This document shows positions 1-64,000 of a DNA stretch of 64,000 nucleotides, one piece after another. The DNA comes from Rhynchopus sp. YZ270_cl-10. Taxonomy: Eukaryota. The position numbers and the translations under genes are program-made. Numbering within the stretch: position 1 is the stretch's first letter; each line of letters opens with the position of its first letter. Location of the stretch: contig OZ037845.1 of the NCBI GenBank assembly GCA_964035575.1, forward strand, positions 1,364,001 through 1,428,000, written 5' to 3'. The notes beneath the pieces were generated by a model, which did not search any database, was not told the DNA's origin, and saw only the letters and a program-made list of their open reading frames with translations.

Positions 1-33
1 AACCCCCTCCCTCTTCAACCAAACCATACAAAT

Positions 34-1644
34 ATGGAAGGCGGAGAATTACGCACCGAGGGCGAAAGAGGGTCTCTTGACCCTCTTGAAGTGGAGCTGA
101 GCCTTTTGCTTGGAAGTTTACGTCAGCATCCAGGAGCAGAACCACAACCTGTTGATGCCGATGTTTCCAGAACAGATGTGACGAACACAAGAGGCTCCAG
201 CACACTGCGTGAAGCTGACGACATGCCGGAAGTGCAGAAAAAACTGGATCAGGTAATCGCTGATTGCGCAGATTCAGCAGATTCAGCAGAATCCTTGCGG
301 AAGGCACTCTTGCGCAATGAACTTCTCTTAATGCGGGGTGTGGGTGTTGCTGAGATACCTCCTGAGATACTACGTCCTGAGATATCACCTCGTGAGATAC
401 CACCTCCAGAAGTGGAGACCACCGATGACTCTCCTTGCAATCACTATAGTGATGTTTGCAACGATGCTATGAAATCTGCCCTCGAAAACCCTGTCTTCCG
501 CTCTGTTTGTAACAAATACACTACACCGCACGATAACTCCAAGAAGCGCTTCAAACACAACCGAGAAAACTTCCTTCTTGCCACCGACATAGGTTTTATG
601 AGCCACGACCGAATCATGCTCCGTCTCAAATTCCCAAGCGGCAAACAGGTTGACCGACTCCAAGCATTTCGGATAAGCTTAAACGAAGTAGCACCAGACA
701 GTGTAGAACGGGGAGTAATATACTTTGAAATGGCAGTGTTAATGTTGAGCCAGGATATGACAATGACCTGCATGGCAGCTTTTAAGGAGATGGACGTTTT
801 TGATGAGGAGGAGACCATGAAAACTCCGTTGCAGCTTTTGGTTGATGCGTTGCGGTGTGATAAGACGTTGTTGGGTGCGTGGTTTGTCCTTGCCGATGTG
901 ATGTCACGGAAGTCGGGAAGGGTGAATTTGAGTAACGAAAACGAGCCTGCATCATGGTTCAATGCGGAGCAGGTTCTCCATGAAGCTGAGTTTCGTGCCG
1001 CGCAATACGCAGACCTCACCGAACGAACGGATCTCGACGAAGACGAAGTGCAATGTCTCCTTAACCTCGCAAAAGAGATCCGTCGTCGCGCCTTCGACAT
1101 AGCAATACAAATCAAAGTAGAACAACAACCCGACTACAAACCTGGAACCCCCAAACCAGCCGCCACAAAGCGTCACATCCGAGTCAAAGAGGAGGAGGTG
1201 TACTGTGCTGTGCTGCGCTGTACAACGCCGTTGAAGGCAGAAACCATCGCCGTCACAAAGTTTTTTCTGGCAAAGGTCCTTGCACGCCCCCCAGAACGCA
1301 CACCAGACGGGACCCCCATCCCCAAGGAGATCCTCTACCTCAACCCACTTAACCTCGGTACCCCGCTCCACGCACATCGGCTCTATGCAGAGGTGCTCAG
1401 CCACATCGAGGAAGACCCCACCATCCTCATGACATCCGGGCGGGTGTACCGTGCAGTGGCAGAGTACATGAAGATCCACTTCCCCGACTCCTCCTTCCTA
1501 GCGGGCAACGATGCACTACCCCACGGGCAGGTCATGAAAAGATTTGAAAAGGAGCTAGGAAAACGCTCCCTCCCCTACTGGGACAAACGTGGCAAGTTTC
1601 CTAGTAGAAAAAATCTGTGTAGTCTCCCCGAATCCGAAATATGA
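34..1644 (+). CDS. Hypothetical protein, 536 aa, mostly helical with a short PPEI-repeat segment
   Basis: Long ATG-initiated ORF with coding-like composition; no family recognised. Confidence 0.7.
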   Translation: MEGGELRTEGERGSLDPLEVELSLLLGSLRQHPGAEPQPVDADVSRTDVTNTRGSSTLREADDMPEVQKKLDQVIADCADSADSAESLRKALLRNELLLMRGVGVAEIPPEILRPEISPREIPPPEVETTDDSPCNHYSDVCNDAMKSALENPVFRSVCNKYTTPHDNSKKRFKHNRENFLLATDIGFMSHDRIMLRLKFPSGKQVDRLQAFRISLNEVAPDSVERGVIYFEMAVLMLSQDMTMTCMAAFKEMDVFDEEETMKTPLQLLVDALRCDKTLLGAWFVLADVMSRKSGRVNLSNENEPASWFNAEQVLHEAEFRAAQYADLTERTDLDEDEVQCLLNLAKEIRRRAFDIAIQIKVEQQPDYKPGTPKPAATKRHIRVKEEEVYCAVLRCTTPLKAETIAVTKFFLAKVLARPPERTPDGTPIPKEILYLNPLNLGTPLHAHRLYAEVLSHIEEDPTILMTSGRVYRAVAEYMKIHFPDSSFLAGNDALPHGQVMKRFEKELGKRSLPYWDKRGKFPSRKNLCSLPESEI

Positions 1645-2125
1645 ACAGGGAAACCCCCTCGGTGCGAAACCAGAACGCGTGGTCTGACCACTAACAACGG
1701 ACTCGGGTTTTTAAAAAAATAGACAGGGCTCTCACAAAATCCCCCACTTTTTTGAGATTTTCAATCTTTGTTGGTATATGTTCATAATGTCTCCCCCCTT
1801 TTTTTTTCTTCATTTTTTTCTTTTTTTTTTTTTTTTTGAGACAACTGCCTTGCAAAAGTTGTAGGGGAGGAAATGAAAACATATTTGAGTGTGCCCAAAT
1901 TTTTGGTGTGAGCGATGTAAACACGACACAACTTATCCACAGAAAAGTTTTTGATTTTGTCCCTACACACTCCACAAAAATCCGGTGCGATCAACGAAAA
2001 ATTCTTTTTCTGATTTCGTTTCTTTCTTTATCAGACTAGCTTAAACTCAGATAACAGTATATATTTTTAGTAAAGTTCAACACGCCTTGCTTGTTCCTCC
2101 TATTCACTGTACTTTTTCATGAGGT

Positions 2126-2952
2126 CAGTGTTTGTTTGATCAAAGTAACAAAGATCTCAAGCACTCAAGCCAAATTCTACAATGGGAGTAACTAAGGCGC
2201 TGGATTTTTTTTAAAGTATCTGTTGTGCTGCAGTTGGGTTTGTACTGAGGCGTGCAAAGTGCAGCCTGTGGGCAGTGGGGGGGGCGGGGAAAATTTCGTT
2301 GTTTTGATGTGTGTGTGCTTCCCCACCACATGACATTTGTAATATCTTAGTGGAGGATCTTGAGAGAATAGAAAATGGGGACCACCTTTTAATGGGAACA
2401 GTTTTTTAAAATCTAACTTGTTTTGAAGAGGAAAAAAAAAAAATGGCGAGTTGTTGGGAAAAGTAATGGGTACCTCGCCGTACAAACTTTGTTCTTTTCG
2501 TTTTTTTGTACCAACCACCTGATTTTTACCCCGCGAAAAGGCGCGCCTAGTCAGCCTGTACGGACCTTTTCTGTCCTTTACGGCCCTATCCCGAGCCTAT
2601 GCGCGGGGTAAAAATCAAGACCAATCATTTTTTTTTCGTAGTTTTGTTTTTCTAGTTTCAACTTTCGTTGCACATAACTGCATCCTGTCTTATGTTACGA
2701 TACGTCATCTTTTGTTCCATTTCTAGTTCAGCACGTCTATCTCTTCCTCACATTGACCGTACACATTCAAGAAGCCAGTGTTTGATCAAAGTAACAAATG
2801 TCTCAATCACTCAAGCCAAATTGAAATTGTGTATTCAATGCGAGTGGCCAAGGTGTCGGGTATTTTTAAAGTACCTGTTGTGCTACAGTTGGGTTTGTCC
2901 TGAGGCGGGCAAAAGCGCAGCCTGTGGGCAGTGGGGGGGCGGGGGAAATTTC
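2126..2952. repeat. Diverged direct duplication of ~180-230 bp (about 2126-2300 and 2776-2952)
   Basis: Shared tttgatcaaagtaacaaa...cactcaagccaaatt...gcagcctgtgggcagtggggggg. Confidence 0.75.
2520..2617. mobile_element. Very short MITE-like inverted-repeat element
   Basis: 16-bp perfect TIR TGATTTTTACCCCGCG / CGCGGGGTAAAAATCA. Confidence 0.5.
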
Positions 2953-3862
2953 TTTGTTTTTTTTTTGTGCGCTTTCCCCCTCGGGGTCAACAGTATCTTA
3001 ATGGTAATGATTTTGGAAGCAGAAAATGAAATTTCTGCTTCAATTTTATTCAAATCAACCCTGGGGCATGACAATTTGACATATCCTAGGGAAATCTTTC
3101 AGTTTTCGTGAAGGCCATTATCGTGCTCCCCCCCCTCGGGCTGCCACCCGATGTGTAGTTTAAAGTCATGCCCCGGCTGTTAGGGTTTGGGGGTCTTCCT
3201 TCTCTTGCGAGAGAGGTTTCAATAATTTTCACCAAATAAAAAAGGGGGGTTCTTTTTTTTTTTTTTTTGTTGAATTCTCATGGCGCGCGATCGCGACCAT
3301 ACCATAAAACAACTTGTTGTCAATTATAAAAGATCAAACAAAGCGGGTTTGAAAAAGAGACAGAGGCTTGCTAACCACAACAACCTTACTTCAGTTAAAG
3401 AACAATTTTTTTTTTTTTTTGTTTCCCGGCTTTGAGCGCACAAACAACCCGATCTTTTTTTAATCGTTAACCTTTGTGCAGTGTGATCTGGGGTGGGGAA
3501 ACATTCAACATTTCAACCTATTACCCACCTTTCTCGTTTTATGCCTACGACTCCTTGAAGACTTCTTGCACAAGGTTGGATGACAACCCTCAGCAAATAA
3601 GCCGCAGGATAATGGCGAACAACAAAAAAAAAAAAAAGCTGTATTGTATGTGTTATGATACGATGCACTTTACGATCAGAAAATGTCATATGCTCTGATC
3701 CTTGGTGGTTTTTTTTATAAAAATAGTGGAGCACACTCTAGGGTGGCTACGCTAATACAACCAAGTTTTCAAAAAAAAAAAAAAAAGGTGCCCCCTCCTT
3801 TCCTTATGTACCGGCCTTTCCTCACCCCCACACCCCACAGCTCTCAACCCTTACCTCCAGCA

Positions 3863-5176
3863 ATGCCCCCTCCCCCTACACACCATGCACCGGCTGTTCT
3901 TGAAGGCTTGATGGAGGAGGCAGGGCGTATCACACAGGAGCTGAAGCAGTACATCGAGCAGGGTGTCGCTCAGGGCGCTTGGACGTCAGGTCTGCGAGAC
4001 AAACATCTCGAGCATGTGACCGGCGTTGATAACATACACAGACTCCTGAAGAAGACGGTCACAGAGCACCACTTCCTCCGCACCCTCGCGAACAGCCCCT
4101 CGGACAGCAACGCGACCCGCACGCTGTCGACAAACCTTGTCGTTTTCCGTGGCATCCTCGAGGTCCTCAAGCGTGGCCTGCATGGCGTGGCTGGGGTGCA
4201 GAAGATGTTCACCACGCAAGACAAACGCACTAACGTAGAGGTTGACATCATCTCCGGCAACGGAGCCAACTGGGTCAAGGTGAAAGGCACATCCTCGCGC
4301 AACCTGGAGCAGTCCTTGAAGGGCACCAACCGCTTCGGGGAGCGCAACATTCTGGAGCTGGCAGAGGATATGCACGAGGTGGCGTCGCAGAACCGTGTGC
4401 ACTTCGGCGCGCCGAACTGCTTCATCGTGCTGTCCAGTGCAGTCGACAGCATTTTGCTTGAGAAGATCCGTGAACAAAGCAAGGTGTCCGTCCTGACTCT
4501 CTCTGAAGTGCACAAAATCAATGACTGCGTGCACCTCAATGTACAGCTCAAAGCAGAGCAGGAGCTTGCCGAGGAAATGGGGGAAGGGATGGACTCCGAT
4601 TCGGATATGAGCAGTGCCGGAACACCCAGCTTTTTGCCTCCCTCCATTGACCCGATGTACGTCCAGCGTGTCAATCTTGACATCACAGCGTTGTTTGCTT
4701 TGACGTCGGACCTGACGAACGGAAGCAATCACTACGCGTTTCCGAACTACAAGGTGTTGGACCAGCAGGCAAGAGACGATCGGGTGACCCCGGTGTTGCC
4801 GTTGTTGCAGGCGTATTTGGAGTCGCCGAAGAAGTATGTCATCGCATGTCAGACGGTTGTGAAAGAGTTCCTCTCCATCGTGGACCAGGTGGCAGGTGAG
4901 GAGGAGAAGGAGCGTGCGACTGCGCTGCTCGCAACTGTCAACATCGTCCCCGACTCCCCGTCGCCCCGAGCTACAGGGCTTGCCGAGAGCGGGCGTGTCA
5001 AACGCAGACAGAAACTCGTCTTTGGCACCGGGGACACCTACGAAGCTGTCACACTAACCGCCAACGTTCAGTTCGTGCAAGCAGCTGCAGACCAAGGTGT
5101 TCCCTTCACCGTCTTCGTCCACCCCGCCCGAGCACTCACCGAGCAAAAACGCCTCAAAGAACCGATTTCGGAGTAA
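3863..5176 (+). CDS. UPF0415/C7orf25-like protein (DUF5614 + DUF1308 PIN-like)
   Basis: Motifs VDIISGNGANWVKVK, NLDITALFALTSDL, VFGTGD..TLTAN..FV..A..QGV..FVHPARALTEQK. Start placed at ATG 3863 after pyrimidine tract + CAG; the ORF track opens at 3683. Confidence 0.85.
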   Translation: MPPPPTHHAPAVLEGLMEEAGRITQELKQYIEQGVAQGAWTSGLRDKHLEHVTGVDNIHRLLKKTVTEHHFLRTLANSPSDSNATRTLSTNLVVFRGILEVLKRGLHGVAGVQKMFTTQDKRTNVEVDIISGNGANWVKVKGTSSRNLEQSLKGTNRFGERNILELAEDMHEVASQNRVHFGAPNCFIVLSSAVDSILLEKIREQSKVSVLTLSEVHKINDCVHLNVQLKAEQELAEEMGEGMDSDSDMSSAGTPSFLPPSIDPMYVQRVNLDITALFALTSDLTNGSNHYAFPNYKVLDQQARDDRVTPVLPLLQAYLESPKKYVIACQTVVKEFLSIVDQVAGEEEKERATALLATVNIVPDSPSPRATGLAESGRVKRRQKLVFGTGDTYEAVTLTANVQFVQAAADQGVPFTVFVHPARALTEQKRLKEPISE

Positions 5177-5439
5177 AAAGAAAAATGACTGGTGTTTCTT
5201 GAATGAAAATGCCAACACCAATTAAGATGTGCGACATTCCTTTGTTCAGAAGTTTTTTTTTCTCTGCGTCGGTCAGGGTTTCCGCGTTCTTCCGGTGTTT
5301 TCGAAGGGGGCGGACGAGTTTTTTTTTCCCCCAAAAAAAATTTTTTTTACTAGTGCTTAACCTAATAGATGTCGAGCCCGGCGCGCTTCGCGCGTCGGGT
5401 CGGGGGCCTCCGGCGGAGTTGTCTCGCCTCACGGTCTTT

Positions 5440-5812
5440 CGTGAGACAGAACAGGTGAGAAACTCACGTTATGTTATATTCGGGTTTGCGGGCTCAACAT
5501 ACATCAGAACGTCATGAAGAGTTGTCATTGAGGTGCACACCCTCAACACCGACTTGAGCTCTTGCCACTCTGCCAACAGGTCACTGAATTCAACCCCCTG
5601 CACAATACTGGCTGTCTGGAACTGCTTCCGTTCAGTGGTGTCGCTGTACACCGGCTTCAGCGCATCCCCACCCACGACATCATGATGCATGTAGGACAGT
5701 GTGTGGGGGGTGAAGAACTGGTCGTACAATCTGCCTAGCTGTTCAATGCCGTACTCCGTGCGTTGTGCCGGCTTCATCGATTTCGTGGCCTGCTGAATAA
5801 CTGAGGGGTTTT
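5440..5812 (-). pseudogene. Possible hAT/ZNF862-like transposase C-terminal fragment
   Basis: EYG.EQL.RL..F...LLAEWQELK...PNI pattern, then a stop; interrupted by repeats at 5813. Confidence 0.35.
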
Positions 5813-7703
5813 CTATACGGGGTGGGGTGCGTCCCCTGCGGGGCCGCACCCCACCTCGTCCACTTTACAATGCCCCGGGCCCTCTCCCCACCCCTTTTTC
5901 CCACTCCCCGGATGAACTTCGTCCGGACGAACTTCGTCCGGCAGTTTTTTTTTTTTTTTTTCTACCCAGGGCGTTCGCCCCGGGGCGAAAAATATTTTTT
6001 TTCGTTAAAAAAATCTTTTCCTGAAAAAATGACATTTTATTTCGCCCCAGGGCTTCGCCCCACCGGGGCGAAACCCTGTATAAATAAATAAATAAATAAA
6101 TAAAAAAAGGGGGAAAAAAAAAAAAAAAGAGAGAGAGATTTCTCCCCACCACCCTGTAGACCCCCCCGGAGGGGGGGTCGCAGAGGGGTGTCCACTGTAC
6201 TCAAAATCATCCGCAAACCCGCCTGCCGTGAGAGGAAGTTTCCCCAGCACTCCCGCTCGCTCCTCAATCCTGCAGTCTGCTGAAGGTGTACCGTACCCCC
6301 TGTTATAGAAGGTGTCACTGCTCGTGTCAACTCTATCTTCAATGGCAGAGAGTTGAAAATAATCAAAATAAGGATGAAGTCTCATATGACAGATGCCTCT
6401 CTCTTGTACATCTGCTTGATTAAACAACACAAAGAGACCCTCAGTGAGGGGGGATTGATGAAATTCTCCATCGTTTTGCTGGTTTTAGTATCAGGAAAGT
6501 TCAGCTGTAATATCACTTGTGCTGGGGAAGGGATCACGCGCAAATCGCAAATTTTTTTTGACCATTCAGTACCAGGGATTCACCCCACGAACTAACTTCT
6601 CTCCGGCGGGAAAATTTTTTTTGACCTATTTTAAGCACTAGTAAAAAAACGAAAATTTCGGGGGTTTTGGCATTTCGCCACGATCAGGAAAAAACGATGG
6701 CGATAGCGAACGCCCTGTTTCTACCGGACGAACTTCGTCCGATTTTTGGGTCGCGGAAACACTGGCGTCGGTGCACAAAATCCACACCACGCTGGATGAT
6801 GGGGTGATTTGGTAGATTTACATGATAGGTCACATGATAGAATTTTATCATGTGAACCGGTAAATCCCATCATGTGAACCATCATGTGAACCGGGAAATC
6901 TAACATGTGAACTATCATGTGAAGTGGGAAAACTATCATGTAAACCATCATGTGAAGTGGGAAATCTAACAAGTAAAGTATCATGTGAACCAGTGAATCC
7001 TATCATGTGCCCTAACATGTGCCCTATCATGTGACCCTATCATGTGACCCTATCATGTGCCCTATCATGTGAACCTAGTGCCTCCCAGGGAAAGGGACTC
7101 TCGAATTTTTTTTTTTGCCCTATATAGGGCTAATTTCGACGATTTGAGGCCATCTAAAGCAAAATTTGGCACTTTTGAGCATCTAGGGGGGTCTAAAACG
7201 TGGTTTTGAGTTTCCAACACGGTGCGGTCTGTCGTGCTTGGAGTGTGTAAATAACGGACTTACCCCCTGAGTCCGACAGTCGGACTCTGGGGTCCGACAG
7301 TCGGACCCAAAAAAAAAAAAAATTTTTTTTTTGGGCCGAAAAAAAAAATTTTTTTTTGGCCAAAAAAATTTTTTTTGGCCGAAAATCGCCTTGTATAGCC
7401 ACTACAGTACACATGGTATAACCAAAATAGCCGTATTTTGGCTGAAAATTTGACTTGAAAATTTTTTTCATTGTTTGGTCAATCTGAGGTTTTCTTTGGA
7501 TTTTTTGGGCCATTTTATGACCTACTACACCCAATTTTTGGGGGATTTTTTTTTTCTTGGTCAAAAAATAGCGCTTGTTGCCTACTACTGGGTATAGGCT
7601 TGTTCAGAGGTGTGTATTTGGTGTACCCAGACATGGTCAAAACACATGAATTTTGCGTTTTTTTGCATTTTTAGGTTCTCGACCAACCAGGGGGCGACCA
7701 ATT

Positions 7704-7927
7704 TGGGTACTGGGTACTGGGTACTGGGTACTGGGTACTGGGTACTGGGTACTGGGTACTGGGTACTGGGTACTGGGTACTGGGTACTGGGTACTGGGTA
7801 CTGGGTACTGGGTACTGGGTACTGGGTACTGGGTACTGGGTACTGGGTACTGGGTACTGGGTACTGGGTACTGGGTACTGGGTACTGGGTACTGGGTACT
7901 GGGTACTGGGTACTGGGTACTGGGTAC
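7704..7927. repeat. (TGGGTAC)32 heptamer satellite
   Basis: Perfect tandem repeat. Confidence 0.98.
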
Positions 7928-8630
7928 CAAGAGAAGGCAGCTTGACAGCAGCGAAGGCGGAGGCTACGGGGAAGACAAGGTATGTAAATGTTTAACTTTC
8001 AGTTACTTGTGTAGATGCAAACAACACACCCAGTGGTTTGCAGCATTTTATTTTCTTTTGTGCTTTCTCTTCTTTGAATCGAAAGTATGTGAACCTTATT
8101 ACATCATGATACAATGCAACGAGGCCGAAACAGCCTCACTAAGGCCTCTGAAAATAAATGTTCAGACTTGGCACTTACTTATGTTTAGGTGCGCCTCAAC
8201 CACACGCTTGAATATATTTAATTTGCCACACCTCAGATAGATTTTCCAGATATGCCTATGTTCAGGTGTTCCAGGCCTCGTCACAAATAGACAAAAAAAC
8301 AAAAGCCAAAACAACAGAGAGAGAGCCAACAATTTTTTATCTCACTTGTGTAATAATGTTTGGCCGCGTTTTCGAAATTCCTTCCTGGAGATTACACAAA
8401 ATACAGTAGACATTATCTCCGCACACAAAGAACAAAACAAAACCCATGCCGAGAGTAGGCGCAAAAGCAATGTGGAGGAGATCTGCGCATGCAACCAAAA
8501 GGGTTGCAGTCATAGGACTTCGAGGAACTGTTCACCATACCCAACCTTGACGCCCCGTACTAGGTGGTCATACATCATTTGTCAAATATACTGTAGGAAT
8601 TTCGAAAACGCAGCACAACATTATTGCCCG

Positions 8631-9450
8631 TGAGATAATAACTATTTATTCGAGTGAAATAAGAACTATTTTATTTCACGCGCCACTAAAAAGGTGCCCG
8701 AGTGCGTTATTTCCCGAGCGAAGCGAGGGGAATAAGAGTGAGAGAGTCACGAGGGTGCCTTTTTAGTGGCAAGTGCAAGAAAATGTTCTTATTTCACTCA
8801 ATATGTAATTTTATTCCACAAGTGAAAAACGTATTTATAGGTGTAAACAGTGGAACGTTGAGCCCACGCTCCACCCCTCACACCACCACACTTCAAATTA
8901 CAGATTATTTATTGCCTCTTACACACATGCCTAAACCCACGCGCAAGTTTGCGGAGATGGAGGATGCATATGACAACTTGTTCGACGACATGAACAGTGG
9001 TGTGCAGTACAGGAAAACATGGGACGATTTCCTCCGTTTCAACAGACTTTCAGGAGCGAACGAGCCCAGGGAAGAACACGTCGTGTCCTTCAGATCACTC
9101 CGTGATCTTTTATTTCACTCCCCCACCCAATCCTTCACGATTTGCGTGAAATAAAACGTGAAATAAAACGAATCTTATTTCACTCACTTTTTCACCTGTT
9201 TACGTTTTTCACGCGTGGTATAAAATTACGTATCGAAAACTAAAGTGAATATTATTTAACTGATGGGTGATTCACAAACTGGAATACGTGATACCCACTC
9301 GCTATCGCTCGTGACATCACTTTTATGATTACACTCACTTCACTCATGAAATCAAAATGCTGAACTCCACTCGCTTCGTGAAGTTGAGCCCCAGTTTGAG
9401 TCACCCACCACCTCGTGAAATAATGTTCACTTTATTTCATGAGATAATAA
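8631..9450 (+). mobile_element. Crypton-like (YR DNA transposon) non-autonomous relic
   Basis: 11-bp direct repeat TGAGATAATAA at both ends; CGAGCGAAGCGAG / CTCGCTATCGCTCG motifs; repeated TTATTTCAC; internal peptide SGVQYRKTWDDFLRF..EPREEHVVSF resembles a YR N-terminal domain. Confidence 0.45.
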
Positions 9451-9462
9451 TTATCTAACTCA

Positions 9463-9865
9463 TGGTGCTTCCCGGGGGGTGTGCATTTCACAAATTTTCA
9501 CAAAATGTGACAAGTTTTCACAAATTTTCACAACACGAAAACTGCTACAAAATTGTGAAGGCTGGCGAAAAGTGGTGACAAATTGTGAAAAGTTGTAAAA
9601 ACAAATGTGAAAAGTTGTGAATTGATTTTTTTTTTTTTTTGTGTGTGCTTTTTTTTTTTTGGGCGGGTGGTGACCCACCCATTGAGGGGCACGCTGGGAT
9701 TCACAAGATAGAACGTGATGTGGTGTACCAGTGTACCTGTGTACTGTGTACTGTGTGATGTGCGACGAACGAGAGAAAAAAGGGTAGTGAAAAGTTGTGA
9801 AAAGTTGTGAATAGTTGTGAATTGAATTGAAAATTTGTGAAATGCATACCCCCCGGGAAGCACCA
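9463..9865. mobile_element. MITE with TGGTGC..GCACCA termini, 5-bp TSD ACTCA and internal TTGTGAAAA repeats
   Basis: TIR TGGTGCTTCCCGGGGGG; TSD at 9458-9462 and 9866-9870. Confidence 0.85.
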
Positions 9866-10813
9866 ACTCAGTGAAATAAAACTCGTGCAATTTTGCAGAT
9901 TATATGCCCTTTGTGTCACTCAATTGTAACCGAGAATGTAAGGCAGTGAGTATTTGATCTGCCCTTTATGTCGCGAAATACTATGTTTGGTGTTTTGACG
10001 TCTTCCAAGCAGATGGATATTCCCTCACTTGCACGCAATCTACCGAGGAACCGACTGCCTTTCTCAAAAGCCAGTACATGTCGGGGTGTCGAGGTCCGTG
10101 TCAATACAAAGCGGACCAAGTCGCTCGAGGTTTGAAAACCGCAAGAACTCGTCCCATTTCTTCTTGTACACCTCCTTGCTTCTCATACCCGCTGAGACTT
10201 GGTATCCGTAAGTGTCATGTATCCTGTCCTTCTTCGTTTTGGCAGTGTTTGAGGGTGTTTGAGGGGAGTGATGAAAAAGTTCTTTTTATTACTGAGTGAT
10301 TTTTTTTAACCAAAAGAAAACCGACGCAGGAGCTTTTCTGGAACTGTTTTATTCTCCCCACCCCAACAACATCACATTTCAGAAAAACATTGTTTTTTCG
10401 TTTTTGTTCACTTTCTTTTCTTCTCCCTCACACCTGTTTGCTGTGAATTAAATTTTTTCGTTTCGGCCTGGTCGCAAACGCGAGTTTTCCTGGAAGCGCA
10501 GGAAAAATGACTGGGGAGTGTTGGTGGCTCCGTGACGCCACAGAGCCGGCACACTCGTTGAGTGCCTCACAAAACCTCAAATTTATTCCGCTTTGATTTC
10601 ATTTATTGTCTTCACGCTTTATCGTTGTTGTTGGGTTGGGAAATAAAATTTCATTCTCCCATACATTATCGGTTACAATTGAGTGACAAAAGGGCACATT
10701 ATCACCCACCTTTGTGGGAATTCACAAAATTACACGAGTTTTATCCACTTTTTTTACCACATTAACCTCACCTTTCCCGATAACTGCGTTTCTACACCAT
10801 ACATTTCATTCAT

Positions 10814-12090
10814 TAATCACACTCCACATTTACACTCATCACAGGATCGTGAAATCTGAACTGCATCTGCGATTGTGATGAGAAGCCTCGCCGCGTCTCC
10901 GACATTCAGCAACTCAAAACCCAAAGAGTATCACCCGCATCAATCCATTCTGAGTTTGCGGACTAAGATCTGGGGTGGAAGGGGGATGGGTACACTTTGT
11001 CAGTCACTGCTATTGCCATTTAACCCAGGGAGCATAGCTAGTGCAAGAAATTCGACTTTGGAAACCTTCCGGAAAGTCTGTCCTCTGCTTGCGGAGGACG
11101 AGGCACAAGAAAATATTGCGTTCCCCCAGAAAACCAGTGCACATTTCACACTCCTTGTGGGTGGTTTTGTTGCCTTTTTGTCACAGTAATTTTGGCCCAG
11201 GCATGCTCTTGAAGCATGACAATTTAGTGTGTATGGGGCAGGGTGTTGTTTTGTTCTGAATTCTCTTTGTTATAACATCTAAGTCAATCGCGGGTGGTGG
11301 TTTGTGTAGCGTGAGGCACTCTTTTTAACAAACTTCCTGCGGCTGCTAAAGCGTTATTTCTTCGGATTTAACAACGTACAGCGTAACATAGTGGATTCGC
11401 CTGGTCGACACAACCTTTGATAGATATGGGATAACCAACCCCCTTCGACCCCTTGTGGGTTCACTAAACAAGCCCTCGTGGTAGTTAAACACGATTGACA
11501 TTTACATTCCTAGAGATGAAAGAACAAGACAACACTTCTGTACCCGCGCATCAAAATTGTGGAAAACTTTGCACCCCAAACACCCTCAACAACGCCCGCC
11601 AAAAGGTGTCCCTTGTTGCTGGGAGTTGGTTCTCATGTTTGATGCCTGCACAGCGGGCATTCCTCTGAGTCCAACGCATGTTTGGCCTGTCTGCGGCGTT
11701 GCACTTCAGGTGCACGAAGACAGGGTCTGGTGGTAAATTTTGCGTAGTACTGCGACGTGGTACTGCGTGGGTCTGGGAATTTGGGTACCTGGGTACAGGA
11801 TATTGGTTGTCAAAGACATCTCCCACCATGCATTGAGGAGGGTAAGACAGTGTTCGCAGTTTCTACTTGATAGCATTACAACATTTAACTTCTCCACGGG
11901 GGTCTTGGGCCGTTCACTCGGTTATACCTTGACTACCGGAAGATATTCTTGAGGCCTTTTTGGTCTCTAGAATATCCGGTCTTCCCGAACGGAGGCACAC
12001 TTTGTGTGTTACTACGACCTGGCAACTTCCAGCAGTAGGTTAAGTAATCTTTCTTGTAAATTGTTGGATCATTATCTCCTCAGTGCATGA
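10814..12090. repeat. ~1.25-kb block duplicated at ~29031-30283, partial third copy ~12835-13120
   Basis: Long near-identical stretches; same minus-strand peptide EKLNVVMLSSRNCEHCLTLLN in the ORF track. Confidence 0.9.
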
Positions 12091-12425
12091 ATGCCCCACG
12101 TGACTGGACACTTTTGTGTTTGTCATGTGGAGCTGTGGTTGCTCTTTCACGACTTTTTTCCTGTTCCTGGGTACCTGTTCCTGGACCTGGACCTGGGTAT
12201 CTGGGTACCTGGGTACCTGTGTACCTGGGTACCTGTGTACCTGGGTACCTGGGCACCTGGGTGTGCCTGTCGGACCCCAGGGTCCGGCAGTCGGACTCAG
12301 GGGTCCGACTGTGAGTCCGACAGTCGGACCCCTGAGTCCGACTGTCGGACTCAGGGGGTCCGACTGTCGGACCCCCTCGGACTCCGACAAAAGGGTCCGA
12401 CATTTCCAGGACAGACTGCACCGTG

Positions 12426-12462
<37 letters not shown>

Positions 12463-13558
12463 AAATACAATACGGTTGTGCAGATAAGCGTGATACAAAG
12501 GGGAAAAAAGCGGTGTTGCGCTATTTTTTGCTCAAAATCGGGTGTGGTAGTGTACTGACTGATCAAACTGGTAGCAGATTTCCTTAGCGAATTCCTTCAC
12601 ATTATTTTTTTGGTCGACCACGGGTCGACTGGTCGCCGGGGAGTTGCGTACCAACTAAACGAAATACGAACGAGATTTTGCTTGTGATTGTTGTTATTAT
12701 TATTTTTCATGCTCATCATCTTCGTCTGGTGGAAATTTTACGTGTCGCATTCCCACCTGTGTGGGTCAGCATGTATGGACACCTTGTCAAAAAATTGAAT
12801 GGGGGGAAGATTAAAAACTCTTGATAAGCAGAGCTCGGTTTGTTGTTAAAGACATCTTCTACCATGCATTGAGGAGGGTAAGACAGTGGTCGCAGTTTGT
12901 ACTTGATAGCATTACAACATTTAACTTCTCCACGGGGGTCTTGGGCCGTTCATTCGGTTATACCTTGACTACCGGAAGATATTCTTGAGGCCTTTTTGGT
13001 CTCTAGAATATCCGGTCTTCCCGAACGGAGGCACACTTTGTGTGTTACTACGACCTGGCAATTTCCAGCAGTAGGTTAAGTAATCTTTCTTGTAAATTGT
13101 TGGAACATTATCTCCTCAGTGTATGGTGGATGACTTATTTGACAACAAACCGATGTGTTTGTCAAGTGGACTGCCTGGTCACTTTTCAGTGCTGGTGGTA
13201 ATTTTTGCGGTGAACTTGATATGATGTACCCTAACATGTGGCCTATCATGTGCCCTATCATGTGGCCATAGGGCACATGATAGGGTACATGATAGGGCAC
13301 ATGATAGGATTCCCCGGTTCACATGATAGGTCACATGATAGGATTGATAGGGTCACATGATAGGGCACATGTTAGGGTACATGATAGGGCACATGTTAGG
13401 GTACATGATAGGGTGCATGATAGGGCACATGATAGGGCACATGATAGGTCACATGATAGGGTACATGTTAGGGTACATGATAGGGCACATGTTAGGATCC
13501 TAACATGTGCCCTATCATGTCACCCTATCATGTGACCCCCATCATCCAGCGTGGTGTA

Positions 13559-14285
13559 GGTGCCCGCCGAGTCGTTTTTGGGCGAGTTGTCGGAACTTTA
13601 CGATTTCACCTAACAACTCGCCCAAAACTCGCACAACTCGGCCACAACTCGCCCTATACTCGGCACAACTCGCCCTATACTCGGCACAACTCGACCACAA
13701 CTCGGCCACAACTCGCCCATTTTTACAGGCAAAAACATACAGGGATGGGAGGGGACATTGTAAGGCTACACATGTAACGTTGGTTGGAACACATGATCTC
13801 AAGAAAAACAACCAGGGCTAAGGCCAAACGCCACTCATTACATGCACCTTGTCATATGACTAGTCATAGGTGGTAACTAGGTCGTGGTGGTCCATGGGAC
13901 CACCGTGTACACTCACGATTTTTGGTAATTGCTGGGGGGAATGGGATACTCCGTACATGGATACCCACACAGAACACACGGTTCCCCAGACATCTGTCAG
14001 GCAATCACTGATTCACTTCCCACAGGTCGGGCAGGCGCTGCCTGCCCATCTCTTTTCCTGTCTGCTATCGATTCCAGGTTCACAACGTTCGCACGTTTAG
14101 TCAAAATACTTTGGAATGCACAAGATAAAATGTGATGAGGTGTACCTGTGCACCTGTGTACCTGTGTACCTGTGTTTTTGTAGCCATAAAAAATCCCAAA
14201 AAAAAAACAACTCGCCCAAAAAAAATGGGCGAGTTGTTGGCCGAATTTGGGCGAGTTGCCGAGTTGTTTTAACTCGCCGGGCACC
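13559..14285. mobile_element. TA-flanked MITE, TIR GGTGCCCG(C/G)CGAGT, internal ACAACTCG repeats
   Basis: TA|GGTGCCCGCCGAGT ... ACTCGCCGGGCACC|TA. Confidence 0.8.
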
Positions 14286-14293
14286 TATGCCTA

Positions 14294-15690
14294 GGGGGGG
14301 TCACAAGGGGAGAACAGTGCACTTTTTCAGGATTTTTTAATTCTACGCGTAGCGCAGTGTCCGACCCCACAAGTCACTACCCAAGACCCCCCGGAAAACG
14401 TCCTGGAGGCCCGAAAATACCAAAAATAGTGACCAGAAGTGACCAGAAAATGAAAATTCCGAAAAAAAATGGGGTCGTGGGACAGGGTTTGTACCTTGCC
14501 TATTCCTATTTTTAGCACATAAACGAGATATGGCCATGGCAACAGTACATGACTCATATTCTAGGAAGTAAATGACACATCTCGACTAATATCATCTAAT
14601 TGCGTTTGAATACAGCCAAAAGAAGACAAGACGGTCACCTGGCATCTGTATTTTGTGGGTCGTAGTGACCAATGCATACACGCGCTTAGGTACTCACACC
14701 ATTAATAGGCCAGGGGGTGATCAATTTAGGGAAGAAAATTAGTCAGGTGTAAATTATCGAGCAGATCTGCCGTCACTGCCTCACCCGGTCCGGTATCTTC
14801 CCTTTTAAAAGAAACACCTCGTGTGACTTTCCAGATATTGCAATGTCCAATTCCTCCCCTTGGTTTTGCAGTTCAGTCTGCAATAGCCCTGTACTAGCCG
14901 CGTATATGGATATCCAGTCGTAGACTCGACTAAAGCACCGCCCGCATCTGCCTCGTCTTCTTTATCTTCTTCAGACCCCACACTCAGATTACTGTGGGAG
15001 GAAAGAGACATCCCTCGTGGATACGACCAGGCTCGCCACAATATACAGCGGCAAGAGCGGGGTGTCCTCAAAGCTCACAAGGGCAAGGAACGCCGTATTG
15101 GGAACTTACGCATACTGCTCCAATGTGGCAATACTGCTTGACGACAAGCCGTACGCAATGACCGGCAGAGAGGAGTACGTGTGGGAGGCTCAATACACCA
15201 CACACGTCACTTCCCTCCCCTTTTCGCGCGTTTTCCTAAACCCAATCTCCCCAGGGCTTGCAGAATCGCCTCTGAGGACACCTTCAGCAGGCCCATTCCA
15301 CAGTGGATACGGCGCTTTGCCTTTACTGCCATTCCACTGCGTCTACACAAGGATTTTAGAGCAGACTTGGCGTAGAACCGCCTATACAGTACCCCCGGTA
15401 CTTTTCCCGCCCTCTCCATGCGTCCCAACGGTGTTTTTAATGGGTTTTGATTGTACCCCGATTTGCAAGGTGCCAAAGTACAAACCCTGTCCCAGGCCGT
15501 TTTTTTTTTTTTTGAAAATTTCGAATTAGACCCCCACAAGTGCTCAGAAGTGTCCAAAACCAGGCGGAATTGAATTGTAGGTCACCTGGGGACCATATTT
15601 TCTGGTTTTTCAGGGTGATGTCCATTTTTTTCTCAAAAAAAATTTTTTTTGGTCACTGTTCTCACTTTTTACATGGGATGTGACCCCCCC
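14294..15690. mobile_element. TA-flanked TIR element, TIR GGGGGGGTCACA
   Basis: TA|GGGGGGGTCACA ... TGTGACCCCCCC|TA; shared subterminal GAGAACAGTG. Confidence 0.65.
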
Positions 15691-16058
15691 TACCCCCCCC
15701 CCCCCCCTTTTTTTTTCTCAGAATTTTATTTGACAAAGGTGACTAAGCACCTGAGGCTTAGGATCATCTGGTCAACTTTCTTTAGTTTCAGTGTTAGCGA
15801 CATATCTTCAAGCATAGTAATTCTCTACCTCTTCCCAAAAAAAATGAAGAAAAGGTACTTTTGGATGAGTCCAGAAAGAGCGAGATAAAGAACCCCCTAT
15901 TTGCCAAACCCTTCTTATTCGCTCTTTTTTCCAAAAAGAGCCGTAAATAACGTTAAAGAAACAATGAATGAAACGATGAAACGATTAAAAAAAGCCAGAA
16001 TTTTCCCCCTTTTCAGTTCGACAAGAAACTTGGCGACCAAATAATATTGGCGGATTTT
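15685..16058. repeat. ~370-bp block duplicated at ~31831-32206, upstream of the SpoU gene
   Basis: Near-identical from CCCCCTACCCC.. to ATAATATTGGCGGATTTT. Confidence 0.9.
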
Positions 16059-16494
16059 GTGGGGTGTCCCGGGGGTACCACACCAACACCCACCTACACA
16101 CACTTTCACACCATTTCACCCCATTTCACCCCATTACGCCCATTACACATGAATTACAACGCCTTGTTGTTTTGGTCTTTACTAAAGGGATGTGCGGACG
16201 ACACCAAAAAATTGAATTTTTTTGCGAATATTTGCATACAATGCAACGAGCCGACCCCCTTTTATGCACCGAAATCCCTATACGTTACTGTATAAAGACC
16301 CGTGGAGCCACTTTAAATTGACTTCTACTCCACAAAAGTGGTCGATTTTTTTTTTTATGGTGAAAAGCGGGGAGCTCGGAAATTCACTGCCGCTGGTTTT
16401 CAGGGGGGGAAAATTACATGTCACACACCCACCTCACCGAGAGCCAAAACAGAAATACGCTCGCCTTGAAATTTTTTTCTGGATTTTTTTTTTT

Positions 16495-19400
16495 ATTCCT
16501 ACAAGCGTAGCTTAAAGGAGAAATAGTTCCTCAGATACGGTCGCCAATCACCCCTCAAACAGGGTAATTGAGCAATCAACGAAAAATATTTATTACAATC
16601 AACTATGTTCATTATGGAGTTCTGCTTGGATAGCGCGCGACTCGCTTATGATGCGGTCGTAGAAGGTTGGGATCGTTTTGTGTTTGTACGTGCGAGAGGA
16701 TGAAGATACGGCTTTGGTGGGTTTGGACGATGGTGACCTGCGGGAGAGTTTTCGGACAAAAACAGAAGATATGGTCTAAGAAAATAAATTGAGTGAACAC
16801 TGTGCAAGACCTCAAATTATGTGAGGAGATACACGAATGAAAATAAAGACAAACAAAAAAATGATAAACAGTGCAAAGGGCTCACCGCCGGCTGACCACC
16901 ATATCAGCGAAAAGGGAGTCGCACCAGAGAATTATGTGCAACCGTCGGCCTAGGTAGGTAACGGTATGAAAGACCCAAAAAAACGACGGCTTGCCACGCG
17001 GTGAAGTCGTGAAGGGCACAAAGAAATTGGTAGGTAACGGTATGAAAGACCCAAAAAACGACGACTTGCCACGCGGTGAAGTCGTGAAGGGCACAAAGAA
17101 ATTGGCGGCTTACCACGCGGTGAAGTCGGAAAAGTCAACAACCACGGGGGAAAGACGGGAAGACACAACGACAAAAAGACGACTTACCACGCGGTGAAGT
17201 CGGAAAAGGCAACAAAAAGAGAACAAAATAAGGGGAAAACGGGAATATGGGAGAGGTGTCAGACGACGAGTTCAACAAGGATTTCGAGACGCTGCGTTTA
17301 GAGGGCATTCCGTATGTTTTTTGGACAGGGTTTTTAGAGAGTGACATGTGGGACGAGCTGGTGAAGACAGTCGCGCCTAACTGTGGACAATCTTTGGGTG
17401 GTTTCATTTTGAACTGGTGTCGGAACCGGGCACGCGTACGCCAGCTTTGATAATGCCGTGTGTGTAGCCGTCGCTCGCGAGCCGCACAGCTTTGCGCTAA
17501 CTGAGGTCAACAAAAGCAACGAAGGTTTTGTGGAGGAGAAGAAGCCGAACGTCGAAAAGGCAAGCCAACGAAGGAGCGGGACCAACACGATGACAACACG
17601 GTAACACACGAATAGTACAGCAGTACCCATACCGGTGCGGAGAGCACACCATCATGCTGCTGCGTTTCCGAGCACATACTTTAGCGTTTCGTTTTGAAGC
17701 ACATGAGAAGCAGTTAAACCACCATGCACCGTGCGACCTCCGGAAGGCAGCGCCGGAGTTTTGTGTTTGCAGAATTTCAGACCTCGGTTTTGGAAGGAAG
17801 CAAGGCCACGTTAGATGACAGACATGATGATCATTTTCTGCCTGCCGCCGTCGCAGTAAAGTTGCGCAACCGTGATCAGGGTCAACACCAGGCACGAGTT
17901 TCAGCGTCACCGCACCTTCACAAAGACGTAGAGTCGCGCATACTCACCACCCACACGTTGTGCGCGAAGACAGGTGCCTCAGAATAAAGGGGGAGAGACA
18001 TGAAAATAGAAATGATGTACGAATGGGATATATAATAAACGGTGCACAGGGCTGATAAGAAGACCGCGGTGTGCGTTTTGTGGAAGGCTGGTGCAGGGAC
18101 TGGTGTTTTGCAGGCTGTGATACCCTGTCGTGCCTAGGGAGCTTTTTGCAGTTTATACGGACCAAAACAATTATAAGAACGATGCGTAGGGGGATTCAAT
18201 GCAAAGAAAAGGAGGATGGAGTTGAGAAGGGTTGAGAATCAGAGTGTTGCAGTTTAAAGGGAAGGAAACGACACTAGCAAAACATTGAGAGTATACCGGT
18301 TCTGCTGAAGATAACAACAGTTTATGCTAAGGGTAACAACAGTTTATGCTGAAGGTTAATACAGGTTAGGCTGAAGGTAACAACAGTTTATGTTAAAGGT
18401 TAATACAGGTTATGCTGAAGGTAACTACAGGTTATCCTGAAGATAACATCAGTTTATGCTGAAGGTAAATACAGGTTATGCTAAAGATTAGTACAGGTTA
18501 TGCTGAAGATAACAAACAGAATGTACAGGTATGCTGAAGAGGCAGAATGAATACAAAGAAGAAGGGGAAGACCACGTTGTGGAGTCTATGGGATCCAGAC
18601 GGAGGCAGAATAATGTAACGCAGTGAACGAGCAGCTGGAACATGCAGTGGTTTCTTCTTTCGTGGGCAGCAGCGCAGCGTGGGGAGGAGACTGGAAGAGC
18701 TCCGAGACGAGAGGTGGTGGAAGCAACCGGAGAAGAGGGATCGTGGAAGGGCCACATGCATGCTGAAGGAACCCAGAGGAGTTTAACGGCTAAACGGGGA
18801 TTCGAGACCCACCGTGGGTGTGCACAAGAAAAACATGGGTTTGCTGATTCGTCTCTGCTGGTACGCAGCCGCTAGGTAGGAGATGCCCACGATGCCGGAG
18901 GTGATCAGTATGTCTAGGGAAAAATGGGTGGCGATGACGGATGACGAGCGCCTTTTTTGCAATTCCTTCTGGATAAAGAAGACATGCGGAACACGATGAA
19001 GTTGGGCGGTGAGAGGGGCATCAAGATGCGCATAGATACTTATCCTTCCGATGGTTGGGAGCTTGCCCCTGCAGGAGTGCAAACGCGCAACGATGGTTTT
19101 TGCCGGTGCTGACAGTGTACGCGGAGGTTGTGGAGAGATGCAACGTCGTTAATTTGGAGTTGAAATGTGACCCTCTGGTTTGGTACACCCCTGCAGCAGT
19201 TTGATGTTCTTGGCGTTTACACTTCGGCCTATAAACCGGGAGATACCGCATGTCTGAATGGTAGAGAGACATACTGCTCTCCTCCCACCAGCAAGGGTAC
19301 ACTGTCGGAAGATGTACCTGAGGGGGTTTTTGATAGGGTGTGTTGTCCTATGTCGGGTCTGCGTTAGGGAGGAGTTTGGATGAGGACGAATCGTTTGTGG

Positions 19401-20147
19401 GATACGGAGCTGCTTGCTTTCTGGGATCACGAGTGTTGTAGAGTCGGGCTGGAGGTCCCTTAAGAAAAATGTTACGAACCGATTCCATCCCAACTGAGAG
19501 AAGAAAAGTCTGAACGGACGCGAGTTTTTCGAACACGGGGATGCATCGTATGCAGGTGGACAATGCGGATGTGTCGCAGCTATTAACAAAGGTCAGTCCC
19601 AGTGTTTTCTTCCGGTGTGCGTTTTCGGCGTGTGAAGTAATAGGGGATGACAGGCATGGTAGAATGGGTCCCAACAGGAGAGCTGCGGGTCTGACACGAG
19701 GTGAATGGAGCCCCGAGCTGATCGAGAACAGACAAGGCGACGAAGGTCGACCAGGTGCGGGGCAGCATGTCGGCACTCATGTCAGCGCAATGGGCCGCGT
19801 GTAACGAATGTTTTTGGGTTAGTTAAGTGATCTCTGCGTTATTAGGACGCGTCAGTGTATTTGTTCAGTGAATCGTTGGCCCATCTTTAGTTTAAAGTAG
19901 ACCTCTGCTAATCGGAGGGATTTTGTGGTTCAGCTCTATGAGCAGTCCCTAGGGGGTTTGGGTGCAATCAACGAAAAAACCTTTTTTCCTTTTACTTACC
20001 TATCAGAGTTACTATTTTTATTCCTACAAGCGTAGCTTAAAGGAGAAATAGTTCCTCAGATACGGTCGCCAATCACCCCTCAAACAGGGTAATTGAGCAA
20101 TCAACGAAAAAACCTTTTTTCCTTTTACTTACCTATCAGAGTTACTA
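16495..20147 (+). mobile_element. Decayed split-direct-repeat YR retrotransposon (PAT/Ngaro/VIPER/TATE-type architecture)
   Basis: A1 16495-16586; B1 19964-20014; T5; A2 20020-20111; B2 20097-20147; inserted in a T run with no TSD; frameshifted RT/RNaseH remnants inside. Confidence 0.85.
19035..19705 (+). pseudogene. Frameshifted RT-RNaseH remnant homologous to the intact ORF at 51642-53546
   Basis: QVDNA/VAAINKGQS, VEWVPT../GLTRG, FDVLGV and VVERCNVVNLELK match QVDNAAAVAAINKGHS, WVDT..FTRG, FCALGL and FLRRAERVGAELN. Confidence 0.75.
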
Positions 20148-20263
20148 TTTTTTTTGGATCCGGCCGTTTCGAAACGTTCAATTGCGGGGTCGGACGATCA
20201 AAAATATGCATCTCACATTTCTGAGTGCAAAATATGAAAAAGTATACGGAGAACCATGGAATG

Positions 20264-22771
20264 TGGTGCTATCCGGGGGGCGGCGTTTTGCAAAGTTTCA
20301 CAAAATGTCACAAAATTTCAATCCTATGCACAACGTGTCACAACGTTTCACAACGCTTCACAACGCTTCACAACTTTTCACAACTTTTCACAACTATGTA
20401 CACACACCGTTGTGAAAAGTTGTGAAGAGTTGTGAAGAGTTGTGATTTTGATTGAAATTTTGTGAAAAGTTGTGATTTTGATCGAAAATTGTGAAAAGTT
20501 GTGAAAGTTATGAAAAGTTGTGAAAGTTGTGAATAGTTGTGAAAAGTTGTGATTTTGTTTGAAATTTTGCGAAACTTTGTGCAAAGTTGTGATTTGGATT
20601 GAAATTTTGTGAAATTTTGTGAAAGTTGTGAATAGTTGTGAAAAGTTGTGATTTTGATTGAAAATTGTGAAAAGTTGTGAAAGCTGTGAAAAGTTGTGAA
20701 AAGTTGTGATTTTGATTGAAATTTTGCGAAACTTTGTGAAAAGTTGTGATTTTGTTTGAAATTTTGCGAAACTTTGTGCAAAGTTGTGATTTGGATTGAA
20801 ATTTTGTGAAATTTTGTGAAAGTTGTGAATAGTTGTGAAAAGTTGTGATTTTGATTGAAAATTGTGAAAAGTTGTGAAAGCTGTGAAAAGTTGTGAAAAG
20901 TTGTGATTTTGATTGAAATTTTGCGAAACTTTGTGAAAAGTTGTGATTTTGGTTGAAATTTTGTGAAATTTTGTGAAAAGTTGTGAAAAGTTGTGATTTT
21001 AATTGAAATTTGTGAAAAGTTGTGAAATTTGTGAAAAATTGTGAAAAGTTGTGATTTTGATTGAAATGTTGTGAAAAGTTGTGAAAAGTTGTGAAAAGTT
21101 GTGATTTTAATTGAAAATTTTGTGAAAAGTTGTGCTTTTAACCCTTTATGGACCACGACCGATTTTTTCGATTTGCTAGGATCTTCTCTCCCGTAGGTAA
21201 AATGTGATCTGATGCATATTTTTGATCGTACCTGGCCGCAATTGAAAGATTTTGAGCAGATATTTCAAATGGAGCAGAAATCGAAATAAAATGAGAAAAA
21301 TGGAAAATGGAAAATTGAGGAGAGCTGATATTTTTTTCTGAAAATTTTGAAGAAAAAAATTATTCCGGCTGCGCACCTGTTTTTTCGGTTTTCGAAAATG
21401 GCTTTATTTGAAAGATCGGTTCAAAATCTTTCAAAAGAAAAAAAAATCGATCAAAAAGTCCTAGTAGATAATGTCTCACTGCATGGAGAGAAGGTACCAA
21501 CCAACTACATATACCGTAATTGTACAGAGGTTGGACAGTACAAAAGTTGGGGCTTTTGGGACTTTTGGGACTTTTGGCCAACTTGGCATGGTGCTGAACA
21601 AAGGTGAACGCCGCATCCCACGCACATGTAATCTGTTTTCAGACGCCTGTTTCCCAAGCAAGAAGACGACCAACACCCTCCTGCCAGTGTCTCTGTACCT
21701 TGACCGTGTTGATATAGATTTTGTACCCCTCCCTGTGGCTTTCCGTACCCTCCCGCCGAAATTTCGAAGGGACCCTCCGAAAAAAAATTTTTTGGTCGCG
21801 AAAATCGGTCCAAAAACGGTCTAGATTGCCCCATGCGTGGCATTCCGGGCAATTTGAGGGCAATTTGGCGTGCAAGAGCCATGTGTGGGGCACCAGGTGG
21901 TGCACATGTGCCCCCCTTATACAGGGTTTTTACAGGCAAAAAGTGAAAAACGACAGTCGGGCACAAAAAGCCACGGATCGGGGCACAAAGTTACATCCCA
22001 CCCTCCCTTGGCCCTCGGGAGGGAGGGAAATAACCATTCTGTACAATGTTCCTCAAAAGACAAAATGCAATAAATACACGGAGAAGAGGCACATCCAGTT
22101 CAGGGTCAGGAACTGCAACTACGCGTGTTACTTTGCCCAGTCGCGGGTATTTTCCATTATTTTAGTTTCGTTCTGAAGACCGTACAAAATGGTTCCCTGC
22201 ACACCAAAGTTTGAATCCTCTGATGACTCAAGCGCGTCAGAATGGTACATTATTCCCAAAAAATGACCCAAAATACCCTATTATGTGATAATGCCGGGTG
22301 TGGATGAGAGGGGATGAGAGCGTCAAAAAAAATCGAATCTTGCGTCTTTTGAAAGATTTCGCACAAAATCTTCTCATTAAAAAAAAAAATCTTCAAAAAG
22401 TCCTAGTGGAAGCCAATTTAGGTGGTTGCGTGGACATATATGTCCCCTCTGGTCCTTAAAGGGTTAATTGAAATTTTGCGACAAGGTGTGAAAGTTGTGA
22501 AAAGTTGTGAAAGCTGTGAAAAGTTGTGAAAGCTGTGAAAAGTTGTGAAAAGTTGTGATTTTGATTGAAATTTTGTGAAATTTTGTGAAAAGTTGTGAAA
22601 AGTTGTGATTTTAATTGAAATTTTTGTGCAAAGTTGTGCTTATAATTGAAATTTTGTGACAAGGTGTGAAAGTTGTGAAAAGCTGTGAAAGCTGTGCAAA
22701 GTTGTGAAAAGTTGTGATTTTGATTGAAATTTTGTGAAACTTTGCAAAACGCCGCCCCCCGGATAGCACCA
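20264..22771. mobile_element. TGGTGC..GCACCA TIR element, 5-bp TSD GAATG, with an expanded (AAGTTGTGAA)n minisatellite
   Basis: ~40-bp TIR TGGTGCTATCCGGGGGGCGGCGTTTTGCAAAGTTTCACAAAAT; TSD at 20259-20263 and 22772-22776; same family as 9463-9865. Confidence 0.9.
21142..22463. mobile_element. piggyBac-like non-autonomous element nested in the previous element
   Basis: TTAA|CCCTTTATGGACCA ... TGGTCCTTAAAGGG|TTAA. Confidence 0.85.
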
Positions 22772-22783
22772 GAATGTATGATA

Positions 22784-23104
22784 CCGCGTTTGGAAATATT
22801 ATGGACCGAATAAATAAAGAAACAAAATATTATGGACCGAATTAATTATGGTACGTTTGAGGTTTTTGAGTTTCATTTGGTACTTAATTCGGTCCATAAT
22901 GTTTTGGGGGGCAATTTTTTTTGTATTTGTCCCCCGAGGAAAGGGCGAATCTTATTTTTTTGACAAGTACTTTTTTGCCCAGAACGATATGAATCGAATT
23001 AATATTTGGTTCGGGTTATTGTTGGACCGAATTAATTATGGTACGTTTGAAGTTTTTTCGGGACATTTGGTACTTAATTCGATCCATAATATTTCCAATC
23101 GCGG
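22784..23104. mobile_element. Tc1/mariner-type MITE (TA TSD, CCG termini)
   Basis: TA|CCGCGTTTGGAAATATTATGGACCGAAT ... ATTCGATCCATAATATTTCCAATCGCGG|TA; internal GGACCGAATTAA repeats. Confidence 0.75.
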
Positions 23105-23367
23105 TATATAATTTTTCCCCCATTTCACCCCATTACACCCCATTACACATGAATTACGCCGTGCCCGGACACCCCAATAATACTCTAATTAGAGCGCTAT
23201 GTATAGTACAGTGTAAAAATGTAGTTTGTAGTGTTCCGGCCATTTAGGAACCCGGCCGAGTTAGCGTAATGCCTGCGAAATTTCCTCTCACCAACTAACC
23301 TACTCTACATCTCAACAGGATACACACCTCTATATCTCTCTCACATATCCCCCTCCTCTCCCCAAGT

Positions 23368-25753
23368 ATGCCTGATAGTGATGTCGATGAATTCAGAGAC
23401 CAGAAAGTGGCAGAACTGGAGGAGGAGATAAAGAAGTTGGAGGAGAGGATCGACAATATCGACAAGAAGTTTTGCGAAGCATACGACCGCGGTACCCATG
23501 GCTTCGAAAAGAACACCTACACTGGCGACATCTACTACACCGGCCAGGAGCAAGAAGTGCAAAGGGCGTTCGCACAACACGACGAGCTCAAGAATAGGCT
23601 CAAGGTATGACGCCAGATTCTTGTTGTTTCTAGTTATGTACATTTATTTTCACACCCTTACAGAGTAAAATGGAGCTGTTGAATGAGGAGAAGAGGCAGC
23701 AGACGTTGGAGATGAAAAGTCGACGTATTGTATGAACACAATCCCCGCTTTTGTTCTTGTCTTGGCACGTTCCTCGTACGATATGCGAAGTTGTGTTTGT
23801 GAGTTGCCCTTTTGATCTCCCGTTCTCGGTTGCATCTCTGTGTAGTTTTAGGCAAAATTGAATGAACATTTCTTCTACTCACAGGTATCCATCGAAGAGG
23901 TCATAGCTCATGAAGACTTCGTAAAAAATCTGTTGACCCCCCGTGACTTTTGCCGGCTCTCATTTTCCAAATTCCAGCACTCAACTGAGGAATGGAAAGA
24001 GGAGTCACTCAAAATCGTGACTGACGCACTTATCTGCCAAAAAGGCAACACTGACAAACAGGACAGGAAGCTGTTTTTCGTTCCATCAGGGATGGGCGGT
24101 GGCAAGTCACGGGTACTGTCGGAACTGCGCACCATAATTGAACCTGAGCTCCGTGACGATGTGGCCCTAATCGAGCTTCGAGTCAACTTCGAAAATGGTA
24201 CATCTATCCTGCCAAGCGAACATTCTTCAAACAATAGATCCGCTGTTGTTGCGAAAGCACTGTTGGACAGGATAATGTACCACTTGATTGGAGGGGGAGG
24301 GGTCGTGCACTTTGAAGACTTCCGCAAGAAGAGGAAATGGGACTTTTGCCTTACTACCCTCTTGGAGGCCATACAAGTGGAGATGCGAGCTAAACTTAAG
24401 AAGAACGCTGTGATAGTGCTTGTGAGTGTTGATGGAGGTCACCATATGGATCAGAAGGGCGCGAGGTACATCGACAAACGTGTTTATGAGGAGAGACAGG
24501 GGTGGTACGATGACAGTGCGCTTCGAGCTATGTTCGGCGAACTTCGAGGCGCGTTGGTGTCGGTTCAGTATGTGATGTGTGCTGTGTCCTCCACAGTGAC
24601 TCTCCCGATATTGCGCACCATTGAAGGCTCACATACCATATACAAGGCTGTGCTACATCCACCAAGACTGACCCAGTTGCCGGAGGAAATCACGAACAAC
24701 ACCGTAGTAGAGCATGGTCCGTACTTTGTGGATCTGTTTGGAGAACATCCTCGTACAATGGAGTTTCTGCTCGAGGTAGAAAAGGAGAGCATATCAGAGA
24801 TTATGGACTACTGTGCTGAGCAGTTGAGGATACGTTACCACGAGTTTGTCGCGACACTGTCCGCGAATGAGTTGAATGACCTCTTGCGTTACTCCCTCTC
24901 TGCCACGTGCACCAAGACATCACCAGTCGGGGAGAAGATTGTAGACGATGTGATGAGCCTTGGTTTGCTGACACTCTCTGATGCAACACTTCGGATTTCC
25001 CCTGTCCTGCTGTATGCACTCTGGAGGGGTTCAGGCGCAGAGTTTCCGATTCTTAAGGATTGGCAGCCCTTCACCAACGACACAGATGCACGAGGGTTCG
25101 AACGGTTCAACGGCTATGTGCAGTGCGTTCGCTCGAAGGTGTTCAGAGGCGAAGTCCCTCTGACGGAGTTTCTCCACGGAGTAAGGTGGTGTTCGACACC
25201 CTCACAAACAGTGACGCCTGTGCCCTTGGAGTTTGTGCAAGCAAAACACCAGCTGCACACAGCCTCTGAATGGAAGGGACGGGTCATCTCTGATGGACTG
25301 TCCAAAAACTCTGCTGCCAACCCAGGAGAGAGCACCTTAGTTGTAGGCAAAAATAAAACCATTTGTCTGCGGGGCCACTGTGTGATGAATGCTGACCAAG
25401 CCTCCGCAGGTGACCTCTTCTTTCCTCTAACCAAGGGGACTGAGACAGTTCATGTAGTCACACAGGCTAAGCACTCCCAAAGTGACGTTGGGGATGTCAC
25501 TCTTTCGAACAGCCAAGCCAACAAGAACGCCAAAATTGCAGCTTCCAAAGGGGATGTCTACCTTCTTGTGACGAAGAAGCGCTTGCAAAATGATGCACTT
25601 ACAGAGCTGTCAAAAGAAGTGAGCTCAGGTGTGTGCGCCGGTGTTGTCGATGCACACAACTTTGCGTCTTACTTCGGTCCTTTTTCCAGCAACTTCCCTC
25701 CAGCCACTAGAAAGCGTAAGAGGGAAGAGGCTCCAGTGCGCAAGGAGGGATGA
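23368..25753 (+). CDS. Crinkler/RHS (CR)-type protein: coiled-coil header + P-loop NTPase + restriction-endonuclease-like domain; predicted exons 23368-23604, 23664-23729, 23885-25753
   Basis: Walker A-like GMGGGKS, Walker B-like VLVSVDG, HPRTME, C-terminal N...A.AGD...QAKH; two phase-0 GTATGA..CAG introns join the upstream ORF in frame. Confidence 0.75.
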
Positions 25754-27145
25754 TGTGTTCTCGTGTAAGAAGAAGACAAAACAGAAAACAATAAAATAAA
25801 ACATACAAAAAAATAGAGTTTAGTCTTGGCATCAGGGATTACGCAGCTCCCCCAAAAATAAAAAAAGTACGTATGGATTTTCAACACGTACAATTCTAAG
25901 CAAAAACAATTAAAAACCGCGCGCGCTTCGCGCGCGCTCTTTCTGGCAAAGTTGGTTGAGAAGGGCTGTGAAAGTTCGAAGAACTGGAGAAATCATCAGT
26001 CATGGCACTCAAATGTTCCTGGCGAAGCCACGGTACGCAACACTTCTTAAAAATCTTGACACAAAATGGCACTTTCGTTGGTAACTATGGTCCAGTTCCG
26101 TAAATTTTACTTCCCTTTTGATAAAACGAAAGTTTCTGGCGAAGCCACGGTGCGCAACATTTCTTAAAATTGCGCTTAAAATTGCCTCTTATGTCACGGG
26201 AAGGGTGTACTGCAATCTAGCGCCGCAGGCGCACGGTGCGCTACTTTTTTTCTTTCGCCATGCTGCATGCTCCTTTTCCGGTAAAATAGAAAATTGTCTC
26301 CTACAAATAGAATTCTGTAGGGGGTAGGTGAGAGGTGGGGCGGAGCCCCACCCCTCACCTACCCCACCCCAGCCCCACTGCAAAACCCAAAATACCTACG
26401 TATGGACACGTATGGATTCCACCTTTTCAAAAACAATTCACGTATGGATTTCCATACGTTCCACACGTGGAGCGTAATCCCTGCTTGGCATTTGTCCTAT
26501 TTGCGGCGCAGAAAAACTGGGTAACGGAAAAAAATTTACCCGAAAATATATTGCCAAACATGTCTTTGCCGCCCAGGGCGTCAAAATATTCAAGTTAATG
26601 AAAAAGTAACTGACTACATGTCAGGTACTGCTTGGGCGGTGAGTTACGAAGCCCGGGAGAATTTTTAATTTTGTGTTATTTTTCATTTTTATATTTTTCA
26701 AACACCCCCACCCACCCCACCCCACCCCACTCCCTAGTAAACTTGTTTAAGCAGCTCTGCTGCGTCTTGGGGGTCTCTCGATTATATATTTTTAGGCTTC
26801 GCGTCCTGCATGTTTATTGTCCACTTGCATCTGCAAGGTTGGAAGAGGGTAACAGGGGAAACTCATTAAAAATCACTCACTCATCAGGATTTTTTGTGTT
26901 TCCCCGGTCTCACCCTCCGTACGTTAACTTCGCATAGTGTTTTGCCAAAAATTAAAAGAATGGGGCGGTAGGGTTTTTTATTCGGATTTGCGTTTTTGCT
27001 TTTTGCTCTTATATACACACGGTGGACTCTTTCTGGAAAAGGGCAACTATATTCCGGAGTTCCAAAAAGGGGGAGTATCAACTCCCCCTTTCGGGAGTGA
27101 AAGGGGGAGTCGAAACTCCCGAAAGCGGGAGTTGATACTCCCCTA

Positions 27146-27686
27146 GGCATACACTCGATGCGAGTCGCATTATCGCAGTATCGCACAAATCTGGTCTGGC
27201 GAAAAATTATCGCACAATTATCGCACATTATCGCACATTATTGCACCATTATCGCACATTATCGCACTATTATCGCACGGTTCTCCGTGGTCAAATACGT
27301 GGAAAATACACCCCCCTCAACGCTTTTTTTATGTTTTCGGGTCATTATTAACTGTAAGGGAGACTCCCGAGGAGAAAACCTGTAATTTTCAACAAAACAC
27401 GACGCCCATATACCCACAGCAACACAGTACACAGTACACAGTACACAGCGGTTAGAGGGGTTGGGGTGTTGGGGGATACGGGAAAATGGGGTTACTTCAT
27501 CTATTTTGCGACAGAAACTTTCCCTGGACACTACATGTCCCCAAAAACGAAACACAGGCCAGGCCTTCCCTTGTACCAAAATCCTCTACGTGTGCGATAA
27601 TGATTATCGCATGCGATAATGGTGCGATAATGGTGTGCGATAATGCGATAATGATTATCGCATGCGACTCGCATCGAGTGTATGCC
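27146..27686. mobile_element. TA-flanked MITE, TIR GGCATACACTCGATGCGAGTCGCAT, internal TTATCGCA repeats (shorter copies 42273-42479 and 49082-49288)
   Basis: 25-bp TIR with TA on both sides. Confidence 0.85.
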
Positions 27687-28081
27687 TAGGGGGAGTTGGT
27701 ACTCCCTCCCGTTGGACCTCTTTTTCCCTTGCCATTTGCCCGAAGGAGTCCACAATACACGCATTTTTGCCTATGCAGTAGACTCTTTCGGCAACTATAT
27801 TCCGGAGTTCCAAAAAGGGGGAGTATCAACTCCCCCTTTCGGGAGTGAAAGGGGGAGTCGGGACTCCCTCTCGTTGGACCTCTTTTTAAGTTGCCCTTTT
27901 CCAGAAAGAGTCCACCGTGTATCGAGAGACCCCCCCACCCCACCCCCTGCTGCGAAAGTAAACAACAATAAAACAAAAAAGAACAAAATAAAGTAGCAAA
28001 AACAAACAAAACAAAACTAACTTTCAATACCCCTCAGGTTTTGGGGGGTACCCCCCGGGGTACCCCTCAAAGGGTCCAATG

Positions 28082-30645
28082 CACCACGCTGGATGATAGG
28101 GCGATTTGGTAGGTTCACATGATATGTCACATGATAGAATTTATCATGTGAACATATCATGTGACCTATCATATGAACCGGTAAATCCTATCATGTGACC
28201 TATCATGTGAACCGGTAAATCTATCATGTGAACTATCATGTGGACCGGGAAATATATCATGTGAACTATCATGTGACCTATCATGTCACCTATCATGTGA
28301 ACCGGTAAAACTATCATGTGAACTATCATGTGAACCAGGAAATATATCATGTGAAATATCATGTGGCCTATCATGTCACCTATCATGTGAACCGGTAAAA
28401 CTATCATGTGAAGTATCATGTGAACCGGCAAATATATCATGTGAAATATCATGTCACATGATATTTCACATGATACAATTATATCATGTGAAATATCATG
28501 TCACATGATATAATTATATCATGTGACATGATAGGTGGCTATCGCCGCCCAGGGAAAGGGACTCTCGAAAATTTTTTTTTGCCCTCTGTAGGGCTAATTT
28601 CGACGATTTGAGGCCATTAAAAGCAAAATTTGGCACTTTTGAGCATCTGTGGGGGTCTAAAACGCGGTTTTGCGTTACGCGATTTTTCATGGATTTTTTA
28701 CGAAAGACAAGTCGATTTTGGACCAAAAATCGGGCGTGGTAGGTCATAAAATGACCCAAAAAAATCCAAAGAAAACCTCGCATTGACATGTTCGTGAAAA
28801 AACTTGACAAGTCAAAATTTCACCCCCTAAACTTTTAGAACCAGAGGTGCGCATCGGTCGAATCAGTGCAGACAAGGTATGGTTTCATCTCCCCCACAAA
28901 AAAATATAATTTTCACTAAACATAGGGGTTTTACACTACCTTTTGCATCCCTGTCTTTTTACATCCTCAAATTCAGGGGAGCCATTTTTCTTAAAGTCAT
29001 CAATTAACTTCTTTTCCAAGCGACCATAACTTAATCACACCCCACATTTACACTCATCACAGGATCGTGAAATCTGGACTGTATCAACGATTGCGATGAT
29101 AAGGTTCGGCGCGTCTCCGACATTCAACAACTCACGCGCGTGCACCCGTATCAATTCTACGGATTGCGGACGAAATTCTGGGGGTGGAAGGGCCGGGTGG
29201 GTACCTTTTGTCAGTCACTGCTATAGCCATTAACCAGGGAGCATAGCTGGTGCAAGAAATTCGACTTTGGAAACCTTCCGGAAAGTCTGTCCTCTGCTTG
29301 CGGAGGACGAGGCACAAGAAAATATTGCGTTCCCCCAGAAAACCAGTGCACATTTCACACTCCTTGTGGGTGGTCTTGTTGCCTTTTTTGTCACAGTAAT
29401 TTTGGCCCAGGCATGCTCTCGAAGCATGACAATTTAGTGTGTATGGGGCAGGGTGTTGTTTTGTTCTGAATTCTCTTTGTTATAACATCTAAGTCAATCG
29501 CGGGTGGTGGTTTGTGTAGCGTGAGGCACTCTTTTTAACAAACTTCCTGCAGTTGCTATGCACTGTTATTTCTTCGGATTTATCATCATACAGCGTAACA
29601 TAGTGGATTAGCCTGGTCGACACAACCTTTGATAGATATGGGATAACCAACCCCCTTCGACCCCTCGTGGGTTCACTGAACAAGCCCTAGTGGTAGTTAA
29701 ACGCGATTGACATTTACATTCCTAGAGATGAAAGAACAAGATAACACTTCTGTACCCGCGCATCAAAATTGTGGAAAACTTTGCACCCCAAACACCCTCA
29801 ACAACGCCCGCCAAAAGGTGTCCCTTGTTGCTGGGACTTGGTTCTCATTGATACCTGCACAGCAGGAATTCCTCTGAGTCCAACGCAGTTTGGCCTGTCT
29901 GCAGTGTTGCACCGAAGGTGTACGAAGACAGGGTCTGGTGGTAAATTTTGCGTAGTGTCGCATTCCCTCAGGGAAGTTTAAAAATTCTTGAGCTCGGTTT
30001 GTTGTGAAAGACATATTCCACCATGTATTGAGGAGGGTAAGACAGTGTTCGCAGTTTCTACTTGATAGCATTACAACATTTAACTTCTCCACGGGGGTCT
30101 TGGGCCGTTCATTCGGTTCTACCTTGACTACCGGAAGATATTCTTGAGGCCTTTTTGGTCTCTAGAATATCCGGTCTTCCCGAACGGAGGCACACTTTGT
30201 GTGTTACTACGACCTGGCAATTTCCAGCAGTAGGTTAAGTAATCTTTCTTGTAAATTGTTGGAACATTATCTCCTCAGTGCATGGTGGAAGACGTCTTTG
30301 ACAACTAACTGAGCTCACGAATTTTTTCGTGTGTAACTTATGGGCCCACATGATCATGTGTATATCATGTGAAATATCATGTGGTATATCATGTGAACCG
30401 GGAAGTCTATCATGTGCTACTTAGGTCACATGATAGGTCACATGATATACCACATGATAGACCACATGATATTTCACATGATATATTTTCCGGTTCACAT
30501 GATAAACCACATGATAGGTCACATGATATGCCACATGATATTTCACATGATATATTTTCCGGTCCACATGATAGGTCACATGATATACCACATGATAGGT
30601 CACATGATATACCACATGATATACCACATGATATTTCACATAATA
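28082..30645. mobile_element. Second copy of the CACCACGCTGGATGAT / CACATGATA-array element, right end not seen
   Basis: Same terminus, array, the 7085-7200 block and the 1.25-kb internal block as 6785-13556. Confidence 0.65.
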
Positions 30646-30699
30646 TATTACCCCCGGACCGCCCCCGGGACAGCACTGCCACCGTTGCTCGACCACATT

Positions 30700-31790
30700 C
30701 TCGGCCATATTTTTGGTTATAACCCCCGAAAAAGGGCCCCCGGAACCCCAATCTTTCCAAATTTCCACCACATCCCCACCCAAACACCGCAAAAACACGA
30801 CAGAAAATCCTCTTAAAAAACACACTTTTTTCAAAAAGGTAATCAGGCAGGTTCCATAATGACCTTTTTGAAAAAAGTGTGTTTTTAAAGACGATTTTCT
30901 GTCGTGTTTTTGCGGTGTTTGGGTGGGGATGTGGTGGAAATTTGGAACTATCTGGGCTCCCAGGGTCCTTTTTCGGGGGTTTTTAGCCATTTCTTGACCC
31001 CTATATGGGTCAAACAGCATGCTGGAGTGCTGCCGGAGCGCTGCCATACCATTGCCATACCATTTTTTTTTGATGTAAAAACACCAAAAAAACACTTCCA
31101 AAAGTGTCAAATATGTCCAAAACAGGTTGGAATGGACTCACAGGCCACTTTTGGGGTATATTTGTGCCAAAGGAGGCTTTGTGATGTCAAAAAATAGCCG
31201 TTTTTTTGGTTTTTTCTTGAAAAATTGCTATCGTCAGACAGGCTCCATAATGACCTTTTTGAAAAATGTGTGTTTTTTAAGACGACTTTCTGTCGTGTTT
31301 TTGCGGTGTTTGGGTGGGGATGTGGTGGAAATTTGGAACTATCTGGGTTCCCAGGGTCCTTTTTCGGGGGTTTTTTGGCCATTTCTTGACCCCTATATGG
31401 GTCAAACAGCATGCTGGAATGCTGCCGGAGCGCGGTCAGGGTATTGCCAGGGTATTTTTTTTGACGTAAAAACACCAAAAAAACACTTCCAAAAGTGTCA
31501 AATATGTCCAAAACAGGTTGGAATGGACTCACGGGCCACTTTTGGGGTATATTTGTGCCAAAGGAGGTTTTGTGATGTCAAAAAATAACCGTTTTTTTGG
31601 GTTTTTCTTGAAAAATCGCTATTTTGCCCAACATGGCCAAAACGTGAAAAAAGCCGTTTTTTCACTATTTTTTTCCATTTTTTTGTATTCTGGGGTGGCT
31701 TCTGGGTCGTTTTTCGGCCCACAGGCCCCCTGTGACCCACTCTGAGGGTGTTTTTCACCTGCAGTTGCCTTGGAAATGACCAGAAGTTTA
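30700..31790. mobile_element. Rearranged foldback element related to 42690-43886, with a ~390-bp tandem duplication
   Basis: Inversion centre AAAAAACACACTTTTTTCAAAAAGG..CCTTTTTGAAAAAAGTGTG at ~30815-30885; duplication ~30856-31230 / ~31243-31620. Confidence 0.7.
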
Positions 31791-32388
31791 ATAATGAGTT
31801 TTTGGTACGGTCATTTTACTCACAGTCGGACCCCCTACCCCCCCCCCCCCCCCCCCTTTTTTCTCAGAATTTTCTTTGACAAAGGTGACTAAGCACCTGA
31901 GGCTTAGGATCATCTGGTCAACTTTCTTTAGTTTCAGTGTTAGCGACATATCTTCAAGCATAGTAATTCTCTACCTCTTCCCAAAAAAAATGAAGAAAAG
32001 GTACTTTTGGATGAGTCCAGAAAGAGCGAGATAAAGAACCCCCTATTTGCCAAACCCTTCTTATTCGCTCTTTTTTCCAAAAAGAGCCGTAAATAACGTT
32101 AAAGAAACAATGAATGAAACGATGAAACGATTTAAAAAAAAGCCAGAATTTTTCCCCTTTTCAGTTCGACAAGAAACTTGGCGACCAAATAATATTGGCG
32201 GATTTTGGGGGTTTTTCTTGCAATTGGCGACTTTTTTGCTAATATTACTTCCTACTGTGGTGTGGCTGAAAGGGGGTGCTATTGTTGTGCTACTTTCTGC
32301 TATTTTCTGCTATTTTGGGGTCGGTCACACCATACTGTATTTCAATTTTCCTCTGTCACTTCTCATCAACAGTCTTTACACAAAAATA

Positions 32389-33528
32389 ATGCAAGAGGCC
32401 GCCCCTACACAGAACACTCCAAACAGGCTTCGGAGGGCGGAATGGGTGTTGTCACAACGGAGTGATGAGGTGCTTCTTATACTTGAGAAGACCTGCGACG
32501 TGCATAACATACAAGCCGTGAAGCGCACTGCTGAGTCTATGGGGGTGCAAAACCTTTGGGTCATTCGGCCTTCCTACCATAAGAACGGCACAGCAGAGTC
32601 AGAGTCTGCCACGTCCCCTGCGCCGGCACCTACAGACGACACACCACCCTTCAACATTATCAACACATTCCGCGCATTTCTCAAACAGAATCACCCTGAG
32701 AGCATGCCTGCGTACAATGCAGAAAAGGTCTCATCCAATGGAGGTGGCGATATCTGGCGTGCAACGTGCACTGTTAATGGGGTGTGCTATGTTGGGGGTG
32801 CAGATTTTTCGAAAAAGGTTGCGATGCGGAAGGCGGCGGAGACAGCGTTGAAGGTGTTGGACTCTTCTTATGTTCCTATCGCTGCGACGGTTGTCGTTGC
32901 AGGGCAAAGCGAGAGACAAAAGGAGGAGCACATCACGAACAGCACAGCGCTGAGCAGAGGGGCAGATCGGTGGCTCAGTGTCAAAGAGTTTGACACAACC
33001 GGCTCCTGCATTGCCGCTGCAAAGGAGCTAGGTTACACCCTCTGGTCCACGTCGCTCTGTGAACACGCTGTTCCATTAGAGGTTGATACACCGTATGAGA
33101 TGCTCCCGGGGAAGCTTGCGTTGGTGATCGGCTCCGAGGCTGCAGGGGTGAGCAAGGAGATGATAGCTGCAAGCGAACAGTGTGTCTACCTCCCCATGTA
33201 CGGATTCATGGAGTCGCTCAACCTCAGCGTCGCTGCAGCCCTGCTCTTACAACGAATTTTTGACGTAAAGGTGCGTGGTGCCAACCGTGGAACTCTCTCA
33301 ACAGAGACAAAATGTGCACTAAGAAAGCGATGGTGGTCTCAACTAGCAAGCACCGACACAGCAGCGAAAAAACTTGCCCCATTCGAAAGAGAATTCCTAT
33401 CAGGGCGTTGCCCCCCTCTAAGCGACAGCAGAGAAAGCAGGAATGATACAAAATCGGTTTCAAAACGGTTTGAACGAGCCAACCCTGGGCACGTTGAAGG
33501 GAATATGAATTCGGTAGGTGGAAAGTAA
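32389..33528 (+). CDS. SpoU/TrmH-family RNA 2'-O-methyltransferase with an inserted dsRNA-binding domain
   Basis: ILEKTCDVHNIQAVKRTAESMG, LVIGSEAAGVS, LPMYGFMESLNLSVAAA; dsRBD-like ..WRATCTVNG...G..FSKKVAMRKAAETALKVL. Start at ATG 32389 because the upstream ORF extension overlaps a repeat. Confidence 0.88.
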   Translation: MQEAAPTQNTPNRLRRAEWVLSQRSDEVLLILEKTCDVHNIQAVKRTAESMGVQNLWVIRPSYHKNGTAESESATSPAPAPTDDTPPFNIINTFRAFLKQNHPESMPAYNAEKVSSNGGGDIWRATCTVNGVCYVGGADFSKKVAMRKAAETALKVLDSSYVPIAATVVVAGQSERQKEEHITNSTALSRGADRWLSVKEFDTTGSCIAAAKELGYTLWSTSLCEHAVPLEVDTPYEMLPGKLALVIGSEAAGVSKEMIAASEQCVYLPMYGFMESLNLSVAAALLLQRIFDVKVRGANRGTLSTETKCALRKRWWSQLASTDTAAKKLAPFEREFLSGRCPPLSDSRESRNDTKSVSKRFERANPGHVEGNMNSVGGK

Positions 33529-33947
33529 AGGAAAAATTCTGGACTGTTATATTATCAATATAGGTGGAGATTTTGCAACTGATTGGCAAAAAGAGCGATT
33601 CGCTTCGTCCAAATTCGGGCAGGGGGAAAAAAAGCAGTCAAATTAAAAAGTTAGACAAACAGAGTGGACGCATTATCTTAGCACACATCAATTTATTTTT
33701 TGTTGCAATGTGCTGTTTCGCTAACCCCTCCATCTTTTATTCTCATCCTCTGTACAGTGGAAGACGTACACAAATAAAACAGAGTATCAAAAGAAAAACT
33801 GAATCCGATCATTATTTATACACCAATTTTTTTCACTGTCACGAGAGGGCTTTGTATTTCAAAAAAATCAAAATTATACCCCCAACAAACGCACCCTTCC
33901 CCCTCTCACGTTAGGATCCACTTCAAAAGGCAAAAAAAACTATAAAA

Positions 33948-34673
33948 ATGGATGTAAACGTAGGCAGTCTCGCGTCTCTTACAGCTGGGGTGCTGATTGG
34001 AGGTGTTGTGGCCAAATGTGTTCTTTCTGGGCCTTCTTCTTCTTCTTCTTCTTCCTCCTCTTCCTCCTCTTCCTCCTCCCCTAGCACTCCCCTTTTGCGT
34101 CTTAACGTTGTAGTCGGATCGAAAAATCGGTGTAAAATTGCTGCAGTGGAAGCTGTTTTTGCGAAGCATTTCCCTGCAATATCTGCTTCGGTGATTGGAG
34201 TAGCAGTACCAACTGGGGTGAAGGATCAACCAATCAGCCTACCGGAAACCTCAAGGGGAGCACGCAACCGGGCAGAGGCTGCATACAAAGCGAAACCTTC
34301 TGAGTCAAATGCGATGCACATCTCTGTTGGAATTGAAAGCGGGCTGTTTGAAGATAACGGCAACCTATATGATGTCTGTATATGCTCCATCTACGACGGT
34401 GAAACACACATGCAAGGATACAGTTCGGGCTTCCAAATTCCCGAGAAAATAGCAAGGTTCATCACAGAACCACCACACCATGAGCTAGCAGATGCGTGCA
34501 ATTTGGGAAAGCTTACAACAAACGCAGAGATTGGGCAAGATGAAGGTTGTGTCGGGATTCTCTCGCGTGGGAGGGTGAACAGGCAGGCGCAGACGGAGCA
34601 GGCGATACTCATTGCAATGCTTGCAGCAGATCCTAAGTGGTTCACCTCTACCTTTCCGGAGCGCGTATTTTGA
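33948..34673 (+). CDS. yjjX: YjjX-family inosine/xanthosine triphosphatase with N-terminal hydrophobic segment and poly-Ser linker
   Basis: VVGSKNRCKIAAV, GVKDQP, GARNRA, VGIESGL, G.VGILSRG..NR motifs. Confidence 0.85.
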   Translation: MDVNVGSLASLTAGVLIGGVVAKCVLSGPSSSSSSSSSSSSSSSPSTPLLRLNVVVGSKNRCKIAAVEAVFAKHFPAISASVIGVAVPTGVKDQPISLPETSRGARNRAEAAYKAKPSESNAMHISVGIESGLFEDNGNLYDVCICSIYDGETHMQGYSSGFQIPEKIARFITEPPHHELADACNLGKLTTNAEIGQDEGCVGILSRGRVNRQAQTEQAILIAMLAADPKWFTSTFPERVF

Positions 34674-34951
34674 ATGCAAATAAAAAGCTAGGACTGCTTT
34701 TTTGAACCTTCGATGTCGGCTCTTTGTTTCTCAGATGTAAACCACGAAATGGATGTGGGACTGCATGGTTAGAGTCCACCCCCCGGTACATAGGGTTGTA
34801 GGGTTTTATCGGATTCTGTATCATAGATGTGTTGATCTCAAAAAAAAGGCTTTTTTTAATTTCTCCTATTTCCCTTTCATCCACCAAAGCACCAAAAAAA
34901 AATCAGAAAAAAAACCACACAATTTTGCATTTGAGATTACTTTGAAGAACG

Positions 34952-37510
34952 ATGCCGCCCGCATCCAAAGGGGGGGAACATGACATCAGCTTCTCCTCTT
35001 CCAACACCAACACCGCCTCATGCGAGCCGAGGGAGCCTATGTGGTTCTGCGCTGTGGGTGCCGTAGGCTTTAACATCGAGGTGGGCCACGAGATGACGTG
35101 CTTCTTTCCTGAAGAGGTCTGCGAGATGGCCGACGACGATACACAAACGGAGGAAAGCGAACTCCCCATCAGCGACCTTGTCTTCTCCGCTGTCCCTGAC
35201 CTGGGTGCAGACGAATGCCTATCACCGCGTACATTCGACTTCTCAACATCCTCCGGCTCCAGCAGCCCAACCCGCTCTGTGAGTAGTAGTGGCTCCTCCT
35301 TGGGGTTTCAGCTGCAACGTCATCAGTTTGCGACGGAGTACAAAGGGCGTCAGGTCTTTGGTTGGTCTGTGTATGTGCAGAAGCAGGACACACGGAGGCC
35401 ACGGAATGCAGCGCAGCAGGCGTTCTTTTTGTTGAGCCCGCTGCCGTTGAATGTGCTTGCGTATGATGTGCTGGAGAGCATCGCACGGCGGTACTCTGAC
35501 ATCGTGGAGAAGGAGCCCTTTGAGGAGCTTGTATTGGTCAAGGAATGTCTCTGGCAGCATTGGATGTCCTTCTACAGCTGGCCCGAGCCTGCGTGCTGCG
35601 CAAAGATCGACCTTCAGGTGACCAACCCATGCATGGTGCCTGCAGCGAAGTCCTACCAGCTCCCCTGCTTCCGTTCCCAAGGCTACTATGGAAACACCTC
35701 GCTCGTCTCCTCCTCCCGCATCACCCTGCCACGCAAGGTCACTGTCGACAGCAAGAAGGTCGAAAGTGAAGAGGACGACGTCCGCCTCAGCAAGCACATC
35801 CTCCTCTTCAAATCGTTCTGCGCAGCCAGCGCCGAACCCTCCATGATGCACTCCGAGATCATGACCCGCTCCGAAAGCAACAAGAGCAGGCTGCTTGCAC
35901 GCTCCGTCTCCGGATCCACTGTCGACACTTCCCTCCTCACCTCCGACGCAAAACAAGAAAGACAACCCGACCAATTCACCTACAAAGACTCCCCTTTATT
36001 CGCACCACTGCCCAACAACAGTTTACTCCCCTTTGCTCCGTTTGAAGAAGCGGAAGAGGCGATGACGATTGGCGGATCCGCTGTAGGGGTAGCTCTGGAA
36101 GCACTCCCGGAGACTGTGAGGGTGCGGGTTATGAAGAAGAAGAGGCCGGACAACTTTTTGTTTTTGGACTCTCCGCTGCGGAATAGGCATTTACAGAGTA
36201 GCAGCAACTTCAAAAAATTCAATATACCTCGGGTTGTCTGCAACAACAACCACAGCAACCAAACTGTCGCCTTTCAGGACTACAGCATCAAGAGGTACCT
36301 TGCGCCACATCTTGCCCGCATTAGAAAGCTGTGGGAAATCATGATCGCAGGGGAATCGATGTGCGTCGTCGCAGACTCCAGCGAGTCTGCCAGCCACGCT
36401 GTTGTCACCCTCACCAACCTCATCCAACCCCTAACCTACGTCGGCCAGGTCCTCCCCTACGTAACACTCCAAAACAAACAAAGCGAAGAGGTAGAAGGTC
36501 TCCCTGAGAAGGGGACCATCTTTGGCTGCACCAACCCCTACTTTTTGAAGAGTCTTGAAGGCTTCGATGCATGCCTTTCTCTGAACACCCGCTTTGTAAA
36601 TTCCCGCGACCTCAACAAAAACCATCGCAAGAAGAGGAAACGGTTTGCCCCTTTCATTGCAGAAGAAGTCGATGTCGAGAGAAACGACCTCTATACCGAC
36701 CGGGTCTTCAGTGTACTTTCACCGGAGGAAGTTAACAAACGACCTGCCAAGACGGTCAGACAGATGACAAATGAGTTTCTTTACCCTTTGTACTCTCATA
36801 TTTCTGCAGTGCTGGAAGGTGGGTTGTCACGGATTGATGAAGGATGTGAACTCTTTGTTGGGGAACTCTGGGCATTCTTTTTCCTCGCAACAGAACCATC
36901 TGGGAAGGCTACGCAGAGAACACGCTTTGCGAACTACCCTGCACCGTTTTCTGTGGGAAATCTTCTCGAGGAGGTGATGAACTTTCTTGCCAATCACGAC
37001 GATGCACAATCCATGTGGAAGAAAACCGATTCCCCGCTCACGCTCTATCACGACTTTCTCCACACCCCTACCTGCCTTCTTTGGATGAGCCAGCTCTTTT
37101 TCGGATTTTACCAAAAATTCCTCGAACAGCTCATTGCACTAACATCCAAAGACGCTACAACGGAAGACCGTGAAATCTCTATCACCACCGCATTGTCAGC
37201 AGATATCATCAGAAAGCTTCAAGGCCAACTTCAGGTTCATATCTCCAGAGAAGCTGACACTGTAGTACAAGACACCACAATCATCCTGCTGCTGAATAAG
37301 GTGAGTTATATACTGTCTGAAGTGAATTTACCTGAGGATGAGCTCACGCAAGGAGAAGAGCAATGCGACGCTGTGCGCCCTCGCGCCTGCGGAATGGACT
37401 TATTCTCAGACACCAACCCCTCAGGGAAGATCGACCATCCGATTCTCTCACCCAATAAAAATAGCCCCGGCGCTTTTACCTATAAATGCCCTACTGAGAT
37501 CGTCATTTGA
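34952..37510 (+). CDS. DENN-domain protein (DENND6/Avl9-like Rab GEF)
   Basis: VGFNIEVG (uDENN), QKQD...R.A.Q.AFFLLS, LWEIMIAGES, LIQPLTY.G...PYVT, FGCTNPYFLK. Confidence 0.8.
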   Translation: MPPASKGGEHDISFSSSNTNTASCEPREPMWFCAVGAVGFNIEVGHEMTCFFPEEVCEMADDDTQTEESELPISDLVFSAVPDLGADECLSPRTFDFSTSSGSSSPTRSVSSSGSSLGFQLQRHQFATEYKGRQVFGWSVYVQKQDTRRPRNAAQQAFFLLSPLPLNVLAYDVLESIARRYSDIVEKEPFEELVLVKECLWQHWMSFYSWPEPACCAKIDLQVTNPCMVPAAKSYQLPCFRSQGYYGNTSLVSSSRITLPRKVTVDSKKVESEEDDVRLSKHILLFKSFCAASAEPSMMHSEIMTRSESNKSRLLARSVSGSTVDTSLLTSDAKQERQPDQFTYKDSPLFAPLPNNSLLPFAPFEEAEEAMTIGGSAVGVALEALPETVRVRVMKKKRPDNFLFLDSPLRNRHLQSSSNFKKFNIPRVVCNNNHSNQTVAFQDYSIKRYLAPHLARIRKLWEIMIAGESMCVVADSSESASHAVVTLTNLIQPLTYVGQVLPYVTLQNKQSEEVEGLPEKGTIFGCTNPYFLKSLEGFDACLSLNTRFVNSRDLNKNHRKKRKRFAPFIAEEVDVERNDLYTDRVFSVLSPEEVNKRPAKTVRQMTNEFLYPLYSHISAVLEGGLSRIDEGCELFVGELWAFFFLATEPSGKATQRTRFANYPAPFSVGNLLEEVMNFLANHDDAQSMWKKTDSPLTLYHDFLHTPTCLLWMSQLFFGFYQKFLEQLIALTSKDATTEDREISITTALSADIIRKLQGQLQVHISREADTVVQDTTIILLLNKVSYILSEVNLPEDELTQGEEQCDAVRPRACGMDLFSDTNPSGKIDHPILSPNKNSPGAFTYKCPTEIVI

Positions 37511-38636
37511 AAGCAAGAAGGATTTTTTTAGTTCTTTTTTTGTGGTAGTTTAGTGTTTACCAATTGAAGTTTCGAACGAAAAAAAATATGGAAAAATTCA
37601 AAAAAAAATAGAATGAAAAGGAAAAAAGGAAAAGGGGAGGGGTGGGTGGGTGGGGTTGTTCTCATTACCCACTTTTTTTTCTTTCATTTTCGTTAGTAAC
37701 CCACCCCCGAATGGGAGAAAAAATGGGTATTACCGAGAATGGCTATTTTGAGGAGTTGGGTATTGAGAAAAAAACACAGTGGAGATTGCACAAACTGTGG
37801 CAACACTACGGAGGCAACTACACTACTCCAACAATTTATCAAAAAAAAAAAAAAATCCCCTACTTTTAAAGGTGGCTAAGCACAAGAAGGCTTAGGGTAT
37901 CTTATCAAATTACATTTTTTTTGTCTTTTGTAGATAGGTTTTTGTCCCCAACCCCTTTGGTGTAAGAGCACAGAGTCTATTCATTTTCTCATACAATATG
38001 AAAACCATTTTTTTTTTAGGTGAGAGGTTTAGGGTGAAATTTTTCATTTTTTTTTCGCAAAGCCCTCACATGACAGTGTACCTTGGTACACTGTCATGAG
38101 AGGGCGCTGTAAGTCAACCCCTTTTTTTTTTAAATTGGTTTTCAGCGGGACAGTTCGTCCTTTGTATGTGTTTATTAGATGACTTTTTCTCTTGGTGGTT
38201 ATAATCCGATTGTATCCCTGAGGGGGGGATTGAGGGACGAATCCTTTTATGATGTGTGTGATTTTCTTTTGTTGTCTTTTGTTCATTTCCATCATGAAAG
38301 TTAATTGGCCTGTCTTCATTTTTTATTTTTTATTTTTTATTTTTTCAAAGTTTTCTTTTCGCGCTTTTCTTTTTGCGTTCACAGATTTCCCTGAACAAGA
38401 CTTACCCGCTATGCTGTACGTGATTTTACTCAACGGTATTCTACGTAAGCAGAGACGTACACAGTTTTTAGTTTTTGCATTCTTCTTCTGATGTGCATTT
38501 TTACTCTTTGTTTTTTTTAGTATTCGTTGGGTACATTCTTGCGCACTGCTTAGTTTGCGCCCTCTTTTCTTTTTTCTTGTGGAAATGACTGTATGCCTGC
38601 TTACAGTTTCCCTGTCAGCAACTCTCACACTCTGGG

Positions 38637-38759
38637 GTAATGGTGGCAGTATTGTGATGGGAGCCCATTGGAATACCCAAAATACATCACAGCACACTGT
38701 GTATTGTGATGTATTTTGCGTATTGCAATGGGCTCCCATCACAATACTGCCACCATTAC
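38637..38759. mobile_element. 123-bp near-perfect hairpin MITE with TCTGGG flanking duplication
   Basis: GTAATGGTGGCAGTATTGTGATGGGAGCCCATTG and its exact inverse; TCTGGG at 38631 and 38760. Confidence 0.75.
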
Positions 38760-41700
38760 TCTGGGGGGATTCGATAACCCCATAGTGTCCGTTGCCTTCC
38801 TAAGGCAGATTTTTTTTTCTTTCTTTTTGCACTGAATCAACTTTTTTTTGGTGCCTGCGTCCTTAGACGCTTGCACCCTCCAAAAGCATTCTTTTTAAAG
38901 AAACCAATTTACCCTCGCTATCTCTCATCTCTGACTTGCCTCCGCTCTAGAGAGTGAAGAGAACAGGGTAATATTAGCTTCTTATACTTCCCTTTCCCCA
39001 AGGGAAGGAAAAGGATGGTGCTTTTTGACAACGTTTAGATGTGGTTCCGGATGCGGAAGAAAAAAAAATCTCGGAAAGTTCGGAAAATTAGCGAACACCC
39101 TGAATATATTTAATCCTCTCAACCCTGAGGTAGACTCACCCTTCAAGCTTCCTTCCTTCCTTCTTTTTTTGGGTAGGTGACTAAGTACGAGAGGCTTAGG
39201 TTCATCTTATAAACTTTCATTTTCTTTTTTTTTAGTGCCTGCGCCCATCGAGGGCTATAATCAAACAATTTTTTTTTTCATAACCTGCTGTGATTCTTTT
39301 GTTCGTTCGACACAAAGAAAAGCAAATCACTTCCCCCCCTTCCCCTGAGTGTCCATACACAATGAAAATACATTTACTACGCGGCTTTTGCTGCACAGAA
39401 TCAGGGTTAAAAAAAGGGGGTTTTTGGATTTTCAGAAACCCCCAAGATGGCAATTACATGCGGGTGTTTTTTTTTTTTCTTTCCCCCGCCCTTTTTTTGC
39501 TGCTATCAGAGCCTTAATTTCTTTTGGAGATGTTGTGAAGGAAAAAACTGCCTTCTTTCCAATTTTCTTTTATTCTTTATGTTCGTCTTCCCTTTCTTTT
39601 ATCCCCTTCTACCCTTCTCCCCTGAACCGAAATACTTTTTTTCATACGCTCTGCACAAAAAGGTGAAGAACACCCAAAGGGTGTCTACACTAGTGCCAAC
39701 ACAAAGAAAACCCCCATTACGTACAAGGTTTAGTTTCGGCATGCTGCATATATTTTGTCCATTACTCAGCCTACACCAGTCCACACCAATTTACCCCCCC
39801 ACTTTGTGGCCTGTTGCATCAGCGAGAATGTCCCCTCGTATGAGGCCTAGGCCTTTTTTAAATTTTTTTCAAAGAGCAAAAAAAAACACTCCGGTTCCCT
39901 GGCTTGACTATCCCACACTCGGAGTCGCCCTGCGTTCCGTGAGGTGTTTTTTTCGCACTATCAACTTAACCCTTTAGACCCCCCCAGCTGGTCATATATG
40001 TCCAAGTCTATCCAAGAACAAGGTTGTACTCATTTTTCGTACAAACATTTATGTAACTCAAAAGTGGGTCCAAAAATGGGTCTAAAGATTTTTTGTGAAG
40101 TTTTGGTGTCTTTTTTTTTTGTGGTACACACCATTTTCCCCTCCAAACTGCGAACAATTTAAACAACCGTTCGCGTTGGGTGTGTGTTTTTCAAGACACA
40201 CACCTGCCGTATCTTTCTCCCACCCCATTTTATCCCCCCCTTTTTTTCCGCGAACCAAAAGTCTCTGCTTTAGAAACGGGCCTTTATCTTGTAAGAAGAG
40301 TTCAACACTTCATGTGTGTTGTTCTCTTCTGCTCCCCAACTTGATTGTCAGAGACGAATCACGGGTGTTAAACTCTCTCTCTCTCTCTCTCTCTCTTTTT
40401 TTCTCCCTTTTGATGTTGTGTGCACGAGAGGTTCTTCTTCTTACAAGTTTTCCTTTTTTTCTTTCTTTCTGTCTGTGTCAATATTGTTGCCGCAGACATT
40501 TCCGTTCCGTTCAAAAACCTTTTATTATATGACATCCACCAAGTATAAACTATGTCTACCGTAGGTTTAAAAAAATCAGCTGTTTTGTTGTTGTGGACTG
40601 TTTTATGGCACCGTGCGAACAGTTCACTATTTTGCAATCCAGGACATATGGGGGTACACATTCTTTTTGAGGTGGCTAAAGTATACACTACACATCAACT
40701 TTTCTCTCTTTTGTGGTAGTGGTTCAACAGATTTGAGGATGGACCATTTTGCTTACGGAGTGGCGTGTTTTTCAAAGAAAAAAAATTTTTACTAAGCACG
40801 AGAGGCTTAGGGTCATCTTATAAACTTTATTTTGTGCGTTTCAACCTTTTATAAGGGCCGGGCTGTGATTGTTTTCACAACAGCATTGGGTGTGCCCCTG
40901 TTTTGCCTACCTCTGAATTGGGCTGACATGTATCAGAATGAGAGCGATTTTTTTAGTTCTCAATTCTGTGCATCATCAGCCCTTTTCTCGGGTTCAAAAA
41001 AATTCGTTTTGTAAGCTGCTTGGGTACACGATACACACCCATACTTTCTTTTTCGTTTTTTTTTATTCTTTTGAAGAGAAAGTATACGAATTCTCTTTTA
41101 GTGACATGCGTGCACAAGAGGCACTTGCATGACAACCTTTTTTGTGTCTCGATGTTGCTGTACTGTGTTGCGGTCATTTAAGGTATATTACAACTTAAGT
41201 TTTTAAACTTTTTCTCTTTGGTTTTGTCAAAAAGTGCTGCATATGTATGCAAAAACGCTTTCTCTCTCACTTTCTCTATTTGACGCTAGTTTAGTAGTCT
41301 TTTTTTACGTTCTGTTCGGTTCTCCTTCGTTTTGTTCTTTTCCCCCCTTCCCTCTACCTAGGTGACTCAACACGAGAGGTTGACGTTCATCTTGACCAAC
41401 TTTTCTTTTTATTTTTTACCTAAAATTCCTTTTAGGCTGGCATCGTACGTCAGTCGGAGGTGTCTGCATTACTAGCAACTCTCTTCAAGATGTGTGTACA
41501 CGAGAGACATTCATCTTACAAGTTTTCTTTGTTTCCCTGTCAGCAACCCCTCAAGTGTCAGTGTGCCTGCGTCCCAGAGGCGTGTTGCACCAATTTCACT
41601 TTCCCCCTTCCTTTTTCCCTAAGTAAAATGACCGTTATAGCTGAACGACACCTTTTCGATCATGTATGCCCTATTTTTCCCCTAAGTTTTTAGTGCTTGC

Positions 41701-42689
41701 TGTCCGCTGATGTACGGTGAGGTGTGATGCATTTTTTTTTTTTTAAAAACTTCTCTTTAGTTATTTAGATGACTAATCACAGAGAGGTTTAGGTTCATTT
41801 TATGAACTTCTCTTTAGTTTCGCCTGCTACACATTTTTGTCGATGACTCAAAATTAAACCCCCCCCCCCTCATTGTTTTAGTTTGGAATTTCCACTCCTT
41901 TTCACCCCCCTTTTAAAAATAGCTGATGCGATTTGCAAGGATTTTTGAAGATTTGAGCTCCCCCCCTTTTGTTGTCTACAACACTAATAAAAAACAGAGC
42001 ACAAAGCATTTTCAAACTACCCCTTTTTTTGTTGTTTTTGTATGACTATGCACAGTGCTGTATTTTCATATATTTCAAGCTTTCCTTTTTTGTTCTTTTT
42101 TGTTCTTTTTTGTTCTCTTTTTTTTTACAACAAAACATAATCCAGACGTGTGTACCCCTTTTTCTTTTTTTCTGTGCTGTATTTCATTGGTCCCCCCCTC
42201 CCCCAGCGAAGTCCACAGATTATGGGAGCTGGCATATATACCTCCAGCCGGTTCCCTCTCCCGAACACTCTAGGCATACACTCGATGCGAGTCGCATGCG
42301 AGAATCATTATCGCACTATCGTACACCATTCTTGCACCATTATCGCATGCGATAATCATTATCGCTCACGTAGAAGGATTTTTGGTCGTGCGAGAGTGAG
42401 CGATAATTGTGCGATAATTTTTCGCCAGACCAGAATTGTGCGAGGATGCGAGAATGCGACTCTCATCGGGGTGTATGTCTAGGGGAGGGTTCGATAACCC
42501 CACGGAGTGTCAGTGCTCTGCGTCCCAGAGGCGTTTTGCACTGTCAACTTTACTCTACTTTTTTTTTTGTGTGAAAAATCGTCTTATGTCTAGATGTATG
42601 TGGGGAAGAAAAAAAAACTTTCCCACACACAGCACCATGATACTCTTTACCTTTCCCCATATCCATCCCCCCGATTCCCCCCCCCCCTA

Positions 42690-43886
42690 GGGCCAGCGAC
42701 TCCGCCGTTTTAACGTGGGAGCCAATGTCGCTTTAACCTGTTACGGTACTTCTGGCCATTTCCAGGCCACCTCTGGTCGGAAAACCCCCCAGAACTGGGT
42801 CAGAAACACCCTGTGACCCGAAAATTCATGATTAGGGCGACCCAGAATATGCTAAAATGCGAAAAAATAGTGAAAAAGTGGCTTTTTGACGGTTTTGGCC
42901 ATGTTGGGTAAAATGGCCATTTTTTGAGAAAAAAACCAAAAAAACAGCAAAATTTCGACATCATGACGGCTGCTTGGGCACAAAACTACCCCAGGGATGT
43001 CCCGTGAGTCCATTCCGACCTGTTTTGGACACTTTCGGTACTTTTTTTGGCCGTTTTTTGGTGTTTTTGTGGTAAAAAACGTCCTATGATAGTCCTATAC
43101 TAATCGCAAGACGCCATTTGTCCCACAGTCTGGGCCAATATGGGGGCCCACAAATGGGTAAAAACCCCCGAAAAAGCACTCCAGGAACCCAGATAGTTCC
43201 AAATATCCACCAGACACCCACCCAAACACCGCAGAAACACCACAGAAAATCGTCTTGAAAAACACACTTTTTTCAAAAAGGTCATTATGGAGCCTGTCTG
43301 ACAACCTTTTTGAAAAAAGTGTGTTTTTTAAGACAACTTTCTGTGGTGTTTCTGCGGTGTTTGGGTGGGTGTCTGGTGGATATTTGGAACTATCTGGGTT
43401 CCTGGAGTGCTTTTTCGGGGGTTTTTACCCATTTGTGGGCCCCCATATTGGCCCAGACTGTGGGACAAATGGCGTCTTGCGATTAGTATAGGACTATCAT
43501 AGGACGTTTTTTACCACAAAAACACCAAAAAACGGCCAAAAAAAGTACCGAAAGTGTCCAAAACAGGTCGGAATGGACTCACGGGACATCCCTGGGGTAG
43601 TTTTGTGCCCAAGCAGCCGTCATGATGTCGAAATTTTGCTGTTTTTTTGGTTTTTTTCTCAAAAAATGGCCATTTTACCCAACATGGCCAAAACCGTCAA
43701 AAAGCCACTTTTTCACTATTTTTTCGCATTTTAGCATATTCTGGGTCGCCCTAATCATGAATTTTCGGGTCACAGGGTGTTTCTGACCCAGTTCTGGGGG
43801 GTTTTCCGACCAGAGGTGGCTTGGAAATGGCCAGAAATGCCGTAACAGGTTAAAGCGACACAATTTTACTAGGGAGTCGCTCCCCC
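42690..43886. mobile_element. TA-flanked foldback element (~570-bp internal inverted arms); inverted copy at 47675-48871
   Basis: Self-complementary around ~43290; termini GGGCCAGCGACTCC / GGAGTCGCTCCCCC. Confidence 0.85.
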
Positions 43887-44087
43887 TACCCCCCCCCTAG
43901 GCATACATAGCGTGCGAACGGCTCATTCGCATCATTCGCATCCTGTTCGCATTGGGTATTCGCATCCTGTTCGCATTGGCCAATGCGAACAGGATGCGAA
44001 TGACATACGAATAACATTTATTATGGGGTGGCGACAGGCAAGTTCTCATTTTTTGGTCAATTTCCGCACTACACAGTACACACAATA

Positions 44088-44646
44088 CACAGTATACACA
44101 GTATACACAGTATACACAGTATACACAGTATACACAGTATACACAGTATACACAGTATACACAGTATACACAGTATACACAGTATACACAGTATACACAG
44201 TATACACAGTATACACAGTATACACAGTATACACAGTATACACAGTATACACAGTATACACAGTATACACAGTATACACAGTATACACAGTATACACAGT
44301 ATACACAGTATACACAGTATACACAGTATACACAGTATACACAGTATACACAGTATACACAGTATACACAGTATACACAGTATACACAGTATACACAGTA
44401 TACACAGTATACACAGTATACACAGTATACACAGTATACACAGTATACACAGTATACACAGTATACACAGTATACACAGTATACACAGTATACACAGTAT
44501 ACACAGTATACACAGTATACACAGTATACACAGTATACACAGTATACACAGTATACACAGTATACACAGTATACACAGTACACACAGAATACACAGTATA
44601 CACAGTATACACAGTATACACAGTGTACACAGTATACACAGTATAC
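44088..44646. repeat. (TACACAGTA)n nonamer satellite, ~62 units
   Basis: Tandem repeat. Confidence 0.98.
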
Positions 44647-45048
44647 CATAGCTGATAAGCTAATAAAGCCTAATAGGATATTAGCCTATTTAAGCCTTAT
44701 AGAATAGGCTAATGAAACTGGAATAGGCTAATATTTTATTAGCCTATTCCAGTCCTTCCCAGCTACCACTGGTGGTACGGTGGTAGCTGGCTTAACCCGT
44801 TAAACAAATCCGAAAAATCCAAAATTTAAGGCCAACTCCGTTACAGACACAACACAACTTATTTCTCTTGTGTTTTTCACTGATGAGCGTGAGTGAGGTG
44901 TATGTTACAGCACCGACTGCAGCCTACGTCTAAGATGGCATATAATAGGCTATTAGCCCAATATTAGCCTATTATAAGACATACTGTGGGTGTTATAACG
45001 TTATCGATAACGTTATAACAAGTGTTATTTTGGAATAACGTTATTCAG

Positions 45049-46214
45049 CAGTACAGTACAGTACAGTACAGTACAGTACAGTACAGTACAGTACAGTACA
45101 GTACAGTACAGTACAGTACAGTACAGTACAGTACAGTACAGTACAGTACAGTACAGTACAGTACAGTACAGTACAGTACAGTACAGTACAGTACAGTACA
45201 GTACAGTACAGTACAGTACAGTACAGTACAGTACAGTACAGTACAGTACAGTACAGTACAGTACAGTACAGTACAGTACAGTACAGTACAGTACAGTACA
45301 GTACAGTACAGTACAGTACAGTACAGTACAGTACAGTACAGTACAGTACAGTACAGTACAGTACAGTACAGTACAGTACAGTACAGTACAGTACAGTACA
45401 GTACAGTACAGTACAGTACAGTACAGTACAGTACAGTACAGTACAGTACAGTACAGTACAGTACAGTACAGTACAGTACAGTACAGTACAGTACAGTACA
45501 GTACAGTACAGTACAGTACAGTACAGTACAGTACAGTACAGTACAGTACAGTACAGTACAGTACAGTACAGTACAGTACAGTACAGTACAGTACAGTACA
45601 GTACAGTACAGTACAGTACAGTACAGTACAGTACAGTACAGTACAGTACAGTACAGTACAGTACAGTACAGTACAGTACAGTACAGTACAGTACAGTACA
45701 GTACAGTACAGTACAGTACAGTACAGTACAGTACAGTACAGTACAGTACAGTACAGTACAGTACAGTACAGTACAGTACAGTACAGTACAGTACAGTACA
45801 GTACAGTACAGTACAGTACAGTACAGTACAGTACAGTACAGTACAGTACAGTACAGTACAGTACAGTACAGTACAGTACAGTACAGTACAGTACAGTACA
45901 GTACAGTACAGTACAGTACAGTACAGTACAGTACAGTACAGTACAGTACAGTACAGTACAGTACAGTACAGTACAGTACAGTACAGTACAGTACAGTACA
46001 GTACAGTACAGTACAGTACAGTACAGTACAGTACAGTACAGTACAGTACAGTACAGTACAGTACAGTACAGTACAGTACAGTACAGTACAGTACAGTACA
46101 GTACAGTACAGTACAGTACAGTACAGTACAGTACAGTACAGTACAGTACAGTACAGTACAGTACAGTACAGTACAGTACAGTACAGTACAGTACAGTACA
46201 GTACAGTACAGTAC
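45049..46214. repeat. (CAGTA)n pentamer satellite, ~233 units
   Basis: Perfect tandem repeat. Confidence 0.98.
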
Positions 46215-46546
46215 CCCTGCTAACGACCCACCCAGAGTGGGACAAAAAAAGCTCATCCCAAAATATGCCGATCACAAAAAAATCACAAAAAACCCCGATA
46301 ATCCAACAATCACACACCCACAGAATTCACACACTACTATAACATTCGCACTACGTTCGCATCATTCGCACTATGTTCGCACTGTGTTCGCATCGTTCGC
46401 ATCATTCGCACATGCGAATATAGTGCGAATATAGTGCGAATGATGCGAATGATGCGAACGACAATGCGAATGAATGCGAACAGGATGCGAATGCATTCGC
46501 ACATGCGAATATATGCGAATGGTCATTCGCACGCTATGTATGCCTA

Positions 46547-47661
46547 GGGGGAGCCACGTATAAGGAAATCCTTAAGGATTTGCTGTCCGAAACCCATTTT
46601 TTTGAAATTTGGGTGAAGAAACCCACTAAAACGGGCGTACCTGGCCGCAAATCGCCCTGGGGATCACCCATATATCCCAATAAACCACCTGACGACCTTC
46701 ACAGAGCATTTCTTGTCTCAAAAAAATCGATTTTTTGTGAAAAAACACCCCAAAATTGCGTAACGCTTGCGTAACGCTTAGTGACCAAAATTTAGCACTT
46801 GCCAAGAAATTTCTCCAATCAGACAAAAATCCTTCTAAACACCCGAAAAACACCTCAGTCCACATCCGCTGGGGTCCCAGGGTGGAAATGTATAGTTTTT
46901 GCAGCTTTTAGGGGTCCTGGGAGGGTCCCAGGCGTATTCATGAGGGACGGAACCGCTTATAATGCCCGAAATTACCTCTTTTTTAGGGTGCTTTTTCACC
47001 TTAAAAATTCAAAAAAAAGTGCTCAGACAATCCACAAAATACCCCATTTTGGGACAAGTGGGACAAAAGTGGGACACGGGGTTATTTTGGGCAAAATAGC
47101 CCAAAAAGTGATCGCAAATATGATTCCCCACCCCGCAGGGGGCCTGGCGAGTAGTTCCGAGGGGGTTTTTACACTTCTGTGATTGTCTGAGCACTTTTTT
47201 TTGAATTTTTAAGGTGAAAAAGCACCCTAAAAAAGAGGTAATTTCGGGCATTATAAGCGGTTCCGTCCCTCATGAATACGCCTGGGACCCTCCCAGGACC
47301 CCTAAAAGCTGCAAAAACTATACATTTCCACCCTGGGACCCCAGCGGATGTGGACTGAGGTGTTGGTGTTTAGAAGGATTTTTGTCTGATTGGAGAAATT
47401 TCTTGGCAAGTGCTAAATTTTGGTCACTAAGCGTTACGCAAGCGTTACGCAATTTTGGGGTGTTTTTTCACAAAAAATCGATTTTTTTGAGACAAGAAAT
47501 GCTCTGTGAAGGTCGTCAGGTGGTTTATTGGGATATATGGGTGATCCCCAGGGCGATTTGCGGCCAGGTACGCCCGTTTTAGTGGGTTTCTTCACCCAAA
47601 TTTCAAAAAAATGGGTTTCGGACAGCAAATCCTTAAGGATTTCCTTATACGTGGCTCCCCC
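46547..47661. mobile_element. TA-flanked foldback element (~490-bp inverted arms), termini GGGGGAGCCACGTATAAGG
   Basis: Arms ~46547-47035 and ~47178-47661 are reverse complements. Confidence 0.88.
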
Positions 47662-50470
47662 TAGGGGGGGGGTAGGGGGAGCGACTCCCTAGTAAAATTG
47701 TGTCGCTTTAACCTGTTACGGCATTTCTGGCCATTTCCAAGCCACCTCTGGTCGGAAAACCCCCCAGAACTGGGTCAGAAACACCCTGTGACCCGAAAAT
47801 TCATGATTAGGGCGACCCAGAATATGCTAAAATGCGAAAAAATAGTGAAAAAGTGGCTTTTTGACGGTTTTGGCCATGTTGGGTAAAATGGCCATTTTTT
47901 GAGAAAAAAACCAAAAAAACAGCAAAATTTCGACATCATGACGGCTGCTTGGGCACAAAACTACCCCAGGGATGTCCCGTGAGTCCATTCCGACCTGTTT
48001 TGGACACTTTCGGTACTTTTTTTGGCCGTTTTTTGGTGTTTTTGTGGTAAAAAACGTCCTATGATAGTCCTATACTAATCGCAAGACGCCATTTGTCCCA
48101 CAGTCTGGGCCAATATGGGGGCCCACAAATGGGTAAAAACCCCCGAAAAAGCACTCCAGGAACCCAGATAGTTCCAAATATCCACCAGACACCCACCCAA
48201 ACACCGCAGAAACACCACAGAAAGTTGTCTTAAAAAACACACTTTTTTCAAAAAGGTTGTCAGACAGGCTCCATAATGACCTTTTTGAAAAAAGTGTGTT
48301 TTTCAAGACGATTTTCTGTGGTGTTTCTGCGGTGTTTGGGTGGGTGTCTGGTGGATATTTGGAACTATCTGGGTTCCTGGAGTGCTTTTTCGGGGGTTTT
48401 TACCCATTTGTGGGCCCCCATATTGGCCCAGACTGTGGGACAAATGGCGTCTTGCGATTAGTATAGGACTATCATAGGACGTTTTTTACCACAAAAACAC
48501 CAAAAAACGGCCAAAAAAAGTACCGAAAGTGTCCAAAACAGGTCGGAATGGACTCACGGGACATCCCTGGGGTAGTTTTGTGCCCAAGCAGCCGTCATGA
48601 TGTCGAAATTTTGCTGTTTTTTTGGTTTTTTTCTCAAAAAATGGCCATTTTACCCAACATGGCCAAAACCGTCAAAAAGCCACTTTTTCACTATTTTTTC
48701 GCATTTTAGCATATTCTGGGTCGCCCTAATCATGAATTTTCGGGTCACAGGGTGTTTCTGACCCAGTTCTGGGGGGTTTTCCGACCAGAGGTGGCCTGGA
48801 AATGGCCAGAAGTACCGTAACAGGTTAAAGCGACATTGGCTCCCACGTTAAAACGGCGGAGTCGCTGGCCCTAGGGGGGGGGGGAATCGGGGGGATGGAT
48901 ATGGGGAAAGGTAAAGAGTATCATGGTGCTGTGTGTGGGAAAGTTTTTTTTTCTTCCCCACATACATCTAGACATAAGACGATTTTTCACACAAAAAAAA
49001 AAGTAGAGTAAAGTTGACAGTGCAAAACGCCTCTGGGACGCAGAGCACTGACACTCCGTGGGGTTATCGAACCCTCCCCTAGACATACACCCCGATGAGA
49101 GTCGCATTCTCGCATCCTCGCACAATTCTGGTCTGGCGAAAAATTATCGCACAATTATCGCTCACTCTCGCACGACCAAAAATCCTTCTACGTGAGCGAT
49201 AATGATTATCGCATGCGATAATGGTGCAAGAATGGTGTACGATAGTGCGATAATGATTCTCGCATGCGACTCGCATCGAGTGTATGCCTAGAGTGTTCGG
49301 GAGAGGGAACCGGCTGGAGGTATATATGCCAGCTCCCATAATCTGTGGACTTCGCTGGGGGAGGGGGGGACCAATGAAATACAGCACAGAAAAAAAGAAA
49401 AAGGGGTACACACGTCTGGATTATGTTTTGTTGTAAAAAAAAAGAGAACAAAAAAGAACAAAACTAAACATAACATTATACCAACTGATCTGTCTTTACT
49501 ACTCTACTACTATGTCTTTTTTCGTTGACCGCAGCCATTTAGGCTCTTTGCCTATGACGCACATGATAATGGATGAGGGGGAGGATTCAAAAGGAAAAAG
49601 CGTAAAGACAGATCTATCGTTGGTTTTAAATATGTTTAGTTTCCAATCACACTTCGTGTGTGCAAAAACTAAACATAACATTATACCAACTGATCTGTCT
49701 TTACTACTCTACTACTATGTCTTTTTTCGTTGACCGCAGCATGACCCAAAGGGACCGCGCAGCGGAATAGTAGCATAGTACGGAGTTAAACGGGGAAGAA
49801 AAAAGGGGGGAAACGGTAGGAAAAGAAAGAAAAACGGTAAACACAGCACCGAGCAAGCCAGCACTCACAGAAAGAAATCGTGTTGATATCCATTCGCCGT
49901 CTCGAAGACAGTGGATAAGGGGGGGCCGTAAGCGCAAGGAGTGCCAAGCATAGTCAGCACACCCCATACAGGGGGACACATTTCAAACAAAAATAAAAGC
50001 GCATGGTGCACGAAGCAGAGTCAGTACCATCAAACGGGAGAGCAAAAAATATGAAAACGGTGTCAGTGATAAGCAGGGACTACAAAAACCAGCACGGGCG
50101 GACCCACCACCGAAACGACAATCTGGACCCACCACCGAAACGACAATCTTCCGCGAGAGTCGCCTCTCCAAACTACTGGGCAGCGGACGTTCGTGAAGCA
50201 GGGAGGCGTGGTACTAAAACATGTCCTCAACCGCGTATAGCGGGGCTCGTGGCCATCAGAACAACCCGCCCTTGGCAGGAAAATACCATGTACACAACGC
50301 AAGAAAACAGAACGCGCACGCACAATACGAGGACAAGCTCCTCAAAGAAAAACCAGTCGTCCCGCGACAGGCCCACACAGACCACCATTGAACCCTAGGT
50401 GATGAAAAAATAAAACAAACACTAAACACTCCTACGACGCACTGTGAGCGGGAAGGCAAACAATAAAATG

Positions 50471-51625
50471 CATGGGGCACTAAGCATAGTCAGCACGCAC
50501 CAGCGATGAAATGTTGATGAACAAGAAACACCCCTTCGTCGCTCCTCGAGCAGGAAGGTAAAATAAAATGCATGGGGCACCAAGCAGAGTCAGCACGCAC
50601 CAGCGATAAAGTGTTGATGAACATTGACACCCCTTCAGGGGAAAAAGTAAAAAGCACAAGGGGCACCAAGCAGAGTCAGCACGCTCCAAGCGAGAAAATG
50701 ATAACAATAACAAAACCCTTCGTCGCTCCGTGAGCGGGAAGGTAAAATAAAATGCATGGGGCACCAAGCAGAGTCAGCACGCACCAGCGATAAAGTGTTG
50801 ATGAACAATAAATACCCCTTCAGGGGAAAAGGTAAAAAGTACATGGGGCACTAAGCAGAGTCAGTACGCACCAGCGATAAAAGGTTGATGAACAATAAAC
50901 ACCCCTTCGTCGCTCCACGAGCAGGAAGGTAAAATAAAATGCATGGGGCACCAAGCAGAGTCAGCACGCACCAGCGATAAAGTGTTGATGAACAATAAAT
51001 ACCCCTTCAGGGGAAAAGGTAAAAAGTACATGGGGCACTAAGCAGAGTCAGTACGCACCAGCGATAAAATGTTGATGAACAATAAACACCCCTTCGTCGC
51101 TCCACGAGCAGGAAGGCAAAATAAAATACATGGGGCACCAAGCAGAGTCAGCACGCACCAGCGATAAAGTGTTGATGAACAATAAATACCCCTTCAGGGG
51201 AAAAGGTAAAAAGTACATGGGGCACTAAGCAGAGTCAGTACGCACCAGCGATAAAAGGTTGATGAACAATAAACACCCCTTCGTCGCTCCACGAGCAGGA
51301 AGGTAAAATAAAATGCATGGGGCACCAAGCAGAGTCAGCACGCACCAGCGATAAAGTGTAGATGAACATTGACACCCCTTCAGGGGAAAAAGTAAAAAGC
51401 ACAAGGGGCACCAAGCAGAGTCAGCACGCTCCAAGCGAGAAAATGATAACAATAACAAAACCCTTCGTCGCTCCGTGAGCGGGAAGGTAAAATAAAATGC
51501 ATGGGGCACCAAGCAGAGTCAGCACGCACCAGCGATAAAATGTTGATGAACAATAAACATCCCTTCGTCGCCCCATGGGCAAAATATAAAAACTCATGGG
51601 GCACTGAGCAAAGCCAGCACGCGCC
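50471..51625 (-). repeat. Array of 13 units of 86-100 bp (alternating ~100/87 dimer) in the 3' region of the retroelement
   Basis: Unit starts 50471, 50571, 50657, 50755, 50842, 50942, 51029, 51129, 51216, 51316, 51402, 51500, 51595. Confidence 0.92.
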
Positions 51626-51641
51626 ATAACAAACAAAACAA

Positions 51642-53546
51642 TTATTGACAAAACATTGCCTCCACACTCTCGTATACTTTGAGCACAGGGGGGAGTGACA
51701 CCATCGTGGGGGCCACCGTCCCGCGAGTGAACTCGTCAGCACGTTGACTTAAAGTGTCCACCCACGTGGCGGATACACACATGTTTGCTGCCTTTGCAGT
51801 GTCAAAAATCGCACACAGCAGCTCGTTAGCTAGATAATTCTTGCTGTGACCTTTGTTTATAGCTGCCACTGCAGCGGCGTTGTCGACCTGAAGAGACACT
51901 TCATGATTAGGGTGGTTTGCGGCCGCTAACCGAACGGCTAGCCAAGCAGCGTATAGCTCTTTCAGGTATATGTGATGTTTCTCAGGATCTGGAAACACAC
52001 CCTGAACAACAGGTTCGAAAAACTCAGATTCTATTAAAGCAGCCCACTCGCGGTCCGAGGCATCTGACCAAGTCACCACGGTGGGTCTCTCTGGTTGGTC
52101 TACAATCCAGTCATTACAACGCATCACAGACACTATGCCTGTGAATTCTGAGATAACAGATGGGGGGATAAAAAGTTGAACATCCCACTTTTGTGGGTCA
52201 ATAGCAAGTAAAGACGCGGTACGCCGCAGAAAAGAAAGAGAATCACGGTAATAACACAAATTCCGTTTGGTACAATACAAAAACCACACGAAACCTCCCA
52301 ATACTTTGTAGAAATCCCGGGCAGTGCAGTCGTCTTTCAACACCGCACTGAGAACGGGGGATTCCACACACTTCTCAATCCAGTCAGGGGCAGCACGGTA
52401 CCGTCTTGGGGAACTCGCCAAGTCAAACTCCAGGCCCAAAGCGCAAAAGTTCGTCCTAGGCACTCCCTCTCCCTCGTCGTCATTCAGCTCGGCACCGACA
52501 CGTTCAGCGCGTCGGAGGAACGAAGAGTAGCGCCTCTCTGCCTCCTGCAAGGTATTGCCCACGACAAAGAAGTTGTCCACCCAAGGTATCCCTTCATCCT
52601 CTGGCAGCAACACCATAGCCGAGCGGTGCGCGATGCACGGCGCCCAACTCCACCCCATGCACAGCACGTTGAGCTTTGCCCTCACAAAGGGTCCGCGTGC
52701 ACCTGCCAGGTTCACTCCAAAGAAATCGTCCACACCATCTGCCAGCGGAAACTGGTAAAACCAGCTCCGCCCATCAGCTTGCACCACGTACGCACTGTCC
52801 AGAAACCTCTTCACTACCTTATGTATGGAAGGTAGATACATGGGAGGGGGGTCACGCATCAGGCGGTTCAGCTTCCGACCGTCGCAGACCAGCCTCAGTC
52901 CCCGCACCTTCTTCGGCACGGTGAAGGCGGGAAGTATCACCTTCTGCTCGCCAGACCGAGACATCACACCCCACTTCTGCAGCTTCCCCCAGTGGCGCAG
53001 CATATGCCTGGAAGTCCCTCTCTTTACCGGGACTGACGACTCCAGGACTTTTCGGCCCTCCTCGGTGAGGGCTGCCGTGAAGGCTTCGGGGGACCGGATC
53101 ACGTCGAGGACTCCTGTCAGAAGACCTTGAGAGTCCATCGCCGTTAGGGCATCCAGGTCCAACCTAGCACGGGAGATCTCCGCCAGCTCCCCCTCAGCGC
53201 GTTCGGCGGGAGCAGACACAAAGCGGCGATCCAAAACAATCGTTGCCTCCCCGTACAGGAGCACAACATCAGGCCCATCGTCCTCCTCCGTCCTCCTCGG
53301 GAGCGCGGGCGGTGGTGGAGGCGCGTACATCTTCGGCGGCGCTCCGAATGTCGGGAAAGCAGGACGCAATGGTGGTGCACGCGCTCTTCTCCAGCGTCGT
53401 ACCCACACACAGGGCCTCAAGCCACACTGCAGCGGAGGGTGCGTCAGCGAGGGCCCAACTGCTCCTGCGACGCACTGCACGACGGCAACCCGTGCTCCTC
53501 CTCGTCCCCTGCCACCCCGCGCACGAGTCCTACTCCTCCGTGCCAT
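51642..53546 (-). CDS. DIRS-class reverse transcriptase-RNase H, 634 aa, with Arg/Gly-rich N-terminus
   Basis: FTVPKK..LRLVCD, DGRSWFYQ, LCMGWSWAP, WVDN, ALGLEFD; RNaseH SDAS, HIYLKELYA, VDN..AV..INKG.S, WV......ADEFTR. Confidence 0.92.
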   Translation of the reverse strand: MARRSRTRARGGRGRGGARVAVVQCVAGAVGPSLTHPPLQCGLRPCVWVRRWRRARAPPLRPAFPTFGAPPKMYAPPPPPALPRRTEEDDGPDVVLLYGEATIVLDRRFVSAPAERAEGELAEISRARLDLDALTAMDSQGLLTGVLDVIRSPEAFTAALTEEGRKVLESSVPVKRGTSRHMLRHWGKLQKWGVMSRSGEQKVILPAFTVPKKVRGLRLVCDGRKLNRLMRDPPPMYLPSIHKVVKRFLDSAYVVQADGRSWFYQFPLADGVDDFFGVNLAGARGPFVRAKLNVLCMGWSWAPCIAHRSAMVLLPEDEGIPWVDNFFVVGNTLQEAERRYSSFLRRAERVGAELNDDEGEGVPRTNFCALGLEFDLASSPRRYRAAPDWIEKCVESPVLSAVLKDDCTARDFYKVLGGFVWFLYCTKRNLCYYRDSLSFLRRTASLLAIDPQKWDVQLFIPPSVISEFTGIVSVMRCNDWIVDQPERPTVVTWSDASDREWAALIESEFFEPVVQGVFPDPEKHHIYLKELYAAWLAVRLAAANHPNHEVSLQVDNAAAVAAINKGHSKNYLANELLCAIFDTAKAANMCVSATWVDTLSQRADEFTRGTVAPTMVSLPPVLKVYESVEAMFCQ

Positions 53547-55957
53547 ATTTATTCGGTAACGAAGTTAAAAAATTTTTCGTTGACCGCAGCCATTTAGGCT
53601 CTTTGCCTATGACGCACATGATAATGGATGAGGGGGAGGATTCAAAAGGAAAAAGCGTAAAGACAGATCTATCGTTGGTTTTAAATATGTTTAGTTTCCA
53701 ATCACACTTCGTGTGTGCAAAAAAAGAACAAAAAAGGAAAGCTTGAAATATATGAAAATACAGCACTGTGCATAGTCATACAAAAACAACAAAAAAAGGG
53801 GTAGTTTGAAAATGCTTTGTGCTCTGTTTTTTATTAGTGTTGTAGACAACAAAAGGGGGGGAGCTCAAATCTTCAAAAATCCTTGCAAATCGCATCAGCT
53901 ATTTTTAAAAGGGGGGTGAAAAGGAGTGGAAATTCCAAACTAAAACAATGAGGGGGGGGGGTTTAATTTTGAGTCATCGGCAAATTGTTCGTTTGAGAGA
54001 TTGTTACCGTGTTTTAACAAATAGTGGAGCACGCTCTAGGGTGGCTACACTAATACAACCAAGTTTTCAATTAAAAAAAATAGTTTAAAAAAATGGTGGG
54101 TCAGTTGCTTATGACGCAAGTGAAAATAGTGGAGTTAGCAATACGTGTTGCCAACTGTTTTCCATCAATTTTTTTTCAAAAAAAGCTAAAAAAAAAAGTG
54201 TAGGGTGTTTGCGGTATAGCTACAAAATATGGGGGGGAACCAAATCGATTGTTTCTTCCCCCAACTCTCCTTGTCTGTGTATCTGTCGATGCATTGCGGG
54301 ACCGCTCCCTCTTCCATTTAAAAAAGAGCCCAAGGGGTTGAAACACGGTACCATAAAGATCTTAAGGAAGATATTTGTGTTTTTTCAGGATTCCTGGAAA
54401 TCCTGACACTTTGTGTTTTTTTTCTTCAGGATTTTTCAAGATCCTGACAATTTGTGTTTTTTTTTTTTTTTACCAGGGGCAGGGTTTCCGCCAGGATTTG
54501 GGGTTTCAGGAATTGGGGGGGACCATCAAAAAGACCCCCCAAAAAAATTTTTCCTCCCCGCAAAAGCGGTCGTCGCGCGCTTCGCGCGCGCCTCCCTGCA
54601 GGCCACAGAGTGGAGAGGCGAAGGGTGCACCAGGTTTGATAGCAGCCATGTCAAGCTTCACAGCTGTGTTGTCTGGTAGAGGTGGTTCGTTTGGAGGTCG
54701 GGGGTGGAAGTTAACAAGGTAAGGGGTCTTGTGAGAGTGGAGGGTGATGGTGTTTGCTTTTTCTATTGTATGGTGTTACAGTCATTACAGTGCTGCAGTG
54801 GGAACATGTAATAACTACCCGTCGCTTGCACCGAAGCCTCCTTAGAAAAAGGGGCAATGCACGGAAGTATCGATGGAAGTATATCAATATCACATAGCTA
54901 GCAACACAGCGCCGCAGGCGCACGGTACGCTACTTTTACCCTTTTTAAAAAAGATTGCACCACCCTCTTTTCTTCCACTTCTTCTGGCACAGCGAGCCAA
55001 ATGCTCTGCACGGTGGGGTCGCATGACCACGGGGGGTCATCTACAACCTCCAAAACCCCATTTTTCTTGGGGGGGACCATGGTCCCCCCCAAACCCCTGT
55101 AAAAATCCGGATTTTTCTGGGAAAAATATTGGGGGGGTCCATGGTCCCCCCCCGGTCCCCCTTGGCGGAAACCCTGAGGGGGCTTCTCTATGTTGTAGGC
55201 ATACAGAGGTACAGATTTTACAGACCGGGGCCGCAACTGGCTGGGATGTCACGAAACTGACAAAAAAAGTGGTTTTCGACCTTTTTTTTTGGCCTGCTGT
55301 ACAGTATAGTCAGGGTAGTAGCTTGAAAGGTGTACTTTTCAAATGTTGCTGGTTTAGAAAAAATTTTTCCCCGGTTGAAAGCGGTCGTCGCGCGCTTCGC
55401 GCGCGACTCCCTGACAACCACTAAGTGGAGAGGCAAAGGGTAAATTTTACGAGACAACAAAGAAAATGGAATATAATCCTGTGTTTACGGCGCTTGGTCT
55501 TGCACCTTCCACTAACCGTACGAAGTCAATACGTCTTCCAGAAGCAGGGGCCGTTGCAACGGTGGGTCATTTTGAAAAAATGGTCAACTTTTTGCATCTT
55601 TGATCAAGTTGCATTTGCGGCTGCAAAATGCAAGGGGATTCCCGAAGACATTGCAAACTCTATTTTTTGCGGAGCAAAAAATTAATATAAAGTGGCGCCG
55701 CAGGCGAAAAAAAAATTAGGGCATAGTGCAAAACATGCAGCTTTTTACACCACAGAGTCACTTAATGAACCCTTTTTAGGGGTTCGCTTACGTGTGAGGC
55801 TTTCTTCTGTGAGTGGGAAAGTGGTGCGGGGGAGGCGAAAAACTGAATCCCGAATCCCACTTTTTTTTTTATTTTTCCCCAAACCAGTAAACCAGCTCGT
55901 TCTGGTTTTGAAACCAGCAAAAGTACCCAAGCTATTTCCCTGGTATAGTATAGTACC

Positions 55958-56094
55958 GTACTGTACTGTACTGTACTGTACTGTACTGTACTGTACTGTA
56001 CTGTACTGTACTGTACTGTACTGTACTGTACTGTACTGTACTGTACTGTACTGTACTGTACTGTACTGTACTGTACTGTACTGTACTGTACTGT
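55958..56094. repeat. (GTACT)n satellite, ~27 units (reverse complement of CAGTA)
   Basis: Tandem repeat. Confidence 0.97.
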
Positions 56095-58061
56095 GCGGAA
56101 ATTGACCAAAAAACGAGAACTTGTCCATTTCGGCAAATTGACCCCACCACTGGCCGGATGGATTCCGGAAATGCAAATGCCGGCGTTTCTAAGCAAGTTC
56201 TAAGCAAGAGAGAAAAAAAAAACACAAAAAAAAAAAAAAAACACAAATTGTCAGGATCTTGATCAGGAAGAAGAAGATTTGAGTCCGTGAAAAAAAAAAA
56301 ATCTTCTTTAAGAACTTTCTGGTACCGTGTTGAAAACGTACCAAAAAATTTTTTTTTTGAATTATTCGGAATGCTGTCTTGATTTTATTTTTATTTTATT
56401 TTTCCAACACGAAAGCGATAGTGGAAAATAGATGGGATATGTACACAGTGATTCATATCGACCTCTTGATTTTTTCTCTTGATTTTTTTTTTCTTCTTTT
56501 TTTAAAGTCTGTGCACGCACTTCACAGCCACACTTTAAAGTTTTCTGACGATTTTATTTTGTCAAATAAAGCAAACAAACTAAACTAAACTAAAGAACGA
56601 TCGAAAAATTGATGCGGGGTGGGTGGGTGGGTTATGGGGTTGGGGTAGGGGGGTGACAATACTTTATTTTCTCTTCTTTTGTGAATGAAACAATCTTCTA
56701 TTTTTCTTTTTTTTTCCCCACTTCCCAATGTTTCCCCCTCCCACCCCTATATTTTTTTTTGTCAAACACAAGGAGGCGTTTACCGGCTTTGAGCGCACAA
56801 ACAAAAGACCCGATCTTTTTTTTTTTTTTGTCAAACACAAGGAGGCGTTTAGAACCATCCTACCCACACTATTCTCTATTTCGTTTTCTTTTTCTTTTCT
56901 TTTTGGCCTCAAAGAGGCCTCTTCTTTTTGAACAATGGGCACACGGAGTGGGTCACAAAGGAGCTTCATCCTTCTGGAAGCTTCCCCCCTTCCTCTCTTC
57001 TTAGACTGCCCCCCTGTTTTGGATACGGAGTGCCTTTTGTTTTAAATAAAAAGTAATTTATTGCTTTTATCTATTCAAAAAAAATATTTATTTATCAAAA
57101 ACCCCCTCCTCTCTTCCCAGTAACTGTACAAAACCCCTTGCAATTGGTGCTATTCAGGGAGGGGTGGGGTTTCGCAACTTTTTTTTAACAACTTTTGGTA
57201 CCCCAGAAATCCAAAATACCAAGTTATGTAAGAAGTGCGCAAATATTGGGTCGTCAGGAGTATCATTTTTTTCACACTTTGCTTGACTTATGTGGGTGTG
57301 AAAAAAAGTTGTGAAAAAGTTGTGAAAACCCCGCCCCTCGTATATCACCTATACAATGCTGCTTACACAGATGAGCTGCAACATATTGCAACAGGAAAAC
57401 ACTAATGAAAAGGGGTTTTTTTAGACCCAAAAGAAGTTTTTTTTTTTGCTTTTTGTGTTAGTGCCTGCGAGGCGTTTGCATTTGAATCAACTTTTTTGAA
57501 TTCCTTTTATAAAATAAGTTTTAACCCACGGGGACACAATGGTACAAAAAGGTGAGCTTCACCGACCACCCTGGGCATTAATTGTACTAACATTATTGAG
57601 TGCTTTCTGGATTCCAAAATATATCAGCTTTTTCATTTTCCCCAAAATGATTAATTTCGGGGAAAATGTTAGAGGAAAAAAAGGCAGTGTGTGACAGGGA
57701 AGAACGATGATGGATACGGTGAATCGTGTTTGGAAAACAAACAACAAAAAAAAGACACTGTTTTTGCCTTTGCTGCAAACCCTCCACCAAACCCTATCTG
57801 AGAGACCCCCTACTAATAGCTTGCTCCTAACCCGATCATAATTCTATTGTTGCCTAACAGACACACGGAGTCGCTCTTTCCTACAAGGATGACCACGATG
57901 AAGATATATCTCATGCTGACAGGACAAAACCAAGCTGACAAAAAAAAACACTTCAACCCACAGGCTTTTACACTAAAAAAAAAACCCCCCGTTTTTTTTT
58001 GTCGAGGGTTTTTTTCTTTTCTTTCTCCCCCCCTCCCCCTCTCCCCCCCTACCCCTGCAAA

Positions 58062-59804
58062 ATGAGGGTACTGGTTGTGGCTTTGTTGTTGATGGTGAGG
58101 GAGACGAGGTGCAGGTCTTTTCGGTACACTGCACTTGGTGACTTCGGCACGGGGGCATACGATGCAGGGCAGTTTCAGGAGGTGCTTAACGCTGATGCCT
58201 TCCACGCAACCTCTGACGAGCTGGACTCCCAATTCACCTTGAGTGTTGGCGACAACATCTATGTCGGCAACACACAACAGGGAATCAAAGAATCCTTTGA
58301 AAATATGTGGGCCAAGCCTGGAGCACACCACGGAGGGCCCTGGCTGATGTGTGTCGGCAACCACGACAACGTGGGCACCCAAATCGCATACACAAAGAGC
58401 AACAAAGACTGGGTCTTCCCCGCCGCATTCTTCACAAAAACGTTTGAAACGGACCTCAACTTCTCGGTGCAGGTCTGGTCGATTAATACCCACAGCTTTG
58501 ACGGTGGACAGATGAATTGGCTGACCTCCTCTCTCGAGAAGAGTACTGCACGCTGGAAGATCTTCTTCACGCACTACCCATGGATCAGCAGTGGCCGTCA
58601 TAAGCGTGTACCCTCCCCGGTTTCTGTTGCACAGATTGCCAAGAAATACAATGTCCAGGTTGTGTTCAATGGGCACGACCATTTGGTGCAGTCTCTCGTC
58701 TCTGAAGGTGTAGCCTTCGTTGGAACCGGCGCTGTCGCCCGCGGTGCCATGCTCAACAGGAATATCGAAAAGGATAAGACCGACTTCCTCTGGGCCTTTG
58801 GTATTGGCTATCACGTAGGCTACCATGGTATCGTTCACGTCGCGTTGACGCACAACGTTATGTGGGGCATGCTTTACCACCACGAAAACCTTGTACACGA
58901 ATTTACCACAGTCCACGATTACCCCATGCGTTACAAAGACGTTGGAGGGGAACCGAAGGACACAACCTTCCCACCTCCCGACACAATTCTGAAGTACCTC
59001 AACCTCGAAGCTGATACAACAAAAGAACCAACCACCTCTGGGGCAGAACCAGCCACACCACGTACACCAGAGACTCCTACACCGACAATAGGAGGCAACA
59101 CTACGCTCGCAACAAAGGAGGACGTCAAGGCAGAGAACGACAAGCGCCTTCTCGCTACACCATCAGAAATCATTGAAACAAAAGCAAAGAGCAAGCTCAC
59201 CTATGTAGTGTCAACCACCTGCAGGAAATGCCGTGGCCCCTCTGTGAACCGCAACAGCACCCTATGGGTGCAGGGTGTAACGTACACCAATGCGCACCGC
59301 GTCTTCATTTCGTACAGTGCGTTTGACTGTACAAAGGAGGGGGCAGAAAGGGGGAGAGTGTTTGGAACTGGGTTGTACACCCCAACTACTCCTGTCATTA
59401 CGTTCCGTCCGGTGGGGGAGATTCCGGGTGGTGTTGCATCTATTCCGGCGACAGTGTGTTTCTCTGAGGACAATGGTGAGACGTTCTCTACGTTGCTCCA
59501 CGCAGCAACCGGGTTGAATTCTTTTGAGCTGTTCGCCACACCCTCAGCCGAGGAGAACGATGAGGCAGAGCTGGAGGCCTCCCTAAAAGGTGATAAGGTG
59601 GAACGTAAAGTACGTGCGAAAACCCGTTTCATCACCCTCCGCAGTGGAAGTGAGGGCATTCCGTCCAGTTGGTTCTACATTTTGGCGGCGGTTGCGGCGA
59701 TGGCGATTCCGCTTGCATGGTATGTGATTTTGAAAACACAACACAACAAAAACAAAATTCCCAAAACCCAACAGGATGCGCGGAAAGCAGAGTGTCGCCG
59801 GTAA
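58062..59804 (+). CDS. Purple/tartrate-resistant acid phosphatase-like metallophosphoesterase with signal peptide, Pro/Thr linker, extra domain and C-terminal TM helix
   Basis: GDFG, GDNIY, GNHD, HYP, GHDH motifs; MRVLVVALLL leader; WFYILAAVAAMAIPLAWYVIL. Confidence 0.88.
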   Translation: MRVLVVALLLMVRETRCRSFRYTALGDFGTGAYDAGQFQEVLNADAFHATSDELDSQFTLSVGDNIYVGNTQQGIKESFENMWAKPGAHHGGPWLMCVGNHDNVGTQIAYTKSNKDWVFPAAFFTKTFETDLNFSVQVWSINTHSFDGGQMNWLTSSLEKSTARWKIFFTHYPWISSGRHKRVPSPVSVAQIAKKYNVQVVFNGHDHLVQSLVSEGVAFVGTGAVARGAMLNRNIEKDKTDFLWAFGIGYHVGYHGIVHVALTHNVMWGMLYHHENLVHEFTTVHDYPMRYKDVGGEPKDTTFPPPDTILKYLNLEADTTKEPTTSGAEPATPRTPETPTPTIGGNTTLATKEDVKAENDKRLLATPSEIIETKAKSKLTYVVSTTCRKCRGPSVNRNSTLWVQGVTYTNAHRVFISYSAFDCTKEGAERGRVFGTGLYTPTTPVITFRPVGEIPGGVASIPATVCFSEDNGETFSTLLHAATGLNSFELFATPSAEENDEAELEASLKGDKVERKVRAKTRFITLRSGSEGIPSSWFYILAAVAAMAIPLAWYVILKTQHNKNKIPKTQQDARKAECRR

Positions 59805-60943
59805 ACGCGGATCCCTCCCCAAGTAATCTCCCGAAAAAAAGGGGGTATATGGGGAAGGGGTGTTATTTCTTTGGGTGGGTATTAGTTTAACTAAAACTAC
59901 GGTTGCTTTTTTTCCCTCTCCATTTTTTTTTTTCTTTTGGTTTGTTATTTTGTGTAAGATGTACGGCCTGTTTCAAAAGGCTTGTTTTTCAAGAGAATGG
60001 GTATCAACGCTCGTTTTAATGTTATTCTTCCTCCTACTGTAGCGCACCATCTCTTTGTGAGTATCCACAGGTGGGGCAAACCGACCCTCTCTTAGTGATT
60101 AACACCGCGCATGGAGGGACTACAGTGGTGTGTCAAAGGGAAGGAATAGGGCCACGAGAGTAGATTTTTCAGATAGATTTGGTAATTTGAGGGAAAATGT
60201 GGGTCCCTTTTTTGTAATTTTTTGTTGAATCCGGGGAAGGGTTTAGCTTTTTTCTTTTTGCACCCGGAAAACTTCACAGCTTTAAATAATCGTTTCCCCC
60301 CACCCCTTCCTCTTGATATTCGCTTTTTCTAAAGATGTGAACGTCAAAGGAGAAGCTCGCATTATGCAGATGTTTCTTTGCTCTTCCTCGCTTTTGTTAC
60401 TCCCCCTAAATTGCGTAAAAAAATTAGAAACCCAATTTCAAAAAATTGACAGTGGAGATTGCACAACTGTGGCAACACTACCGAGGCAACTACACTACCT
60501 CCATTAATTTATCAAAAAAACAAGTAACGCAGCGTACAGAAGAAAGATGAGGCGTGTAATTTTGCTTCAGATATCCCAAATTTCCCTCGATCCCTGCCAC
60601 AAAAAATTAAAAAAACTGGCCTCGTTTCAAGAGAGCGCAAAAAAATAAAAAAAATCCCTCCACTTTCCAATGCTAACACAAAAAAAAAAAAACCACGAGA
60701 ACCAAAAAACTGAAAGATTAAAATAAGAAAAAGGTCGTGACCATCCCCCCCCCCTCCTCTTATCATTTTAGAAAAAAAAACGCCGATTTTGTGACCGCTA
60801 TGATGAAGCGTTGTTTAATTCACCAGTTGTATTCCTCTTGTTCATATCAACGTTCCAAGTTGGTACTCTTCATTGTAAAGATGCTTTTCACTCCACGCTT
60901 TTCACCCCTCAATCAAAAGGTATTTTGAATTTTTCAAAAAAAA

Positions 60944-63595
60944 ATGCTTCCATCATTGCCTAATACGATGTTCCCAAAACGGAAGCATCGTCGTCCGTTT
61001 AGTAATAATGTGAAGCGGGAGAGACGGCGGAGGGTGGACCTTGCAAGCACACAGGGTACTTCTGAGGGAGCCTATGTGAGTTCCGTGGGCCAAGCGGATG
61101 TAGGGTCTTGGGAGGTGATTAGAGAGGCAACTGCTGCAGGCGACGATACCGCAGAGCGTGTTCAGGTGCAGTCGTGGCTGGATTCGTTTCGGATTGAAAA
61201 GAATTTTTATAGTTCTATGACAGCCTGCGCTGAGCTATTTTATGCAAAGGTACTGTCTGCTACTGAACATCTGCAAGAACCGAACCTGCTGCGCACCGCG
61301 TCGTGTATGATGCTTATAGAACAGATCATTTGTCTCTTTGGACGTTACAAACCTCTCATGGTTTCGCTTTGCAACCATCTATATGCCGCTATTTTTGTGA
61401 AGGAAGAAGGCTTCGAGGACACCCCGCAGGATATGGACGAAGGATTGGAACAGATTTTGTCGAAAAAATATATCAAAAAGACGTATTTTGGGGTCTACAC
61501 TGAGCTGTTAAAACGGTACAATAAATTGGTCGAGAAGACAGCGAATACAGAACGATCTTTGGAGGTCATTTCTGCGGTTTTGGAGCGCGCTATAACCCTA
61601 TGGCAGAAGAAGTGGATTGGGGATGTGTTTCGGCAGTGGAGAGATCAGAGGCAGAGGAGACGGACATATTTGAAAAGAGTTGCAGAGGGGTTTGCGGCGA
61701 ATATTGCAATGGTAAAGAAAAAGCGTGCCATACGCAACTGGGTCGCAATGGACGAATACGAGCAAAAGCGTCTCAACGAAGAAGGCAAAACCAAAGCCGG
61801 TAGTCTAGTAGAAAAGCTCCAAAATGAAAGAGAAACGCTCCTCGACGAGCTCGAATCGCTACGCCGTATCGTGGAAGCGAAGGATATCAAAATTAACATT
61901 ATTCTCTCCGAAAACAAAAGCCTAAAAATCGAAAAAAAACGGGTCCTCGAACGTTGCATCGAATGGCAACGCCAAGCCGCAAGGCTTTCCTCTATTGTCT
62001 CGAACACTAGCCAGGAGCTTTGCTCTGCGCATTTTGATTGGTTAGCACGTAAGCGCGTTGAGAATTTGGTTCATCTCCCTGGCGCGGGGTGTGAGTTTCT
62101 TGTGCAATGGGCGAAGGAGCTTATTGCTCGATATTGTGAGGACAATACGTGTCGCGACTTTTTGTTTGAGGCGCCTACAGGGAAGCCCTATTTGTACCTT
62201 CTCCGGTCTGTCGCGCCTTCGCATTGTTCTGAAGTATGGTTGATCCGGAATCTGTCTGAATCAGACCCGCATAAGCGTTGTGCTGCGGTTATCTCGCTTG
62301 CGAAGAAGCTTGGGGTGCACACCGCAATTCTTCCCGAAGATCTGTTGTCTGCGTCTCTTCAGTTTAATTACATATTTCTTGCGCAGATTTTCCGTCGTTT
62401 TGCACAACCCGAACTAGGCGCAGAAAGCTACCCACGCCTCTGGTGTGACGCAACCTTCAATAAGCATATGACCGAAGAGAAACGTCATGAATCACCCGAA
62501 ACCATTCAACCAGATGAATGGCAGCAACGTCTTGAAGCGCATCGACTGCAAAATCAAATGTGGAGGATGAAACTATCTCAGGTCACCATGACGTTGGAAG
62601 CGGAAATCACCGAATCACTTCGCCACGATTCCAAAAAAACCACCGTCTCCAGCGAAGAGGAGCAGACCAAGCTTGCACAGTTCTATGACCTACCTATAGT
62701 TTCATACGCTGATTTGTTAACCGCGCTTAGTGGCGACGCGAAGACAAAGGATGTTCACGTGGACGTCATCAGATGCCTCCGTCTCCAGGTCCGCAACATC
62801 CGTAATGTGTACAAATTCTATAGTGCACGCGATGTCTACATACCTTCCCTCGACGAAGAAACCGACCCCATCCAACGCCTCAGCAACGCCCAATTCCAGA
62901 TTTTCTGCGAAGATTGCAACATCCCCCCAGGGCTCATCCCCGACCCCGCTGCGATGAGCTCCCGTTTAGAACAAAACTCTTTAATGCAAGAACGGGATGC
63001 AAAAACAGACTATCTGGTAGGACCCGCAGAGTTTTCTTTGGTGCTGGTCTACATCGCGTTTAAGATGTACGACGATGAAGAATTTGTAGACCGGGTGAGG
63101 AAGTTCATAGCCGAGGTTGTGGTGCCTAATGCGCAGGCATCTTCGTTGGATACGTTTCGGAATGACGTTGCGGACCAAGAGGTGCAGTCTGTGTTTCATA
63201 CGTTTTGGGTGCCTTTGAAGCGGATCTTCGCAAAATACTCAATGAAGGAAGAGCAGCAACGGTTGGCCCCAAAGTCGCCAAGAGGTGTGTCACGTTCCCG
63301 TTCAACGCAAAACCTCGCGGTACCCGAACCCAAAGACTCTATGTCCTTCGAGCTCTGGGAAGACTTCGTGCGTGACTACGACCTCTTCGACGGCCTCCTC
63401 GACAGTAGCGCTGTGCTGTTGACCTTCCACAACGTGCAGGACGACTCAGAAGACGGTTCCTCAACCATGCTCGACTACGGGGAGTGGACGGATGCGCTAG
63501 TCGCAATAGCGATATTCAAAAACCCAAGTCCCTTCGAACCACTCTCCACACGAGTAAACCGCTTTTTGCGAACGACTCTACGATTAAAGTTGTAG
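60944..63595 (+). CDS. 883-aa protein with coiled coil, calponin-homology-like segment and EF-hand-like C-terminus (possibly cytoskeletal or flagellar)
   Basis: Long ORF; LVQW...G..YLYLL..VAP...R...VI..A.KLG...I.PEDL......NYIFLAQIF (CH-like); LDYGEWTDALVAIA. Confidence 0.7.
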   Translation: MLPSLPNTMFPKRKHRRPFSNNVKRERRRRVDLASTQGTSEGAYVSSVGQADVGSWEVIREATAAGDDTAERVQVQSWLDSFRIEKNFYSSMTACAELFYAKVLSATEHLQEPNLLRTASCMMLIEQIICLFGRYKPLMVSLCNHLYAAIFVKEEGFEDTPQDMDEGLEQILSKKYIKKTYFGVYTELLKRYNKLVEKTANTERSLEVISAVLERAITLWQKKWIGDVFRQWRDQRQRRRTYLKRVAEGFAANIAMVKKKRAIRNWVAMDEYEQKRLNEEGKTKAGSLVEKLQNERETLLDELESLRRIVEAKDIKINIILSENKSLKIEKKRVLERCIEWQRQAARLSSIVSNTSQELCSAHFDWLARKRVENLVHLPGAGCEFLVQWAKELIARYCEDNTCRDFLFEAPTGKPYLYLLRSVAPSHCSEVWLIRNLSESDPHKRCAAVISLAKKLGVHTAILPEDLLSASLQFNYIFLAQIFRRFAQPELGAESYPRLWCDATFNKHMTEEKRHESPETIQPDEWQQRLEAHRLQNQMWRMKLSQVTMTLEAEITESLRHDSKKTTVSSEEEQTKLAQFYDLPIVSYADLLTALSGDAKTKDVHVDVIRCLRLQVRNIRNVYKFYSARDVYIPSLDEETDPIQRLSNAQFQIFCEDCNIPPGLIPDPAAMSSRLEQNSLMQERDAKTDYLVGPAEFSLVLVYIAFKMYDDEEFVDRVRKFIAEVVVPNAQASSLDTFRNDVADQEVQSVFHTFWVPLKRIFAKYSMKEEQQRLAPKSPRGVSRSRSTQNLAVPEPKDSMSFELWEDFVRDYDLFDGLLDSSAVLLTFHNVQDDSEDGSSTMLDYGEWTDALVAIAIFKNPSPFEPLSTRVNRFLRTTLRLKL

Positions 63596-63823
63596 AAAAA
63601 AAAACTGTGTTTCCACACAGATAGTATTGCTCCAAATAGAAAAACGTGGCACGCTTTTTATCAAAAGATGTGCAACAGATTACCATTTTTTTGGGGTCGA
63701 TAAGAGAAGGGTGTCATTGTCGCAATTAGAAGTATAAAAGTGGATGTTGTGTCTTTTTATGTCTTACGTTTCCCCTCGCCCCTTAATCCGCATCACAGAG
63801 CCCCTTATTTTTACACAACACAA

Positions 63824-63928
63824 ATGAGTCACACAATTCTGCTCTGCCAGCCAAGCACACAGAACAGCAGTCGTATATACTCTGATTATGAGACAGTGGA
63901 AGAGGCGTTGGATGGCGTGTGCAAAATG
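63824..63928 (+). CDS. ERH: Enhancer of rudimentary homolog, first exon (gene runs off the window)
   Basis: MSHTILLCQPSTQNSSRIYSDYETVEEALDGVCKM matches the ERH N-terminus; GTATGG donor at 63929; absent from the ORF track. Confidence 0.9.
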
Positions 63929-64000
63929 GTATGGAATTATACGCTTTTGTCTTTGCACAACATTTCTCCCCCTATTCATGATCACAACCGAGCTGCGTTT

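What the first reader, a model, noticed from the sequence alone, without database searches (positions are those of the whole stretch)
16495..20147. Second, divergent split-repeat element sharing the TCAACGAAAAA core, T5 junction and T-run targeting
The A and B sequences are otherwise unlike those of the 49-53 kb element. Both elements have A and B overlapping at GC(AA/GG)TCAACGAAAAA, a T5 B/A junction, insertion in a T tract and an ATG ~26-27 nt after A1. This defines conserved cis signals, possibly for priming or strand transfer. Terminal repeats are identical while the RT is riddled with small deletions, so it probably moved after losing coding capacity, which implies trans-mobilisation.
Basis: partly seen in the sequence, partly recalled or inferred. 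Interest (0 to 1): 0.7.

Follow-up and report, generated by a model that had tools for sequence, protein, structure and literature searches.

The report
Dead split-repeat retrotransposon, still being copied
This is a jumping gene of a known but rare kind whose own genes are wrecked while its end repeats are perfect; it is likely still copied by enzymes from intact relatives, and a short motif that its ends share with an otherwise unrelated neighbour likely marks where the copying enzyme switches template.

Summary
The geometry is real. A1 (16490-16586) equals A2 at 97/97 bases and B1 equals B2 at 56/56, in the order A1...B1-A2-B2, with a 15-nt A/B overlap. TCAACGAAAAA is the only clear sequence shared with the ends of the 49-53 kb element.

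A profile of related proteins finds a frameshifted RT (18880-19347, catalytic motif deleted) and an RNase H remnant. Intact relatives, many from Diplonema papillatum, read ORF1-tyrosine recombinase-RT/RNase H. That is the VIPER/TATE layout, so this is a known class of element.

Public runs suggest about 4-6 near-identical copies carrying the same lesions, many solo A-B units, and varied T-run flanks. Families with an intact recombinase appear to share the assembly. Trans-mobilisation is therefore likely but not shown; segmental duplication is not excluded.

The added value is in the ends. An A/B overlap core sits before ORF1 and after RNase H in 10 of 27 distant relatives (often CAAGCAA), whereas a published VIPER copy has a spacer there. 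The exact 11-mer and the T5 junction are not general, and the 'ATG at +26/27' claim is weak.

The parts
16484..16494 (+). Left T11 tract (host target T run merged with the element's T5)
   Evidence: loose ends of 22 (X1) and 29 (X3) contigs begin here, consensus ending in a T run
16490..16586 (+). Repeat A1 (T5 plus 92 nt), identical to A2
   Evidence: 97/97
16572..16586 (+). Core copy 1 (A/B overlap GCAATCAACGAAAAA)
16605..16703 (+). 32-codon ORF after A1; possible start of a decayed ORF1, no homology found
16953..17105 (+). Internal 75-bp tandem duplication
18293..18515 (+). Internal 22-bp minisatellite
18563..18876 (+). Possible tyrosine-recombinase remnant (N-terminal piece and a LxWxxAAR-like box directly before the RT); inconclusive
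   Evidence: 68 vs shuffle maximum 53 with P0012 (one of 24 query-region pairs); 44.8 vs maximum 46.7; 3 to 6 of 100 shuffles reach the score in a window chosen afterwards
18880..19347 (+). Reverse-transcriptase remnant: frameshifts, stops, catalytic motif deleted
19547..19720 (+). RNase H remnant (VDN motif to the C-terminal motif)
19947..19954 (+). CCCTAGGG box just before B1; similar boxes in E2 and in 4 of 9 relatives
   Evidence: pattern defined after seeing the sequences
19964..20019 (+). Repeat B1, starting with core copy 2 (19964-19978) and ending in T5
20015..20111 (+). T5 B1/A2 junction (20015-20019) and repeat A2, ending in core copy 3 (20097-20111)
20097..20155 (+). Repeat B2 (20097-20152) and right T8 tract (20148-20155)
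49460..53723 (-). Comparison element E2: A1 53573-53723, intact 634-codon RT/RNase H ORF 51642-53546, 187-bp tandem array, B1 49665-49740, A2 49518-49668, B2 49460-49535; no recombinase found
42088..42101 (.). Empty target site of E2 (T6), inside an inverted duplicate of E2's two flanks

Best explanation
The 3.66-kb element is a split-direct-repeat (A1...B1-A2-B2) retroelement with a ruined RT/RNase H and perfect ends, descended from a VIPER/TATE-like tyrosine-recombinase retrotransposon of a likely diplonemid host, and it is likely still copied by proteins supplied by intact families in the same genome.

Steps, with their status:
(1) Shown: the repeat layout and the RT/RNase H remnants at the 3' end; intact relatives read ORF1-recombinase-RT/RNase H.
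(2) Roughly shown, from contig depth: about 4-6 near-identical copies share the lesions, and solo A-B units are far more common.
(3) Inferred: an RNA running from core copy 1 to core copy 3 is reverse-transcribed by a helper RT. Because the core lies at the end of A1, the start of B1 and the A2/B2 joint, it gives the short homology for two template switches. One rebuilds A1 from A2 and the other rebuilds B2 from B1, so the ends are reset to identity each round however decayed the interior is.
(4) Inferred, with arithmetic support from E2: the joined B/A end (T5) recombines with a host T run through a helper recombinase, without target duplication.
(5) Speculative: the CCC-n-GGG box before B1 serves second-strand priming, and a splice acceptor just before the core (clear in relatives, weak in E1) sets the RNA or mRNA 5' end by trans-splicing.

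Odds: class assignment about 0.9; spread by trans-mobilisation about 0.65; core as template-switch site about 0.45.
For: - Repeat layout and identity.
- RT and RNase H scores.
- Named relatives are all D. papillatum proteins. P0012 and P0030 have PF00589 upstream of PF00078. Atlas look-alikes are commonest in Euglenozoa (phylum known for 3 members per cluster).
- E2 integration arithmetic: empty site T6 + junction T5 = T7 + T4 at the two ends, with nothing else gained.
- Host genes in runs X1 and X3 are covered by long contigs with 0 differences: depth 91-155 in 4 of the 5 listed long X1 pieces (one at 259) and 98 in X3. Long contigs on the E1 interior have depth 580-784 (X1) and 440-627 (X3), with 0-1 gaps. 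In X2 the interior is assembled at depth 5-7 while the host genes are mostly uncovered.
- A/B positions have summed depth about 120,000-330,000 in X1 and X3. A2-B2 matches with unrelated sequence on both sides occur in X2 and X8. 22 and 29 contigs have other left flanks ending in T. One X1 contig joins the two flanks across a T-rich gap.
- 7 of 9 RT proteins tested carry a full recombinase in the +1 frame (scores 228-265 vs shuffle maxima of 47 or less). The two E2-type proteins do not.
- An overlap core of 10-16 nt lies both before ORF1 and 30-140 nt after RNase H in 10 of 27 testable metagenome loci.
Against: - No contig links the interior to a flank, so the flanks of the 4-6 copies are unknown.
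- E1 sits in a high-copy host repeat (flank depth 15,000-60,000), so duplication together with the flanks is possible.
- Contig depth is not a copy number, and summed depth over repeats is inflated.
- The recombinase remnant in E1 is not significant, and no ORF1 homology was found.
- No close parent was found: the best pairwise scores are 107-112, with proteins of other sources; same-assembly families score 90 or less.
- The cores of the candidate helpers are unknown.
- 17 of 27 testable relatives gave no convincing exact core, and 9-12-nt chance repeats occur in the same lists.
- A published VIPER copy has a spacer of about 30 nt instead of an overlap (read by eye), so an overlap is not needed by all split-repeat elements.
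- A spliced leader at the RNA 5' end would complicate a simple end-to-end jump.
Confidence: 0.65

Rival explanations
1. An old dead insertion was multiplied passively by duplication of the host repeat it sits in, and its end repeats were kept identical by gene conversion or by chance.
For: The flanks are high-copy host repeats. The window holds recent 99-100% duplications of 0.25-1.8 kb. No contig ties interior copies to different flanks.
Against: Both repeat pairs (153 nt in all) are perfect beside an RT with about one frameshift per 50 nt and a deleted active site. The ends are precise T-run junctions. An empty form of the flank repeat exists. Active-looking families appear to share the assembly.
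Confidence: 0.22
2. The element does move in trans, but the core is a protein-binding or RNA-processing signal (ORF1 or recombinase site, 5' UTR, splice or polyadenylation context) rather than the homology for template switching.
For: In relatives the core directly follows a pyrimidine tract plus AG and precedes ORF1 by a few A-rich bases (17 of 25 families match a loose acceptor pattern, vs 15% background). Its sequence is conserved across families whose repeats are otherwise unrelated, which pure homology would not require.
Against: Within each element the copy at the B1 start matches the copy at the A end letter for letter, including family-specific letters. This is what repeated copying through that point would produce.
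Confidence: 0.3
3. The frameshifts are assembly errors and the element is an intact RT-coding copy.
For: Many 1-2-nt indels are typical of unpolished long reads (general knowledge).
Against: Independent contigs from three runs match the interior with 0-2 gaps per long piece. Neighbouring genes and the E2 RT are open over 470-880 codons.
Confidence: 0.02

Closest known systems
VIPER and TATE ('VIPER-like' tyrosine-recombinase retrotransposons of kinetoplastids; PMC6681497, PMC12278014)
   Same: A1...B1-A2-B2 repeats; gene order gag-like, recombinase, RT/RNase H (in intact relatives); no target duplication. One C. fasciculata VIPER copy starts with T7, has T5 at the B1/A2 joint and a pyrimidine tract plus AG in A (supplementary file 1, read by eye). 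Repeat sizes are like a Bodo saltans copy (A 83, B 57 bp).
   Different: Host is likely a diplonemid. A and B overlap by 15-18 nt, whereas that VIPER copy and T. cruzi SIRE have a spacer of about 30 nt. RT/RNase H is about 560-630 aa, against about 950 aa. E1 is a multi-copy, full-length, non-coding family. Clade membership was not tested.
SIRE of Trypanosoma cruzi; solo AB repeats of Cafeteria Ngaro elements (PMC6681497, PMC8547959)
   Same: Isolated A-B units of the parent element; E1's A-B unit appears to be far more abundant than its interior.
   Different: E1 itself keeps a 3.4-kb decayed interior and the full four-repeat layout. That SIRE inserts in pyrimidine tracts and supplies a trans-splice acceptor is recalled, not read here.
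TOC1 of Chlamydomonas reinhardtii (non-autonomous version of TOC3; PMC5613634, PMC9940879)
   Same: A non-autonomous element of the DIRS order that moves with a partner's enzymes.
   Different: Green alga, PAT group (recalled); relatives carry a methyltransferase, which Pfam did not find in 9 of 9 relatives scanned here.
Ngaro elements (PMC8547959, PMC3783388)
   Same: Identical repeat layout; internally deleted copies persist (Cafeteria type 2b).
   Different: Ngaro order is gag, RT/RNase H, recombinase. Here the recombinase lies upstream of the RT.

Membership tests
VIPER-like (VIPER/TATE) | Split direct repeats A1...B1-A2-B2 | tested here: met
VIPER-like (VIPER/TATE) | RT/RNase H as last coding unit before B1 | tested here: met
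   Remnant 18880-19720, B1 at 19964
VIPER-like (VIPER/TATE) | Tyrosine recombinase upstream of the RT | tested here: inconclusive
   Met in relatives. In E1 only a weak trace in the expected place. Absent from E2.
VIPER-like (VIPER/TATE) | gag-like ORF1 | tested here: inconclusive
   No similarity to ORF1 regions of P0012, P0030, P0029, P0032 on the expected strand beyond noise; longest stop-free frame on the + strand inside E1 is 96 codons
VIPER-like (VIPER/TATE) | No target-site duplication | tested here: met
   E2: empty T6 + junction T5 = T7 + T4. E1: flanks joined across a T-rich gap in one X1 contig, probably a paralogous site.
VIPER-like (VIPER/TATE) | RT groups with VIPER/TATE in a tree | not tested
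   No named VIPER or TATE protein came back; the quick tree holds none. Filed as 'VIPER-like in layout', not as VIPER or TATE.
Ngaro | Recombinase downstream of RT/RNase H | tested here: not met
   Upstream in relatives; only about 240 nt between RNase H and B1 in E1
PAT/DIRS | Methyltransferase domain (and, for DIRS, inverted repeats with an internal complementary region) | tested here: not met
   No such Pfam hit in 9 of 9 relatives; the repeats are direct
LTR retrotransposon / TRIM | Two whole LTRs, 4-6-bp target duplication, DDE integrase | tested here: not met

The most novel reading that the evidence does not exclude
A large, undescribed branch of VIPER-like elements uses a 10-18-nt A/B overlap as the terminal redundancy of its RNA. 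Trans-splicing at an acceptor just before the core would set the 5' end, both template switches would occur at the core, and the CCC-n-GGG box would prime the second strand. In this genome one shared core would let a four-tier community ride the same enzymes into T tracts: complete families, RT-only families, fully dead full-length families like E1, and hundreds of solo A-B units.
Probability: 0.3. Interest if true: 0.75.

Novelty: new variant of a known kind. Interest (0 to 1): 0.5.

Why it matters
How split-repeat retrotransposons rebuild their ends has not, to my knowledge, been tested. The experimental work I read concerns DIRS-1, which has a different layout (PMC7192593, passages).

A short core at exactly the three places where A ends or B begins gives a concrete, mutable target. 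It is kept between two families whose repeats are otherwise unrelated, and in altered form in distant relatives. A dead family that still spreads shows which cis signals are enough.

The result also extends VIPER-like elements to a likely diplonemid. The D. papillatum genome paper mentions only TATE-like ORFs and defers rigorous element annotation (PMC10161547, passages). The element class, non-autonomous copies and solo A-B units are already known, which caps the surprise.

Tried and rejected
Searches that gave nothing
- No whole genome is held, so the genome-wide core search was replaced by public runs and protein clusters.
- An exact 23-nt pattern of E1's core region found 0 matches in the metagenome contigs.
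- Rfam on 16300-20300 gave one chance-level hit, E 0.95.
- No RNA holder was listed. X8 is only guessed to be RNA and holds small pieces.
- Earlier scan notes for this genome and sequence: none.

Tests that were marginal or negative
- tblastn and tblastx of the 634-aa RT against E1 were not significant, and the single-sequence frameshift alignment was marginal.
- The recombinase remnant in E1 is inconclusive with two profiles.
- A score of 68 for P0029 on the opposite strand looked like a low-complexity match and was dropped. It equals the score of the P0012 hit, which is one more reason to treat that hit as weak.
- Folding: the box regions before B1 are not unusually stable (z 0.44 and -0.67); A1 has z -2.2. 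No structure is claimed.
- The seventh core at 1991 matches E1 only over the core and adjacent T run; the flanking parts align no better than shuffles.
- The 70-bp element is not detectably related to E1's A-B unit (199 of 500 shuffles score as well).

Readings rejected or limited
- 13 of 33 metagenome contigs have terminal overlaps. This was rejected as evidence of free circles, because split repeats or tandem arrays make such loops in assembly graphs.
- The careful tree did not finish; only the quick tree was used.
- The depth of E2 in the runs was not measured.

Literature
- Searches for an A/B overlap or strand-transfer model and for diplonemid elements found no such description.
- Goodwin and Poulter 2004, Poulter and Butler 2015 and Lorenzi 2006 were not read. 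Vazquez 2000 and Day 1988 are not held. The overlap or the T-tract preference may be described in these.
Full report
1. Observation. E1 runs from the T run at 16484-16494 to the T run at 20148-20155. A1 (16490-16586) equals A2 (20015-20111) at 97 of 97 bases, and B1 (19964-20019) equals B2 (20097-20152) at 56 of 56. A and B overlap by 15 nt. E2 (49460-53723, minus strand) has the same layout with an 18-nt overlap. TCAACGAAAAA occurs 7 times in the window against 0.14 expected: three times in each element and once at 1991. Outside it, the repeats of E1 and E2 are unrelated. Both B1/A2 joints are T5. The first ATG after E1's A1 is at +18 and opens 32 codons, so the shared +26/27 spacing is not a sound feature.

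2. Coding remnants. The 634-aa RT of E2 alone barely detects E1. A profile of 26 relatives gave 169 against a maximum of 46 in 20 shuffles. A profile without the window's protein and its sister gave 138.6 at 18880-19347, against at most 54.1 in 28 background tiles; the RNase H piece gave 60.6, reached by 0 of 100 shuffles. The RT has 9 frameshifts and 2 stops in about 470 nt, and lacks about 19-20 codons that include the catalytic WVDN motif. Of 64 proteins scored, the best were P0013, P0016, P0030 and P0015 (107-112); the E2 family scored 59. So E1 is not a decayed E2. A further set from later searches gave nothing above 108. A recombinase trace at 18563-18876 lies in the expected place but is not significant. 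The lesions are real: contigs of three public runs match the interior with 0-2 gaps per long piece.

3. What the parent was. All named relatives of the RT are Diplonema papillatum proteins. P0012 and P0030 carry a phage-integrase-family domain upstream of the RT. In 7 of 9 further RT proteins tested, the N-terminal extension is a full recombinase read in the +1 frame; the two E2-type proteins have none. The 33 metagenome loci mostly show ORF1, recombinase, RT/RNase H in that order. This order, with A1...B1-A2-B2 repeats and no target duplication, is how VIPER and TATE are described (PMC6681497, passages and section 13; PMC12278014, passages). Ngaro has the recombinase last (PMC8547959, section 11). 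No VIPER or TATE protein could be placed in my quick tree, so membership of either clade is untested. The family is large: 1,398 representatives at E up to 1e-30 (this count will include other RT groups).

4. Integration. E2's two flanks are duplicated, inverted and joined, at 41851-43901. The empty site has T6; the filled site has T7 and T4; the junction has T5. Six plus five equals seven plus four, as expected if a B/A-joined intermediate crosses over inside the T run and nothing is duplicated. Homopolymers do slip, so this is support rather than proof. A similar junction-to-target rule is reported for DIRS trinucleotides (PMC7192593, passages). For E1, one X1 contig joins the two flanks across a T-rich gap, and 22 (X1) and 29 (X3) contigs carry other left flanks, with a consensus ending in T. 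T targeting is not general in the wider family: L012, the one complete split-repeat relative, has no T5 junction. It is not unique either: a C. fasciculata VIPER copy begins with T7 and has T5 at its B1/A2 joint (supplementary file 1 of PMC6681497, parts 1-2 of 6, read by eye).

5. Did it spread after decay? In X1 and X3, host genes are covered by long contigs with 0 differences: depth 91-155 in 4 of 5 listed long X1 pieces (one at 259) and 98 in X3. Long contigs on E1's interior have depth 580-784 and 440-627, and differ from the window copy by 0-1.3%. That suggests about 4-6 copies sharing the lesions; contig depth is only a rough guide. Positions in A and B have summed depth in the hundreds of thousands, and A2-B2 matches with unrelated sequence on both sides occur in X2 and X8, so solo A-B units seem abundant. 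Against this: E1 lies in a high-copy host repeat, and no contig ties the interior to a flank. Passive duplication remains possible.

6. The core beyond the window. Of 33 loci, 27 could be tested. In 10 of them (9 families, picked by eye from the two best repeats per locus), an exact repeat of 10-16 nt lies both within 19 nt before a long ORF1 and 30-140 nt after the RNase H end. With ORF1 chosen without using the motif, CAA[GC][GC]AA lay within 30 nt of its ATG in 9 of 25 families, against 61 of 3,891 other ATGs; all 9 read CAAGCAA, not CAACGAA. After the RNase H end it lay in 9 of 26 loci. A pyrimidine run plus AG before CG or CC preceded ORF1 in 17 of 25 families, against 15% background. A CCC-n-GGG box preceded B1 in E1, E2 and 4 of 9 relatives, against 0.03 per 40 nt. 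These patterns were defined after viewing the loci, and the CAAGCAA loci that are in the tree fall in one clade, so they are not independent. In E1 an AG touches the core but has no pyrimidine tract; in E2 a tract plus AG lies 16 nt upstream. In the C. fasciculata copy and in SIRE, A2 and B2 are separated by about 30 nt. The overlap is therefore the feature that sets this branch apart.

7. Mechanism. Most likely, an RNA from core 1 to core 3 is copied by a helper RT. A switch at the core rebuilds A1 from A2, another rebuilds B2 from B1, the ends join at T5, and a helper recombinase inserts the product into a T run. This accounts for the three-copy core, perfect ends on a ruined interior, and the T arithmetic. 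The switches, the RNA ends and the priming are inferred, not shown. The main rivals are passive duplication and a core that acts as a binding or processing signal.

8. Precedent and papers seen. Non-autonomous members of the order are known: TOC1 (PMC5613634 and PMC9940879, passages), SIRE (PMC6681497, passages), and solo AB and ORF1-less Ngaro copies (PMC8547959, section 11). Also seen as passages: PMC10161547, PMC3783388, PMC4157794, PMC3418195, PMC12747079. Ten literature searches found no description of an A/B overlap core or of complete diplonemid elements. The key older papers and reviews were not available, and unread supplements (TATE copies, T. cruzi VIPER ends) could bear on this.

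9. Verdict. A real feature and a new variant of a known kind. Its value lies in the testable cis signals; interest 0.5.

Noticed in passing
window 60439-60520 and 37768-37850: An element of about 70 bp between A runs (T runs on the minus strand), with two copies 89% alike in the window. Summed depth is above one million in X1 and X3, with many different flanks. It may be a solo unit of another T-tract-targeting family or a SINE-like element; no detectable likeness to E1's ends.
   Followed up: partly
window 49460-53723: E2 is an RT-only element: its intact RT/RNase H ORF starts 26 nt after A1, with no ORF1 or recombinase. Its protein cluster has 7 variants on 24 contig records, and a sister family at 85% identity has the same short N-terminus. 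RT retention without the other genes may deserve its own study.
   Followed up: partly
window 1987-2070: A seventh core copy, followed by a pyrimidine tract, TATCAGA and a T run, loosely like E1's B repeat; only the core part is significant. Possibly a solo unit of a third family.
   Followed up: partly
window 16590-18547: X1 and X3 each hold a contig at about single-copy depth that skips 16590-18035 and 18063-18547, perhaps an internally deleted E1 variant; sides are only 29 letters.
   Followed up: no
window 41851-43901 and 47660-49473: An inverted duplication of 1.8 kb at 100% identity, each copy holding a 557-bp near-perfect foldback. Long 9-bp and 5-bp arrays lie between the copies.
   Followed up: no
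window 21505-21882 (minus strand): A 125-codon ORF ending in a cysteine-rich motif that recalls the C-terminus of piggyBac transposases (recalled). Pfam gave only a weak zf-HIT hit. It lies between 10-bp minisatellite blocks.
   Followed up: no
L001-L033: 13 of 33 related contigs of 3.6-4.7 kb have terminal overlaps, and L007 holds tandem diverged units. This may reflect split repeats, tandem arrays or true circles.
   Followed up: partly
window 24092-25753 and 34-1644: Two long ORFs (553 and 536 aa) with no Pfam match.
   Followed up: no

What the first reader, a model, noticed from the sequence alone, without database searches (positions are those of the whole stretch)
49464..53718. Recently inserted RT-only, recombinase-less split-repeat retroelement: candidate helper-dependent or bipartite YR retrotransposon system
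Seen: perfect A1...B1-A2-B2 repeats; one intact 634-aa RT-RNaseH ORF starting only ~26 nt after A1; the remaining ~1.9 kb has no credible ORF and is mostly a repeat array. Known: PAT/Ngaro/VIPER-type elements need Gag, RT-RH and a tyrosine recombinase, and non-autonomous derivatives usually lose RT. Inference: this element keeps RT, has an RGG-rich N-terminus that could replace nucleocapsid function, and borrows the YR in trans, possibly from a partner element. The catalytic motif is WVDN rather than YxDD.
Basis: partly seen in the sequence, partly recalled or inferred. Interest (0 to 1): 0.85.

Follow-up and report, generated by a model that had tools for sequence, protein, structure and literature searches.

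The report
Recombinase-less retrotransposon that keeps its polymerase
This is a freshly inserted copy of a multi-copy jumping element, in what is likely a marine diplonemid protist, that has kept an intact reverse transcriptase but has no capsid or recombinase gene, so it likely copies itself and borrows the insertion enzyme from another element, the reverse of the usual freeloader design.

Summary
Observation confirmed. The 4255-nt minus-strand element has exact A1...B1-A2-B2 repeats, one 634-aa RT-RNase H ORF 26 nt after A1, and no Gag or tyrosine recombinase (YR) in any frame. It is not a one-off deletion. Its protein cluster sits on 24 contigs. A sister subfamily (85% identical, 15 contigs) has the same start and also runs straight into the same A repeat. 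Between the two, dN/dS is about 0.07. An empty paralogous site in the window shows a conservative insertion (T6 + T5 -> T7 + T4, no target duplication), as expected for YR integration of a circle. The nearest relatives (about 60% identical) carry a YR overlapping the RT start, in the Gag-YR-RT order of VIPER/TATE. A separate YR-less clade occurs in JGI metagenome contigs, so the loss has recurred. WVDN is clade-wide, not a defect. The B-T5-A junction folds into a long hairpin (z -7.6). The helper was not identified, so a bipartite system is unproven. Verdict: new semi-autonomous variant of VIPER/TATE-like retrotransposons.

The parts
53573..53718 (-). A1, 5' split direct repeat; holds a pyrimidine tract followed by AG (possible trans-splice acceptor, inferred)
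   Evidence: exact match to A2
53719..53725 (-). 5' junction T7 run
   Evidence: compared with the T6 at the empty site
51642..53546 (-). single ORF, 634-aa RT-RNase H (P0001)
53364..53546 (-). Arg/Gly-rich 61-aa N-terminus shared with the sister subfamily; no YR trace in shifted frames (weak test)
52572..52583 (-). WVDN catalytic motif, clade-wide
51717..52091 (-). RNase H domain (approximate; conserved SDAS, KEL, VDN, ADE motifs)
50465..51630 (-). tandem array of 86-100-nt subunits (187-nt period), non-coding; no Rfam match; folding unremarkable (z -0.74)
49741..50464 (-). unique 3' non-coding region with two degenerate array cores and a 25-nt tandem pair
49669..49740 (-). B1
49664..49668 (-). 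T5 core between B1 and A2 (internal copy of the predicted circle junction)
49602..49704 (-). long imperfect hairpin formed by the B end and the A start, spanning the T5 core
   Evidence: z -7.6 as DNA; z -3.9 for the 277-nt RNA
49518..49663 (-). A2
49464..49535 (-). B2 (first 18 nt shared with the end of A2)
49460..49463 (-). 3' junction T4 run
41860..43901 (+). empty inverted paralog of the host repeat; pre-insertion T6 at 42096-42101
   Evidence: exact identity of 1804 nt (left flank) and 242 nt (right flank)

Best explanation
It is a young copy of a multi-copy split-direct-repeat retrotransposon family that encodes only an RT-RNase H, likely descends from a Gag-YR-RT (VIPER/TATE-like) ancestor of diplonemids, likely makes its own cDNA, and likely borrows the tyrosine recombinase (and probably Gag) from an autonomous element in the same genome. 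Steps: (1) transcription from A1 through B2 (inferred). (2) Its own RT copies the RNA, using B1-A2 to regenerate both ends and give a circle joined at B-T5-A (inferred from the repeat layout and the DIRS-order model). (3) The B end and A start are imperfect inverted repeats, so the junction is a symmetric recombination site that can also fold as a hairpin (folding computed, role inferred). (4) A helper YR crosses the T5 core with a genomic T-run, with no duplication or loss (outcome shown at this site; enzyme inferred). The RT stays under purifying selection, likely because it acts preferentially on its own RNA (selection estimated, reason inferred).
For: Empty site T6 versus filled T7 + T4 = T6 + T5. 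In run X7, 7 contigs leave A1 into unlike flanks whose consensus begins with an A-run on the + strand. The protein cluster has 7 intact variants differing by <=3 aa on 24 contigs; the sister cluster has 6 members on 15 contigs. In runs X1 and X2 one unbranched contig runs from the ORF into A, and the sister subfamily joins the same A repeat across 116 versus 107 nt. Between subfamilies dN is about 0.063 and dS about 0.92 over 480 codons; 32 of the 40 displayed differences are at third positions. The family nests (support 98) among relatives whose RT N-termini encode a YR in the +1 frame: P0256 49.8, P0239 46.0 bits against shuffles <=15; P0008 and P0062 score 69.2 and 62.7. The P0008 overlap is confirmed by protein P0250. 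D. papillatum homologs have YR before RT. VIPER/TATE have this repeat order and no TSD (PMC12278014, PMC6681497). DIRS-1 proteins can act in trans (PMC7192593).
Against: No helper YR was tied to this assembly: two YR searches (18 and 10 hits) gave none on a contig whose length matches those of the two subfamilies, though only each hit's longest contig is shown. The whole genome was not available, so copy structure rests on collapsed short-read contigs; 83 loose ends and 248 pieces were not displayed. DIRS-1 RT works in trans, so cis-preference is not a given. dN/dS is an approximation from difference counts and would predate the loss if the two subfamilies lost Gag/YR separately. The test for YR remnants in the 61-aa N-terminus is weak: the YR-bearing control P0239 scored 10.7, no better than shuffles.
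Confidence: 0.62

Rival explanations
1. Obligate two-part system: this RT-only element and a Gag/YR-only partner with shared termini complement each other, and neither moves alone.
For: It would explain strong selection on RT despite trans-acting RT in DIRS-1. A third family shares the 3' part of A and then diverges (X1 record 5; depth 110 in X7). No autonomous element was tied to this assembly.
Against: No RT-less YR element was seen. All YR-bearing relatives with readable context carry RT as well (4 of 4 JGI loci; overlap test). The content of the third family is unknown.
Confidence: 0.13
2. YR-independent mobility: the RT-only element inserts through host repair or recombination, or by priming at T-runs, with no element-encoded recombinase.
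For: No YR in cis. YR-less forms arose at least twice and diversified. Targets are T-runs.
Against: The exact T-count conservation with no duplication and the symmetric junction fit site-specific recombination. In one metagenome set the YR-less L002 has at its terminus the same 9-mer found in the non-coding part of YR-bearing L004/L006/L007 (51 of 20000 shuffles; post hoc).
Confidence: 0.12
3. Ordinary recent deletion derivatives: each subfamily lost Gag-YR lately, is mobilised wholly in trans, and its RT is intact only because it is young.
For: Gag-less Ngaro variants exist in Cafeteria (PMC8547959). Copies within a subfamily are nearly identical.
Against: Both subfamilies share the same start Met and an N-terminus that has diverged to 75% identity, with dS about 0.9 between them. 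No full-length branch was seen in X1 or X2 contigs. The 3' array is not present in the autonomous relatives read here.
Confidence: 0.13

Closest known systems
VIPER / TATE (VIPER-like group, DIRS order) of kinetoplastids
   Same: A1...B1-A2-B2 repeats, no TSD, RT/RH; the relatives of this element have the Gag-YR-RT order with overlapped YR and RT ORFs (PMC6681497, PMC12278014)
   Different: No Gag, no YR; likely diplonemid host; placement with VIPER or TATE by RT phylogeny not tested
SIRE (T. cruzi) and TOC1 (Chlamydomonas), non-autonomous YR-type elements
   Same: Depend, or are proposed to depend, on helper proteins; SIRE derives from VIPER repeats
   Different: SIRE is a short A2-B2 piece without ORFs; this element keeps a full RT-RH under selection. 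That TOC1 is gene-less is recalled and from scan notes, not read here.
Cafeteria burkhardae Ngaro type 2b
   Same: Split direct repeats; multi-copy 5' deletion variants lacking ORF1 (PMC8547959)
   Different: The deletion described covers ORF1 only; Ngaro order is Gag-RT-YR, so YR lies outside it
Autonomous diplonemid WVDN-clade elements (D. papillatum DIPPA_12838 and DIPPA_33724; P0008, P0239, P0256)
   Same: RT-RH 49-62% identical, same WVDN/YVDN motif and PAFP start motif
   Different: They encode a YR upstream of or overlapping the RT

Membership tests
VIPER-like (VIPER/TATE) | Split direct repeats A1...B1-A2-B2 | tested here: met
VIPER-like (VIPER/TATE) | No target-site duplication | tested here: met
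   empty site; the apparent 14-nt flank match is a pre-existing tandem motif
VIPER-like (VIPER/TATE) | RT/RH ORF | tested here: met
VIPER-like (VIPER/TATE) | Gag-like ORF and YR ORF upstream of RT | tested here: not met
   met by its relatives. The element is therefore a derivative, not a canonical member.
VIPER-like (VIPER/TATE) | RT/RH groups with T. cruzi VIPER or Leishmania TATE | not tested
   no named VIPER/TATE protein among fetched hits; the paper's alignment files were unreadable
Ngaro | Order Gag-RT/RH-YR | tested here: not met
   relatives have YR before RT; nothing YR-like 3' of RT here
PAT-like | Methyltransferase domain after RH | tested here: not met
   ORF ends about 25 aa after RH; no MT in Pfam scans of the element or of 32 homologs
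DIRS1-like | Inverted terminal repeats plus ICR instead of split direct repeats | tested here: not met
   split direct repeats, although the B end and A start are imperfectly complementary
SIRE/TOC1-type non-autonomous element | No functional RT | tested here: not met
   intact ORF, dN/dS about 0.07; enzyme activity itself not testable here

The most novel reading that the evidence does not exclude
A bipartite retrotransposon: RT-only elements and a Gag/YR-only partner sharing the A/B ends replicate only together, the capsid-less RT binding its own RNA through a basic N-terminus and the YR acting on a folded B-T5-A hairpin; this split has evolved more than once in Euglenozoa.
Probability: 0.13. 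Interest if true: 0.87.

Novelty: new variant of a known kind. Interest (0 to 1): 0.62.

Why it matters
Non-autonomous YR retroelements described in the papers read here lose RT (SIRE) or only Gag (Cafeteria Ngaro 2b). A family that drops both Gag and recombinase but keeps RT under strong selection implies that RT must act in cis, or that labour is split between elements. The same loss appears independently in another clade. The element also offers a young, compact system with a known empty site and a defined junction hairpin, for the largely untested steps of split-repeat retrotransposition (circle formation, YR substrate), and a large natural clade of xxDN reverse transcriptases.

Tried and rejected
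Whole-genome catalogue of A/B copies: not possible, no genome held. A 14-nt TSD: rejected, the motif is tandem at the empty site. WVDN as a sign of decay: rejected, W[VIL]DN in 171 of 217 rows, redundant members included, 19 rows with no motif captured and a few miscaptured by the pattern. Ribozyme or known RNA in the array: Rfam gave 2 sub-threshold chance hits; one unit folds no better than shuffles. Gag fragments in the YR-less JGI loci: a by-eye resemblance was not supported by the Gag profile. Related loci in viral contigs and genome contigs: 0 of 35 and 0 of 36 candidates. Helper YR: not tied to this assembly; these word-limited searches are not evidence of absence. No RNA holder listed. 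Sharing of the 3' region and B repeat among subfamilies was not examined on reads. The formal one-clade test for all YR-less rows did not finish, and the tree is the quick version. Hairpins at relatives' non-coding regions: best-window z from -1.6 to -5.4 in 7 loci against -2.5 and -3.2 in controls, so a long junction hairpin is not shown to be general. Literature: searches listed no paper whose title, abstract start or read passages describe an RT-retaining, YR-less split-repeat family; one search found 0 papers for the xxDN motifs. Repbase and subscription journals were not searchable.

Full report
Anatomy. The element spans 49464-53718 and reads on the minus strand. A (151-nt exact match including the T-run) and B (76-nt exact match) are arranged A1...B1-T5-A2-B2, with A2 and B2 overlapping by 18 nt. 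One 634-aa ORF starts 26 nt after A1. Pfam sees RT only weakly (E 0.028). The AlphaFold model of residues 73-634 (mean pLDDT 88) matches retroviral and caulimoviral RTs in PDB (best E 3.8e-19) and hepadnaviral P among viral models (TM 0.51). The 1901 nt after the ORF hold about 1.17 kb of 86-100-nt tandem subunits and a unique stretch. Profiles built from the clade's own YR and Gag-like proteins find nothing in the element's six frames.

Host. No genome was held. Named homologs come from Diplonema papillatum, D. ambulator, Rhynchopus euleeides and Flectonema neradi, so a diplonemid host is inferred, not shown.

Insertion. The flanks have an empty inverted paralog in the window, identical over 1804 nt on one side and 242 nt on the other. 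The empty site has T6. The filled site has T7 before A1 and T4 after B2, and the internal B1-A2 joint has T5. So 7 + 4 = 6 + 5: nothing was duplicated or lost, which is what crossing a T5-joined circle into a T6 target gives. In run X7, 7 contigs leave A1 into unlike flanks whose consensus begins with an A-run on the + strand. The B end and A start are imperfect inverted repeats; the junction folds into a long hairpin with z -7.6 as DNA against 200 shuffles. That folded single-stranded DNA can be a YR substrate (integron attC, CTX phage) is recalled, from no call. DIRS-1 cDNA is mostly single-stranded (PMC7192593, passages).

A family, not an accident. The protein cluster has 7 intact variants, at most 3 aa apart, on 24 contigs; a sister cluster (85% identical) has 6 members on 15 contigs, one of them truncated. 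These counts may span more than one assembly. Of 15 listed runs, 7 in 4 studies hold 74-81% of the element's sampled words; one may be the source sample. I laid 4 runs on 51630-53900. In X1 and X2 a single contig runs unbranched from the ORF into A; the sister subfamily reaches the same A repeat across 116 instead of 107 nt. Its protein starts at the same Met with a 75% identical basic N-terminus. Over 480 codons there are 250 nucleotide and 58 amino-acid differences, giving roughly dN 0.063, dS 0.92, ratio 0.07 (an approximation from counts). A third family shares only the 3' part of A; its content is unknown. The call hid 197 difference rows, 83 loose ends and 248 pieces, so a rare full-length form is not excluded.

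Ancestry. D. papillatum proteins P0013, P0031 and P0091 have YR ahead of RT. For protein-only relatives I scored whether the RT N-terminus could encode a YR in a shifted frame. Controls with known overlap (L006, L007, left out of the profile) scored 62-64 bits and shuffles at most 15; P0008, P0055, P0062, P0066 and P0027 scored 58-69, P0239 46 and P0256 50. Protein P0250 begins with P0008's N-terminal sequence and continues as a YR, confirming the overlap. The two window subfamilies nest among these relatives. The first tree used 145 of 217 rows, after dropping near-duplicates and rows covering under 430 profile positions; the second used 26 chosen rows and is a quick tree. So the family lost Gag and YR from a Gag-YR-RT ancestor, the order described for VIPER and TATE (PMC6681497: abstract, Results parts 1-2 of 3, passages; PMC12278014: passages). 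Its placement relative to named VIPER/TATE RTs was not tested; the paper's alignment supplements could not be read, and 12 of 13 text supplements held none of the motifs searched.

Recurrence. Of 10 JGI loci, 4 carry Gag-like, YR and RT ORFs (L001, L004, L006, L007). Four with terminal duplications have one long ORF and no YR in six frames (L002 and L003, the same element; L005; L009). L008 lacks YR but is not closed, and L010 is a distant weak hit. L002, L005, P0033 and P0112 form their own clade (support 100), separated from the window family by two branches of support 100; L009 was not in the tree but resembles them in DNA. These contigs are collapsed assemblies, so their completeness is likely, not proven. 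L002's terminus falls on a 9-mer also present in L004, L006 and L007 (post hoc).

Motif. W[VIL]DN occurs in 171 of 217 rows, including YR-bearing elements. PMC12440569 (passages) notes that TATE and VIPER often differ at conserved RT residues. That an Asn at this position can be compatible with polymerisation (Ty1 mutant, viral GDN motifs) is recalled, from no call.

What stays open. No helper YR was tied to this assembly. DIRS-1 RT acts in trans, so retention of RT needs an explanation: cis-preference (preferred) or a partner without RT. The element's length is close to that of autonomous relatives (4.4-kb contigs), so the array could be size filler; this is inference only. The role of the basic N-terminus is untested.

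Prior art. SIRE is an ORF-less VIPER derivative; TOC1 is called a non-autonomous DIRS element (PMC9940879, passage); Cafeteria Ngaro 2b lacks ORF1 (PMC8547959, passages). The D. papillatum genome paper mentions TATE-like ORFs and defers curation (PMC10161547, passages). PMC4157794 and PMC12477816 (passages) added classification context only. Eight searches showed no description of an RT-retaining YR-less family; Repbase and subscription journals were out of reach. Verdict: real feature, new variant of a known kind, interest 0.62.

Noticed in passing
window 47701-48835 and 42726-43860: The host repeat that received the insertion contains a 1.1-kb self-inverted (foldback-like) segment, 97.8% palindromic; older relatives lie at about 30700-31800.
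   Followed up: partly
window 43901-47660: The two inverted 100%-identical copies flank long (TACACAGTA)n and (CAGTA)n microsatellites and a second inverted pair (46543-47039 / 47175-47665).
   Followed up: no
L002:1-3575, L005:1-3868, L009:1-3644: A separate clade of YR-less, single-ORF RT elements with long basic N-terminal extensions, found in part in the same samples as Gag-YR-RT elements; a second candidate helper-dependent system.
   Followed up: partly
L002:350-385, L005:40-85, L009:1100-1165: Pyrimidine tract plus AG just before the ORF start, resembling trans-splice acceptors; suggests euglenozoan hosts (pattern recalled).
   Followed up: no
L004:2250-2290, L006:85-125, L007:4270-4310: A small hairpin conserved across three autonomous relatives in the non-coding region; candidate circle-junction site.
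   Followed up: partly
protein set: The xxDN RT clade is large (671 clusters at E<=1e-30); several other long N-termini lack a YR signal (P0129, P0132, P0163, P0190, P0195), either further losses or YRs too diverged for the test.
   Followed up: no
window 23852-25753: 633-aa ORF with a P-loop-like GMGGGKS motif and no Pfam match at E<=0.001.
   Followed up: no
window 32035-33528: SpoU methylase with an inserted dsRNA-binding motif.
   Followed up: no

Follow-up and report, generated by a model that had tools for sequence, protein, structure and literature searches.

The closest described systems are the VIPER and TATE elements of kinetoplastids, tyrosine recombinase (YR) retrotransposons whose published arrangement is A1 … B1-A2-B2 (PMC6681497, PMC12278014). 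As far as the accessible parts of these accounts extend, they share with the element described here the split direct repeats, an RT/RNase H and the lack of a target duplication. They differ in that our element has neither a gag-like ORF nor a YR, yet carries an RT that is intact and selected. SIRE, the known short form, is described as non-coding, whereas the present element keeps its RT. For the DIRS order a circle model of replication has been described, and the accessible text gives the primer as unknown (PMC7192593). A compact one-ORF element with a countable module makes RNA recognition and priming in this order a testable question.

TOC1 of Chlamydomonas reinhardtii, which Day and Rochaix are said to have described in 1991, reportedly combines unusual terminal repeats with an internal tandem array of 76-bp units. 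It has been called a non-autonomous DIRS retrotransposon (PMC9940879); its likeness to our locus, that of a non-autonomous DIRS-order element with an internal tandem array, is drawn from a title-level description. In Ogre/Tat LTR retrotransposons, too, the stretch separating pol from the terminal repeat holds lineage-specific tandem repeats, for which an origin during replication is assumed; these elements belong to another retroelement order, and the accessible text proposes no structural function for the repeats (PMC7004042). As far as these descriptions go, tandem arrays in retroelements have precedent. A single hairpin offers a further comparison: the loop CUGUGC of HBV epsilon folds as a C1-G5 pseudo-triloop, and, in the portion of that account available, epsilon shares with the hairpin termed HP1 below a hexaloop C-U-x-U-G-C above a stem whose lower extension is bulged, in each case within an RNA that its own RT copies (PMC1636360). 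Epsilon is described as a single, 5′-proximal signal that needs a terminal-protein domain; HP1 is repeated, has a weak G·U stem and lies 3′ of the ORF in every copy, and no such domain is predicted in the encoded protein.

Anatomy of the element

Within the window, by which we mean the whole 64,000-nt stretch analyzed, a 4.27-kb element occupies 53733-49460 on the minus strand, with split direct repeats in the order A1-RT/RNase H-B1-A2-B2 and hairpin repeats filling its 3′ region. The 5′ end is A1 (53573..53733, minus strand, 161 nt), which is 98% identical to A2 (49518..49678, minus strand) and holds a pyrimidine tract followed by AG. B1 (49665..49740, minus strand, 76 nt) is 100% identical to B2 (49460..49535, minus strand), the 3′ end of the element, where the insertion lies at a T run. 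The only long ORF (51642..53546, minus strand) is intact and encodes a 634-residue RT with RNase H, P0001, in which WVDN stands where YxDD is usual. The repeat order is that of YR retrotransposons with split direct repeats (VIPER/TATE/Ngaro/PAT type), the RT is of the LTR type with RNase H, and there is no target-site duplication at the empty-site joint (one contig, with a side of 26 nt). Both a YR ORF and a gag-like ORF1, found in autonomous VIPER/TATE elements, are absent: searching all six frames of the window with a profile built from P0015 and the fetched loci gave no tyrosine recombinase (best E 3.5), and the gap from A1 to the RT start measures 27 nt, the sole ORF at this place having 14 codons (53549..53593, minus strand). 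This short ORF starts near the end of A1, the position where relatives begin the gag-like ORF1 (in 5 of the 6 loci inspected its ATG is no more than ~40 nt away from where the repeat ends), and is possibly a gag stump. Judged from its sequence, the element is a non-autonomous VIPER/TATE-like YR retrotransposon without gag and recombinase, both probably lost by internal deletion. In the main texts of the open-access literature we found no description of a form that keeps the RT and intact terminal repeats and lacks gag and recombinase; supplements, including that of the Diplonema papillatum genome paper (PMC10161547), which may be relevant, lay outside this scope.

The host is likely a diplonemid protist. 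The best named match of a neighbouring host gene is from D. papillatum, which is a laboratory model in the same lineage. The host ORFs tested, eight in number and either annotated or long, are all encoded on the plus strand, and the window contains no tRNA.

The RT, its relatives and other copies

The P0001 model (pLDDT 88) starts at residue 62; its 52 N-terminal modelled residues (62-113, pLDDT <50) are disordered, and the remainder is RT/RH with CaMV, HERV-K and MLV RT as the best fold matches. P0001 itself has no Pfam match; its homologues do. The named proteins among 30 homologues are all from D. papillatum (~50% identity), and one is fused behind a phage-integrase domain. P0001 and P0003 nest among diplonemid-type proteins in a quick tree, which left out 8 short or redundant proteins and 9 loci and contained no VIPER or TATE reference sequences. 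The viral contigs and prokaryotic genomes searched held no relatives of the RT. Distant relatives are represented by 24 metagenome loci (24-38% identity to the RT) with the gene order ORF1, YR and an overlapping RT ORF. Recombinase matches were obtained at E up to 1 in 8 of the 24 by tblastn, and at least seven are strong by iterated profile. In the four relatives with visible B1/B2 (L004, L005, L007, L010), B1 begins at most ~100 nt after the end of the RT match, compared with 1.9 kb from RT stop to B1 here. Closer to P0001, a back-translation test, in which a recombinase box would overlap a long N-terminus, gives P0008, P0024, P0027 and P0028 each a compatible site that lies in the same frame, 113-138 residues ahead of where the RT begins. 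The motif occurs in 0 of 7 control loci and 33-38 of 100 shuffles also match; the result thus amounts to no more than a hint of close autonomous relatives.

Other copies were seen via collapsed contigs of public sequencing runs (X1, X4-X7), of which the best may be the source sample, so that the runs are not all independent. The RT-only layout appears in single contigs: one of 2099 nt from X4 extends from unit 2 of the array through the ORF into A1, and one of 2079 nt from X6 has the ORF adjoining unit 2. With unit 2 adjoining the ORF in both pieces and A1 reached in the X4 one, RT-only is the form of this family. The element is recently mobile. An X7 contig representing the empty-site allele joins 49459 to 53720 with a 4-nt overlap in the T run and keeps both flanking 10-mer copies. 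Unique element sequence is 12-25x deeper than single-locus joints (X7, X1), a depth that is not a copy number; the element is therefore multi-copy, and nothing finer follows. A second subfamily is ~83% identical; among the 40 of 292 difference rows displayed, 22 of 26 ORF differences fall at third codon positions and 3 change a residue. By this codon comparison the RT is shown to be under purifying selection. The 3′-most ~200 nt before B1 are 2-4x deeper than unique spacer in X7 and X5 (ratio 1.0 in X1), and would be common to more elements than the ORF is in the former two runs, not in X1. Neither a helper element nor a transcript was seen in the data examined; no RNA run is among those that match the window, which has no bearing on expression.

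The 3′ array and its two hairpins

The original prediction described one array of about 16 covarying hairpins directly after the RT stop and took it for a selected multivalent RNA scaffold; the decisive context, split direct repeats marking a YR retrotransposon devoid of gag and recombinase, was not part of it. Its count holds. A degenerate pattern scan finds HP1 15 times in the window, always on the minus strand (49941-51620), and never in 100 shuffles; a copy with a 5-nt loop is the sixteenth. The repeats are real, but the array is not continuous: 13 tandem units (50420..51630, minus strand) are followed by ~390 nt of unique sequence and three diverged units (starting at 50027, 49960 and 49864). 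Unit alignment resolves each tandem unit into HP1, a U-rich linker, HP2 and a second linker. HP1, a 7-bp stem rich in G·U, heads each unit, and HP2 is carried by most; ~100- and ~87-nt units alternate to give a 187-nt dimer (91% matches), the short type being without the HP2 upper stem. Unit 1 starts ~12-20 nt past the RT stop (51642), and its HP1 (51601..51620, minus strand, loop CUUUGC) is kept in diverged RT copies. Units 5, 7 and 9 share one sequence, units 4 and 8 a second, and units 2 and 10 a third; units 3 and 11 differ by one position, and the edge units differ from every other unit at 18-34 positions. Across 43 columns the 16 copies comprise just nine distinct sequences. Because the interior units are identical in blocks and the edge units diverged, unit alignment shows that the array arose by recent block duplication. 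Head-to-tail units, a higher-order repeat, a homogenised interior and diverged edges are also the marks of a retroelement 3′ minisatellite.

The unique spacer (50040..50420, minus strand) has no Rfam match and a folding z of ~0, and contains a 25-nt duplication (50100-50149) that is absent from contigs of two other runs. Of the diverged HP1 copies beyond it, that of unit 14 (50008..50027, minus strand), recovered by pattern match, has the single mismatch noted previously, and that of unit 15 (49941..49960, minus strand) is the strongest by folding, at −5.6 kcal/mol. In unit 16 (49846..49864, minus strand) one base is deleted to leave a 5-nt loop, and the flanks are unalignable. The stem variants are as originally listed except in this last copy, which reads GTGCTGG/TCGGTGC rather than GTGCTGA/TTGGCAC. 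Identities in units 14-16 are 52/60 in HP1 vs 31/69 in the flanks, a comparison that is partly circular because the copies were found through HP1. An abundant X1 family matches 23 nt at the unit-15 HP1; its next 143 nt towards B are unalignable, and the joint, with a side of <30 nt, is flagged as unreliable.

Within the subfamily the array appears stable: four runs show few differing letters, and for a block that occurs twice here the depth in X1 and X6 is 1.9-2.6x that of unique sequence; the architecture appears similar across runs. In two diverged RT-end contigs (X7, X1) the first HP1 is retained and the sequence then departs from the array, in one case running into unit-15-like sequence. 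Contig joints revealed no array in the diverged copies of the same runs, where arrays below 80% identity could have gone undetected. The co-occurrence of array and RT-only copies, a check suggested with the original prediction, extends to subfamily copies in several runs and not to the diverged copies as seen. No tandem array follows the RT in any of the 24 distant loci, several of which are too short for a verdict, and CUNUGC-type hairpins occur three times in their 184 kb, never after the RT; with neither feature seen at that place in the 24, the module is not needed family-wide. Outside these loci, the HP1 pattern gave two single matches in prokaryotic genomes and six in viral contigs, none tandem, and these were treated as chance. 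The Rfam comparison proposed earlier was run, and covariance models matched nothing within the array, even with E allowed to reach 10, and gave four weak matches elsewhere in 49000-54500, far below gathering scores. Hammerhead, K-turn and Sm-site readings of the array were compared by eye with their consensus forms and dropped, and no ribozyme core was recognised in it.

Although described as covarying, HP1 does not do so in a strict sense: 62 of 63 stem cells pair, but measured against the commonest pair none of the seven shows a two-sided change, and the observed score is at least matched in 390 of 500 shuffles. At one pair a single unit has G-C where others have A-U, with G·U as the intermediate. 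The majority form is worth −2.6 kcal/mol, and in context its predicted pair probability is ≤0.10 in 10 of 16 copies. Folding z scores of the four main unit types on the sense strand are −0.5, −0.2, 0.0 and −1.8, and for the long units the antisense strand gives the better fold (z −2.1 to −2.4). Pairing had been said to hold on the sense strand only, and 2-4 of the 7 pairs indeed fail on the plus strand in each of the 15 copies listed. The sense strand of the array is 38% U and 15% A, however, and stems of at least 7 bp, G·U allowed, arise in 49% and 26% of shuffled units on that strand compared with 6-8% on the other, so both the existence of the stem and its strand bias are expected from composition. 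Seven distinct substitutions occur in the HP1 stem, six of them without loss of pairing (P 0.009 at kappa 1.6, the value estimated from the array, 0.017 at 2, 0.08 at 4 and 0.20 at 8), although 11 of 14 possible transitions would leave it paired anyway. Units 1-13 show 6 extra states in 20 HP1 columns vs 66 in 78 other columns, the latter inflated by linker alignment noise. In the loop only the third of six positions varies, C1 and G5 being invariant in all 15 hexaloops.

In the HP2 upper stem, capped by five different triloops, 34 of 35 cells pair and three of five pairs show two-sided changes; the resulting score is attained in none of 500 shuffles. The reported change from GCTC/GAGC to GCCC/GGGC at ~51570 is present, as is the CCCC-TGAA-GGGG alternative. 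In HP2 of unit 15 (49888..49916, minus strand), three upper-stem pairs depart from the array consensus at both bases; in unit 13 the stem is broken. Only two units contribute two-sided changes, which hinge on the alignment of one very diverged unit; under neutral simulation at kappa 1.6-4, unit 15 has P 0.01-0.03 and unit 1 has P 0.11-0.19. DNA-level palindrome correction can yield Watson-Crick two-sided changes, and since all those in HP2 are Watson-Crick it could explain them. In other copies a 6-nt insertion near 51580 provides the lower-stem strand that unit 1 is missing here, and at a loose end at 49922 (X7, X1) the unit-15 HP2 variant keeps, by eye, its upper stem and CGAA bulge.

Possible roles of the hairpin unit

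The pair-keeping changes in HP1, the two-sided changes in HP2 and the retention of HP1 in diverged contexts give moderate support to selection on the structure or sequence of the unit RNA; this much of the proposed selected unit stands, even though the main units fold no better than shuffles. The reading that we tentatively favor, with confidence just short of even, is that the RT/RNase H-only element borrows gag and recombinase from a VIPER/TATE-like helper, and that the two-hairpin unit is a cis-acting RNA recognition module, for RT loading or packaging by helper Gag, which tandem duplication later amplified. Transcription, either host polycistronic or driven by the element, would produce an RNA with terminal repeats; the RT translated from it would copy that same RNA to a circle, as in related elements; and a complete helper would supply Gag and recombinase. 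The predicted hairpin unit would serve as an RNA handle for RT or Gag, with 1-4 copies in other subfamilies and 16 here, its expansion either favored, through avidity against the helper, or tolerated. We infer the helper dependence, the transcription, the folding of and selection on the hairpins, and the binding partner.

That the array is a neutral minisatellite, the product of slippage on the template or of unequal exchange within a hypervariable 3′ region, with hairpins as a by-product of a GU-rich strand and palindrome correction, we consider unlikely, though far from negligible. The flat statement that it is not one cannot be upheld: it bears the signature of recent block duplication, diverged copies appear to keep HP1 without an array, and the distant relatives have none. 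The identical blocks and diverged edge units, the 25-49% chance of such a stem, z values near zero and the lack of strict HP1 covariation all fit neutrality, and tandem repeats are described as common in Ogre/Tat 3′ UTRs in the accessible text (PMC7004042). It is harder to reconcile with the low substitution density of HP1, its pair-keeping changes and persistence beyond its flanks, the two-sided changes in HP2 and an architecture that appears similar across runs. If neutral, the array would be one more retroelement 3′ minisatellite. The units might instead face the host as 3′ UTR signals that bind its RNA-binding proteins, or present or hide pyrimidine-tract/AG sites controlling trans-splicing, polyadenylation or full-length RNA stability. 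Diplonema uses trans-splicing for its mRNAs and arranges its genes in unidirectional clusters, according to the portion of the genome paper available (PMC10161547), with which the common strand of the eight host ORFs agrees, and 5 of 5 short units end in a pyrimidine tract, with the AG inside HP2. Only 5 of 13 units pass a tract/AG scan, though, and cleavage within the array would destroy the replication template, which makes such a role improbable.

Returning to recognition by the element's own machinery, the boldest version holds that a satellite-like RT-only element outcompetes its gag- and recombinase-bearing helper by means of 16 epsilon-like pseudo-triloop hairpins, a multivalent packaging or priming platform revealing the RNA signal that starts reverse transcription in YR retrotransposons; we find it decidedly improbable. 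Lower still do we place HP1 as an epsilon-like priming template, bound by the RT and used to start DNA synthesis, with the array providing many start sites. The invariant loop bases permit the C1-G5 pair of epsilon, the primer of DIRS elements is given as unknown in the accessible text (PMC7192593), and Tyr98 is present in all 11 close homologues covering the position. Pseudo-triloops are nevertheless described as common (PMC1636360), 0 of 16 loops is CUGUGC, HP1 differs from epsilon in position and number, and the disordered N-terminal residues of P0001 offer no folded terminal-protein domain. As a protein-priming tyrosine, Tyr98 was rejected as not family-wide, since the alignment shows its loss from 13 of the 14 distant loci. 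It is scarcely credible that the array is cut into small RNAs or templates repeated cDNA synthesis as in some bacterial RT systems: all that speaks for it is a regular repeat pattern beside an RT gene, but the frame around that gene, terminal repeats included, is typical of a retrotransposon, and the array yielded neither an Rfam match nor a recognisable ribozyme core. Concerning HP1 and its surroundings, a TGG-N-GCG motif that might be read as a primer-binding site precedes the hairpin, and the other TGG, in the 3′ arm of HP1, is not conserved.

Catalytic motif and upstream tyrosine of the RT protein

The RT catalytic motif of P0001, the 634-residue RT/RNase H product of the element, reads WVDN (residues 322-325; 52572-52583). 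Both the Asp and the Asn are invariant in 32/32 aligned relatives, indicating that Asn replaces the last Asp of YxDD throughout the family. Tyr98 lies in a predicted disordered region of P0001; it is retained in all 11 close homologues that cover the position, and its conservation is absent in the distant loci.

Candidate signal and probably shared ends

A GCGCC motif is found near the RT end, just before the B1 repeat, in 14 of 20 distant metagenome loci (-30 to +120 of the RT match end, L001-L023). Random 150-nt windows give an expectation of 4.05 loci and a maximum of 11 over 2000 draws, though the loci are related and the observed count is therefore not one of independent cases. The window element carries TGGCGCG at the corresponding place, after the RT stop (51620-51628). 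GCGCC is a candidate family-wide cis signal.

In sequencing run X7, depth over the terminal repeats (49460-49740 and 53573-53733) is several-fold that over the ORF, and a variant of repeat A that lacks about 87 nt is present. The ends of the window element are thus likely common to other elements, either short non-coding forms or helpers.

Genomic surroundings

The insertion is flanked on each side by sequence that is abundantly repeated in the genome, as shown by very high summed contig depth in runs X7 and X4 at 48987-49173 and 54036-54222. Upstream of the element, an 84-nt repeat (81%) containing the palindrome CGCGCGCTTCGCGCGCG occupies 54543-54626 and 55358-55441. A 44-nt, 82% match to a non-array part of the element occurs at 19553-19595; the element has no other match in the rest of the window. 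Two long plus-strand ORFs of 536 (34-1644) and 631 residues (23858-25753) are without Pfam matches.

Tandem repeats are readily made by this genome. The window contains long perfect microsatellites of TACACAGTA (x64, 44070-44646), CAGTA (x233, 45049-46214), TGGGTAC (x32, 7704-7927), and GTACT (x28, 55953-56094), as well as many minisatellites built on ATCATGTG.

What the first reader, a model, noticed from the sequence alone, without database searches (positions are those of the whole stretch)
49451..53740. Filled and empty sites in one window show exact conservative integration
The empty site (reverse complement of ~42085-42120) reads GAAC-A6-GAAC. The internal A2/B1 junction, which mimics the circle junction, reads GTGC-A5-CTAA. 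The filled site has GAAC-A4-CTAA on the left and GTGC-A7-GAAC on the right: 4+7 = 6+5. No base is gained or lost and there is no TSD, as expected for YR crossover between a circular intermediate and an oligo(T/A) target. It also dates the insertion after the inverted duplication.
Basis: partly seen in the sequence, partly recalled or inferred. Interest (0 to 1): 0.7.

Follow-up and report, generated by a model that had tools for sequence, protein, structure and literature searches.

The report
Recombinase-less retroelement, scarless oligo(A) insertion
A young jumping gene that keeps only its copying enzyme sits in a run of A's with no base gained or lost, as an empty copy of the same spot nearby shows; it was likely stitched in by a recombinase borrowed from a relative (a known mechanism), and its end-to-end junction is predicted to fold into a long hairpin.

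Summary
Left A4, internal junction A5, right A7 and empty A6 are all at the stated places. Removing the body plus 5 A restores the second arm of a 2.06-kb inverted repeat (no mismatch, one G-run indel). Contigs of public runs show the same 4260-base skip. The element is a 4260-bp split-direct-repeat retroelement (A1-ORF-B1-A2-B2) whose named RT relatives are from Diplonema. It has one intact RT-RNase H gene and no recombinase (YR) or gag, although close relatives carry YR. It is multicopy and young, and all listed ends lie in A-runs. Crossover through a 3-4 nt shared core without target duplication is the published model for this order, so the headline is known. Caveats: the circle and enzyme are inferred; the sum also fits a 1-4 nt A duplication; the 10-bp tandem target mimics a 10-14 nt TSD; the dating is likely, not proven. 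Less ordinary: a lasting RT-only lineage, a second such element in the window (also T5), and a core-anchored inverted repeat at the junction in 6 of 6 end-defined junctions, with mixed held-out results.

The parts
49460..53725 (-). Whole element E1 with its two terminal A-runs (body 49464-53718; net insertion 4260 nt); layout A1-ORF-B1-A2-B2 on the minus strand
   Evidence: joint skipping 4260 nt in X6 and X7
53719..53725 (.). A7 run at the element's 5' end (element A plus target A)
53573..53718 (-). Repeat A1, 146 nt, identical to A2; holds a 33-of-40 pyrimidine tract followed by AG, a possible trans-splice acceptor (inferred)
51642..53546 (-). Only long ORF: 634-aa reverse transcriptase-RNase H (WVDN motif; acidic RNase H residues kept in the alignment); no gag, no YR
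   Evidence: (RVT_1 E=0.028, below cut-off)
50465..51630 (.). 187-bp tandem array (5.9 copies by TRF, 50471-51566) in the non-coding 3' half
49669..49740 (-). Repeat B1, 72 nt, identical to B2
49664..49668 (.). A5/T5 core at the B1/A2 junction (copy of the end-to-end junction)
   Evidence: bridged by an X2 contig
49602..49704 (.). Imperfect inverted repeat across the junction: inner arms 49666-49677 and 49631-49642 with a 23-nt spacer holding a small hairpin; outer arms 49692-49704 and 49602-49614
   Evidence: DNA fold z -7.5 and -8.0; integrated 5' end z +0.6
49518..49663 (-). Repeat A2; its end overlaps B2 by 18 nt (49518-49535), which holds TCAACGAAAAA on the minus strand
49464..49535 (-). 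Repeat B2 (3' terminus)
49460..49463 (.). A4 run at the element's 3' end
42086..42121 (-). Empty site: three-unit GAAC-A6 tandem; the middle T6 (42096-42101) is the target
41841..43901 (.). Arm 1 of the 2.06-kb inverted repeat (empty)
47660..53979 (.). Arm 2 of the inverted repeat, interrupted by E1
16484..20155 (+). Second split-direct-repeat element E2: T11 / A1 16490-16586 ... B1 19964-20019, T5 junction 20015-20019, A2 20015-20111, B2 20097-20152 / T8; RT decayed, repeats identical, no YR

Best explanation
This is a young, multicopy split-direct-repeat retroelement with an intact RT-RNase H gene and no recombinase or gag, which was likely inserted by a tyrosine recombinase borrowed from a related element, crossing over between its T5 end-to-end junction and a T-run in the genome. 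Shown: the anatomy, the net-zero base count, ends in A/T-runs, the absence of YR. Inferred: (i) transcription from A1 to B2 and reverse transcription, with the B1/A2 copy templating the joined ends (model recalled for Ngaro/PAT; the DIRS-1 analogue was read); (ii) a closed intermediate; (iii) crossover within at most 4 shared A, since the target's A1-4 lie opposite junction A2-5; (iv) descent from a gag-YR/RT (VIPER-type) ancestor by loss of gag and YR; (v) the inverted repeat at the junction serving as recombinase site or end-joining structure; (vi) insertion after the 2-kb repeat was copied.
For: Exact sum and restored arm. Skip of 4260 nt in 2 of 4 runs. Displayed left-end loose ends sit at 3 A (X2, 1 contig), 4 A (8 contigs in 4 rows) or 5+ A (11 contigs in 3 rows); displayed right ends are A-rich (8 contigs in 4 rows); 24 rows shown, 40 hidden. 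E2 also has a T5 junction and T-run ends. The protein cluster has 7 members with 0-3 amino-acid differences on up to 24 contig records. A YR profile hits 16 of 27 related loci but not the element or the window. P0008, P0023, P0219 and P0022 can encode a YR C-terminus in the +1 frame (108-139 against a null maximum of 76.5), while P0001 (71) and sister P0194 (66) cannot. In the RT tree the window/sister pair lies in a 100/100 clade with YR-bearing rows, with the YR-bearing P0008/P0206 pair outside it. In relatives L004, L005, L011, L012 and L014 a 3-6 nt junction core also lies at the one end visible. [quoted passage not shown]
Against: No YR donor sharing these ends was found; no genome is held. 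Only one filled/empty pair exists, and ends of other copies could not be paired. Three displayed right-end contigs show only 2 A before a C or G, so the core is not always a clean A-run. Loose-end contigs may be error tips or the same insertion in several runs (X3, X4 and X6 share a study). No true VIPER/TATE sequence was in the tree. The YR status of P0004 and P0007 rests on equal contig lengths only. Circles were not amplified for DIRS-1 (PMC7192593).
Confidence: 0.75

Rival explanations
1. Same outcome, other substrate: the recombinase acts on a folded single-stranded junction, as XerC does on CTX-phi attP, and not on a double-stranded circle; the chromosomal B1/A2 copy would then be inert.
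For: The junction folds strongly and the fold is lost at the integrated end (z +0.6). A core-anchored stem is present in 6 of 6 end-defined junctions. One compensatory pair with a GNRA loop occurs between L004 and L015. DIRS-1 cDNA is mostly single-stranded (PMC7192593). CTX-phi precedent: PMC5357621, passage read.
Against: Scoring window chosen after seeing the stems. Held-out tests are mixed: L015 weak (9% of null positions as good), L002 strong but junction not independently fixed, nothing clear in L007/L008, L006, L018. Whole-region fold z is weak in L004, L011, L012. No strand preference. Inverted repeats also serve as plain double-stranded YR sites or RNA structures.
Confidence: 0.15
2. 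A linear cDNA is inserted by another nuclease, with a short (1-4 nt) duplication of A; the match with A5 is incidental.
For: Arithmetically equal to the crossover: 1-4 element A plus 4-1 duplicated A. A pure 5-A duplication is excluded because 7 exceeds 6. Chance match is about 0.12.
Against: No integrase or endonuclease ORF. All relatives with a second enzyme have YR. Non-A cores recur at ends and junctions in relatives.
Confidence: 0.06
3. The insertion made a 10-bp TSD in a two-unit allele, and the three-unit empty arm arose by slippage or as an excision footprint.
For: The filled site alone shows perfect 10-14 nt direct repeats.
Against: Both arms total three units and are otherwise identical except one G. 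Only the 4260 skip is among the 15 joints shown (8 hidden), with no 4270 skip and no 10-nt deletion row. VIPER and TATE make no TSD (PMC12278014).
Confidence: 0.04
4. Dating only: the insertion came first and was precisely excised from arm 1, or filled and empty are alleles or dispersed copies placed as an inverted pair by the assembly.
For: YR reactions are reversible (established knowledge). X6 and X7 contigs over 53951 show only the arm-1 form.
Against: It needs an extra event. The centre between the arms is not a palindrome and the outer flanks differ, unlike a fold-back read. Dropout at the G-run could hide arm 2.
Confidence: 0.15

Closest known systems
VIPER and TATE (VIPER-like YR retrotransposons of kinetoplastids; PMC6681497 abstract, sections 6-7 and passages; PMC12278014 passages)
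   Same: A1...B1A2B2 repeats with identical copies; no TSD; relatives of this RT have gag, then YR overlapping the RT start.
   Different: No gag or YR here; a 1.9-kb non-coding 3' half with a tandem array. The nearest named relatives are Diplonema proteins at 49-53%; host not identified.
SIRE of T. cruzi and TOC1/MRC1 of Chlamydomonas (non-autonomous derivatives; SIRE from PMC6681497, TOC1/MRC1 recalled)
   Same: Keep the split repeats and depend on enzymes in trans.
   Different: Those encode no protein; this one keeps an intact RT in two sister families 87% alike. The decayed E2 is closer to them.
DIRS1-like elements (PMC3266345 section 10 and passages; PMC7192593 passages)
   Same: Recombination through a short T-rich core at the circle junction without TSD; termini made of inverted repeats offset by an extension (lE 12-64 nt, rE 9-75 nt), as the junction stem here is offset by 13-26 nt.
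   Different: DIRS1 has long ITRs, an inverted ICR and often a methyltransferase; here the repeats are direct and the inverted arms are short and hidden inside A and B.
Ngaro elements (PMC8547959, PMC9210276, PMC4157794; passages)
   Same: Same repeat layout; ORF1-deleted variants exist in Cafeteria.
   Different: YR follows RT in Ngaro and precedes or overlaps it in these relatives; the Cafeteria variants lose gag but keep YR.
CTX-phi attP (PMC5357621, passage)
   Same: Analogy only: a fold present before integration and lost at the integrated end.
   Different: Bacterial XerC/D; nothing here shows single-strand use.

Membership tests
VIPER-like (autonomous) | Split direct repeats A1-[ORFs]-B1-A2-B2 | tested here: met
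   A 146 nt, B 72 nt, identical copies
VIPER-like (autonomous) | RT-RNase H ORF | tested here: met
VIPER-like (autonomous) | YR ORF overlapping the RT start | tested here: not met
   no hit; possible remnant at the ORF start ranks only 86 of 8510
VIPER-like (autonomous) | gag-like first ORF | tested here: not met
   ATG lies 26 nt after A1; X1 and X2 contigs join A1 to the ORF directly
VIPER-like (autonomous) | No target-site duplication | tested here: met
   one site; a shared core of up to 4 A cannot be told from a short duplication
VIPER-like (autonomous) | RT groups with VIPER/TATE | tested here: inconclusive
   one search had no reference VIPER/TATE; nearest named rows are D. papillatum proteins
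Ngaro | Order gag, RT/RH, YR | tested here: not met
   relatives have YR before or overlapping RT
DIRS1-like | ITRs plus inverted ICR | tested here: not met
   repeats are direct; only short hidden inverted arms
DIRS order | Circular DNA intermediate used by YR | not testable with these tools
   the circle junction equals the internal junction over 72/146 nt, so contigs cannot tell them apart
LTR or non-LTR retrotransposon | Integrase/endonuclease with LTRs or a poly(A) tail and a true TSD | tested here: not met

The most novel reading that the evidence does not exclude
Split-direct-repeat retroelements hide a DIRS1-type terminus (short inverted arms plus a 13-26 nt extension) in their junction, and this folds on single-stranded cDNA into the true recombinase substrate, as in CTX-phi. 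An RT-only lineage lives on by supplying its own reverse transcriptase and borrowing YR and Gag, a lasting division of labour within the DIRS order.
Probability: 0.17. Interest if true: 0.8.

Novelty: new variant of a known kind. Interest (0 to 1): 0.45.

Why it matters
The no-TSD crossover itself is the expected behaviour of DIRS-order elements, so this is a clean example and not a surprise. Its value lies in three things. A matched filled/empty pair fixes the register (core of at most 4 nt) for a VIPER-type element. An intact, amplifying RT-only family shows that the order can shed both gag and recombinase. A junction stem shared with relatives of 30-38% RT identity links the split-repeat and inverted-repeat DIRS types, and it offers a short defined substrate for the open question of what DNA form these recombinases integrate.

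Tried and rejected
YR remnant at the ORF start: register within one codon of that in P0008, but rank 86 of 8510 and alt-frame score within the null; not claimed. The single-motif alt-frame test was too permissive and was replaced. Strand preference of the stem from G-U pairs: none across 8 junctions. Empty site for E2 (predicted T14): not in the window. Motif copy at 1991 as a third solo element: flanked by T-runs but no stem and no second repeat; left open. Host identity from one host gene: only 30-45% hits. Rfam on 41500-54500: 0 matches. No RNA holder listed. Contig depths were not used as copy numbers. No TSD found at the outer ends of the 2-kb arms (by eye). Earlier-findings look-ups by place and sequence were blank. 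Tree: L006 and L018 were dropped by my motif filter (32 rows kept). Literature: searches and finds 85, 92, 93 showed no RT-only DIRS-order element and no junction stem in split-repeat elements. Goodwin and Poulter 2004 is not held, and I did not see the 2005 and 2015 Poulter reviews or any supplements, which may describe either.

Full report
Observation. The counts are exact: A4 at 49460-49463, A7 at 53719-53725, A5 at the internal junction 49664-49668, and T6 at 42096-42101 in the empty arm. Of 12 trial removals only body plus 5 A restores arm 1, after which the arms match over 2061/2060 nt with no mismatch and one G-run gap. The target is the middle unit of a three-unit 10-bp tandem, so the filled site alone imitates a 10-14 nt TSD; only the empty arm removes that reading. 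Among 4 runs laid, X6 and X7 show a joint skipping 4260 nt (short sides of 25-26 nt), X2 bridges the A5 with no difference, and contig ends fall at 49463 and 53720, where the filled and empty paths should fork. One run may be the window's source, so this checks accuracy, not ancestry. A 5-A match would arise by chance about 12% of the time.

Anatomy. On the minus strand the element reads A1 (146 nt), a 26-nt leader, one 634-aa ORF, 1.9 kb non-coding with a 187-bp array, then B1 (72 nt), T5, A2 and B2; the repeat copies are identical and A and B overlap by 18 nt. The ORF is an RT-RNase H: Pfam is weak (E 0.028), but 25 homologues were found, the named ones from Diplonema papillatum at 49-53%, one fused to a phage-integrase domain, and catalytic positions are kept. 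No YR is present: tblastn and phmmer and a profile from 10 related YRs found nothing in the element or the window. The same profile hit 16 of 27 related metagenome loci. X1 and X2 contigs join A1 directly to the ORF, so the loss is not peculiar to this copy.

Family. The protein cluster has 7 members differing by 0-3 residues on up to 24 contig records (some may be one gene called with two starts). A sister cluster at 87% has 6 members on up to 15 records, with the same start; its DNA was not seen. Relatives with long N-termini can encode a YR C-terminus in the +1 frame (P0008 139, P0023 139, P0219 137, P0022/P0217 108; null maximum 76.5), P0018 is marginal (84.5), and P0001, P0003/P0194 and P0015 fall within the null. 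YR proteins P0031 and P0032 share contig lengths with RTs P0007 and P0004. In a 32-row tree (L006 and L018 dropped, midpoint root, no true VIPER) the RT-only pair is nested among YR-bearing rows, so the loss is likely derived. Complete relatives show gag, then YR overlapping RT, and split repeats, the VIPER layout of PMC6681497 (sections 6-7 read).

Target rule. On the junction (24 rows shown, 40 hidden), left ends lie at 4 A (8 contigs) or 5+ A (11 contigs), plus one at 3 A. Right ends lie at 5+ A (5 contigs) or at 2 A followed by C or G and more A (3 contigs). These cannot be paired and may include repeats or error tips. A second element in the window (16484-20155) has T11, T5 and T8 and predicts an empty T14 that is not in the window. 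In relatives a 3-6 nt T-containing core lies at both the junction and the visible end.

Mechanism. With 4 A on the left, junction A2-5 lie opposite target A1-4, so the shared core is at most 4 nt. This matches the published model of crossover through a short core at the circle junction without TSD (PMC3266345 passages and section 10; PMC7192593 passages; PMC12278014 passage). The enzyme must be supplied in trans, which is reported for DIRS-1 (PMC7192593); the donor was not found, as no genome is held. The sum does not itself prove a circle, and it also fits a 1-4 nt duplication. Insertion after duplication is simplest, but precise excision is equivalent in sequence and arm 2's outer end was not seen in X6 or X7.

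Junction stem. The B end, including the core, recurs inverted 21-23 nt inside A; the region folds with z -4.3 as RNA and -7.5/-8.0 as DNA, while the integrated 5' end does not fold (z +0.6). A core-anchored stem scored high in 6 of 6 end-defined junctions (local null fractions 0-0.035; spacers 13-26 nt), but the scoring window was set after seeing them and these are only about three lineages. Held-out cases were mixed: L015 weak, L002 strong but unanchored, L007/L008, L006 and L018 unclear; L009 and L013 repeat known relatives. One compensatory pair is seen between L004 and L015, and there is no strand preference. The layout recalls DIRS1 ITRs with extensions (PMC3266345) and, as an analogy, CTX-phi attP (PMC5357621 passage).

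Verdict. The element works like a VIPER-type YR retrotransposon; it fails membership as an autonomous one (no YR, no gag) and is best called an RT-only derivative. I found neither that form nor the junction stem in ten searches, but the founding Ngaro paper was not held and the Ngaro/PAT replication model is recalled. Other papers were seen as passages only: PMC8547959, PMC4157794, PMC9210276, PMC10161547, PMC13465315. Earlier scan notes describe similar non-coding elements elsewhere and were not tested. Interest 0.45; new variant of a known kind.

Noticed in passing
window 16484-20155 (+): Second split-direct-repeat element with identical repeats, T5 junction, T11/T8 ends and a junction stem, but a decayed RT (weak hit 19117-19324; longest stop-free frame 148 aa) and no YR; probably still moved in trans.
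   Followed up: partly
window 49518-49535, 20097-20111; L005:4556-4569, L008, L009, L012: The A/B overlap carries CGAAAAA in both window elements and in several distant relatives; TCAACGAAAAA occurs 7 times in the window against 0.14 expected. Possible strand-transfer signal.
   Followed up: partly
window 1822-2214: A seventh copy of the overlap motif at 1991 lies between T-runs; may be a solo A-B unit like SIRE.
   Followed up: partly
runs X3, X6, X7 on window 49522-49741: A short-A variant joins the B end to the middle of A and keeps the part that pairs with B; several unlike sequences follow the B end, so other elements share B.
   Followed up: no
   Followed up: partly
window 42726-43860, 47701-48835, 30715-31846: 1.1-kb palindromic repeat inside each arm, with a 73-78% relative at 30.7-31.8 kb; a nested inverted repeat 46543-47032/47181-47665 and long 9-mer and 5-mer satellites lie between the arms.
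   Followed up: no
window 54019-54080: High-copy 60-bp repeat with A-rich flanks just outside arm 2.
   Followed up: no
window 3659-5176, 32035-33528, 33915-34673, 57939-59804, 60929-63595: Long uninterrupted host ORFs (DUF1308, SpoU+dsRBD, DUF84 NTPase, metallophosphoesterase, CH domain), pointing to an intron-poor protist.
   Followed up: partly
L002:3160-3220: Strong 17-bp stem with a 26-nt spacer just after the RT stop; predicts that element's junction.
   Followed up: no
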